Shown: positions 1-64,000, counted from the stretch's first letter. The stretch: 64,000 nt of DNA from Gnetum montanum (GCA_015680685.1 MNCI01000651.1:1913832-1977831), one strand, 5' to 3'. The notes: generated by a model from the sequence alone, not told the origin. Program-made: numbers and translations.

Positions 1-241
1 GCTAGATACCCTAACCATGGTGGTAGTGTCAGATTGCCTCTAGGGCTTAAGTGGCATAGGAAGATAACCTAGATGATGTTACATTATATCATTCTTATTA
101 ATAAATTTTTTCTCTTTTCATCTTTCCTATTCCATGTACCATTCATTCATTTATTAAGTATTTTATGGTGTTTCTATTATATGTGATGAATTAAGTGATC
201 AACGAACATGTTCTTACAACATCCAAGAATTGGATGTCATA
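1..241 (+). mobile_element. 3' part of a degenerate LTR related to the 574-bp LTR family (11034/15871)
   Basis: catggtggtagtgtcagattgcctctaggg resembles 11341-11370 and 16179-16208; ends catccaagaattggatgtcat, like catccaaggatgggatgtcaca. The following 242-769 and 10847-~10900 are probably its internal region, split by the Athila insertion. Confidence 0.55.
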
Positions 242-769
242 AATAGGATCGATAAGAAGATATCTGATAGAGATGGAGGTATTTTCCCCATGTAGTGTTG
301 TTTATTTTTACATTTTTTCTTCATTCACCTAGAGCCTAGATGTAAGGTCTTACAGCAAGAGCATTAATTCCAGATGAATACTAGGATTTGACAAAACTGT
401 AAGCTTACTCAAAATGGGATTGTGAGAGGATAAAAATGGTTGTGGTGGTATAATGGCTAGCATGGAAATTTGTGGTATGCTATACTAGGATACATGCTAC
501 ATAGGTGGAGAAAATGGTAATAATGCTTGTGCTAATTGACCTTGTGGCTTATGTGATATTGGTTCAAAAAGTTTTAACATTAAATTGGAATTTGAAAGAT
601 GGGATGATGGATTAATAGCATTGGTTTTTGAAAAGAGAGTACATGTGGATGGCATGCTAGTTACTGGTGAAATTATGATAGCAAGATTAATTGAAGTGAA
701 TAGTAAGACATAAATGTTATATGATTTAGGAACTGAAAAAGGATTTAAGGAGCTAACAAGGTTCACATG

Positions 770-1624
770 TGATGAGCAGTGAGGTACCCCTATACCAAAC
801 CATATGAAGCATAGGCATTCACATGTGATCCAGTTGAATTCTGCAAACTTTAATTACCAAGTATGCTAGAGCTAAGTAGTGAGTTCGTGTTGTCTGTTTG
901 TTGTCTTCCTAGTCTCACTTGTGAAATGCAAGTATATGATTAAGTGTGACTAAGGCATAAAATTTTTATTATTTTTTGTTTTATCAATTGATTGCCTAAA
1001 ACAAGAATAAAAGTGAGAGTAACTAAGTGCTAAGTAAACTAATATCTAATCTAGCCTAATACAAGTAACCATCCCTTCTTCCTGAACACATCCTGAACTT
1101 CATGTAAACACTGTTGGGTTGACAAACTCTAATTGTTTCTAAGCTACCAAGTGTCACAAGTATGTTCAAAGGGGTTGTGCTTGTGTATTTTAATCAGTTG
1201 CTTAATTAATCAAAATTAATTGCTGAATGAATAACATTAATGTAAATTGCATGAAATCATAATATGTAAATGCATAAAGAAAGAAAGTCTCAAGTGCTGC
1301 AAGGATGAATCAAAGATCTCATCTTTATTGCCAACACAATGGTGTGTCTAGGTACATCAATGCTTAAATAAAGATTTGATCACACTTAGATCTCCTATTG
1401 AAAGCACTTGGAAAATATTTTAACTCTCAAATGAACAAACTACAAGAGTTTTTCTACTTGACTACCAAAAACTACTTCCAATTGTTTGCTTGAGGGTTGT
1501 ATTTATGGACTTGGAGGTAACCCTATGATATCGAATGCTCAATATTGCATCTTGAGCCATGATATCGCGTACCCAAAATCATGATTGCTCCAATATTGAA
1601 GCTTAAGTAAAACATGATTCATCA
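770..1624 (-). repeat. 3' LTR of A1
   Basis: Direct repeat of 9987-10841 with TG...CA ends; adjacent tacccccacaactaaa is the minus-strand PPT (tttagttgtgggggta). Confidence 0.93.
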
Positions 1625-3654
1625 TACCCCCACAACTAAATGAAAACTTGTCCTTGAGTACAAGAGGAACAAGTCCCTTACAAAATATATTAGGAGGAAT
1701 GGAATGTTTGACTAAGATGTAGAGTGACATAGAGAAAATAGAAAAATACAGAAGTACCCTAGCATATTACAATTGTGTACAAAATTGGATGTTCATAACA
1801 ATAGGAGAGAACACCCTCAGATCCAATAGACATCCAACCCCTTTTAGCAACAAAAGAATGAGGGAGAGGTAGTAGAGAGCTAGCAGGCAAGGATGATTTC
1901 TTGTGAGTGATATTGTTGCATCCTCCTTGGTGAAGATAGTCTCACTTCTAGTCCATGCTCCCCACTACAATCACAACAAAATCACGGATTAGTATATAAA
2001 GTGTAACACATAGCAGCTAAATACCTTGTTTTGTTAGTGATTTTATCTAGCCAAGATGTGATTGTGATAGATTAGTTGCTTAATAATATTAGTGGGAAGA
2101 CTGACGAATGGGTTAAGTAAGAGAAGCAACCTATAAAATTTAGAAAAATCTTAATGCAAGAAATACTAGAAAGATGGTATAGAAATTCACAACAATAAAA
2201 AAAAGGAATTCACTAAAAATAGTTGTGAAGATGTGTATAGTTGGATGGCATTGGTGGGGTTAATACAAATAATTTGATTGTAAAAATGTCTAAGGTTAAA
2301 GAACTTAACTTAAAAAAATCAAAAGATATGAAAGTGGGTCCTCCCCAAAGTAGGAATAGGCCTTTTATGTCATTGCATAACTTCAAACCAAGGATTTCGT
2401 GGGCACCATGGATGATTAATGTTTATGGAAAGTTAAGTACAAAAAACCCATAAGTAATTGATTGCGAAACCCAACACATCAAACTAGAACATTGAATCAA
2501 GACATGAAACTAGTAGTGAGGTGAGGCATGAAATGCATAGATTGAAGAGAGAGAGAATGGAATGGAGTTCCTCATTATGGTCACTTGAAGTTCCTTGTGG
2601 AGTTCATGATTAAGTCACTTGGTAGTATATGTCCTTAGTCCAAACCAAAATCAAAATGACTTCTTATCAACATTCTAAGACTAGTCCATCCCCTAAGACA
2701 CAATAATGCTTTCACAAAACAACCATCCTTCCAAATTGGAGAGAAGGTAGGAAGTAAGAAAGGGCCTTAGTTAGAGGAGATAAGAAAAGTCCCATAACTA
2801 GTGCTTGTAGCCCTTTTATTTGGTCTAATGGGTGTGCTTTGAATTCCCATATTTTTTTTGAATGGAAACCACACCCTTGAAATACCCATGCATTTTTGCA
2901 TTTATTTTGTCCAAGGGGTGTGCTTTGAATCCTCATATTTTCTTCTTATTTTGTTTAATGAGGATCACAACATGCAAGGACTTATTTGACTTCTTGTTGT
3001 GGAATGACATAGAATAGTGAGAAGCTCATGAGAATACTCCTGCACACAAGAAAATGGAAAAGCATGAAGAATCTTGCATCCCTTTGAAGCCACACCATGT
3101 CCAAACCTTTTATTCCTTTCCAATTCTAGAAACTACACAAGTTGTCAATTTATTAAGGTTGCATTAATGAAAAAGGGACTACACATTTCCAAAACAAGGA
3201 AAATCATAGACTACATGGATGGGTGGATGATGTGGACTTGCTGCCTATTACATGAAAAGAAACCATGTCCTAGTCATCAGTAACGATATTCAAAGTTAGA
3301 AACTAGACATCAACAAGTGAATCACAAATGAAGCATACATCATCGAATAGCACATTACCATTGTACCTAATACCTTATTAGCAAAAAGAGTAGAGAATCA
3401 CACCAACACAAGAGAATATAAAAGAAAGTAAAAGAGTATTCAAAAAATATTAAATATACTAATGATGGTGTAAAACAAAAACTTAGAAAATATCAATAAC
3501 CTGAAAAACAAAAAGATGTAAAACAAAGAATATGAAAACAAAATGTTGTAAAACAAAAAATGTATAAAAAAAAAAAAATCAAAAGACTGAGGAGCTACAT
3601 AAAGCATTATTATGGGTGGCCATCTCCCCCATGACTAAGTTGGAAGGGGAAAAT

Positions 3655-6600
3655 CTAAAATATTGAGCATGGTTGTCCATCTGGCAAGATGTTTGTTGCA
3701 TTGGTTGACTTGGGCTCATGGAAAGGTTTTAGTTGTTGGGTGTTGACTAATTGTTTCTTATCTAGGCTGTCAAGTTTATAGATAATCATGGCCCTAGATG
3801 GAAAAGTCTCATCAATAATGTAAGGTCCTTCCCACAACATTTGAAATTTGGTTTGTTGAGGTACATGTGTCGGATTCCAGTAGAGGACCTTGTCTCCTGG
3901 TTAAAACTTGACTTTTCTTATTTTGAGGTCATGGAATTTCTTGTTGAATGTCTTATGAATTTCATTGGATGATAGGGCTATTAACAAATTTTTATCTAGC
4001 AATTTGAGGTTCATTAATCATTATTTTTGTGCTAGACTTAGATCCAGGTCAAGGTCACTAGCTATTAGACAGTGAATGGAGCTCCGATTGGATGGGCAGT
4101 GTTGGTAGCTTTCCATACATGAGCTCATAGGAAGAATAATTGATGGAAATATTTCATGTGGAGTGATAGGCCCAAAGGGAATTATTTAATTTAGTACTCT
4201 AGTCCCTTCGGTATTTTCTAATAGTACACGTTAGAATTTTGTAATCTCCCGATTAGTGATCTCAGCTTGACCATTGGCTTGAGGGTGATAAGGTGTTATG
4301 AGTTTGTGCTTAACCCCCAAGTGCTGCATAAGTTTTTAGAAAGTGGAACCTATAAAATGAGTTCCATTGTTAGAAATTAATGCATGAGGCACACCAAATC
4401 TATGTATGATATTCTATTGTACAAACCGAGTAGTAGTAGTGGATGTATAGTCAGTGACAACTACTGCTTCTACCCACTTAGTTCAATAGTCAACTATGAC
4501 TATTATATATGCCTTTCCATTTAACAAAGGTGTAATGGGACCCATAAAGTCAATGCCCCAAATATCAAATGGCTCAAGAGACTAAATCCATTGCTATGAC
4601 CCATTAATTTGAGTTGTCATCCCACCATCCCTCTGACAATGATCACAAGCACAGATGAATTGGTGTGCATCCCTGAAGATTGTTGGTTAGTAATATCATA
4701 CCATGAGGATTTTTATGGTTGTGCATCTCCTAGCATGTTGGCCCCCACAAGGGCCTTTTTGAGCATCCTAGAGAACATGCAGTTGATTTGGTTAGGGACA
4801 CACTAGTGTACCAGGCCATCAGGACATACTTTGTAAAAGTTCCTATTGATTTCCATGAAATGCTTGACCTCGTGAAGAAACTATTATTTCATTTTGATGT
4901 CCAGCCCTTACAACAATTCTTAATTAACTAGATAAGTGAAGATGGTGTCATACCATTTTCATTCATTAGACATTTATGCATTAATGACCCCTACAAGGAG
5001 AGATTCATTAGGGAACTAATTAGATAAGGGGCTTTCTTTCTCCTTGTCATCCCATCTTAGTTGTGATAAGTGGTCAGCAACCGCATTTTTCACACCTTTT
5101 TAATCTATCATTGTGAGATTGAACTCTTGCAAAATAATAAGCCACCATATGACACAGGGGATCACCATTGGTTTATTCATTAGAAACTAGATGGTTCTAT
5201 GATCTATATGCATGAACACTTTATAATCAAACACATAGTGCCTAAAAGTTTCTAATGCAAAGACCACCATCATCAACTCCTTTTCCATGGTGGTGTAGTT
5301 TAGCTATGCACTTGCAATACTTTAGCTTATGTAGTGAATGTAATATGGACATTTTTGATCATCCAACTACATAAGCACTACCTCCAAAGCATAATTTGAT
5401 GCATCAGTCATCACATGAAATGGCATGGATGAATCAAGTGCTTGTAGAATTGGGGTTTCAACAAGCTTTTGCTTCAGTTGCTAAAATGTTTTTTCACATG
5501 CAAGGATCTATACAAATGATGCATCTTTCTTTCTTAGTTCAACCAACAACTTGGTGATTTTGGAGAAATTCTCGATGAAGCACCAGTAGTAGCTAGTATA
5601 ACCAAGGAATGACCACACATCTTTAACTATTTCTAATTGATGGGTTATTCCTTGGATGACTCTTATTTTTTCAAGGTCCACCTCGATTCCTACTTCTGAG
5701 ATATGGTGACCCAAGACTATGCCTTTCTAGATCATAAGATGGCTCCTTTTCCAATTAAGTTGGAGGTCTATTTTGACACATATCCTCAACACCTACTCAA
5801 GATGGTCCAGGGCTTACTTAAATGTAGCTCTATACATAGAAAAGTCATCCATGAAGACTTCTAACCCACTACCAATTTTTTGTTAGAAAATGCTAAGGAC
5901 TAATCATTGGATTGTGGCTGGGGCATTACATAGACTGAATAGCATTTGATAGTAAGCAAAAGTTCCCCAAGGACTTGTGAAAAGTTTTCTTCTCCTAGTC
6001 CTCTAGTATAATTCAGATTTGGTTATAGCCACTATAACCATCTAGAAAGCTATAATAGCTATGCCCAAAAATGGTGTCCAACACTTGGTCAACAAAAGAC
6101 AATGAAAAATGATCTTTTAAAGTTACCATATTAAGTAGTCGGAAGTCAATGCACATCCACCATTTGCCTTCTTTCTTGGGTACAATAATGAGTGGACTAA
6201 CCCACTCACTATCTACAAGAGGGTAGATGAATCCTACCTTGAATAGTTTTTCAAACTTCTCTTTGATAATCTACTTTAATTTGGGATTCAAACACTACTG
6301 CGGTTGTCATTTCATCTTAATGGTGGGGTTAGTATATATTTGGTGCTAGCAAATTCTTAGATCTATTCCAATGAGCTTGGAATATGACCAGGAAAAGGCT
6401 GTTGACCATTTTTCCACAACCTTCATCAACATCTTCTTTTGTTCTACAGCAAGGTTGGCATTATTAATGACTAGCCTTCCATTTTATAAGAACACATACT
6501 TCATCTTGGTTGATAGTGCCTTTAATTCAAGGGGTTATTTAAAATTATTAGGAATCTCCAACTCTTTCCAATTGATATAAGCATTTACTCCCTTGGAGAG

Positions 6601-7314
6601 TTGGTGATGAACTTTCTTGAGTTCATCCAGACTTGCAATGTATTTACACATTAGGTCCTCAGTAGGTTCCATGCATAATGTATTGCTACTAGAATCAGCT
6701 ATCAGCCACTGGGTGCCTTCTTGTTTTGTGGTGGCCATGTACAAACATCTTTGGATTTCAGCTTCTAGTGCACACTACTTGCATGTAGAGATAGATGTTC
6801 ACTTTACTAATTATAACTTATGCATACAATGGCACCCTAAATTATTGTACGCAATACATGGAACCCTCTTCTTCTCAATTTTTACAAATTCATTTTCTTT
6901 AGATATTTCTAAGGAAAGATCTCTAATGCCCATTTTGGCATCAATGGTGCTTAACCACACTCTTCCCATAATAATTAGGAAGTCCCCCTTTCAGTTCTTC
7001 ACCTTGATTACTAGGAAGTCAATAGGATATGACCACCCACAAATAGTGGTTATAATGTTCTCTACCAATCCCAATGAAGTAGTGATAGACTAGTCTGCCA
7101 ATTCTAGTCAAATGTTGCTCTTCTTCAAGGGAGGAAGGTTCCACTTCATGTACATCTCATGCAAGATCAAATTAACACCAAAACTAGAGTTAATAAGAGC
7201 TTTACAAGGCTCATTCCTAGCAAGTTGCAAATATAATAGGGGACTCTCGAGATTAGCTAACTTCTTGGATAGGTTACTAGCTTGAATCCAATTAGATACA
7301 ACATGGGTCAACAT
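3655..7314 (-). pseudogene. pol: pol (protease, RT, RNase H, integrase) of A1, with many stops and frameshifts
   Basis: Minus-strand motifs CIDFRLLN, FLDGYSGYNQI, FMDDFS, GHHISEVGIEVD, DASNYAL, YTTMEKEL, FDIWGIDFMGP, PYHPQANGQAE, WEGPYII. Confidence 0.92.
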
Positions 7315-7399
7315 TACAATATGGATTCAAGAGGGATTTTGGGTTGAAGGGGACTTGAATAAAAGTGATACTGAGGATGGTGGAGTAGCAGGGTTATCA

Positions 7400-9770
7400 A
7401 CCATTGATGTATCTGAGGGCTTTGGTGAACTGCAAGGTCAAAATAACGATCTTTTCTTTGATTGTGATTTTGACCTACTTGGTTGGTTAACCAATTGCAG
7501 ATTAATCACCCTCATAGCATTTCTTTTCTATGGTTGGGTAGGTAAGTCATCATACATGGATGGAGTAGGTGGTAGCTATGTAGGAGACAAAGGAGTTGGT
7601 GCAGGAACAAGAGGAGCATAAGGATAGTAGGTGGCATCCCTCCTTGGATATGGTAGTTGGTATACTTCAGGAGGGTAGTGGTGAGGTTGGTAAGAAACAA
7701 CATAACTAGAGGAGTCTTGTGGAGATGAAGGTTACTAAAAATAATAACCATAAGGATTTGGTTTCTAGTAAGGGTACTGCTATCTTGGAGGTGCCAACAC
7801 CCACAATTGTGGTTACTGCCACTACTAGTACAATTCGTAGGGTTGAAATGGAGTTCCACTTGGATAGTACTGTTGTGGTTGGTGGAACTGTTGAGGATTG
7901 CCTTGTGAATAATTTAATCTTTTGGGTGTTTGCCTTTGTGCAAGTTGTGGATGTAAGACATACACCCCAGTTCCTACAAGTGTGACACAATTAGATAACA
8001 TCCCTTGGGATGTTCATACTAGTAGACGTCACACGTGCCATCATCCTCTAAGTCACTATTCACAACCATCTCTATCACAACCATCTTACCCTTACCCTTG
8101 GATATGGCATGTTCAACTTCCTTATGTCTCCAGCACTCATGCTCACCACTTTTCTTCTTGGACTCTTCAACAATTTTTAAGACAACTTGAAACTTATTAT
8201 CCATAAAGTTCCACAATTGGTCAATCTCAGCTATGATTTCATATTGCAATTTCTAGAGTGGCAAGGTTTTCTGATTAGCCACCTCATCTTTGGTTAACTC
8301 ATTCTCATTGTCATAAAATCAAACCCCCATTTTGTAGATAGAAGGAACCTTGTTGTATTCCTCTACACTTTCTCACTTGCTTAATTCTTCCTCCTCCCTA
8401 GCTACCTAATCAATTAACTTTTGGATCTATTGGATGCTTAATTCTATCAATCTCCCTTGAGCATATACGCTAAGGGTTTTCATTGTTTCAAACCACAACT
8501 TATCTATAAAATGGCAAAGTTGATCAAGCTGAGAGTATCCATGGCCAGGACACCTATGCAACAAAGAATAGTATCAGGCAATAGCAGAATCCAAGGGCTC
8601 ATGGTTTTCATGTTTCCATCCTTGGATCTACTTCCTTAGATTGGACACTTGGGAGTACATTTAATATTTGTCATTGAACAATTCCAACATCATACTCCAC
8701 TAGCTGATTGATTCTATCTTGAAGGATCAGTACCAATTTTTTGCTTCCTTAATGAGTTTCCTTGGAAATAATTTCAACTTCTGCTAGTTATTTTCAATTT
8801 TTTTCAAGGAACATGCATCTTGGAAGGCTTGGAGATGATTTTACGGATTAGCATTGTAGCCTCCCTCAAGCCATGGGATGTTGTTCATGTCTAGCCTCTT
8901 TATTCTGCTATCCTTTACATGCCTTGTTGGAATCCTCATAGCCTTTGCAATGTTTAACATGCTCCTAGTGGCAAGTAGAGGTTCATCAAGGCCATGGTAC
9001 CTATGATGTTCTCTACTAACCTTTCTTTCATCGTGGTGGGTCTCTTTGGATTGCCCACACCTCTAGTCACAACTATCCTAATAGCCCCTTTTGTTGTTCT
9101 GGTACCATCGGTCACCTCCATCATGGTCATGTCCTCTTTGGTTATGATTTGAGATAGATGAAGAAGAAAAAGAAGATGATGAAAGGATGAGGAAGGAGAA
9201 CTTGCATCGCATCGACACCTATCACCCTTCGTTCGATGATTGTGACCATGATTATGATCATGATCACCTTTTTTCCCTTATCATGACTTGTCCCTGTAGA
9301 TCCATTTTTGACATTAGATCCATTCTAACTAGAATCAAAATTATGAATTGTGGATTTCATGTTCTGGGTGAGGGCCCCTTAAAAAACGTCAAAGAGAGGA
9401 GTATCACCAAAGGAAAAGCCCCCAATGAAGTGCTTGCCTCCATCTAATGGACCAAGTAGAGGTGGAAAAGTGTTTAACCCCTTGCCCTTCACAATCTCGT
9501 GTTGGCACTCCTGCTGATGATCCCTTAACTTTTGTGCTTTAGTGGGATGATAATCCCTTGAATCAGGATCTTGCATCTCATACTCCTTGTGAAGATGTTA
9601 AAGTTCATGTTGTGCAAGCATTAGCTGGAGCATCACTAGAATAGATCGATCAGGTGGCAACACAATGTTGCCTTCCATGTGGCACCACCAGAGCATTTCA
9701 TCTTAATGTAAGATGAAGGTGAAGTCTGATACATACTCATTAGGATGAGCATATACCACTCAGTATTGCT
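7400..9770 (-). pseudogene. gag: gag of A1 with N-terminal extension, low-complexity spacer, capsid region and Cys/His knuckle
   Basis: Minus-strand LQAFQDAC...KLKLF capsid-like segment (~8700-8840) and CDVxxYEHPKGC knuckle (~8000-8040); homologous to the same regions in A2 and A3. Confidence 0.7.
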
Positions 9771-9967
9771 AAGGCACCTAGTCTACCCTAGGTAGAGAAA
9801 GGCTCCTATGAAAAGAAGACATTTTATGTTATGAATTTATATGTTGTATCTAGTTAAGATTCAATTTAATTATAATAATGATTTTTTTTGAAAGATTTGA
9901 CTCTTAGGGTTTGAATAATGAGGTTACTAAGTTTCACTTGGTTTAGATAGTGCACATAGAACTAAAT

Positions 9968-9986
9968 TCCTTAGCAGCAATGCCAA
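9968..9986 (-). other. Primer-binding site, tRNA-Asp type (degenerate)
   Basis: Minus strand ttggcattgctgctaagga vs Athila consensus TGGCGCCGTTGCCGGGGA, differing by transitions; directly abuts the LTR. Confidence 0.75.
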
Positions 9987-10841
9987 TGATGAGCAGCTAG
10001 GTACCCCTACACCCAACCATACAAATCATAGGTGTTCACGTGTGATCTAGTTGAATTCTACATACTTTAATTACCAAGTATTCTAGAGCTAAATAGTGAG
10101 TTCTTGTTGTCTATTCATTGTCTTCCCAGTCTCACTTGTGAAATGCAAGTGTATGATTAAGTGCGACTGAGGCATAATATTTTTATTATTTTGTGTTTTA
10201 TCAATTGATTACCTAAAACAAGAATAAAAGTGAGAGTAACTAAGTGCTAAGTAAACTATTGTCTAATCTAGCCTAACACAAGTAACTGTCCCCACTTCTC
10301 GAACACATTCTGAACTTCACGTAAACACTATTAGGTTGTCAAATACTAATCATTTCTCAGCTACCAAGTGTCACATGTATGTTCGAATGGGCTATGCTTA
10401 TGTATTTTTATCAGTTTCTTAATTAATCAAAATTAATTACTAAATGTATAACATTAATGTAAATTGCATGAAATCACAATATGTAAATGCATAAAGAAAG
10501 AAATTCTCAAGTGCTACAAGGATGAATCAAAGAGCTTATCTTTATTGTGAACATAATGGTGTGTCCAGGTACATCAATTCTTGAATAACGATCCAATCAC
10601 ACTTAGACCTCCTACTGTAGGCACTTGGAAAATATTCTAGCTCTCAAATGAATAAACTACAAAAGTTTCGCTACTTGACTACCAAAAACTACTCCCAATT
10701 GTGTGTCTGAGGACTGTATTTATAGACCCAAGGGTAACCCTACAATATCGAATGCTTGATATTGCATCTTGGGTCATGATATCGCATACCTGATATCATG
10801 GCCACTCTGATATCAAAGCTTAAGTAAAACATGATTCATCA
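9987..10841 (-). repeat. 5' LTR of A1
   Basis: Direct repeat of 770-1624; followed by TSD ACATG. Confidence 0.93.
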
Positions 10842-11033
10842 ACATGCTATGTGATGAGGATGTTTGGTAGATGAAAAGGATCTAAAAAAGAGTAACATGA
10901 GGTGGCTCCTCATTAACACCATCATGAACACTAATATTTCCACTTTTCTTGCATGATTGATCATGGAACTAGAAATTCCAGTGACTAACATTTATGTTGG
11001 GGTTCCTAATGAGATGTTTCCTAATACCAGTTG

Positions 11034-11607
11034 TGTCACATACCCATTCCCAAATAATGTTGTTGCTTAATGAAGATGGTGTCTCTTCATAACAAGTGTT
11101 ATTTTCATCTTAAAAAGACCTAAAAGGGTATTTGTAATTAAGATCCAAAAAGGAATGTTGTAAAAATGGATGTGTCTATGAAGGTAACCTTTGAGGATTG
11201 GACCTAAGTTATTTATACCTGGGTTAGAGGTCATGCTAGGCATGAAGTGGAAAATCCAGTATAAGTAAGTCACAGGAAGTTGAGTGAAGCAAGATAGGAA
11301 GTGAACTAGCCATTTATTCAAGTGAGGTTATAGGCCTAAATATGGTGGTAGTGCTAGATTTCCTCTAATGGATAGATGCCCAAGGAATAAAACCCCAAGG
11401 AACACTCTCTGAGCAGAATTCGGATATGCTATTCCATATCAATAAAGCATTTTTTTCTTTTTCTTTATGCATTTTTCTTATTATTTATTTATACATAATG
11501 TCAAATATCACATATATTTTGCGTTTGGTAGATTTTCTTCATACACATAATGCCTAATATATTCTATATTTGATGTTTCCCATGACATCCAAGGATGGGA
11601 TGTCACA
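11034..11607 (+). repeat. 5' LTR (574 bp)
   Basis: Colinear with 15871-16444; differences mostly transitions. Confidence 0.9.
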
Positions 11608-12839
11608 ATTAGTATAGGAGCAAACCATGATCCAAGGGCATTCAAAACCATGGACCAACTACAACATGAACCTAATGATGAACTTGGAAGCCACAACAGA
11701 AGGAAAGCCATTGATCATCACTTGATACACCATATGTCTGTGATGTAAGTTAGAAGATACCTTTCCATTGATTTCATGAAAAGGGAATCAGACATCTAGA
11801 TCCCAACAACCAATAAAATTCTTTCATGCATATCATTAACTGATGAAGATTTGATCACACCTCATGAAGATTCATCAATTACAAGAGATGTTGGTTAGAT
11901 AATGATACACTAGTCCAAGTGACTCTTACCCATCTTAATACTATAATTATTAATTGACTAGGATTATTATTAAATTTCTTTCTAGAAAGTTAGTAACCAT
12001 GTCTTGAATTGAGCTTGTTTTGTTGAAATTCACTATCCAAGTAATCTAAAAGATTTCAAGTACCATATGTCAACCTAGAAATGTTAGTTCAACAAAATAG
12101 GCTAGTTTCTTCCTTTTAATTTATGAAAAATTAACTTCATTTTTAACCTAAAACTATGTCCAATGCATTATACTCATCGACACGATTCCAATGGTATAGG
12201 TTTCATCTTGATCAAACTTATGGTTTAGAAGATATTAATGTTCAAATTTTCTCATTATATATGCATTAAAATAATATCAAATTATTATTATCATTATTAT
12301 TATTATTATAAAAATCAAAATTTTATGGTTAGGAATCAACTCAGAGTCAACATTTACCCATATCAAACCCTTACTTTCTTATCAGCTAAACCACCATGTC
12401 AATCATTAAGGCAAGATTAATTAAAAAAAAATAAAAAAAAATTATAGGCTACACTAGCCAATAGGAGTCATGGAGGCCTTGACCATGCAAGGGCCATGCA
12501 TGTCCAATAGGAGCTACATAGTCCCTACAGGCTACATAGGGCCTACGAGGGCCACCATAGCACGCAGCTTGTTCTAGCCATGCCCATTAGCAAAAACCCC
12601 TGCCTTTACCTCCAACTACCCAGACTATTGTTTTTGCCACTGCTATTGCTCTCCTATCACACCTGCTACTTAGCATCATGTCACCCTACAACTGCAACCA
12701 TCACCCTAAAGCATTGATGTTGCTATGCCCTGGATCGCACTCTATTGCCTGCAAAATCCACACCTGCAATCCATAGAAATCCTTGCTATCTTTTTCATAG
12801 TCATCATTGACTACACCACTACTACCCATCGATGCCATG

Positions 12840-13035
12840 AATAATCACCTCCCATACCACTAAAATCCACCTACAACATCATCAAAAATTGCCTCTAGCA
12901 CTGTTAATAACCACCTCCAACACTGTCAAAAACCATCTTCAACACCATCAATAACTACCTTCAACACCATCAATAACTACCTCTAGCACTGCCAAAAACC
13001 ACCTCTCCAAACACTGCAACTAACTGCCTCTCCAC
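12840..13035. repeat. Degenerate 22-bp tandem repeat
   Basis: Unit ataactaccttcaacaccatca; copies start at 12951 and 12973, with several more flanking. Confidence 0.8.
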
Positions 13036-13039
13036 TAAA

Positions 13040-13290
13040 AGTCACGCAAGCCCTGAGATATTTTGTGCTAGCCTAGTGATGAGCTATGCAAGCCCTAAAA
13101 TGAGCTATGTAGGCCCAGTGATGGGTTGTGCAAGCCCTAAAATGGATCGAGCTAGCCTAGTGGTGGGCTTCGTAGGCCTTGTCAAGGGCCATGTGGACCC
13201 CGAGATGGGCTATGCTAGCCCAAAGGAGGGCTACATGGATCTCAAAATGCACTGCATTGGCCTAGAGAAGGGCCATGTGGATCATAAAAT
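13040..13290. repeat. Degenerate 21-bp tandem repeat
   Basis: gagctatgcaagccctaaaat / gagctatgtaggcccagtgat / gggttgtgcaagccctaaaat ..., about 10-12 units; explains ORF 13076-13384. Confidence 0.8.
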
Positions 13291-13500
13291 GGTAGTCACC
13301 TACGTAATGAAAATTTTTCATCATCAAACGAAAAATTTGAATTTCCTAACAATTGATGAGAATTTTAGAATTCTTGTCAACTAAAGGAAAAATTTTAAAA
13401 TTTTTCATCATTAATTGTTAATTTAAATTAAAAATGCACACAAATATTTTTGAAAATTCAAAATTGGCACCTTGGTAAAAAAGAAGATAAAAATGTTGTC

Positions 13501-13568
13501 ATTAAGCATGCCTGTTTTGGAGTAGAACTAGGATGGATGACCTCTAGGGAAGTCTCATTTTTCACACC
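13501..13568 (+). pseudogene. 5S rRNA-derived fragment (3' half: A-box, intermediate element, C-box)
   Basis: attaagcatgcctgttttggagtagaactaggatggatgacctctagggaagtctcatttttcacacc aligns to plant 5S GTTAAGCGTGCTTGGGCGAGAGTAGTACTAGGATGGGTGACCTCCTGGGAAGTCCTCGTGTTGCATCC; the 5' half is absent. Confidence 0.8.
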
Positions 13569-14326
13569 AAAGATCTTAGACTCCAAAAGCCATAATTTTT
13601 GATTTTAGAAGCCTTTTTTGGTGAACGAGGAGTCATTTCCTATAGATTTCAAACTTTCAAACCCAATGGTGGATTCAAATCCATCCTAGGAAATCGCAAA
13701 ATTTATTTTTTATTCTTTGCCAAATATGGTGCCTTGAGATCCTTAAAAGTTTAATTTTGGCATCACTCAAGCATACAATGTCCATTTTCAACATATGAAT
13801 AGTCATTTCCAACATTTTTCACCCATATGAACTTAATGATAAGGTCAAATTTATCATCCGAGCACCCAATAATTTGATGATAGCATAAATTCAACATTTT
13901 TCATTTTAAGATTTAGTGCATAACCCTTACAGATAGTCTTAAGATCACTATGGCATGTCATTAATTACACTACCAAAGTCAATGTTTTTAAGGGGGGTAG
14001 AAAGGCCATTAAGAATTAGACAATATAGTTACATATTACTAAAATTATATGATGTCATTAAATATTACTAAAATTAGATAATGTAATTATGTAAATAGAT
14101 AATGTAGTTATTCAGTTGATGTAGTTGCTTTTTAGTCAATGTATTAGTTAAATATCAGTTGATGTATTAGTTGTAGAAACATAACAATCTTCAATTGTCA
14201 AGAAAAGGGTATATTAATCCATCCTGCAATTAAAACATAGGGCAAAAACAAGATAGAGACTCAAAATCTCATTTTGACAAGGAGTATGATACTCATGAAG
14301 AGAAAATATTCAAAAAAAATCCAAGA

Positions 14327-15420
14327 ATGAGAATGAAAGTTGCAACATACAACATGCTTGCAAGATCCCTAGTGAGTGAGAAACAATATCCACTATGTTC
14401 ATCATGGGCCTTAGATTGGCATGAATATCGATACCCACACATCTTAGCATAGTTAAAAGATTTGGATGCTAATGTCTTGTGCTTACAAGAAGTCTTACCA
14501 TGGAAATTTCTATATCAATTTCAACCAAATTTGGAAAATATGGGATATAAAGGTATTTATAAGCAAAAAGGTTCTTGTGGAAGTTTTTCTTTTGAGCCAT
14601 ACAAATTAGCATATCATAGAAATTACAACACGAATGGTTATGCAATATTTTATAAAGAAGCCAAGTTTGAATTGGTACAAAAATTTCAGTGGAGTTTAGA
14701 ATATTGGATTTTTGAAATTCTAGAACATCAAGTGATGGGAAACAAAGAATAGCCAAGATTTTGGAAAAATCACATAGCCCTAGTAGTGATTCTAAAAGTC
14801 CATCTATCAGGAAGATGAGTGTGCATGGTTAACATACATTTGCTTGCCAACCAACATGTTTAGATGTTAGACTATGTCAAGGAACATATTTGATTAAGAA
14901 AATAGAAGTTTGAAGAATAAATTATTACTAAGTTATATTGATCCAATTCCATTTATTTTTTATGGAGACTTCAATGTAAAAGTTGGAAGTGGGATTTATC
15001 AGTTCTTAAAATATGGATATGTAAGAAAATATTTGGAAGATGAGCCTAAGTTGAAGAATATGTTTCCATCAATTCAAAATGGAATTCCATTGGCTAGTGC
15101 ATATTATACTTATTTTGGATCTTTAGTAGATAAATTAGATTCTAGAATTCAGGAACAAATGATGTTGATGGATAGCACTCATTAAGAACCATAGTTTACC
15201 AATTTCTTTGCTATGATTAATGAAGATGGATCAACAACATTCTTCATTGAGACTTTGGATTATATTTGGTACGATGCCCAATTCTTTTAAGTAACCAAGT
15301 TACTATAGTTTTTTTTCTAAAGAAGAATTTAAGAAGAATCAAGATCAAGCCTTGCCATCCAAAACAAGATCATCTGATCACATACCACTTATGGTAGAAT
15401 TACAGTTACTCCCATCAATT
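14327..15420 (+). pseudogene. CCR4: Intronless CCR4-type (EEP family) deadenylase catalytic domain, disrupted by stops and frameshifts
   Basis: Reads MKVATYNMLA...YPLCSSWALDW, DANVLCLQEV, GYKGIYKQK, GYAIFY, NHIALVVILK, VNIHL, PFIFYGDFN, IPLASAY, EPxFTN, ETLDYIWY, ALPSKTRSSDHIPL: all EEP/CCR4 catalytic motifs in order. Confidence 0.9.
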
Positions 15421-15870
15421 CATAAGGTTGATCAAGATCAAGAAGTATCTTACTCTTACTTTTATTTGATTAATCTTATTATTTTAGTCATTGTTTAATT
15501 TATATTTCAATCAAATAAATAAAACCTCTATTATAATAAAAATTGGGGATAAAGAATTTTCCCTACCTTCACTTGGGTAGCAGATCCAAGTTGTACTTTA
15601 TGTGACCCTAGTTAGGACTAGTGATTGGTGGTTAATAAATCTTTTGTCATTATCATAGAAAATGAAGTAAGTATCAAGAAATTAATATTTAATTTTCCAT
15701 ATAATTTTTCTCACATATATCTTATTTGCGAAATAATTAAGAAATAACTTCACGTTCAAAGGAGAAATCAAATTATTGGAGTACAGAATCGTGAAAGAAA
15801 GCATTAGAGATGGAAAAATATAGAGAACATGGTCTCATTCGAGGATGAACAAAACCTAAGGGGAGTATAT

Positions 15871-16444
15871 TGTCACATCCCCATTCCCAAATGATGTTGT
15901 TGCCTAATGAAGATGGTGTCTCTTCATAACAAGTGTTATTATTATCTTAACAAGACCAGAAAAGGTAGTTGTGATTAAGACCTGAAAGAACATGTTGTAA
16001 TAATGGATATGTCTCTTAAGGTAACCTTTGGGGGTTTAACCTAAGGCATTTATACCTGGGTTAGAGGCCATGCCAAGCATGGAGTGGTGGAGCTGGTACA
16101 AGCAAGTTACAAGAAGTTGGATGAAGCGGGATAGGAAGTGGACTGGTCATTCCTTCTAGCTAGGTTATAGGCTTGATGATGGTGGTAATGTAGGATTACC
16201 TCTAAGGGATAAATGCCAAGGAATAAAATCCCAAGGAACACTCTCTAAGCACTATCTAGATATGTTATTGCATATCAATAAAGCATTATTTTCTTTCCTT
16301 TTTTGCATTTTTCCTATTATTTCCTTTATACATAATGTTGAGTATTGCATATATTTTGCATTTGGTATATTTTCTTCATATGCATAATGTCTAATATATC
16401 ATATATTTGATGTTTTCTATGACATCCGAGGATGGGATGTCACA
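15871..16444 (+). repeat. 3' LTR (574 bp)
   Basis: Colinear with 11034-11607; preceded by PPT. Confidence 0.9.
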
Positions 16445-18100
16445 GCTTTCCATGGTCTATATTTCATCCCTATCAAGTAAATATTCTACAAGTATGGCTT
16501 TCTCAAATGAGGTGAGTTCATTGGCTTGGTTTGGTTTGGGAAAGAAAAATCCCAAACCATTGTCCACCTCATATTCTTCCATCCTCCTTAGCTTATTTTC
16601 AAGTAGTATGATCTTCAACTTCCTTTTTGTGCATGAGACTTGATAATTATGCTACATCATGGATGTCATAAGTACCTAAGCTTTTTGAATTTTCATTAGA
16701 TTATAGATCTAAGAACCTTAGGATGAGTTTGATCCTTTCCCTATCATGATGTTAAAGAGAGTCTCCTTTATAAATTTAGAAAAAGAAACAAGAATCAAGT
16801 ACAAATAGGGATAGGAAATAAAACTAAGTAAAAACAGTCAAAGAAAGAAATTTCTAAATGCTAGAAAGAACCTATAGATTACTAGATTCTTACGTTTAAG
16901 ATACTAGAAATCTTATTGGCCCTCCTTCTAGCACCAAAAATGTTCCTATAGAAATATTATTTTCATTCGTACAAGAGCACCTCCACGAACTAAGTATTGA
17001 GATACTTAATATACTACCGTAAATGAACTTCAAATCAATGTAACCCTCGATAAATCATTGATTATGAAATGAAGGGGCCTAAATACTCTAATCAAATATA
17101 GATTTAGAATATTGCACATGAACTAGGAATGGCATGAAATGATGAAAAAGTGAGTTTTTTTAATGATAAAATAACTGTGTAAAATCATTGGAAAAATAAC
17201 AATGTGTATTATGAAAAAATAAACTAAGTGTAGAATAAGCTATGAATGTTTAAATAAAAATGAAGTGTAAAGAACAGATAAAGAACATAAAATATTAAAA
17301 ATATTATAGTTTTGATCTAAGAGAAAAGGTTTCAGCTTCCTCTCCAAATGATGGAATTTTTATGTTAAAAAATAGCTAAGTGTAAAATACTGAAATTTTG
17401 ACTAAGTATTGAATACGATCTAAGAGATAAAAAAATATAAGTATAGAATATGAGAGAACAAGCTTAAAATAGTAAAATTGAAATGCATAAATATTGGAAA
17501 AACTTCATAAATCATTTTTAGAAAAATAAAATTGTCTTAATGAGTTCAAGTGTTTGCCTTCTATGGAGGACCAAACTACAAATGATGGAAGAGAAAAAAC
17601 GTAAATGTGATAGAACTAATAAAAAAATATCAAATATTGAGCAAAATATAGATTTAGAAGATGTAATTGAACATTTTAAGGATTAGCTAATGGATGAAAA
17701 AGCTATAGGTATGACCAAAGTCAATTTTTGGCTAAAACGAGGCTATTTCAGCCAAGGTTCCTATTATTGATACATGAGTTGAAAAAATTCTAACTTTCAA
17801 AAGTGACATGGAAGCCTAAAAATAATATTTCTAGAATTGATGCTAAAGGTACAAAAGGTATTAAAGACAATCAAGTAGCATGTGGATGCTACAGTAATAG
17901 TAGACATGTGTGGTCTCGCTCTCTCAAAATTTAATCAATGCTCTTAATCTCAAATGATCTAACCAAATCTCCAAATATCCCACCTATAACTTATATTTTG
18001 AGCTGGTATTTATAAGCTTGGAGTTTCCAAATTTAACTTAGGGTTACTAAAAATAAACTTGGAGTCAAGTGTAACTTGTCTACATTTAAAAATAGCAAGT
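16445..18100 (-). mobile_element. Highly decayed retroelement remnant (gag-like 5' part, UTR and LTR-like promoter)
   Basis: Coding-like composition on the minus strand at 16445-16700, A-rich UTR-like tract, and minus-strand TATAAATA near 18007-18014; family not assignable. Confidence 0.3.
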
Positions 18101-18149
18101 CCAGTCTTTCAATTTCGATGTCTAGTATTTGTCTTTCTTTTGACATTAA

Positions 18150-18645
18150 TTCTAACTTTTGATGTTGAACATCAACTAAATATTTAATGTTTGGCATTAA
18201 TAATACTTAGAAAAATTTTGATCTCTATCAACTCTCACATTTTAAAAAATTTTAATGTTAGACATCTAGCTCTAATACTTAGAAAAATTTTGATTCATGC
18301 CAGATCTGACATTTAGAAAAATTTGGATGTCAAAGTTTAAGCTTCAACAATTAGAAACATTTTTTACATTCCAACTTTAATGCTTATAAAAATTTTAACA
18401 TCAAGGCTCCAACTCCAGCACTTAGAAAATTTTTGATATCTACTAGCTGCAACACTAAAAAAAAAATTGAACAGTTAGAAAAATTTTGATGTTAGAGCTC
18501 CAACCTCAATAATGAAAAAGAATATAATATTAGAGCTTCAAGCCCAATACTTGGAAAATTTTTTATGCCTACTAGCTTTGACACTTAGCAAAATTGTGAT
18601 GCTAAAGTTCTAGCTCCAACACTTAGAAAAATTTTAACTCTAGAG
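18150..18645. repeat. Degenerate tandem array with alternating ~34/38-bp units (~72-bp dimer)
   Basis: Recurrent core cttagaaaaattttgat (e.g. 18206, 18278, 18421) with alternating spacers. Confidence 0.75.
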
Positions 18646-20004
18646 TTTTTTAAGGATCATAAAAAATTAAGTCCATAGGTTAAATTATAAATCGAGATGG
18701 TTCTCGATGGTCCTCAAGAGCTAAGAATGTACCTTGTAATGATGTATTTGAAGTATTTGATGTTGATCTATTAGTATGTCAAAACCTTAAGTAAAATGAG
18801 GAACAATGATGTTTATGTGGTTGTTATGCTCATATGACAAGAACATAGAGACCACAAGGAGGGCCAAAGAAATGACATTTACAAAGAGATGTCAAAGTTA
18901 AGACTCAAGAAATAAAGTGGGAGTAAGGAAAAGGATGAAGACTATAAAAACTAGAAAAGCTCCCAAGATCATGGATGATCGAAATCAACAAAAGGAAGCC
19001 TCAACAAGAAAATCCCAAAACTTGTGAAGCTGTCTACAAGAAGCAAAAGGCATCTTGGCTGAAGTATAGAAGAAGCATAGAATACATCTTGTAAAAATAT
19101 AAGATGTCTACTACATGGAGAAGACATATACATGTAGATGTCTTCTAGAAGATTCCTCCCTTGGGTATGAGACGTCTATCTAGAATTTAGGTTTAAATAG
19201 TGAGACATCTCAATCTTGAAAAATACTTCTCCCCTAGTTGTTAGATAGTTGTTGCATAAATTCCAAGGTGAGTTTGGATACATAAACACTATAATAAGAA
19301 TTTATTCTCTTGGGAAGTAGGCAAGTTTCTTACACAAGAAAGTATCAACATCAAGCAATCATTATGCATATTATTCAATTATTTTTATGTACTTCATTGT
19401 ACTATCTTTTTTACTATTGTAAGTGATCAGTTGTGTTGTACCTCAAAGTACAAGGACCAATAAATTAGCTACATTATTTCCTTGTAATTCTTGTTTCTCT
19501 TGTTGCCCTACAAGGTTGATTTACTTATTTCAAGAAGGAATCATCCTTGAGTTTGTTGGGATCCTTCAATATTGAGTGTTAGTGTAGGACCACAACACTC
19601 CAAAGTGGAACTTAAGTTGTAAAGGATGTGGGATCCTAAAAATCACTTTATAAGCTTGTTGGGATCTTGCAAGGTTGAGTGAATTTTTGGGATTAAATCA
19701 CTCTATAGGTTGTACAAGGTGTGGTATCCTTCAAACCACTTTTGAAAGAAACAAAGTCTGAAGGTGTGTAAGTGATCTACCCTCTAAGTGTGGACTATCC
19801 AAGTTGGGAAACCACATTAAAATGGGTTGTGTCCTTTGTGATTGAAAATTTTAATTTGGGAAACTTATTCATCCCTTTCCCTACCCCACCCAAACCATCC
19901 CCCCCTCCGCCAAGCTTTCTAAGTTCTATGATCCTTAAGTGGTATCAAATCCTAGTACTCTTGCTGCTTCATTAACTAGTTCTACATCATCTTCAAGAGT
20001 GAAC

Positions 20005-21580
20005 AATTGAGGGAACCTCATACACAAATCCATCCATGTTTGATGGATTTGACTTTGCCTATTCAAAAGGAAGGATGTAGAGCTTCTTCAAATCTATGGA
20101 ATTTGGAGTCTAGGAATCCATTTTTGAAGGCTACACGCTACCTGTTGATAGCACAATAGGAGCCATCAAGCCCACAACAAATGGCATCAAGAAGAAAAAG
20201 ATAAGTTCATGTTTGACTCTAAATCCAAAAATCATTTATATTGTGCTTTGAATAAATTTGAGTTTAATAGAGTATTTGGATGTAAAATAGCCAAAGAAAT
20301 TTGGCAAACATTAGAGGCTACTTATGAAGGAACATATATAGTTAAACAATCTAAATTGTTAGTTTTGCAAAGTGATCACAACAAGCTAAAAATGAGAGAA
20401 GGAGAGAAAATAAAAGATTATTTTTCTAGAGCCAATGATCTTGTTGTGACCATTAGATATACTAATAAATATTTGTTGGAAAGCAATGTTATTATAAAAA
20501 TTATTAGGATGCTACAACCAAAGTTTAGGCCAAAGGTGACTATGATGAAAGAAATTAGGGATTTTTTGAAACTAAAATTTGAAGAGCTTTAAAGTGCTCT
20601 CATTACTTATGAAATGAATTTCATAAGCAAAGAAACCATTCAAGAGAGGCAGCCCATTGCCCTTAAATCAGCCACTAAGGAAAAGGTTTCTAATGAGCCA
20701 TATGTAAAAAGTGAAGAGGAGATAAACCTTCTCTCAAGAAAGAGGGGTAAGATCTTCAATCACTAGAAATCCAATCCATTCAAAGGTAAAGAAAGAGGTA
20801 AAAAAATTTCAAATTCTACTTTTGGTTCTTCTTCTATAGAATGTTGGGTTTGTGGTGGAAGAGTCCATATGGCCTCCAAATGTCCTAATAATGGTAGGGT
20901 ACAGCAAAAGAACATATTAAATGAAGAGATGAAAACGACCAACTTCTACACATGTTGGGATTATGGGGAGCAAAGTGAAGAAGATGTGGAGGATAATGTA
21001 AAAGATTCAAATCTCATCTATATGGCTCTCACAGATGATGATTCTAACTCCTCGGATGATGACCTAAATGAGGAGGAAAGGTTTGGTTTGTCATGTTATG
21101 AAATATTATCTTTTCAAAATCTCTACAATAAGTTTAATAAGCAAGTTAAGACAAAAGATTATGAGATCTCTCTATTGAGTTCAACAATTGCCAATATTAC
21201 GAAAGAACTCTCAAACCTAATGGTTAAGAATGAAAAACTAACCTTGTCTTATCAGCAGGGTAAAGTAGAAATTGCAGATGTTAAACTTGTGAATGAAAGG
21301 TTGGTGAAGGAAAAAGAATCCCTTCATTTGGTTTTAGGATAAGGAAGAAGTCCACATGATAAGAGTGGGCTTGGATGTTGTACACAAAGTGAATCATCGT
21401 CACCAACCCCATCTTAGCCAAATGCTATACCAAGGGACAATGTCACTACATAAAAAATAAAAGAAGCTCTTATTCACCAAAAGGATCCTAAAAGGTTTGA
21501 TCATTCTAGTCACTCTTACTACCATATAAGTATTAGATGTTATTATTGTTATAAATTTTGATATAAAATGGGAATGCAAT
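20005..21580 (+). pseudogene. gag: Copia/SIRE gag
   Basis: PSMFDGFDFAY, LYCALNKFEFNRVFGCKIAKEIWQTLEATYEGT (UBN2-type), CWVCGGRVHMASKC knuckle, coiled coil, DKSGLG motif, second knuckle remnant RCYYCYK. Confidence 0.88.
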
Positions 21581-22279
21581 TTAAAGTTTTATCATATGAA
21601 TAGATGGACATTCCTTACAACTTCTTGTTCTTATAAAATGCATTGAGAAAGGAATTTATGTAGGACCATAGGCAAGAGTGGAAAAAAAATTAAAAGAATA
21701 AGGGGGTCAAGAAATAATGGAGACCTAAAAGGAAGGAGTAAGAGAATGAGGAGACTCTCATAAAAAAAATTTTGTGAGAGGGAGCCAAGCATTGGAGATT
21801 GAGAAAGCTTGCACAAGATGAGAAACCTCAAAAGAGGAATCTTATTCCTTAGCTTTATAAGCACCTTTACTCTCCTTGACAAGTAAGGTAGGTAGAGGTA
21901 ATATTTTAAATTAATAATAAGTACTTATAAAACTATATACCATGAAAACCTATCTAAAACTTCATCCTCTTGAGAATCTTCTAGAAAATATTTCTACCTA
22001 AAGACATCTTCTAGGAGACATCTACTTTTGGTAAAAGATGTCTACATGAAGACATCTACTCAAAGAATACTTCTACCTATCATTTTACTCTAAAGACATT
22101 TGCTTTATATTTTAACCATGGTATAGACATCTTATTTTTCTAAAAGATGTCTTCTTTCTTATTGAAAAGCCCTTGTAGTCATGGCTATAAAAGATTCAAA
22201 CCCTCATTTCTTATCATGTACTTCAAAGATGATCACATAGAGATGACTAAGGCTCCACCACCAGTAGCAATTTCATCAA

Positions 22280-23200
22280 CTATGGCCCACAAGAAGGTTG
22301 GAACGTCTAGGGTGCCACCCAATAAGTGATCAAGAGCAAGTTTCAACAATTCTCAAACCACTTACATGCCCTAATTTAGAACCTCTAGCATCTAGAATTG
22401 GTTTAAGGTAACTCAATCCACCAATATCATCTATAAGTGCTCTATATCTTTTCTTTTGCATAGGCAAGAGACTCTAATGAGTTATTTTCAAGCTCTAAAT
22501 TGGGTAGAGTTTATGATGATGAATTTCTTTGTCCCTAAAATATTATTTTAGGAACTTTATTATAACATTATAATTTCAAATGTTGTGGTTAGGGCTTTTA
22601 CTTTCATGGTTGGGGATTTAGTTATTGAAATATCTTCCCAAGTTGTGAATCCACTTCTTGGCATTTCTAGTGCTAATGTGTTTTGGGTTTCCATTACTTC
22701 CATGAATGATATTTACACTAATGATATAATTCCTATCAGACATGATGAATTTTGTGATGCCCTATTTGGTAAGTTTGTATCTTTTGGTAGAGGCAAGATT
22801 GATACAAACAGGATGGCTCCATATGCTTCCACTCTATCTCTTATTGTCTTGTATAATATCATTGTGAAAGGAGGGAGCTACAACTATTTGTTGCCATCCA
22901 AAGCATTTATGCTTTATTGCCTCATAGGATAGCCACTTAATTTAAGTCATACTCTCTACTGAGACATCCTAAGTTTATATGCCAAGGAGAGAATTTTTGC
23001 ATACCCTTATCTTATTAGTTGGTTGATTTGTCAAATGCCTCAATGAGATTAGTTGGTACCTATTCTTGAGATGCCTTTTTTCAAAGGCAAGTGGAGCCTC
23101 AATGAGTATGCTAAGAAGAGGAGTCATTCTCATGTCACAAAATTAGGACCTAGCACCATGCCACCTCCATCAGAAAAGAAGAAGAAAGATGCACCATGAT
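22280..23200 (+). pseudogene. Sirevirus env-like / extra ORF remnant
   Basis: MAHKK...LNWVEFM...ELYYNI...FMVGDLVIEISSQVVNPLLGI...LIVLYNII...LYCL...YPYLIS pattern typical of plant retrotransposon extra ORFs; lies between gag and the PPT. Confidence 0.6.
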
Positions 23201-23519
23201 CTAGGGCTTCTCCTTAGTTCAGTAGATCAAATTTTCTCTCTCTATTTTCCTTTTTATTGATGTCCAAAAAGGTGGAGAAATTTGGAGATGTTGATGTTCA
23301 CATATGCCCTTTTGAGGAAATGCACATATGTAGTTTTTGTATGTGATGTGGTAATTATATGAACATTTGACAGTTGTATGGAAAAATATATGAAATAGAT
23401 TGATGGTGTTCTTTCTGGTTATCTTTTTGTGGTGCACTTCTTGGAGACAACTTTTACTTCTGTATTGTATCATATTCGGTATCATCCTTCTCTGCTCCTT
23501 TGAACTCACTTGAACCTTA

Positions 23520-26077
23520 GATCCTTATTCTAGTTCCTGGCTAATAATAGCAAAAGTGGTGGTAAACTAAATCAATGAGGCTCAGAGGATTCCTACAACA
23601 TTAATCCTAGAATTTATTACTATGGAAAGCATTCAAATATCTGTATGAACTAAATTAAGAGAAATGAATGTAGCATAATATAAAGAAGTATTGGAAAGAT
23701 TGATGGACACTCAAGCATTCATTTCTAATGACTTTAACATTTCATAAGATATCACTTCAACCAAATCAACACTTATTAAGAAAAAAAACAAGCTTCTTAT
23801 TATAGAGACATAAATTCAATAGACTACCTTACTATATCAATGCTTGATAGTTAATGTTATATAACTTAGAGCCCACTTATGAAATCGTTCTATCCATCAA
23901 CCAAGATTTATTAGGGATGAGGTCTTTAAGCAACTCAAGGCTAAACAAGAACAACTAAATACAAAGAAAGAAAAGATTATTTAGAATGTATTCTTAATAG
24001 AAACAATGCTAAATGTAGTAAATAAGAACCTCACAACAATGTGTAAGGAGAATAAAAAATAGGTCATGAAGAATAATATATTACTTAATGTAGAGAAACA
24101 AAAATAACAAATAAGGAATATCTTAAGCACCAATAAGAGCAACTTGCTAAAGTTCATGTAAACATGCAAAGGTTTACAATTGAGGATATCATCTCTCTAT
24201 AGAAAAGGTGTATATAGTTTAAAAATAATTTGTCATTGAGATTTCTACCTAGAAGAATGAGACCCTAAACTATGAAAAATGGAAAAATCATTACATGAAA
24301 TAAGTAAGCATGCAAAAGAAGATCAATGAAAAAGAGGTCTAATTGATAAAAAAATATTAAATCAAGTCCTTCAACAACTCTAAATTAATGCATGGTAGCA
24401 CATTTTGATGAACTAAATGCATAAAATCAAGCTAAAATCCTTACTAAGGAGCTACAAATAAAAGATATGATGAGGTACAAGGAGCTTGCCCACCTTAATT
24501 ACACTAATATAGTGATGCTTACTATTGCCAGGTGAAGGTCAAAGTTGGAAAAACAAGTAACCAACTCATATTTGTTATAAGATAATAAACATGAGCTCCA
24601 TCAATAATGACACCAAAATGTGTAAATTATCAATGTAAAGCTTGAAGTTCCAAAAATAAATTTTGAAGACCAAAGGACCATTGCTAAAAATTTGGCCAAA
24701 AGAATGGCTAACTATTGGAAGATGAAAAATATTATCAAGCCATTCAACATCAAATGTAATTATTTTGCCTTCTAGTTCATCAATGTCCATGAGATGTTTC
24801 TAACTTTATCATGCCGTTAGGAAGTTCATAGAATGACAAATCTAGGTGAACTTGCCTAGATCATTCATGACCCAAGGATCAAGGAGGTGAAAATAAGCAC
24901 AATCATTAACATATTCAATTGAATGAAACAACAACAGGACAACCACAACTAACACTAAGGCATGAGGAGCCACCATAGAAGTCACCACTACTAGGAACTT
25001 CATAAGGCATAAGCCTTAGTCATTTTTATAAATTTCAATACTATTTTTGTAAGGATAATATGTCTAGTTTTATCATTTTTAAAATTTGTAAATCCCTCAA
25101 GTAAATTTTATAATGCAATACTTCAAATAATCAAGTTAATTAAGTCACTCTCACATTTTGTGAACAAACTTTATGCCAATTTTAACTTAAGAATGAGTTT
25201 TTAGTTAGTTGTGGAGGTATGATTACTCATTTTTTAATTGACTACATCAATGCATTAGCATCAATGTAGAGTTAGTAGCATTCACACATTAGTGTTAATA
25301 TATAGGTAATAAATGCCTATATAAATATGCATACAAACTACATATATGGCATGATTTGATCATTAGCATAGTAAAGCTCTTACAATATATTTTTATAGAA
25401 CTTAAAATCTATCACTTAATGCTCACATCATGAACTAAGTTCATTGTCTAGAATCTTATTTAAGTTATAATGTACTTGAACACATTTTCATGATGACAAT
25501 AAGATCAAGATCAATTTACCTTCATTGAAATACTTTGCTTAATAATTTCATTAATTGTAATCTAATTTCTTTGGTAAATTATTTTATATGTACATAGTTA
25601 ATTAATTCATGTTCCATTACACATTAATTAAAAGGCATTAGTATGAGCAGTTTCAATCATAAATACATTAACATTTGGTAATCCTAGTAGTGTCACACTT
25701 GGTACACCCAACAACGGACACTTAGTAACCTAACAATGTTAATATTTATTTAAGATGTGTAAGGCAAGCTAGAAATGAATAGTCAATGCTTAGAATAGAT
25801 TAGATTTGTTTCTTATACTTAGATTACATAATTATTATTTTTAATATTTTAAGAATATTTTTAATATAGCCTCAATAACATCAATATCATATGCCTCAGT
25901 CATACTTAACCATAGGTACTAGGGTCATACAAATGTAATTGGAAAGACAATGACTATTGATCAATCATTGAACTATCTAAATACCCAAACTAGTCTATTC
26001 TAAGGCATTCAACCAAGTTTCAGGCAAATGCTTCTGATCTATATGGCTGATTATAGATCCTACTTTATCATTCATCA
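23520..26077 (+). mobile_element. 3' fragment of a plus-strand Athila-like element: coiled-coil extra-ORF remnant, PPT and LTR (25220-26077)
   Basis: PPT ttagttgtggaggta followed by TGAT...TTCATCA (~858 bp); contains atgcctcagtcatacttaa, the reverse complement of an A1 LTR motif. Confidence 0.7.
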
Positions 26078-27188
26078 AAGTGCATGAGAATGAGAATGTG
26101 AAAAAATATTGATAGGAGGGATATTGATGAATCTCTTGAAAATATTCAAAAACTTTGAAATTATTTACAACAAGTAGATAACCTAATCATCTATTATCTT
26201 ACCATAACAAAAAGGTTCAAACGGTCTATAAGATTATTAATCTAATGGAAGTTCTTTTCTTATCACATTTGGACCCTAAAATCAAACAAAAACTTGCTTT
26301 CACTCCAAAAATTTATGATTAGAAACCAAGTGAAGCACCTCAAGGATGTTATTAATGATATTTATCTTACTATCTTAAATCTTTGAGATGAATGATAATA
26401 GATAAGATTATTGATAGATATCCAACAAGCATTAGTCAAAGGTCAAGAAAACAAGATTAAGTCCTTGAAAAATTAATCAATCATGCAAGTAAGAGCATTG
26501 AAATTAGAATCAAGCTAGTTAGTTTCCATGTTTCAAATAAATAAGCCAAAAATTTCTAAGTATAGTAGAGATGATCTAGTTATTGATGCTTTCCTCTTCA
26601 AGATAGAAAATTTCTTGAACATATGTGAGTGTGTTAAGGAAAAAAAGTCTATGTCAATAAATTCTTTCATGAAATTACAAAAACTTGATGGCTTGACATT
26701 ATAGAGAAGAAAAGGCTAGGATTGATAAACCTATATGAGTATGGAACCAATTCAAAGAGATGTTAATTGAAATCTTTTATCCAAGTACTTTTGTTAATAA
26801 ATCCTAGGTGAGGTTAAAAGAGATCTAGCACATTGAGGAGCTAGAAGAATATATTTGGAAGTATTAAAATCTTATCACCAATATCCTAGATATTGATGAG
26901 ATTATAAATATAAAATTTTTATTAATGATCATAATTCTTGGGTTCAATGTAAACTCAAAAAATCATAAGATACAAGGAGAAAAACTAGGTTGTTGATAGT
27001 TTACTCAATTACAAGGTAGGAAATTTCATGTTTCCATTTTCAAATGATATCATTCTATAACTAGGATGATGTCATATTAGAACAAGTTATGTAATTATTA
27101 TAATAAGACCCATATGAAATGGCACATTGTAATAACATGTCTCTTGAGGTAACCTTTATGGTTTTGACCTAACAAATTTATACCAGGG
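26078..27188 (+). mobile_element. Gypsy gag remnant followed by the start of an LTR of the 574-bp family, interrupted by A2
   Basis: IDAFLFKIENF...WNQFKEMLIEIFYPS gag-like segment; 27135-27188 atgtctcttgaggtaaccttt...tttatacc matches 16010-16060; continues after A2 at 40391 (ttagaggtcatacc). Confidence 0.6.
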
Positions 27189-28317
27189 TGATGAGTGGTA
27201 GGTATCATGTATGCTTGACCATACGAATCACAAGCATTCACTAGAAATCTAGTCAAATTCCATGGACCTAGTTACCCAAGTGGTCGATATCCATAATAGT
27301 GAAGTGTGGAATTGAAAGGTCATTATATTCCTAACTCACACTAGTTTTTAATTTGTATGTATGGTTAATTATGAGTTAAGGCATATGATATATATTTTAA
27401 TAAGTATTTTTATATTTTTCTCCTAATGGCTAGATAACTACATAAAGATTGAGTAATTAAATGTTTAATGGATAAACTAGTCTATTAACTAGCTTATCCT
27501 AGCATGAAGTAATCATTCCCACTTGTTGTACACATCTTGAAGTAGTATTAACACTACTAGGTTACCAAGTGGCTATTAATAGGTGTATCAAATATCCACA
27601 ATTGGGATTATCAAGCATCAACACTTTATGCTCAAAGTTTTGTACTCAGGTATTCATGATTAATTATATTAACTAATTAAAAACATTAATGTAAAGTATA
27701 TCAAGTAAAGTGAAGAAAAGTAAAGTTAAGCTAGTCTAAGTGCTCTAATGGATGTAAGAAATCTCAATTTTATTGTCACTCATACCAATGCATTTAGGTA
27801 CATAGGAACTCAAATAAAACTTTGTACAACCTCTTAAATGCACACTATAGGCACTTAGAGAGAAAATATTCTAACTCTAGAGAAAATAAACTAGAAGAGT
27901 TTAGTGAAGGCTACAATTGAAAGATGCCATAATGTAGGAGATGCATGTATTCATATAGGTAATCATTACATCAACATCGATGTATCTATGACCATGCATC
28001 CTACCATGCATTGAAGGGGATGCATTAATAGAATTACATCAATAGGAATGCTAACCCAACCTATCTTATTGATATTTCATCATATGTCCATCATTTACAA
28101 AAAATTCATTCTTGATTAAAAACATTTAGAATCATGTTTTTTACAAAATTAGAAGGTATGGAATTTATTAACAAAAAGAATAACTGACTGAATCTTAACT
28201 AACTTTGAGTGCTAGATTATATGGGATTATAAAAATTAGTATCCATTACAACAAAATTAAATACCTTACAAAAATTGCAACAAGTGCCTATAGGACTAAC
28301 AAAGACATGATGAAGTT

Positions 28318-31125
28318 TCAAACAGTGCTTGGAGGTGGAGGCTCCTAGGATGCTAATGGTCCCTCATCTCATCCTGATGCTGGTAGAGGTTGAGGTTAGC
28401 CTACTACAATCACTGCTTCTACTAGAATCTTGAAAGCATTCAAAAGTCCCTTCATTTTCTCTTCTTTGTCATATGGATCATATAAAATTCATGTGACTAC
28501 CAATGTGGGCTTGTACTAGGACATCCCATGGATACAGCATCAAAGGAAATAGCTCCTTCATGTTGAAGAACTAGGATGTAAAATTTTTACATTCAATGTC
28601 AGGCATCTTTACTAGGTTTTGTAGCTTATGATAGTCATTTATTCTCTTGGCCATGTTCTCAAAAATAGATTACTAATCTGTGAATTTGCTTCTAAGAACT
28701 TCAAGCTACATGTTAACTATCTCTAACTTTTGCTTTGTTTCATTATGGAGCTTAAATTCCACCTCATAGAGGGGGTAGAAACTAGCCACCTACTTCTCTA
28801 ATTCACTCTTTGGCATCCCTTCCATCAGCATCGATAGGTTTGCATATTGAAGGATACTAAGCTTCATATATTTAGTCATCTCTTTAATTTCTAATGCCTT
28901 AAGGCACGTTCTAGCTTTATTGAATGTGTTTAGAACATCAATGATGGGTTATTATACATCACCTCTTTGTTGAGGCTGTTAGAGGGTCTCATTTACTTTC
29001 TCCTTCACATATTAAATTTCTTTTCCATTAAGTTCTTTGAGGAGCCCAACCTAGTTCCTAAAGTGCTTTTTCACTCATTCAAATTTTAGGGCTTCATTAT
29101 TCTAGGCAGCCATCTCAATGGAAGTTTTCTAATGAAGGACACAAACTTCCTCTATTCAAAGATTGCAATTTTTAGCTACTAACATTCTCAAACCTAAGTT
29201 CATCTTATCAAGCTATTCCTACTACTAGCATATAAATCCAACCATCTCATCCTTATGTTGCTCAGCATTTCTAAGCTATGATTGCTCTTAGTGATGACCA
29301 AGTTTTCCTTTCAAACTTGCGACAAGTCCTTGTCAGTGTTGAAGATCATGGCTTCCAATAAGAATGTGTACCATTTCTATTATCTCCTTTTCATTCTTGG
29401 CCTATTGAAGCCTTAACTAAAACTATTACAAAGCTTCATCTTTGGAAACATTTGGCCTATGAATGGTAGGGTTTAAGAGATGGGCATGTAACTCTACAAC
29501 TTTGATGACCAACTAATCATGGGTAGTGGTGGCCTCCTTTAGTTGCATGTTGAAAATTAACAAGTTGTCCCTTGTCTTGAACAACTATGACTAGTTCACG
29601 ATTATTTCATCTAGGAGATCAAATATCTTTAGAAGTGGTTACCAAATTCTAACTAGTCATTCCAATAGCTCCTCATGTTGGGTAGCACTCCTCTAATCAC
29701 TTCCTAATCCTATGGATGGATTGATGTTCATCATGGTGGCAATGTCAAGCACTAATGTTACAGAAGCATTCAAGGATTCAACCACCACCTCTACTACTAT
29801 CTCCTACCCTTTGTTTTACATGACCAAGATAGTTGCCCCCTTGCCTTCCTCCAAAATGATAGAGAAGGTCGTAGTGTTTCCTGAGATTTCAAAAAGTTCT
29901 TATCCTAGAATGAAAACTAGATTGAGCCTTATGGACACTTGGTTCCTTTGAGAAGAGAATATCTGGGTAGTCTCATTGTCCAACTAATTGAGGGTTCTTG
30001 CAACCTCATTTAAATGAATCATGCCTAGATGATAAACTGATGATTCTCCACCACCTGTAGTGCCTTATTATTACTACAGTTACTACTCTTGAATCTTTCT
30101 AATACATTTTGTAGCTATGAGAATTTCTAGTGTGGTTTTAGGTGGTGGTGGTGGCTACTCCTCTTCTAGCAACTTGGGCACTATCTTATCTTTAATCATC
30201 TCCTACTATGATGCAACAAGAGCATGATGGACCATGTCATTGGAATACCATGCTATTTCTTCCCTCTTGCATATTTTTCAAATTAGGCATGTAAAGGAAA
30301 TAATCTTCCTTTCCTTCTTATTTTCTTTGAAATTATTTTCAATCTCTAGATAAATGAGTTGGGGAAGATTGATTAGGTATTTTTTGCTTAGAGTAGTGCA
30401 TGCCTTGGTAGAGAATGTTGTTACCTTACTAGGCCTCATCATTTGATTTAGGTGATAGGCCACAATCTTAAAATATGTGTGGTCTATCTTTGTGAGGGCA
30501 CCATACTCTTTGCAGTTCAATTCATAACATCGATGAACCCTTTCTTTCTTAAGTTCAAGGTCCACCTAGGTAGTAATTTGAAACAACTTGACCCTTATAT
30601 CTATCAACCTAAGGACCTCTTCAATGGCCTCAACTAAGTAGGATATCTTGATGTCCTTGATGTTCATGAATTCATTTCCTTCTCAATTATTCTAGAATAA
30701 GTAATTCTCCCCCATGTATCATTCTTTGCTATTGGAGAGAATGGACCACATGGGAGACCCCTACAGCTATGTATGGATCTTCTCTAATGCCAACACTAAG
30801 AAGGATCCAAAGTTTAACTCCTAAAGAATTGAACTATAGTCATCCTTGATCCTTAACATTTCTAGTCAAGCCTTGGTCAAACTAACTCTAAGCTAGGCCT
30901 TGGCCTAGGAGCATCATCTTGCCTAGATTGGCCTATTTCAATAGTAGGAATCTAGCAAATAGATTCCACTTTGGGCTTCATATGAAGGGGTCCAGTGGCA
31001 TTGGTTGCCTTTGATGCTTGTTCTTAGGGCTATTGTGGCTACTAATACTAGCCTTTCCTCCTTTTAGTTACTTCTCCCTAGGTTTTGAGGGTCCTCCTAC
31101 TTGTGGTCCTCATTTTCGTGACATC
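28318..31125 (-). pseudogene. Extra (env-position) ORF of A2, ~900+ codons, with coiled-coil C-terminal half
   Basis: RCYELNCKEYGALTKIDHTYFKIVAYHLNQMMRPSK matches RCYGVDHKEYGTLTKVERVYFKVMAYHLNPM in A3. Confidence 0.7.
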
Positions 31126-33144
31126 TATGATCACAAACATAACCCAAGATTAGCTTTTTACTGCATAACCCTTAGTTACTATGATATCTTTCTTATTAGA
31201 TCATGTTATGTTGGGTCTCATTTGAAATCTTATCTTATTGAATTATTTTAATATTATTTTACTTATTAGCTATTAGAGTTTATGTGATGGTTTTAATCCT
31301 TTATGATAGCTAATTTTTAATATTATTTTAATAGGTTGACCATGGGAAGTTAGAAAATTTTCAAAAATTTTTTACCAAAAACCAAAGGTTTATGTCCCTA
31401 CAATGTAGAGGTTACTCTGGTAGCACAAGGATCAAAAAACAAGTTAAATCAAGTTAGAAATTTTAGAGTTATAGCTCTTGAAATGCTCTTGGACTCTAAA
31501 AAACTTCAAAAGCTCATCTTACTTCTATGAAAAATGATGCAAAAATAGCTAAGTGTCATGTGTATTTATGTTATTTTTGAGATGCACCAATGGGGATGTG
31601 TCGATGGAGTTGCATCGACTCATCCCACTATGTTGACAGGGTTACATTGACATAGTTATTTATAGTTAAATTTTGCATTTGGATAATGAGGGATTTTGGA
31701 TGAGTTTGGAAACAAAATGAGGGCTCACTGGAAGCTAGAAAAACATAAGATGATGAAAATATCATGGAAGAGGATAATGTTGGCTTGGAAAAAGGAGTTT
31801 GAGTAGGTCTGAATGAATTTGACATGCCAAAATTAAGAAAGTCTAGATGTTTGAATGTAATTGGAGGAGATCAGTTTTGCAATTGGCCAATGGATAGAAA
31901 TTTTAAGTTAAAGGATACCAAAGGGAATGCAAGTGGATCCTCCCCAAAGTTGACATATGCTAGTGATGCCCTTGTAGGCCCTAGAGTCTATAGGTACCAA
32001 AGATAACTAATGGTCATTTCAAGTTACAACTCATACCCAATGGATTAAATGTCATAGGATTATGGGATCTACATAAAAAATACACCAAACAACTATGATA
32101 TTAGGTATTGAGTTGTTATATCATGGGTCATGAATGATGGTAAAGAGAGAAAATCGTAAGAGATTATTAGCATAGTTACATGAAGTTCTTGTGAAGTGTG
32201 TGATTAAGATGAGCTAATACTATTCCATCCTTAGTAAAGACTATGTCCATCCACTTTCAATGACTTCACATTGTCATATCCTAACCCTTTGACCATCAAG
32301 AGTTCATGATAATTCTCAAAGGATAACCATCACTCCAAAAGAAGAAAAACAAAGAAGGAAGATAGGAAGGACCTTAGTTAGAGGGGTGCCTTCATGCATG
32401 GGTAACATCTTTTTACAGCCCCATAACTAGTACATGTAGCTCATTATTGCATCTAAGGGGTGTACTTTGAATTCCCATGTGCTTTTTTTTTATTTTTAAT
32501 GTTTTTCACAAGAACTAGACCATGCAAATACATGCTCCCTTTAATGGCCAACAATAGGAGTGGTGAGATACCAGTGAAGAAGAATCATAAAACTCAAGAA
32601 AGAATATGGAAAAAGAATACAATAAGTCTCCTTAAAACCACAACCTTTCTCATTCCTTCTTAGTTATTTTTAAGTCTATTAACTAGTTAAATCATTAGTT
32701 ACTTTTAGTTTCAATTAGAAGGAGCTCATGCTTCCAATATACAAAGCCTCTATAAAATCAATGGAATGGATGAATGTCATGATTACACTACCAACTACCA
32801 TGAGAAAATTAAAAACTTGTTAATAAAGGTCATAATCCAAAGAAAAATATAATTTGGTGATTTATCAAATCAATCATTTCATTAATTTCTACATTCTTTA
32901 ACTTCTACTATAATAACAGTAATGGAAAATCAAAAGATTCCCTATAAAATATGATAAAAATACTAAGAAGAAAGATAGAAGATAAAAAATGAAGAAATAT
33001 ATAAAATAATTGATAAAATAGTCAATAAAAATAAAAAACATATGAAGAATAGTATAAAATAAAATAGTGAAAAATGGGTTAGTCCTTACAAGGTGTTAGC
33101 ATGGATGGTCATCTCCCCCACAACTAGGTTAAGAGGAAGAGATC

Positions 33145-36100
33145 TCAAAAATAGAGTGTGCTTGCATGGATGTTGAGGTGCTAGTGTTGCTAGTTATTTG
33201 AGGGTCTATGAAAGATTTTACTTATTGTATGTTGATCAATAGTTGTTTCTCTATGCTTAAAGGATGATAAATTGTCATCACACTAAAAGGAAAAGTTGTA
33301 TGAATGATATAAGATCCTTCCCATAACATTTGGAATTTAGTATGTTGAGGTACATGCATGGGATTCTTGTATAAGACCTTATCATCAATTTGAAACTTAA
33401 CTCTCCTTATCCATGCATCATGAAATTGTTTGGCATGTGCCTTATGCACCTCATTCATAGTTAAGGCTACCTATCAGTTTTAATCTAGCATATTCAAATT
33501 CATGATGCATTCTTATTGTACTAGATTAAGGTCAAGGTTAAGCTCAAAAGCTATTAAAAATATACAAAGCTCAACTTGAACTGGGAGTTTGTGTAGCTTT
33601 CTATATACCAACTCATAGGGAGAGTACCCTATAGGAAGTTTCCATGTGGATCAATAAGCCCATAGGATATAATTGAGTTTTGTGCTCCAGTCCTTCCTAT
33701 ACTTACTAATTGTACATGTTAGTATCTAGGTTATTTCCTTATTAGTAACTTTGTCTTAACCATTAGCTCAGGGATAATAGGGGATTATTAGTTTATGTTG
33801 CACCCCTATTCATTACATCAGTTTCTAAAAAGTAACTCCTATAAAATGAGCTCCATTATTAGAAATAAGTGCTCTTGGAATATCAAACTTGTTTACCACA
33901 TGTTTTTGAACAAATTGTGCTATAGTAGAAGATGAATAATTGGTGAAGCTATAGCTTTCATCCACTTGGTGCAGTAGTCAATAGCTACACTGATTTATTC
34001 CTTTTCATGGGACATGGAAGTGATAGATCCCATGAAGTAAATGCCCCAAATTTCAAAGGAATCCAATAGTTGGATCCACTATTTAGGCCTCTCCATTCAA
34101 GCTATCATTCCTCTATCTCATTGGTAGCATTCACATGAATGAGAGAAATGGTGGATGTCCCTGAAAATGATAGGCTAGAAGTAGCCTACCATTAATGATC
34201 TTTATAGTCATTATCCTACTTGCATAATTCTCCACACAAAAATATTCATGAGTGTCCTAGAGGATTTTCAGTTGATTAGTATCCAATACATACCATCATA
34301 GCAAGCCATTAGCAAAAATCTTGTAAAAATTACCTTGTTGAAGAAACCATTATTTCTTCTTATTATACCATTCCTATGGAGTTTTCTAGGCGAGAAGATA
34401 GAAGAGAAAATGATCATACTAGTTGGTATTCTTAAAAATCTAAACATCAAGAGATTTTAAAAAGAGTAGTTCATTTTGAAATTGATTAGATACAAGCTCC
34501 TCATACTCTTTGATATCATAACCAAGATAAGTGATTGACAACCACATTCTGATTTTTCTTTCTATCCACCATCATAAGATCAAACTCTTGTAAGATCGCA
34601 AGTCACCATATGACATGTGGTCTTACTACTAGTTTGTTCATTAGAAAGAAAATTGTATTATCATATGTGTGTATAAAAATTTGATATCCAAGCACATAGT
34701 TTCTAGATTTCGTAAGGTATACCCCACTACCATGAGCTCCTTCTCAATGGTGGTGTAACTTAGTTGTGCATCCATAATACTTCTACTAGCACAATGAATA
34801 TAATAAGGACATTTCTAATTATCCAATTACATCAATACTACTTCCAATGCATAGTTGGATGCATCTGTCATGATGTAGAAGGTTCTAGACTAGTCTAGAG
34901 TTTATAGAATAGGAGTTTCTATGAAATTTTACTTCAATTGTTAAAATGCATGCTCATATTCCTAAGTCTAGTCAAAGGGTGCATCCTTCTTTGTTAGCTC
35001 TACCAGTCACTTGATGATTTTTAAGAAGTTCTCACTAAATCAACGATAGTATCTAGTGTGTCCAAGGAATGATCTTACATCTATTACTATTTCTAATTAT
35101 TTGGTAATTTCTTGAATGATCCATACTTTTTTGAAGTCCACCTTTATTCCTTTCATTGAAATATAGAGCCCCAAGACTATACCTTCTTAGATCATCAAAT
35201 GGCTCTTTTACCAATTAAGCCATAGATTTATCTCCACACAACATTTTGGTATTGCTCGAGATGGTCCAAGGCTTGTTTAAAAGTGGTTCAATTAGTGAAG
35301 AAGTCATCCATAAGCACTTCTATACCACTAAAAATTTGCTACTAAAAGATACTAGGCACTAAGCATAGGAAAGTAGCAAGAGCATTACATGGGCCAAATG
35401 GCATCTTCTCATATGCAAAAGTCTCCCAAGGACTTGTGAAGGTAGTTTTGACCTAGTTCTCTAGTGTAATATGGACTTGGTTATAATTGCTATAATAATC
35501 TAGAAAGTTTTAGTAGCCATGCCCTACAAATGTAATTGGCACCTAGTCCACAAATGGTAACAAAAAATAATCTTTGAAAGTTGTCATGTTTAATAGCTTG
35601 TAGTTGATGTAGATCCTCCATTTCCCTTCTTTATTTGATAAGATTATGAGTGGTCTAACCCACTCACTATCTGTAATGGGATAAATAATCCTACCTTAAG
35701 AAATTGTTCAATTTTGTCTTTTACAACTTGCTTCAACTTAGGAATCAATCATCTCTATGGCTATCATTTGGGTTTAATGGAGGAGTCCATATAAATTCAA
35801 TGCTAGCATATCCTTGGATCTATTATTATCAATTCATGATATGACTAGGTAATAGCTATTGGGCATTTTTTAACCATTTTTAGTAGCTTATCCTTTTGTA
35901 TTTAACCAAGATGGGCAGTTATGATTACTAGCTTACTATTATCAACATAAGCATATCCTAGATTAGTCAGTAAGGCCTTTAGTTCAAGGTGCTCATATTT
36001 AAACCATTTTGAGATCTTCAAATCTCCCCAATCCATCTTAGTCTATGCATGGAAGAGTTGGATACTAATCTAATCTATTTCATCCATGTATTTAATGTAA

Positions 36101-36740
36101 GCACTCATGAGGCTTTCTATTTATTCCATGCATATTTTTGAATCTATCCTTTCATCTGTTGTCAGCCAATGTGTATCCTTTTGTTTTGTGGCTACTACAT
36201 ACAGGCACTTCTAAATAGTGGATGCCTTGGCATAATTTATGCATGTTTTCTACACACAATAACACCCTGGGTTATTGTACGTTATGCATGAAACTCACTT
36301 CTTCTCAACTTTTCCAACTTTCTTTTCCATGGAAATTTCTAAGAAGAGGTCTTAAAATCCCATCTTGACATCAATCATATTGAGCCAAGGACTTCCCATT
36401 ATAACAGGAAAGTTCCCCTTTTAGCTATCAACATGGAAAATCATAAAGTCTACAAGATAAAATCATCCACATATAGTGGTCATCATGTCCTCCACTAGTC
36501 CCAAGGAAATAGTAATGGACTAATCTACAAGCTCCAAACTAATATTGCATTTTCTAATGGAGGCAAGTTTTAGCTCTTGTAAATTTCCTATGAGATTATA
36601 TTTATTCTAGATGCTAAATCTAGTATATCCTAACATAGATCATTCTTGGAAATCTGCAAATTAATAAGGGGACTCCCAAGATCATATCATCTCTTAAGAC
36701 GATGACTAACATTAATCCAATCAGTAACCACATGAGTCAA
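33145..36740 (-). pseudogene. pol: pol of A2
   Basis: Same RT/RH/IN motifs as A1 (KFQMLWEGSY, WGIYFMG, YTTIEKEL, LMDDFF). Confidence 0.9.
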
Positions 36741-36799
36741 CATGATAGCATGTACATTAGAGGACATTTGGTTTAAAGGAGGCTTGATGGTTATTTTAA

Positions 36800-39300
36800 A
36801 AGTGATGATGTAGGTTAGCATCTATAGATGTTTGTGAGAGTTTTGGTGGACTATTGATCCTAAAAAAGTCCCTCTTTCAAGGTTTAGGTTCAAAACCACT
36901 TAGATGGCTATCAAGCTATAGGTTAACAATCCTCCTAGCATTTGTTTGTTGTAGCTATGATGTAATTTTCCCCTGCATAGGTGGAGCAACTAGTAAATGA
37001 GTTACATTAGATAATGTAGTGTTGGCTAATGGATAAGGAGGAGGATAAGTAGAGGAAGCATCAAATTGCAAAGTATGGATTCAATATTATTCTAAATGGT
37101 AGTAGTGATAATTGAAAGGATTGTAGCTTATAGAACCATGAGGAGATACAAGCTACTAGACATAGTGTCCATAGGGATCTAGTTACTAGTAAGGATACTA
37201 TTGCCTTGATGGTGGCATCCCCCATGACTATGGATTTACCATTGCTGATATTATTCCTGAGGTTGAGGTGAAGCTCCACTTAGATAGTACTATATTTTAT
37301 GGAACTACTACCTTGGATTACCCTAAGGATAAGGGAATCTCCTACGTAGTTTCCTTTTTGCAAATTTTGGTTACAAGGAATACATCCAAGATTCTTGTAG
37401 TTGCATCACAAGACAACATCCCTTGGGATGTTCATACTAGTAGATATTATATCCATCATCATCAGTTTCAAAATCTACAATCTCATTGACCATGGCAACC
37501 TTATATTTTTGTTGCGAATACCCCTTATCTATATCTTTCCTTCTTCTTCTATCTCATTTACTACTTTCCTACCTTCTCCTCTATAATATTCAATGTAGTT
37601 TAAAATTTCTCATCTAAGGAGTTCCACATTTTATCTACCTTGGTCAATATTTCAAAGACATATTTTTGTATTAGCAAGGTTTTCCTTTCCATCACCTCAT
37701 CTAATGGTGCTTCCTCCATTGTATCAAAGAAATGTACCTTCCTTTTGTGAAGGGAGGGATCTTTGTTATACTTCTATGCACTCTCTCATTTCTTCAACTT
37801 CTTTTCTTCTTTAGCTACATGTTCTACTTACCTTTGGATCTAATGGACTGTCATCTCAAAAAGTCTCCCTTGGGTATAAATCCTAAGAATTTCCCTACTT
37901 TTGTTTCAGAGTCCATCTATGATGTGGTAAAGTTTCTTCCTCTAAGAGAATCCATGGCCTAGGCATTAGTCGAATAAGGAGTAATAGCTATCTAGGGTCA
38001 CATCCAAGGATTCATGATTTCCTTGCTTTCATCCTTAAATTTTCTTTCATAGATTAGACACTCAAAAGTAGATCTAGTATTTTTCATTGAGCATTTTTAA
38101 CATCATACTCCATTAGCAGATGGATTCCAGTTCCAAGGACCAACATCAACTTTCTACTTTTTTATGACTGTTCTTAGGAATAATTTCAAATTCTTTCAGT
38201 CCTTCTTGATTTTTTGCAAGATGTAAGTATCATGGAAAACTTGCAAATCATGATATGGATTTGTGTTATACCCCACTTCAAATTTGAGGATATTTTTCAT
38301 ATCCAACCATTTGATTTTTCCATCCTTTTGGTGCCTAGTGGGAATTCTTGCTACTTATAAAACATTTAACATGTTTCTTGTAGGCAAAAATAGCTCATCA
38401 TAGGCATCACGCTAATGATGATATCTCCTATGATAAGACCTACTATCCCTTCTTCCATGGTGATATCATTTCTCATGTTTGTGTTGTCATCCATCCCTAC
38501 TTCTATCATTATGATGCAACCTCCTATCATCCTCATATTGATCCCAACCATCCTTGCTTCTATCATCATGATGTGACTTCCTATCATCCTCATCTTGATC
38601 CCAACCATCTCTGCTTCTACATCTACCATGGCTCCTCCTATCAAAATTTAATAAGGAAGATGATGGTGATAGTGAAAGACTAGGAGAATGATGCTTTCTA
38701 GTCCTTTTTCTTTGGACCTTATCCTTGTTCTTATTCTAGTTCTTTTATTAATCCTAATCCTTTTCTTTATAATTTTCTTTGTCCTTAGATGAATGACTAG
38801 GAGATTTATCCTTTAAGGTTCTTTGATTTTTGGACCCTATCTATTTATCACTAAGGTTCTCTAACATTGTTTGTGAAGGATATCCTCCTAAAAGAAGGGA
38901 GGAAAATTTGTATACTAAGAGTGCCTAGAAAAGAAATCCTTACCCTCTCGATGTGGCTATAGGAATAAGTATGGTGGAAGATGCTTTCCCTTCGATGCAT
39001 CATAGTGAGCCTCCATGTTTTCATTTCTACGAAGTTGGGCTTCTATAGGTTGATGATCCTTGAAGATGCTATCTGTCGATTCATACTTAAGCCCCACTAC
39101 TTCAAGGCCAAGCCTCTAGAGTTGGACCATAAGGATGGCAAGAACAAATAAATCTAGAGGTAAAAAGCTATTACTATCCATATATTTGCAATGTAATTTC
39201 TCATCCTAATGGAGGACGAATGTGATGTCTGGATAATAGGGATCTAAATGGATATACTTAACCTCTATCTACGATGGCTTCTCACTGATAGTCCTTTGTA
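36800..39300 (-). pseudogene. gag: gag of A2
   Basis: Colinear with A1 gag (YEHPKGCC knuckle, KNLKLFL capsid segment). Confidence 0.7.
38501..38620. repeat. 57-bp in-frame tandem duplication in the A2 gag spacer
   Basis: 38501-38557 and 38558-38614 near identical; encodes D/R/H-rich DGWDQxEDDR units. Confidence 0.8.
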
Positions 39301-40729
39301 TCCTCTCTTATTTTCTATTGTTTCTATCCCATGTCATGGAGAGTTCTTTTCTATGAGTAGAAGCCATTTCAAAATGCGCATAAGTGTGGCTTTGGGAAAT
39401 ATTACTATTATTATGAGAGATGGTTCATTATGTTCTCCTCACAACACTTGTATATAAATTCACTAGTTAATAATATTATGACAACTTAGCAAAACTAAGA
39501 TCCCTAGAAATGATGCCATGGTCAATGGTGGGTCTTCCCCATAGATGACCATATTAATCACAAGCATTTACTAATGATCTAATTGAATTTCATGGACCTA
39601 GTTACCCAAGTGATCAATATCCATAACAATGAATCATGGGGTTGTAAGATCATTGTTTTCCTAACTCACACTACTGTCTAATTTTTAAGTATGGTTATGT
39701 GTGAGTTAAGGCATATGATATATATATTTTTAAGTATTTTTATATTTTTTATCCAAACATCTAGATAATTGAGTAAATATTGAGCAATTAAATTTCTAAT
39801 TAATTAACTATTCTATTAACTAAATTATCCTAATGTGAAATAGCCATTCTTAATTGTTGTACACATTCCAAACTAGTATTAATAAAACTAGATTACCAAG
39901 TGGCTATTGCTGGAAATACCAAATATCCATGGCTAGGGTTACCAAACATTAACACTTTATGCTAGAAGTAGTCATACTCATGTGTTTAGGATTAATTATA
40001 TTGACTAATTAAAAATTTTAATGTAATATACATAGAAATTAAAGTTAAGTTAGTCTAAATGTTGTAATGGATGTAGGAAATCTTGATTTTATTTCCACTC
40101 ATGCCAATGCATTCAAGTATAGAGGTACTCAAATAAAACTCCATATAATCACTTAGATCCACATTGCAAGCACTCAAAGAGAAGATATTCTTACTCTAGG
40201 AAAATGAAACTACAAGAGTTTATCTAAGGTTACAATTGAAAGATGTCATAAATGTCATAGATGCATTCATTTATAGAAGTAATGATTGCATTAGCATCAA
40301 TGTATTTGCATCAACACATCCTACCATGCATCAACAGGGCTATGTCAACAAGAATGTGTTAATGCATCCTATCTTATCAATGTTTCATTACCAAGAATTA
40401 GAGGTCATACCAATATGGATTTTATAGGATCCATCTTATACTAAATTGATCCACATTTCATCTTATATCCATCTTATAATATTTCCCTAGCTACATTACG
40501 TTCTCTACATCGAAATTTAGAACAAATTAAAACCCTTAAGTAAGAAAGATTAATTTATTTTCCTCTTCATGAATCATAAAAGTTATGAGCCAAAGGTCTA
40601 AGATGATGGGCTAGAAAAATGTTTCCAATTAAATATTTCAAATGTTTCAAAGTCCAAAAATTCCACAAATTTTCCAAAAAACCAACAAATATATATTTGA
40701 TCTAGGCATCTCTAAAGGCTAGCTCTTGG

Positions 40730-40968
40730 TTATTCTTATTGCTAAAGGAATATATCGAGAGGCCTTGAAATAACATCACTACTATTATCAAATTATCCTT
40801 TTAATTATTTAATATCTAAATATATCACAAATGTTTTTGAAAAAAATCCAAAGGGTATATATTTTATCAAGGAATTTCTAAAGGTTAGTTCTTGGTTATT
40901 ATCACTACCAAAGGAACATATTGATAGGTCTTGGAATAACCTCACTACTATCATCAAATTATCCTCAT
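40730..40968. repeat. Two ~78-bp direct repeats about 160 bp apart
   Basis: tcttggttatt...aaagga.atat.ga.agg.cttg.aataac.tcactactat.atcaaattatcct at ~40724 and ~40889; probably LTR-internal. Confidence 0.6.
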
Positions 40969-43900
40969 GATCCCAAATGAGCCATTCATCAGAGGTCTTT
41001 GTAATAGCCTCACTACTAACATCCTTAGTAGTTGAGATACACATATCATTGAAAAAATAGATCTTGACTATGCCTCACCACATATCACTAGATTCAACTA
41101 CTAAGTACCATGGTCTCAGCCAGTTTCCCAACCTCACATGAACTTACAAATCAAAATCCAAGGTAGGAAATCCATCCAAACCCTTGTTCTTGTGGGGTAA
41201 TTCTCACTAAAGAACACTCTACTTCTACATGTAGGCAAAGGCATCTAAAAGATTTACAGCTCCCACTACCAACTAAGTAAAATTAGTTACATAAATATTA
41301 TTTATTCCAAAAACCAAAAATATTTCAAAAAATAGTTCAAATTCAATAATAGCTAAAATTCCATAAAAATTCTCATAAAATCATGTTTATATCAAGAGAT
41401 AATCCAAAATCATCATAAAATATCCAAGAAGGAAGTTGGGCAAAGTTTTCAAAATTCCAAAAACTCACTAGAAAGATAGAAATATTCTAAACAACATTAA
41501 AATACTAATTTCCATATAAAAAAGGGTTCAAACTAACAAAACTTTGGCAAATTTTTGGCATAATAATTAATATCATGAAAAAATAATGAAAATATAGAAA
41601 AAAAAGAAAGTGTAAGTTTATTTCAAAATCATTTGTCTAAGTTTATTTCTTTTCTCTTCCTTCTAACTAATACCCTGAACATCCAAATACTTGTAACAAT
41701 CATATATGGACTCTAAATCAAATTTTGTTTAAATCTACAAAATCTTTATCAAGTGCACTACATGACCCTATGCCAAAATCATATTTGAGCTTTATTTAGC
41801 ATAGTGGCCTACTTTAAATGCTAAAGCATTTACAGTATTTTTAGCAAACTAAAAATGTGATATGTTAAAAACTATAACTCCAATTTTAGTAAACCAAGCA
41901 TCACAACTAACATTTTTAAACATCTTGGACATATCAATATTATCAAATTCCATGTCGTCCATCATTCTAAGTTACTTCCTCAATAAAACTAATTTACAAA
42001 ATATCTAATTTTAATTAAAAATGAACTCCAAATTCTAGTTAATGATTATAAATGACAAGAAATATGGTCTAGATAGGATCAGGATCCAAAATTACTCCAT
42101 AAATAGAGTATTATATTATCATATGTGTATAATATGAATAAAATATGCATAAATAAATGTGCATGATAAAGAATAAATGTCCATAGTGAATTTGCATAAT
42201 AAATTTTGAATATAAATAAGTAAATATGTATAAAGAATAAAATATGCATTAACGAATACTTGTAAAGGCATTATAACTGACAAAAAGGAAAAATTTCAAG
42301 GGTAATTAGATTTTAACATTTGATCATAACATATAAATTAGATATATGATTAAATGTCAATAATAGTAAAAAAAGGATATAAAACTTTAATAAAACACAA
42401 GCAACTTGCATTCACTTATGTAGAAAACTAATAATAATAATAATAGTAATGATAGTAATATAATCATATGATGTAACTAAGAAAATTAGATCTAATCTAT
42501 TAAAATGCATATGAAAGCATTAAAGAATTAGTCACATGCATTAAATTCAATAACTAAACCTTTACAAACTTTTAGGTTATGACATCCTCTTCTCCTTCAA
42601 GAATTTTTCTCCTATAAAATGTGGGAAAATTTAGTTCTCATATCTGCCTCAATTTCCCAGGTTACCTCTTGATTTCCATGTCATTCCCAAACAACTTTAA
42701 CCATACAAATTACTTTACTCTATAATTGTCTTTTTTTTATATCTATGATTCTTATGAGATAGTTTTTGGTAAATAATATTTGGTTATATATCTATTTCTT
42801 CACATTGTATAACATGGATTTAATCTAGAACATACTTCTTTAAGAGAGAAACATCAAAGACATTATGAATTTCTCCGAAACTTGGTGGTAATGCTAACTA
42901 ATATGCTACATTTCCAATCTTCTTAACTATTTCAAATGGACCTATATATCTCAAAGCTAATTTGTCTTTCTACTCAAATTTCTTTAGTCCTTTCATACAA
43001 ATACCTTCAAGAAGACATAATCACCAACTTGAAATTTAAGAGGTCTTCTTCTAAAGTTAGCATACTTAGTGTATCTATCCTAAGTAATCTTAATATACCC
43101 TTGGGCTATGAAAACCTTCTTTGTGGTTTGATCAATCAAGTTTTTTCTTAACAGCATTCTATCCTTCATTGTAGTCCAATAAATATGTGATCAACATGGC
43201 CTAACATAGAGTATCTCATAAGGAGTAGCTTTGATACTTTCTTGATAACTATTTTTATATGCAAATTTTTCTAAGGATAGCATCTCAACCTAATCTTCCT
43301 TATATTGAAGTGAACAAGTCTAAAGCATGTCTTGTAAGATCTAATTTACTTGATCTATTTGCACATCCATTTGAGGATGATAAGCAAAACTTATATTTGA
43401 TTTAGTATCCAAATATGCTTGAAATACTTGTCAAAATCTTGTATATAAACCTAAGGTCCCTATTAGATATTATCTTAACTAGAATCTCATCTAATCTAAG
43501 AATCTCCTTAATAAATGACTTAGCAATATCCTCAGTGGTTGTAGTGGAGTGGATAGTAAGAAAGTGAGAAGATTTTATTAAGAAATCCACCATTATTAGT
43601 ATAACATCATGTTTCCTTCTTATTGTTGGTGACCGTTTGGGACGTGACCACCAACGAGTGTCCTCGAATAGGATTTAGGTGCTTGCTAGTCTTTGGCAAC
43701 ACCAAGGCCCTTATACCTCCAAATAGACTCAGTAGTTAATGTGAGTATGTTTGTGTGCTATTGCGGCGTGTGGTTGTGAAAAATGAAACGATTGCGTTGT
43801 GTGTAAACTATGAATGACTTATCTTAAAGAGATTCAGCCAACTTTGCCAAGTACTGTGAGTTGTTGAGAGTTCCTATTTTGTTTAATTGCCTAGTCTATG

Positions 43901-44889
43901 CAGTCCTTCTAATACCTACTTGTAACAAATAAAATTTTGCAAAAAAAATTTGAGCACAACTCTACGAATCTACTTTTAATTTTCCCTAGAGAAAGAGATA
44001 GTTCCACAAGAAAACTAGAAATAGAGCAAGATTCGATGGAAATAGATAGAAAAGAAAGTAGATTTGCATGGACCTCAAATATTTAACAAGGTAAAATGAC
44101 ACGAGTAAACACTTCGCAATAAAGCTATCCCAAATTCAATATCTATGAATTGTTCAAACTTCCAAGGCTCAAATAAGCAATTTCTTCAAGACAATCCTAC
44201 TATGCTACCAAAAAATTGCTACGTAAACTATCTCCTACGAGACTCCATTTTGGCTAGATAATGGATATCAAAAGTTGCATTCAACAGAACCTTTAAAAGA
44301 CTTGACAATTCCTGATTGAAATACCATGGAGATTCACTTTAAAGATAAAAAGAAGCTATTTTGGTCCCATCAAAATTCCAAAGATTTTCTGAACCCTCTT
44401 GACTATTGAATTGTTCAACGGCATGACTACAAGCAGAGGCTCTCTTCCAACAATCCCAATAGCATTTCTTATATGTTGCACAATAATAAAATTTACTACT
44501 AAAATGCTCTTAAGGCTTTTAAACACAAGTGCTTCTATGGAAAAATTTTAATAGAAATTTTCTATCAGGCAACAAGAACAATAAGAGCAATCTAAAAATC
44601 CCAAGATTACTCGCCAAGGATGATACTATCTAAACCACTAGCTAGACAATTTAAACAAAATAAAAATAAAACATAACTCACAGGACTATGACAAAGAGGC
44701 TGAAATCTTTTCTTTAGCAAGCCATCTTATAAGCAATCATTCACAATTTCTTCTTTACAATGCTCTTCTCCCAAGACTCAAAGTGTGTCTCCAAGTGAGA
44801 GCCCAAGTGTCTTCTCAAAAGTGTGATATCCCCTTCCTCCCCCCCTGAAGCCTTTTTATAAGGTTCAAAAGGTAGGTAGGTAAGTTACA

Positions 44890-45170
44890 AAATATCTTGG
44901 GTGGTTATAACCACCATAGAGATAAAAAAGCTGTAGGTGAAAAGTGTCCTATTTAGTTGCCAAATGTCTTCATTCAGTTGCCAAGTGGCCCCATTTAATT
45001 GCCAAGTGGTCACCATGGAGATAAAAAGGTTGCAGTTGACAAGTGTCCCATGCAATTAACAAGTGGCCCTTCAGTCGCTAAGTGGTCACCATGGAGATAA
45101 AAAGGTTATAGTTGACAAGTGGCCTTGGTGGTGGTTATAACCACCATTTCAATTGACAAGTGTTCAATTC
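44890..45170. repeat. Short degenerate tandem repeats immediately upstream of the TATA box
   Basis: Recurrent ttgccaagtg / ttgacaagtg and ccatggagataaaaagg units. Confidence 0.7.
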
Positions 45171-45769
45171 ACATGGAACTTTAAATAATTTTTGCAAAAA
45201 TTCCCTTTTTAAATCATAAAATATTTTATTTTTATTTACATCATAGTAGTAACTATCATAGGAAGGTACAACTTCCATATGAATAAAAGGGATAATAGTC
45301 AAATGTCTCTTTGTCCCTAAATAATAGGTGTTTGTTGTTTTTCTAAAAAAAATCTCATTATCACTGAAAATTATACCACTTGCTAACGTCCAACAACTGA
45401 AGTAGAGAAGGAAAGAGGTCCAACAAATGATGCAGGTGTGGCATGCCCTAGGAATTAACAAATTTGCAGCAGCAACAAAGCTCACATGAGGATGTTCATG
45501 ACTCGTTAGTTGCAGGAGTGGAGCTAGTGGGGACCATAGGAGATGACAGTGGTGTCATTAGGGCTTGATGCAGGCCATGAATTTTATTCACTTGAAGCAT
45601 TCATTTTGTTTGCTTCAGCTAGGCAAGGCTGAGCAACGTGTGGTTGAGTGCATCAAGCGCAAAGAAGAAGGGACTCTAATCAGAAGCCAAGCTTAGATTG
45701 CGATGCTTGATACATTGATGCTCCTTCGTTATAAATCTGTCCATCAAGAATTGCAGAGCATTTTTTTGC

Positions 45770-46060
45770 ACTCTCGAATTTCGACATTCTCGGGGTCACC
45801 GGGGAATCACGAGAGAGCATGGGTGGCAAAAACCCTAATGATGGGGGCACAGACACAGAGGCAAAGTTTCACAACAGAAATAATAGCATCCCAGGCCTCA
45901 TTGGAAACCTTGGCATCATCGCGGAGGCATAGTAGAATTTTTGATGAAAAAAGGTAGGCACAGAATCTGATGGCCTTGCTGGCCGCATCTGTGCAAAAGA
46001 GAAGAACACCGAAGAATTCCTCTAGAAATGCATCGCACTCATCATTCACACCGCCATGAT
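45770..46060 (-). pseudogene. CAP-G: Captured fragment of condensin I subunit CAP-G (N-terminal HEAT region)
   Basis: CDAFLEEFFGVLLFCTDAASKAIRF...LRDDAKVSNEAWDAII..VKL.....PIIRVFATHALSxFPGDPEN resembles recalled plant CAP-G FLEDFL..LL....AAN..ARFR...LPDDAEVSNELWDEVI..MKLR..DK.P.IR.FAVRALSRF.ND.EN. Confidence 0.75.
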
Positions 46061-46276
46061 CGTATTTTCCTATTAATCTACATGAATTGCTGATAATTGT
46101 GATCAAAAGACCGGAGATAAAACTATCGTCTCCGAGGACATTGACATACAGAGCAACTCCAAGGCTCCTCATACTGTTAGGGACCTGATTGTGAGGCTGC
46201 TCAATAGAGGTTTTCATTGACAAGAACCATATCCTCCACATCGGATCTACTTCTGGTCATGTATAAAATTCAGGAT

Positions 46277-47205
46277 AACCATTGTCCCACTTTCTTCTTT
46301 GTATTCATCATGCAGAGCATTCAAATCAAAGAATGTCCAACCAGTGGAATCATCAAACCAAAGCAAGAGTTACTTGGCTTTGCAATGTTCACCTTCTTGT
46401 CAAGCCATAGTCTTACAGCAAGCACATCAACTGCCCCCAAATTTAGGACATTAACAAATTCCTCCCTTTGCTATAGAATTGGGCTATTTTGAATGATTTG
46501 TTTCAATGTTAATAATCTCCTAAGTCCATTGAAACAAATCATTCAAAATAGCCAGTACAATAGCTTCGGCTGAGAAATTCTCTATTCCGCAAACTACTAC
46601 TGATATATTTCCATTGGTTTCATCAATTACAAAGTTAGTTACTCTTTTATTGGACAGAAAATGACACCCTTTTGTCTTTAGGAGATGAACCCAAGGTCTG
46701 AAAATTTTCTCATGAACCATTCCACAACACCAAAGAACATCAAAATCTTGCTGATGCACAACAATGAAATAGTAAAACATTCCCAACGTTGTAGCTGCAC
46801 TGCATTGCTGCCTTGGAGCAAACAGTTCAACAAGAAGCATTGGGTTCAAAGCATCCTTGTAAACTCTCTTAGAGCAACCAAACTGCTTGAACAATTCCCT
46901 TGCAGTTTACTTATCATACTTTTCCAAGCACTGTCACTGTTATCAAAATTAATCACTAGATACATCAACATCCATCAATGGAAGTGAAGTCAAACGATCT
47001 TGTAAGGATAAATGTTTGAACTATGGATAGACAAATGAGCCCAGAGGACTAGGAAAACGAGGGAGATGTTGAAATATTGGTGATTCAACCTCAAGTCCGT
47101 TAGGTGAATACTGAGCCAAACGAGACCAATTAGTGAAAGGCTGTAAGCCTAGTTCTTGTGTGAGAGAAAATATATTACGGTATGGATACCAAAAACCATG
47201 AATCC
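46277..47205 (-). pseudogene. Captured intronless fragment of a FAD-dependent amine-oxidase / carotenoid-desaturase-like oxidoreductase
   Basis: IHGFWYPYRNIF, AQYSPNGLEVESPIFQ, DRLTSLPL, DFDNSDSAW, FKQFGCS, LFAPxQQCSAATTLGM, HQQDFDVLWC, EKIFRPW, VLAVRLWLDKKV, GWTFFDLNALHDEY; continuous over ~930 bp with few disablements. Confidence 0.85.
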
Positions 47206-48885
47206 AAACCTGTTTCATGAAATGGCCAACATGTGCCAACACGTATCTTTGGTAATTCCAAAATGAACTTCATGTTAATAATCTCCTAAGTCCATTGAGG
47301 TATATCATGAATATGAAGTAGTCCTCCTAGTTTCTGATGTTTAATTTTAACTCATTAAAAAACTAATCATTTGAAATAAATTTAGCTATCTCTTACTTCA
47401 TCTTAGGCCACCAATATTGTGTTCTTAAGATTTAAAATATTTTCTTACCTCCAAGATGCATTTGATATCTATTGGTATGAGCCTCCTCTAGCAATTTCTA
47501 CCTTAGCACTTTGGGAACATATAATTTGTGTTTAAATCTTAACTCATCCTTTTCTCCTTTGGGTAAATAATTAGAAGAAATATAAATTAATTTCTAAAGC
47601 TTTTCTTGAAAAAAATAATCTAAATTTTGTTCTTTAATAATATCATCCAGTAAACTTAATTGCATGACCAAGCTATTTATCTTTCAAGTCTTTCTACTAA
47701 GTGCATCTGTTACTACATTTAAATTTCTAGGATGATATTTAATATTAAAGTCTACAAGTAATTCAATTCATATTCTTTATAAAAATTTTAATTATATGTA
47801 CATCATAAGATATTGAAAACTCTTATGGGTTTTCCATAAAGTTAGTTTCTCCCAGATGAGAGGCAAGTAGTCCCTACATCCAATCATAAGAATCACAAGC
47901 ATTCACTAGCGATCTCGTCAAATTCTATGGACTTTAGTTCTCCAAATGCCAATGGCAAAGATAGTGATCTACAAGTGCAATCATTGTCTTCCTTGCTACA
48001 CTTATGTAAGCACAAGTGTATGGCTAATTGGAGCCAAGAAACATGATTTGTGTTAATTTTATATTTTTATATGACTTAATCTAAGTGTAAGATAAAGTAA
48101 TTGGTTAAGAATTAATCTAAGTAATTATCTAATGTCTTAGCCTATTTCCTAACATATGTATCTTGTCCCACCTTTCGTACACGTGCTAAATTTGTTAAAA
48201 CACTACTAGGTTACCTAGTAATAACAGTGCTAGGATTACCAAGCATTAATGTTATGCTCGAGGCAATCATACTTATCTGTATTAATTAAGTGTATTTAAT
48301 TAACTAGAAGGATGAAAGTAAAGCGCATGATTAATAAATTTCATAAAAGTAAACATTAATTTATTTCCAAGTGCTGCAAGGTATTTCAAGAATCTCATCT
48401 TTATTACCATCACATCAATGTGTCTAGGTACATTGGTGCTAAAATAAGGATCCACACAATTCTTAACTCCTACTACAACCACTTAGAAAATATTCTAATT
48501 TTTTTAGAAAGAAACTACAAAAACATCATTATGATACTAAATTTTCAATGCCATAAATGCAGTGGATATGCACATTTATATAGGTAGACTCATACATCAT
48601 GTCAATGCATCAACTCATGGGTCGATGAGGATGCATCAACATAGCTCAACAATGATGATTCATCATACCTTCACAACTAACTAAAAACTCATCCTCGAGT
48701 GAACAAAATTAGGATCAAGCTTTTTACAAAGTCTAGAAAGGTATGAAACCATAGACTGACTAACTGACTTGTCAAATTGTATGCATTTACAATGATTACA
48801 AAAATTGATGTTTAGGAGACAAAATTGAACATCCTTACAAAATTAATAGTTAGAACTCCTTTGATGGCCAAAGATGAAGAGAAGA

Positions 48886-51740
48886 TCAAATAGTGCTAGG
48901 AGGTGAAGGCTCCTGGGATACTAATAGACCTTCTTTGATCTTCGGTATCCATGGTAATGGTGGTTCAAGTTGAGGCCATTATGGTTGTCCTACTGTAGCT
49001 ACTACTTCTGGTGAAAGATGAAAGGCATCCAACAGTGCCTTCATCTTCTTCTACTTACTATGAGGATCATACATGGTTCATGTAGCATCACCAATGTGAG
49101 CTAGTACAAGAACATCCCATAAATAAGGCATGGCCAAAAACAACTCCTTGACATTCACGAATTAGACAATGAATTGTTTACATTCAATGTTAAACATCTT
49201 GATAAGGTTTTGGAGCTCCTAGAAATCATTCATTCTTTTGACCAAGTTCTCTATTACTAATCATTGATCTATGAAGTGAGTTCGAAGAACTTCAAGCTTT
49301 ACGTTAGCTATTTCCAACTTTTTCATCATGTCTTTGTGGTGCTTAAACTTTGCCTCATACAAGAGGTATGATCTTTTCACTTGTTTCTCTAGATCTCACT
49401 GTGACCTTTCGATAGTCAACATTGTCAAGTTTACATATCAAAGATTGGATAATTCCATGTACTCAATCATCTCCTTAATATATAACTCCTTTAGGTAGAT
49501 TTCAACTTTGTTTTATATGTTTAACCCATCAAAGATGGGTTGCCATACATTGCCTCCTTGTTGGATTTTTTGGAGGGCCTCATTCACTTTTGCCTTCACC
49601 AATTGAATGTTTTTTTACATTCACCTCCTTGAGAAGCCCAACGTGGTCCCTATACTAATTCTTTACTCATTTAAATTTTAAGGCCTCATTCTTCTAGGTG
49701 GCTACCTAAATTACTATTTTCTATTAAAGGGCATGAACTTCCTCCATCAAGAGATTTAGTAGCCATCCTCCTCAAATCCATGTTCACCTTGACAAGCTCC
49801 TCTTGCTGCTGTCACACAAATTCCACAAGTTGATCTTTTTTTGTCTCAAAATTTCATAGGTGGTGAATTTTCTTAGTTAGAGCTAGATTCTCCTTGTGGA
49901 CTTTTGACAACTCCTTATCAATGTTGTAGGTTATGGCCTCTACTAAGTATTGGTTGAAGATCACCATCTCCTTTGCATTCTCAGACTCAATGAAGTCTAT
50001 TTTAAAGTTGCAAGAAAGCTTCATCTCTTGTTACTACTTGGCTAAGAATGGTGGGATCAACTAATTGGGCTCTCAATTTTGCAACCTTAGTAGCCAACTG
50101 TTTATTTTTTGATGTAGTTGCTTTGAGTTGGACATTGGCAATGGTGAGCTTGTTTTAGCCTCTAGTAGCTCTGACTAGATAGTAGTGATGTTATCTGGGA
50201 GATCAAATATCTTCAAAAGCAATTGCTTGGTCCACACTAGTTAGTCCAACATCTCCTTATGCTAGGTTTCACTTAGCCTCCCACTTACACTTGTGAGCAT
50301 CTGCATATTTCTAAGTGCAACAATGTCCAACACAATAGCTGCATGAGTGTTTAGTGCCTTTGCTACGTAATTGGCCATCACCTTTACTATTGTCTCCTAT
50401 CCATGGTGCTATATCACCAAGACAATTGCTCCCTCACCCTCGTCAAGGCTCATCAAAAAAGTGGAAGCATTCCTAGAGATCTCTATGAATTGTTGTTATC
50501 CTTGGATGGACACCATCATCTCTTAGGCACTTAGATTTAACCTTTTAGCTTCTTGCATTGTTTGTGCAAAGGACACCGATGCATTCTTCTCCAACCAACT
50601 AATGGTTTGGGTAGCTTTGTTGAGATGACTCAACATTGGTCAATAGATTAAAGGTTTTCCACCACTTGGTCCTTCTTACTACTACTATAGAAGTTTCTCA
50701 TAGAGCTTTTGCATACACTTGAACATAGCAAGAGCATCCAAAATTATTTCTTGAGTATGTGGTATTGGTGGTGGTCATTTCTCTTCTTACAAATTGACAA
50801 ATGCTTTGTCCTTTATCATCTCCTACCAAGATGTGGCAAGAGCATGAGAAAGCACATAATTGGCAGAATAGGCTATGCCTCCCCTATTTCATACTTTTTT
50901 TATGAGGAATGGAAAGAAAAGTATCTTCTTCCCATGCTCATTCTCTTTAATCCTCTTTTCAATCTCCATGAACATAAGCTATAGAAGGTTAACAGGGAAT
51001 TTTTTTTCTTAGAGTGGTGCATGTGCAAGAAAATAAGATTGTGATTTTACTTATCTCCACCATTGGATTTAGGTGATAGGCCATGACTTTGAAATACACC
51101 CTCTCCACCTTAGTAAGTGTACCATACTCCTTATGATCCACTCCATAGCACCGTTGGATCCATTCTTTCTTGACTTAGAGGTTCACCTACCTTTAAATCT
51201 TAACCAAAGCTACTCCAATGTCTAGCAACCTAAGGGCCTCTAAAATGACCTCAACCAAATAGGATATACTAATGTCCTTGATCTTGACTGTGGTATCTAC
51301 TTGCCTATTGTCCTAAAAGAGGTACATCTCTCCCATGTACCTATCCCCACTAGAAATGAGGATAGGCCACATGGGAGAGGTCTATACTTGAGTTTTTACC
51401 TCTTCTAGCATCATGTCCATGAAGGAACCAAAATTAACTTCTTGAAGAACCAAACTTTTGATCTCCTTAGTGCCAATTTATCATAAGAAGGCCTTGGTAA
51501 AGGTGACCTTGAAATTCATTCTAGGCCCAAGCACCTTGTCTGAGTACAATGACTAATTTCAGCTATGGGAATCTAGTGAACAAAGTCCACTTTAGGATCC
51601 TCCCGAAGAGGTCCCATTACATGCGTTTCAGCTGCTTCTTATTGGGGATGCTATGGCTACTAGCCCCTTCTTCCTATTTTTCATTCATCCCTTAGTTGAG
51701 ACAATCCTTCCTCCTATGGTCTTTTGGGTCTCAATGTCAT
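48886..51740 (-). pseudogene. Extra (env-position) ORF of A3
   Basis: Colinear with 28318-31125 from start (MTLRPKRP) to end (EPSPPSTI*). Confidence 0.7.
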
Positions 51741-54364
51741 CTGTAATCACAACATAACCAAGAAATAGATTTTAATGTGTAACTTAGAACACTTTGATAC
51801 CTTGTCTTCTTGGCCAGTTACACTTAGGCTAAGTTGTGATTATGGTAGATTGATTATTTTAATATTATTTTATTTGAATAGCTACCCAAGTTCATTGGTA
51901 AGGTTTAACTTACATGAGCTACTAATTTTTAATATTATTTTATTAGTTATACCTTATGGAAGTTGGAAAATTTTTTAAAAAAATTTCATCAGAAACCATT
52001 GGTTTGTGATCCCCATGACATAAAGCTCATCTCCAATAGCTATAGGATCAAAGAATGAAGTGATTTGGAAAAGAGATTAAAAATTTGTGGGCTTGGGAAT
52101 GCTCTGGGCTCTAAAAATTACAAAAACTCCCTTGGTGTTTGTGAGAAAATGGCAAAACTTGGCTAAGTGTCAATGGGTATCTATAGTATTTTTTTGGTGC
52201 ATTGATGGGGATGCATCGATCCAAATAAAAAAATAAAAAAAATTTCTATTTAAAAACTAAATAAAAACAAATATTTTTTCCATAAAATTGGAGTCCAAAC
52301 AAAGCTAGAAAATTCTAGAATAATTGGAAATGCTTGAAGAGGGCTTGAAATGCATGACAAATGGAGATCTCTAGGAAATTTAATGTGCAAAGCATAAAAA
52401 CTAGAAGCAGCACAATGAGAAATTTAAGGTTTTAAGAGAAAAATGGCTAAGGGATAAGGAGTGTAACCATCCCAACCAAGAAGTATGTAAGTGGGTGTTG
52501 GCGACTGTTTGGGACGCGACTGCCAATGAGTGTCCTTGAACAGGATTTAGGTGTTTGCTGGTCTCTGGCAACACTAAGGCCTAGATACCTCCAAATAGAC
52601 TTAGTAGTTAATGTGAGTATGTGTGTGTGTTGTTGCGGTGTGCGGTTGTGAAAAATGAAATGATTGCATTGTGTGTAAACTACAAATGACTTATCTTAAA
52701 GCCCTTCAGCCAAATTTGCCAAGTACTGTGAGTTTTTGAGAGTTTCTATTTTGTTCAATTTCCTAGTCTATGCAGTCCTTATAATACCTACTTGTAACAA
52801 ATAAAATTTTGAAAAAATATTTGAGCACAACTCCATGAATCTATTTCTAATTTTCCCCAAAGAAAGAAATAGTTCCACAAGAAAATTAGAAATAGAGCAA
52901 GATTCAATGGAAATAGAATGGAAAGAATGCAAATTTGTGTAAAGATCTCAAATATTTAAACAAGATAAAATGATATGAGTAAACACTTTGCAATAAATCT
53001 ATCCCCAAATTCAATAACTATGAATTTTTCAAACTTCCAAGGCCCAAATAAGCAATTTCTTCAAGACAATCCTACTATGCGACCAAAAAATTGCTACGTA
53101 AACTAGCATGTACGAGACTCCATTTTGGCTAGATAATGGATGTCAATAATTTCATTCAACAGAACCTTCAAAAGACTTGAAAATTTTTGATTGAAATATC
53201 ATGGAGATTCACTTTAAAGATAAAAGAAGTTATTCTGGTCCCATCAAAATATCAAAGATTTTTTGAACCCTCTTGACTATTGAATTGTTCAACGGCATGA
53301 CTACAAGCAGAGGCTCTCTTACAACAATCTCAATAACGGTTCTTATACATTGCACAATAATAAAATTTACTACTAAAATGCTCTTAAGGCTTTCGAACAC
53401 AAGCGCTTCTATGGAAAAATTTTAATAGAAATCTTCTATTATGCAACAAGAACAAAAAGAGCAATCTAAAAATCCCAAAATTACTTGCCAAGCATGATAC
53501 TATCTAAACCACTAGCTAAAAAATTTTAAAAAAATAAAAATAAAACATAACTGATAGGACTATGAAAAAGAGGCTGAAATCTTTTTTTTAGCCAGTCATC
53601 TTACAAGCAATCTTTCACAATGTGTGACCCCAAGTGTGTGCTAGTAGTCCCCAATATCCATTTCCTCTTACCCCTGAAGCCTTTTTATAGGGTTCAAAAG
53701 GTAGTTACATATTTCAAAATATCTTAGCTAAAGTTTCTCCCAAGAAAGGAAGTTATAACTTACCCAACTAGTTAGGAGATATTTCTTGAATCTAGTTAGG
53801 AAGTTATACAAAAAATTAGGAGGAACTTATGCTAACATTGACATTTGTAAATATTACAAATATTTTATAGGCAACAACCTATACAATAATTTTTGAAAAA
53901 TAAATTCAAGACCTCAATCTTATGAGAGCTTCATTCAATTTCTATTTTAGGATTTTTAAATTCCCATTGTGTATAAAGCCTTAGTAATTCACTCGGGATA
54001 ATTAAATTAATGATAGGTCTTTAACAAGGGCTTCATACTATTATCGTATGTGAGAAATTGCCAAAATTATATTTTGACCACTAGACCATGTGAAATTGAA
54101 ATTTTATTTCTATAACTTCAATTTCGCACGTTCGGGTTTTGTATTTGTCTTCAGCGATGAATAAATTACAACTCTGATTTATCAGCATTGGCTAAAACAT
54201 CTCCTGGTTCTGCTAATTCGGTTGTACGCCTTTCTTATTGTGCCTTCATGTCTCTATTGCCGCATTCAATGGATTGGTATGGCTATAACAAATGCGTTGG
54301 CGTCAGGCACTGCTGCTATTTTTGATAAGGTTATTTGCAAGTTCACCATTGCAAAGTCTTCTCT

Positions 54365-54465
54365 TAAAGTAGTTTTCTAACTTCGAACATATCCTTTCAT
54401 TTGGAATGCATTTTAATCGAAGCGGTTCTAATAACGATATCTGCATTAAAACCCTTTCAAAAATC
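54365..54465 (-). pseudogene. Possible short PPR-gene fragment
   Basis: KGFNADIVIRTASIKMHSKxKDMFEVRKLL resembles PLS-PPR G...D..I.TALI.MYSKC.....ARKLF. Confidence 0.45.
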
Positions 54466-54724
54466 ATCCGATGATAACTGAAAGTTGTTATGCCCCTTCG
54501 AATATACATGTTAGGAAGCTGTTCAAGCAATGAGATGGAACCAAAACGCAACAACCAAAATGTATTCCCACGCATTGCCAATGAAATTTATGAAACAGTG
54601 CAGAGGCCAATAGGGTTTGATGGCATGATGATGATGTAATCACTTCTTAGCTGCACATCATAGACTACCATGTAGAACAAGAGCTCACTGATGTAGTTGC
54701 AGTGCTAGAGAAGGGGCTAGTTTA

Positions 54725-54975
<251 letters not shown>

Positions 54976-54979
54976 AGTA

Positions 54980-55145
54980 AAAATATGATTATTTGGAACG
55001 CCATGATTGGGAATGGACCGAAAGCTCTACAACTTTTTGGGTGCTTCAAAAAATCAGGGATTCAACCTAATTAGATTACTTTCGTTCATGTTCTGTTTAC
55101 TTGCAATCATGCAGGATTTGTGCACGAATGATTAATTTTTCAATC
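54980..55145 (+). pseudogene. Captured PLS-class PPR fragment
   Basis: IIWNAMIGNGPKALQLF...KSGIQPNxITFVHVLFTCNHAGFVHE. Confidence 0.8.
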
Positions 55146-55164
55146 TTTGGAGAGAGGCTTCAGA

Positions 55165-55370
55165 ATAGTTGACGTCGCCTTCAAAGTTGTTAAATGATAA
55201 ATTTAAAACTTGAAGAAAAGTAAGCTTGGACAAAGACTCTGGAATAGGACCCGTAATCTTGTTATGAGAAAGACCCATGTTCTCCAACTATGTAAGCTTG
55301 TTGCCCAAGGATTTTGACTGGTTCCCATTAAAATTGTTGAAGGAAAGATTAACATTGACTGCATTCAGCC
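55165..55370 (-). pseudogene. Captured extracellular LRR (RLK/RLP) fragment
   Basis: VNLSFNNFNG...LGNKLTxLENMGLSHNKITGPIPESLSKLTFLQVLNLSFNNFEG matches the plant LxxLxxLxLSxNxLxGxIP consensus. Confidence 0.85.
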
Positions 55371-57027
55371 ATTCAACAATATGAATTACAATGTTCCTGT
55401 TTAATCAATGCAGAAATAATTTTACCCTGCACCACTGGACTACTAAATTTTTGTTGCTGCAGAGATATGCTTTCCTGAAATAAAATGGATACAAAACCAA
55501 TTTTACCTTAGATGCTCTTTAATTTGCTACATATTCATATCATATAAATGATACATATAAAAATTGGACTTCCTCCATAATCTTGCTAGACTTTGGTTCT
55601 GTAAAGCCCAATGTATCATAATATATTTATATATCTATATTGCTACCTTGTAAAATGCATTGCTCAGAGATTCATAAGCTTACTATAGGAATGGTGCTCC
55701 TATATATTTCTTCCTTAAATTAAAAGAATTTTTTTGTTAAGTTATTCTTTTTCTTTCAAATTGAAATTTTTTCCACTTCTCCAAAAACTTTTAACCAATT
55801 TAATCCTGCCAACCTGCTCCATGAAATGGCCAAATGTGCCAACAGTGGATCCTCCCCATAGCAAGCTTATGCTCTTAATGTTGTTGCATGCCCTCAAACC
55901 AAGGAGTTTGTGGGCCCTAAGGATGATTAATGGTTAAAGATTGTTAAACACCAAATCACCCAAATAAATCATCAAAGAATTTTATTTTTTTACTAAATGA
56001 ACCCATCGAAACATTCATGAAAAAGAGATAGTGAGGTGATTTTTGAAAAGAATTGGTGGATGAGAGAGAGTATGGAATGGAGTTCCCCATGGTGGTCACA
56101 TGAAGTCTCTTATGGAAGATGTGATTAAGTATGAACTAATAACTTCCTTAGTCCAAATCAAGACCATCCACTTCTAGTGACTTTTCATCAACACCTTAGA
56201 TCATTCCATCCCCCAAGGTACAAGAACATCCCCACAAACCACTCATCATTCCAAAAGAAGAAGAAAAGAAAAGCAAGAAGTGAAAAGGACCTTAGTTAAA
56301 GGGATGCCTTCAAGCATGGGTAACATGCCTTTTTAGCCTCATAACCAACGCTTTTATCCAATTATTATGTCTAAAGAGTGTGCTTTGAATTTCCATAACT
56401 TTTTTTTTTCAAATGAAAACCACACCATGCAAAGACATTGCTTCCTATTTATTGTCCTATAATGGAATGGTGAGAAGTCCATGGAAATACTCATGTATCT
56501 CAAACAGCATGTAGGTACAAAAGTGATAAATTCCTTTGAAGTCACACCCTTGTCCATCAATTAATTTGTTCCAAGTTTGAAAAAATACAAAGGTCATCAG
56601 TTCATTATAAATTGTTATTAATAAGGGACCTCATATTTCCAAAACAAGGAAACATCGTAGAGTTGAGTGGAGTGATGGATGACATGGACTCACTGCCTAT
56701 TAACATGAAAAGAATCAATGTCCCATTAGTAAACATCAAAATTCTAAAATGAAATCTAGCCATTTGCAATCAAGTAATCAATAAAGTTTAAACCACCACC
56801 GATAAGCAGCTATTGTTGGCACGAAAGTCCTTATGGAAATAAAGAAAAATAAATAAATATAAGAAAATTTCAAATAAAGAAAAATATATAAAAATCATAA
56901 AATATCTAAGAAAATGAAAAAAATACTAAAAATGATGTAAACAAAAAATTTAAAAATTGAGAAGCCATTTTATAAGATCTTAGCATGGATGGTCATCTCC
57001 TCCATAACTAAGTTGGAAGGGGGAGAT

Positions 57028-60000
57028 CTCAAAGATCAAGCATGCTTAACCATCTATTGAGGCATTGTGTTCACTAGTTACTCATTGTTCATGAAAAGAC
57101 TCTATTTATTAAGTGTTGACTAATGATTTTTTATTTGGGCTCTTAGAGTGGTAGATCAACATGGGCCCAAATGAAAAGGTATCATCGATAATGTAAGGGC
57201 CCTTCCATAGCATTTGAAATTTTTTTCATTGAGAAACATGCATGGGGTTCTAGTAGAGCACCTTATCACCTAGTTGAAATTTAACTTTCCTAATCCTAAG
57301 TTCATGTTATTGTTTATTGTATGCCTTGTGCACTTTGTTTGATCATAGGACCACTAATTGATTCTCATCTAGCACATTAAGGTTCATCAATCTTTCTTTT
57401 CATGCTAGGCTTAGGTCCAAGTCTAGGTTACATGTAGTTGAAAGCATATGGAGTTCTACTTGGATAGGAAGTATTGGGAGCTTTTCATACATGAGCTCAT
57501 AGGAATAGTATCCCATAGGAAGTTTTCATGTTGAATGATAAGCTCAAAGGGAATCATTAAGTTTAGAGCTCCAATCCCTTCTATATTTACTAACTATTCA
57601 TATTAGTATTTTGGTTATCTCCCTATTAGTAACCTCGACTTGACCATTCTCTTGGGATGGTATGTAGTTGTTAATTTATGCTCGACCCCCAAGCACTACA
57701 TGAGTTTATGAAAAGTGGCATTCATGAAATGTGTACTGATATCAAAATTAAGTATACATGGCACCCCAAATCTATTTACAACATGATGTATAAAGTAGGC
57801 TACAATAGATGATGTACAATCAATGACAATCACAACTTCTACCCATTTTGTATAATAGTCAATAGCTATAATTATATAGGTCTTTCCATTAGATATGGGG
57901 TTGATGGGCCCCATAAAGTAAATTCCCCAAAGGTCAAAAGGCTCTAATGGTTGGATCCACTATTGGAATCCTTCCATATCAGCAATCATCACCCTATCTT
58001 ATTGGCACTTGTCATAGAAGCAAAAGAAGTAATAGGTATCTCTAAAGAGTGTAGGCCAATAGTACCTTGCCATGAGAATCTTAATTAGCATTTACATCCA
58101 AACATAGGGGCCCCCACAAGGGCCCTCATGTGCATCTTAGAGGACTCACAGTTTATTCATATCAGGGGCACACCATCATACTAGAACATCTACACAAACC
58201 TTGTAAACATTGCCATTAATCTCCGTGAAGTGTTTGTCCTAATGAAAAAAACTATTGTTTCTTCTTGTGATCCCACCCCTATGACATCTCCTAAGTAAGT
58301 AGATAGGATAAGATGTCCTCATACTAATTAATTTATTTAGGGCCTTATTCAATAATATCACTAGCAAAAAGGAGTTCATTAGGAAACTTGTCTGATAATG
58401 GGATCTCCTCCTCCTTACTATCCCATCATAACCAAGACAAGTGATCAGCAATCACATTCTCAGTTCCCTTTCTATCAATCATTAGTAGATCAAACACTTG
58501 TAGGATCACCTACCACTGAATGACCTGGGGTCTCAGCATTGGTTTATTCATAAGGAATCAAATAGCACTATGGTACATGTATAAAAACACTTTATAACTA
58601 AGCACATAGTACCTGAATTTCTCCAATACATACACCACTATCATCAACTCCTTTTTGGTGGTGGTGTAGTTAATCTATGCATCCACAATGATTCTGCTAC
58701 CACAATGAATGTAGTATGGACATTTCTTATCATCTATCTATGTTAGCATGACCCCTAAGGCATAGTTTGAGTCATTTGTCATGATATGGAACGGTCTAGA
58801 CCAGTGTGGTGCTCATAGAATAGGAGTTTCTACAAGCTTCTACTTGAGTTTTTGGAATGAGTTCTTGCATTTCTTAGTCCAAATAAATGAGGCATCTTCC
58901 TTTGCCAACTCCACAAATGATTTGATGATCTTCAATAAGCTCTCGATGAAGAGCCTATAGTAACCAATGTGTTCAAGGAATGACCACATATCTTTGATAG
59001 TCTCTATTTTCTTGGTGATTCCTTGGATGATCCTTACTTTTTCTAGGTTTACCTTGATCCCCTTCCTTGAAATTTAGTGACCCAAGATAATGCCTTCTTG
59101 GACCATCAAATGGCTCTTTTTCCAATTGAATCTTAGGTTGTTCTCCACACATCTTTGAAGCACTTGTTCCAAATGATCCAAGGCTTACTCAAAGATGGCC
59201 CCATAGGTAGAGAAGTCATCCATGAAGACTTTCACCCAGCTACTAGTTTTCTATTGAAAGATACTAAGGAACAACCATTGGAACGTAGTAGAAGCATAAA
59301 GGCATCTTTGTGTATGCAAAAGTCCCTAGGAACTTGTGAATATTATTTTGGCCTAATCCTCTAACGCTATCTAGATTTTGTTATAGTAATTATAACCATC
59401 TAGAAAACTATAGTAGAAATGCCCTACAAACATATCCAACACTTAGTCCACAAATGACAATAAAATGTGATCTTTGTAAGTCATCATGTTCAACAGCCTA
59501 AAATCTATATAGACCCTACACGTCCCTTCTTTTTGTGGGACTATAACAAGTTGGATAACCCACTCACTATCTACAATTATATAAATTAACCCTACCTTGA
59601 GGAGTTATTCAATCTTCTCCTTAATGATCTACTTGAGCTTAGGGTTCAATAATTCCTGTAGCTATATTTTTGGTTTGATGGAGATGTCTATGTATATTCT
59701 ATGATGGCATATCCTTGGACCAACTATAGTGAGTTCAATATATGACAAGGCAAAGGCTATTGGCCATTTGTTCATAACTTCTAGCAACTTCTTCTTTTGT
59801 TCATGATAAATTATGGCATTAATGATGATTGTCTTATCATTGTTTCAAAAGGAATACTCCATGCCTACTAGTAAATCCTTCAACTCAAGGGGCTCCTACT
59901 TGAAAGTCTCTAAGATCTCCAACTCTCCCCAATTAATTTCACCTTTTTCATTAGAGAGTTAGTGATGGATTTTCTCCAAGTGATCCATACTCTCCACATA

Positions 60001-60700
60001 AGAGCTTGTGAGGCTCTCAACTAGTTCAATGCACATTGTGGATTTAACCTCTCTTTTTATTATCAACCACTAGGTGTCCTCCTATTTAGTGGTTGCTACA
60101 TACAAACACCTTTGAATTGTAGCAACATTAGCATACTGACTACATGCCTTAAGGGATGTGCTCTTTATAATACATAGTCTTTGCATGTAGTAGCACCCTG
60201 TGTTATTGTACAAGATATATGGAACACACTTTTTCTCAATATTTCCAAATTCATTTTCCTTGAAACTTGTCAAGGAGATATCTCAGATTCCCAACTATGC
60301 ATCAATTGTACTCATCCATGCTCTTCCCATGATAATGGGGAAGTTCCCCTTAGCATTCTCCACATGGATTACTAGGAAATTAGTAGGATATGACCACCAA
60401 TAAACAGTGATCACAATGTCCTCAACCAATCCCAAAGGAACAATGATAGATTGGTCTACTAGTTTTAACCTTATATAGCTATTTTGCAAAGGAGGCAAGT
60501 TCTAGGCTTTGAACATTTCTTGTGAGATCAAGTTAACTCAAAAACCTAAGTCCAAAGATCTTTTCAAGGTTTATTTTTGGAAATCTGAAAATAAATAAGG
60601 GGACTCCCAAGATCATATCTCTTCATGGGAAGATGGTCAACCTTAATTGAATCAGTGACCACATAGTCAATTGGGGAGTGTTTTGGTTTGAAGGAGGCTT
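57028..60700 (-). pseudogene. pol: pol of A3
   Basis: MGPINPISNGKTYIIIAIDYYTKWVE, FMDDFS, FPIIMGRAW, WKGPYII motifs. Confidence 0.9.
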
Positions 60701-60799
60701 GATAGGAATTGCAGAGGTGGTAGAAGTAGGGATCATAACCAAAAGTATCTATGAGTGCTTTGTGGGATTGTTGGTTTTGAAGAAGGGTCTTTTGCATCA

Positions 60800-63205
60800 A
60801 TTAGCATTAGAACCACCTAGCTAAGAAGTTGACTATAAGTTTATAGTCCTTGTGGCATTTTTCTATTATGGCTATGCTAGGATCTCACCTTGCATAGATG
60901 GAGCAAGTGGAGGAGGGGTTGTAGGTGGAGGTGTAGGAGTGAAAGAGTAAGAAGGATGAAAGTAAGAAAATGGGGACTTCCCACTTGGTGATGGTGCCCT
61001 CTAATATTAAAGAGGGTAGTAGTGGTGTTGGAAGGAAGCATGACTAGAGGAGTCATGTAGAGAGATATGCTACTGAATGTAGTACCCATAAGGATCTAGT
61101 TTCCAATAAGGATACTACTACCTTGGAGGTGGCATCCCCCATGACTATGGGTGTTACCACTATTGATATTGCTCACGAGGTCATGGTAGTGCTCCACTTG
61201 GATAGTAAGTTTGATGGTGGAACTGCTACTGATAGTTGCCTTGTGGATAAGGCAACCTTCTCAATTCTTTCCATTTTCACAATTTGGAACTTCAAACATA
61301 CACCCTGTATTTTTGCAAGTGTGACACAATAGGGAAACATCCCTTGGGATGTTCATATTATCATATGTTACACCCATCATCATCTGACCTAGCATCTACA
61401 ACCTCTTCAACTACTACAAGCTTGCCCATAGCCTTATAATGGTTATGTTCAACTTGCTTTTTCTTCCTTCTTTCACAACCACTACCTCATTGGTCTCTAC
61501 TCTCTTCTATGATTATTAGAGAAATTTGGAATTTTTTATCTAAGAAGTCCCACATTCCATCCACTTTAGCTGATATTTCAAAGATAGATTTTTATATCAG
61601 TAACGTTTTCCTTTGCACCACTTCATCAAGTGGTGCCTCCTTCTCATTATCATAGATATGGAACTCCCTCTTATGGAGAGAGGGCTCCTTATTATACTCC
61701 TTCATACTTTTCTATATTTTTAGATCATTCTCTTCTTTAACTACTTACTTGATAAACCGTTGGATCTAATGGACCCTTAGCTTAGATAGCCTCCCTTGGG
61801 CATAGACCCTAAGGGTTTTCCTTATTTTAGTTCAAAGCCCATCTATGATGTGGTGCAACTAATCCCTTTCAGAATAGCCATGGCCTAAGCGTCGATGCAA
61901 TAAGGAGTAGTACCTTCCCATGTCCACATATAAGGATTCATGTGTACCTTGTTTTCATTCTTGGATTTACCTTTACAAGTTGTACACTATGGAGTATGTT
62001 TGATACTTTCCATTGGATAGTCCAAGCATCGTATTCCATCTATAAATAGATTCTAGTTCCAAGGACCAATACCAAATTTTTACTTCCTTAATGAGTATCA
62101 TGGAAAACAATTTCAGCTTTTTCCAGTCATTCTCTATGTTCTACAAAGCACAAGGATCATGAAAGGCTTGCAATTCATTTTTTGGATCCAAATTATACCC
62201 CCCTTCGGACTTGGGGATAGTATTCATATCCAATCATTTGATTTAGCTATCTTTCACATGCCTAGTTAGTATTCTTGTAGCCTCTACAATGTTCAGCAAG
62301 TTCCTTGTTTCTATTAGGGGCTCATCATAGTCATAGCAGTCTTGGTAGCTCCTATCATGGCCATGATGCCTATGATGAGTCCTATTATCTTTCCTTTATC
62401 TATTCTAATGATCCCCCCACTACTTATGCCCACAATCTTTGTCATTACAATAGGACCTACAATCATCCCTATCCTACAATTTTCCTCCATCATAGTTTTT
62501 ATTACCTCTATAACTCCAATCAAAGTTGAAGGAGGAAGATGATGAAGATGAAGAAGGTGAAAAAGAAGGAAATCCATGACTAGAGGGGTGCCTACTGCTC
62601 CCTCATCTTTGGTCCCTATCCCATTCACCATATTTGTCCTTGTCTTGGTGCTTTTCTTTGTTCCTACCTTGGCTAACCCTTTTCGAGGCCCCTTGATCCT
62701 AGGATCTACTATTCCTAGAACTAGGATTGTTCACAATGGACTACAAGCACTAAGTAAGGGTCTCCTCATCAAAGAGAGAAGGAGAATCAGTGTATTGAGA
62801 GATCCCCAAAAAGAAGTCCTTTCCTTCTTTATGTGTTTATAAGAACAAGTGTGTAGGGCCTCGTTTGCCTTTTGTGGCCTCATATCAGGCTTCCATTTGC
62901 TGATCATTCTTTTTCTATGCTTCTGTGGGATGATAATCCCAGCAAGCATGATCTTGTACTTTGTATTCTAAATTGAATCCTACAATAACCAATTTGATAA
63001 GATTATTCAACTACATTGTAGGAATAGAGTGATCAAGAGGTAACATTATGTTGTCCTCCATGTCCCTCCACCACATCTACTCATCTTCATGTAGGATGTA
63101 GGTGAAGTCTAGAGTTTAGGCATTTGGATAATTGTAGATCACCTTAAATTATTGGAACATTGGCATCATATGACCTTCCTATCTTTGTTGATTGGCATCG
63201 CCCAT
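60800..63205 (-). pseudogene. gag: gag of A3
   Basis: Colinear with A1/A2 gag, including the N-terminal FTYILHEDExMWW...NIMLP block and R/D/H/S-rich spacer. Confidence 0.7.
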
Positions 63206-64000
63206 GAACAGTGGCAGAGAGTCTTCCTTACAAGAAAAAGCCATATTAGTGATTGAGAAAAATAGTGTGGTTTTATTATTTTATTTTTTTTAATGATGTT
63301 AGCATTAAGTTCCTTTTACAATATCTATGGATGACTTCACTATCTCTTCTAGGTAGTGCACTTAGCTAACTAAAGTCCCCAACAATGGCACTAATGTTGA
63401 GCAACGAGTAGTTCCTATGCCCAATCATAAAAATGACAAGAACGTACTAGTGATCTAGTCAAATTCCATGGACTTTAGTCCTCCAAATTCCAATAGCAAA
63501 GATAGTGATCTATAGACATGATCATTTTTTTCTTGGCTACACTTGTGTAAGTGCAATTGTATGGTTAAATGGAGCAAAGGCACATGATTTGTATTAATTT
63601 TATATTTTTATATGACTTAATCTAAGTGCAAGATAAAGTAATTGATTAAGAGTTAATCTAATTAATTATCTAATGTCTTAGCCTATCTCCTAAAAAAAGT
63701 ATCTAGTCCCACCTTTCATACACATCCTAAACTCATTACAATGTTACTAAGTTACCAAGTGATAGCAGTATTGGGATTACCAAGCGTTAATGTTATGCTC
63801 AAGGAAGTCATACTTATGTGTATTAATTAAGTGTATTTAATTAACTATGAGCATGGAAGTAAAGTGCATCAATAATAAATTACATAAAAATAAACATTAA
63901 TCTATTTCCAAGTGTTGCAAGGTATTTTAAGAATCTCATCTTTATTGTCATCACATCAATATGTCCATTGGTGCTCGAATAAGAATCCATACAATCCTTG

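Follow-up and report, generated by a model that had tools for sequence, protein, structure and literature searches.

The window analyzed here, a stretch of 64,000 nucleotides from Gnetum montanum, contains two related insertions on the minus strand, which we call E1 (43624–47241, 3618 bp) and E2 (52496–55844, 3349 bp). Both are bounded by TGTTGG...CCAACA, with a terminal inverted repeat of 6 bp in E1 and 7 bp in E2. Each is enclosed by a 5-bp target-site duplication (TSD), CTTAT (43619–43623) and CGTAT (47242–47246) around E1, GTGGG (52491–52495) and GTGGA (55845–55849) around E2. The members of each pair agree at four of five positions, and the computed chance of a match of at least four of five is 0.022 per element. 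An initial annotation of this DNA had proposed both insertions with these ends and TSDs, and they are found exactly there. It had also claimed that each insertion cleanly splits an older element, which proves to be gypsy-type in both cases. A domain search of the flanks places E1 within a gypsy-type integrase gene on the minus strand, with SH3_Tf2-1 to the left and Integrase_H2C2 to the right, and DNA contigs connect 43620 to 47298 in two of two DNA runs. For E2, the right flank has two paralogs within the window whose match begins exactly at 55845, and the left flank agrees by eye with one paralog over its last ~15 bases only. The concern that long reads might reveal a misassembly is eased for E1: since contigs with no differences cross its right junction (47176–47300) in runs X2 and X4, which stem from two studies with two organism labels (X2 possibly being the window's own source), misassembly at this junction is unlikely. 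Read and contig evidence throughout concerns E1, and the two whole copies observed were both chosen for their cargo.

The two elements share an arm of 1.27 kb with 90% identity at one end and a terminus of 35 bases at the other. Within the arm, 43624–44747 aligns with 52496–53621 at 89.7% over 1128 columns, and a block around a TATA-like box (44826–44898 and 53654–53725) at 83.8%, which bears out the annotated similarity of ~1.2 kb at the left end to just past a minus-strand TATA box. The arm of E1 (43624–44898, minus strand), a putative R-U5 and core promoter, carries the TATA-like box TATAAAAAGG on the minus strand at 44851–44860. This candidate promoter is conserved in the arm of E2 (52496–53725, minus strand), where the box lies at 53680–53689. 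Upstream of the box, E1 has sub-family tandem repeats (44892–45171; seven 21-nt and three 58-nt units), which we infer to be a possible enhancer array. At the opposite end, the terminal blocks 47207–47241 and 55811–55844 (both minus strand) are flush with the element ends and match at 91.4% (E 4.5e-5); in E1 this block may represent the att end of a U3 region. Nothing else aligns between E1 and E2 in the pairwise comparison, and their middles are thus unrelated, as had been stated, nor did a comparison within each element detect a direct repeat at its two ends. The right-end similarity of ~35 nt, in turn, describes this pair but not the family, as many members resemble E2 beyond the 35 bases. 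Contigs departing from E1 at 47207 continue in all four DNA runs in sequence resembling 55781–55810 of E2, matching by eye at 25–26 of 30 and 18 of 22 letters in three runs and more poorly in X2. Judged from these loose ends before 47207, again by eye, 55781–55810 (minus strand) is a sub-terminal sequence common to other family copies that has been replaced by cargo in E1.

What fills the variable parts? Seven pieces of host origin can be named, and they are dead fragments of known families. On the minus strand of E1 these are a condensin CAP-G (Cnd3) fragment (45777–46070) with one stop, an NRT1/PTR transporter fragment of the POT family (46083–46211) in frame with it, and a 928-bp mRNA fragment of an amine oxidase/FAD oxidoreductase (46284–47211) with stops and frameshifts, which is about 95% like host RNA and has 5 nt in common with the terminal block. 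Two further pieces derive from unnamed transcripts. The first, of 77 bp (45362–45438), belongs to a well expressed host transcript that continues in other sequence on both sides, as is seen from the loose ends of 224 and 184 poly(A) reads and of one contig. The second (45559–45720) has a left edge set by one RNA contig and an approximate right edge; protein searches including a word-based one gave no name for 45559–45741. E2 carries on its minus strand a weak PLS-class PPR fragment (54358–54480; E 5.8e-5 summed across repeats of a designed PPR protein), a RUVBL2/TIP49 P-loop fragment (54851–54967; E 1.9e-6, and 2.2e-9 in a second search) and a leucine-rich-repeat fragment (55171–55356; LRR_1, E 4e-8), and on the plus strand, antisense to the element, a second PPR fragment (54982–55104; PPR_2, E 3.6e-4, below the Pfam curated cut-off). 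Six of the seven named pieces thus have the same orientation as the TATA box (P 0.06). Host matches cover 1423 of 2308 bp (62%) of the variable part of E1, one unnamed RNA-matched piece included, and 549 of 2085 bp (26%) of that of E2, about 74% of which is unnamed. The description of the cargo as largely host coding fragments therefore stands for E1 and fails for E2. Profile searches recover little of this: Pfam gave matches in 2 of 18 long six-frame translations, missing the oxidase, CAP-G and NPF pieces, and in 2 of 37 short windows. The CAP-G/NPF frame had no match in a word-based protein search, and one further PDB search had none either. The top protein match in one search, the repeat protein P0172, was discarded as spurious.

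The oxidase piece looks like a partial, intron-less copy of an mRNA. One RNA contig is colinear with 46550–47211, with 34 differing and 11 gap letters, and its three loose ends recur in raw oligo-dT data (28, 29 and 35 reads); run X17 is the presumed RNA source for this comparison. This colinearity with host poly(A) RNA extends over five inferred intron sites. Isoforms of orthologs break at four sites within the interval, namely at ~47197, 47089, 47020 and 46906, the break at 47089 being shared by Tasmannia, Magnolia and Sphagnum; a fifth, near 46751, is suggested by ORF calls from Sphagnum genomic sequence. These introns are deduced from other plants, as the donor gene of the host itself did not come to light: no exon-intron edge occurs among the 24 loose ends listed (63 more are unlisted), and the donor could have lost its introns. 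A metagenome scan with a moss ortholog returned 80 loci, 79 of them contiguous matches of 63–70%, which are probably cyanobacterial, and one transcript-like. The CAP-G piece is likewise continuous over an inferred intron site near 45940; six short predictions start at one site, through which the cargo reads. The CAP-G and NPF pieces have almost no RNA cover, from which nothing can be concluded. As only one of 807 RNA reads is at least 99% alike to E1, we make no claim that this copy is transcribed. Poly(A) reads do cover the arm, with no pile-up of starts or ends in a library that lacks strand information.

The initial annotation had proposed a family with conserved ends, a promoter arm and swappable host-derived cargo. 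Such a family is real and very abundant: contig depth in the shared arm is ~1000 times that of the flanks, and E1 and E2 carry different cargo. Summed contig depth, which is not equivalent to copy number, falls along E1 in DNA runs X1 and X4 from 0.49–1.26 million in the arm (43606–44733) to 24,000–88,000 in the promoter-proximal repeats and 140–3,250 in the cargo, compared to 25,000–144,000 in the terminal block (bin 47206–47230) and 366–1,022 in the flanks. Such a nested hierarchy is as expected under turnover of U3. The oxidase cargo is itself multi-copy, with 425–699 contigs on 745 bp in each of four DNA runs bearing four species labels, and one contig of depth 119 spans cargo and terminal block. 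A deletion variant joining 46646 to 47170 reaches single-contig depths of 396, 476 and 128 in three of the four runs, although the sides of the joint measure only 28–30 letters, whereas exact copies of the E1 locus have depths of 4.7–12.4. Given the many DNA copies in four species labels, a shared deletion variant among them, the cargo was probably amplified after its capture, presumably by moving as part of elements. Together with the spliced look of the oxidase piece, this favors an RNA route.

Are these units really LTRs? E1 and E2 share with solo LTRs the TG...CA ends, a terminal inverted repeat of a few bases and, around a single repeat, a TSD whose 5 bp fall within the usual 4–6 bp. Their LTR status is unproven, because no paired LTR, primer binding site (PBS) or polypurine tract (PPT) was seen, and the E1/E2 repeat forms no pair within the window. 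The 19 contigs extending past 47241 show no consensus (agreement 0.52–0.62, against 0.48–0.58 expected for unrelated flanks). Past 43624, one sequence dominates among 34 RNA reads (0.75), and it has no PBS-like start. AATAAA and AATAAT are absent downstream of the TATA box in both elements, no right-end-to-left-end joint that would indicate a circle appears among the 15 joints listed (46 more are unlisted), and a 27-nt arm pattern has no match in metagenome and viral contigs.

Other known classes of elements can be compared. Pack-MULEs have long terminal inverted repeats (TIRs) and TSDs of 8–11 bp, neither of which occurs at the element ends or cargo edges. Helitrons carry a GC-rich hairpin before CTRR and create no TSD; E1 and E2 have TSDs, and none of the 33 CTRRT sites in their variable parts has a GC hairpin. 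TRIMs, LARDs and retrozymes possess paired terminal repeats with PBS and PPT, retrozymes also a hammerhead ribozyme; we found no paired repeats and no Rfam match in the window.

On balance, we favor the view that E1 and E2 are solo LTRs whose distal U3 took up spliced host mRNA by template switching of reverse transcriptase. After the first strand transfer, the enzyme would copy R and the promoter, jump at short matches to co-packaged host mRNAs and switch back to the element's own RNA shortly before reaching the att end. Only products retaining promoter and att end would proceed, which would turn the stretch between them into free space. The new U3 would be duplicated into both LTRs, its lineage might reach tens of copies, and it could be overwritten again. 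Recombination between the long LTRs would then leave solo copies between the original TSDs, in which the captured cargo would decay. By default we regard the cargo as neutral passengers, with silencing of donor genes as a possible side effect. The roles suggested in the initial annotation, in exon shuffling, as a source of siRNA or as camouflage, are speculative.

Rather unlikely, in our estimate, is that the unit of 3.3–3.6 kb is a whole non-autonomous element, either a DNA 'Pack' element or an LTR-only unit, that is moved in trans by an integrase-type enzyme and gains cDNA or processed pseudogenes during gap repair. This would agree with the failure to see a PBS, PPT or pair, and it would account for the very high arm depth, which otherwise demands very many full-length parents. 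Plant integrase-like DNA transposons of this kind exist: in the account of Cerbin et al. (2019, PMC6839031), some GingerRoots have TG..CA ends, and they carry gene fragments and multi-gene cargo. However, GingerRoot TIRs of 100–150 bp and TSDs of 6 bp (4 and 6 bp for Ginger1 and Ginger2), as given in that part of the paper, contrast with the inverted repeat of 6–7 bp, the 5-bp TSD and the spliced-looking cargo described here. Moreover, the ends of E1 and E2 are very asymmetric, the TATA box and repeat array point outwards, and spliced, mostly sense cargo is unexpected from capture at the DNA level.

We consider it quite improbable that the cargo entered solo LTRs that were already integrated, with cDNAs, retrocopies or family members as donors in double-strand-break repair or gene conversion, the cassette being a scar spread by conversion. 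A repair scar in E1 templated by its own flank, an antisense PPR piece and pieces as short as 77 bp speak for it. Yet up to four organism labels show multiple copies of the same cargo, of its junction with the terminus and of a derived deletion, and the cargo avoids arm and att block in both copies.

A bolder idea, which we hold to be a long shot, is an LTR-only mobile element with no internal region, which would be copied from its own promoter through circles or head-to-tail units and would borrow both reverse transcriptase and integrase. Its tens of thousands of copies, each lineage with its own mosaic of spliced mRNAs, would form a retro-counterpart of Pack-MULEs invisible to finders of paired LTRs.

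That a Pack-MULE, a Helitron or a processed pseudogene made by a LINE inserted secondarily into an ordinary 1.3-kb solo LTR is very improbable and largely refuted for E1 and E2. Gene fragments do occur in gymnosperm transposable elements of all classes (PMC13477047), but 12 cargo boundaries examined show no Helitron, MULE or nested-transposon ends, no TIR, no poly(A) tail, no TSD or other flanking repeat above background and no Helitron hairpin, and in E1 the sub-terminal sequence of the family is not interrupted by the cargo but missing, with the cargo in its place. Helitron or MULE termini of the cargo, together with a lack of cargo in most family members, had been named in the initial annotation as one outcome that would refute its reading; no such termini were seen at these boundaries. 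An assembly artefact or chance similarity is hardly credible, given the exact contigs over the right junction of E1 in two studies and the TSDs and clean splits of both copies, even in a repeat-rich genome studied without long reads.

The template switching favored here would work like the LTR-mediated retroposition of maize Bs1 combined with a U3 exchange of the Tnt1 type. In the parts of Tan et al. (2016, PMC5131818) available, a retrocopy takes the place of the internal ORFs that two LTRs enclose. Both systems involve incomplete spliced mRNAs, chimeras of several genes and renewed copying after capture, and the median match of 6 bp at switch points compares with 5 nt at the single testable junction of E1. 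In contrast, the cargo of E1 and E2 sits inside one TG..CA unit, with an att-like end on one side and a TATA-like box on the other, and the family is seemingly far larger. In Tnt1, Retrolyc1 and Retrosol, sub-families likewise diverge in U3 and are conserved elsewhere (Manetti et al. 2007, PMC1838419), and a BARE-2 LTR chimera indicates that template switching can bring foreign sequence into an LTR (PMC13317346). As far as the portions of these two sources go, such U3 variants are short and regulatory or retrotransposon-derived, unlike the kilobase mosaics of host coding mRNA in E1 and E2. The resemblance to the Tnt1 superfamily, which is characterized by homology to the RNase H, linker and LTR of Tnt1, is one of layout only, no coding region being linked to E1 or E2. 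In maize, too, LTR elements contain host fragments and multiply them: Baucom et al. (2009, PMC2774510) count 425 intact ones with gene fragments and, in the part available, none with more than one gene, whereas E1 and E2 lack an internal region and each draw on three or more named donors. For Gnetum montanum, Bao et al. (2026, PMC13477047) report 62,348 host transposable elements and 2,348 donor genes, for Welwitschia 41,078 host elements, and they discuss an idea of epigenetic conflict. They count by superfamily, and the accessible text of their paper names neither an E1/E2-like family nor the placement of fragments within an LTR. No title or abstract opening found describes host mRNA capture inside U3, in a search that left subscription papers and preprint supplements largely outside; capture within the repeat thus appears barely described.

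Known gene capture by LTR elements affects the internal region, which is lost on recombination to a solo LTR. Capture in U3, if true, would be doubled in each round, survive the formation of solo LTRs and be free of the constraints of packaging and priming, and an abundant family could become a library of host exons, scattered and present in many copies. Where annotation begins with intact LTR pairs, as in gnetophyte solo-LTR counts (PMC8275611, from the part available), such units would be missed and would be taken for pseudogenes. Template-switch junctions could be dated in their thousands, and one could ask directly, in a giant gymnosperm genome, whether donor genes gain methylation through the fragments captured from them.

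Two further observations count against template switching. One is the antisense orientation of a PPR piece. The other is the post-insertion scar at 46482–46553, a second route for templated sequence: it consists of an inverted repeat of 27 bp without mismatches, and the sequence in its loop region is a copy of 47272–47298, a plus-strand stretch of the host gypsy-type integrase outside E1 that served as template for the filler. The scar shows that DNA repair also adds templated sequence to these elements.

Sequence comparison, the splitting of older elements and, for E1, read contigs bear out both insertions reported in the initial annotation: E1 (43624-47241) and E2 (52496-55844), each read on the minus strand, lie between TGTTGG and CCAACA ends and are flanked by imperfect target-site duplications (TSDs). 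These are CTTAT/CGTAT around E1 and GTGGG/GTGGA around E2, and the chance of such a 4/5 match is 0.022 for each element. E1 splits a gypsy-type element within its integrase gene, leaving Integrase_H2C2 on its right and SH3_Tf2-1 on its left, and its two flanks are joined by contigs in both DNA runs examined. E2 sits in a second gypsy-order element, in non-coding sequence that follows the pol gene (whose RT, RNase H and integrase domains are found at 57500-60499), and similarity to two paralogues restarts exactly at 55845, its right edge.

The initial observation is confirmed with two corrections. In the conserved left arm (E1 43624-44898, E2 52496-53725), positions 43624-44747 and 52496-53621 are 89.7% identical (K2P distance 0.106), and the TATA block reaches 83.8%; at the opposite, right end the final 35 bases are 91.4% identical (E 4.5e-5); alignment of both copies gave no similarity beyond these parts. 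Sharing of only about 35 nt at the right end holds between E1 and E2, but not for other copies: most of the listed contigs that depart from E1 at 47207 continue like E2 55781-55810, and therefore E2 appears to retain a common sub-terminal form that was replaced in E1 by cargo, that is, by pieces of host genes.

In minus-strand order, E1 comprises the terminal block (47207-47241; 55811-55844 in E2), an amine oxidase piece (47211-46284, minus strand, E 8e-96), an NRT1/PTR transporter piece (NPF, 46211-46083) and a condensin CAP-G piece (46070-45777), both on the minus strand and recognized by protein comparison, two unnamed pieces matched by RNA (one from 45559, the other at 45362-45438), the repeat array, the TATA box and the arm. 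E2 carries an LRR piece (E 4e-8), a PPR piece antisense to the element (E 3.6e-4), a RUVBL2 piece (E 2.2e-9) and a second, weakly matching PPR piece in sense. The description of the variable part as largely host coding suits E1, where 1423 of 2308 bp fall in pieces with a name or an RNA match, but not E2 (549 of 2085 bp). Every piece is partial, most contain stops or frameshifts, and six of the seven named ones match the direction of the TATA box (P 0.06). None of 29 selected proteins is more than 68% identical to the amine oxidase piece, which falls beside a Welwitschia protein among gymnosperm sequences (support 90/93, below the star threshold of the tool); a gnetophyte is therefore the likely host. 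A single stop-free frame of 149 codons (45807-46256, minus strand) joins the NPF piece to the CAP-G piece, which may be chance or a trace of selection, and the RUVBL2 (minus) and PPR (plus) pieces diverge from starts that are about 15 bp from each other, at 54967-54982.

Does the cargo derive from spliced messages? A host transcript contig is unbroken along 46550-47211, a second one lies on 46284-46485, and raw oligo-dT reads make the identical three exits into more donor sequence. Orthologue isoforms from Tasmannia, Magnolia, Ceratopteris and Sphagnum break near 47197, 47089, 47020 and 46906, with some isoform pairs unbroken here, and short Sphagnum ORF calls add a site near 46751 and two in the second part of the oxidase piece. 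The oxidase cargo of E1 is continuous across all of these sites, AG ends three of five inferred junctions, and the cargo also crosses the one site at which six short CAP-G predictions begin. A weak hint comes from a DNA contig of depth 13.5 (side 27) that omits 46297-46392, with GT..AG ends and a start at an inferred exon border. The cargo looks spliced; the host's own gene did not turn up in the contigs inspected, and we infer intron loss from introns placed by the orthologues of other plants. The donor match stops at 47211, five bases into the terminal block common to E1 and E2, suggesting a short-match junction.

The family is large. In two DNA runs, summed contig depth, which is inflated by short overlapping contigs and is not a copy number, is 0.49-1.26 million for the arm, roughly 135,000 around the TATA box, 24,000-88,000 for the repeat array, 140-3,250 for cargo and 366-1,022 for flanks; the terminal bin reaches 25,000-144,000 across four runs. 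Single contigs are safer, and those exact to the E1 locus have depths of 4.7-12.4. Read roughly, the depths suggest at least ten thousand arms, with tens of copies of each cargo. Parts of E1 occur in 20 sequencing runs that carry seven different organism labels. The oxidase cargo also exists as a deletion variant, seen in three of the four runs at single-contig depths of 396, 476 and 128. A single contig of depth 119 spans cargo and terminus, and further copies of the CAP-G/NPF stretch are present at about 85% identity; therefore the cargo was probably copied along with the element, across species labels.

We consider it rather probable that E1 and E2 are solo LTRs whose U3 took up spliced host mRNA by template switching. 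Minus-strand synthesis would switch templates while passing through U3 and return to the element ahead of the att end; the new U3 with its cargo would be copied into both LTRs, followed by amplification of the cargo-bearing lineage and solo-LTR formation. Several features fit a U3-R-U5 order: the ends, the TSD, a TATA box that faces outward and has a repeat array upstream, and the nested upstream turnover. The U3 capture proposed initially is partly supported, and the evidence for splicing and amplification strengthens it, but no paired copy, PBS or PPT of this family was seen in the window and read contigs. The same finding favours a stand-alone unit that an integrase-type enzyme would move, a reading we regard as unlikely. 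The 19 contigs beyond the right end of E1 resemble unrelated flanks, as such a unit would give, and are expected from solo copies alike. Beyond the left end at 43624, 34 poly(A) RNA reads show mostly one sequence (agreement 0.75 versus 0.39 for unrelated flanks), whose dominant form lacks a PBS-like start; it may stem from a single expressed locus, or from an internal region that is conserved but has no standard PBS. Neither E1 nor E2 shows a canonical poly(A) signal downstream of the TATA box. The evidence speaks more strongly for a mechanism resembling LTR-mediated retroposition than for the elements being solo LTRs.

Filling of the elements by repair or conversion after insertion is quite doubtful as the source of the cargo. 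It does occur at the DNA level in E1: a copy of 47272-47298, a stretch just outside the element and 766 bp away, is enclosed at 46482-46553 by an inverted repeat of 27 bp without mismatch. Donor RNA letters differ from E1 here, and a contig of DNA run X2 carries the scar; its best interpretation is repair of a double-strand break that followed insertion, with filler templated by the flank. Such filling, however, leaves the multi-copy spliced cargo unexplained. Nested Pack or Helitron insertions, which would bring host fragments along, are very improbable, as none of the 12 cargo boundaries tested shows a TIR, TSD, Helitron hairpin or poly(A) tail. An assembly artefact is scarcely credible given zero-difference contigs, in runs from two studies, across cargo, end, TSD and flank on the right side of E1.

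Template-switched capture into U3 has partial counterparts in the sections of the literature consulted. LTR-mediated retroposition as described by Tan et al. 2016 (PMC5131818) shares the hallmarks, but there internal ORFs are replaced. Tnt1 sub-families swap U3 (PMC1838419), BARE-2 acquired a retrotransposon piece in its LTR (PMC13317346), and the maize LTR elements of Baucom et al. (PMC2774510) carry one donor gene at most. For gnetophytes, Bao et al. 2026 (PMC13477047) report gene-carrying TEs in the tens of thousands, not placed within LTRs in the parts consulted, and E1 and E2 differ from GingerRoot (PMC6839031) in TIR and TSD. No description of host mRNA mosaics inside U3 was found in this limited coverage.

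Other elements share the window. Three older, related gypsy-order elements (770-10841, 27216-40331 and 47866-64000) have paired LTRs that are 87%, 78% and 84% alike, and E2 is nested in the third. The element at 11034-16444 (plus strand) has two 574-bp LTRs that are 83% alike; its internal part begins with a decayed PBS-like sequence, and a purine run precedes the 3' LTR. It shows no evident gag-pol frame, and contains an intron-free, broken Exo_endo_phos coding stretch around 14270-15450 (E 2.8e-5), which we take to be CCR4/nocturnin-like. It looks like internal capture of the ordinary Bs1 type, alongside E1 and E2 in this window. A decayed copia-type gag (Retrotran_gag_2, E 1.2e-15) lies at 20152-21342 (plus strand), and self-comparison of the window revealed degenerate tandem or near-tandem repeats at 18178-18635, 12840-13224 and 40653-40965.
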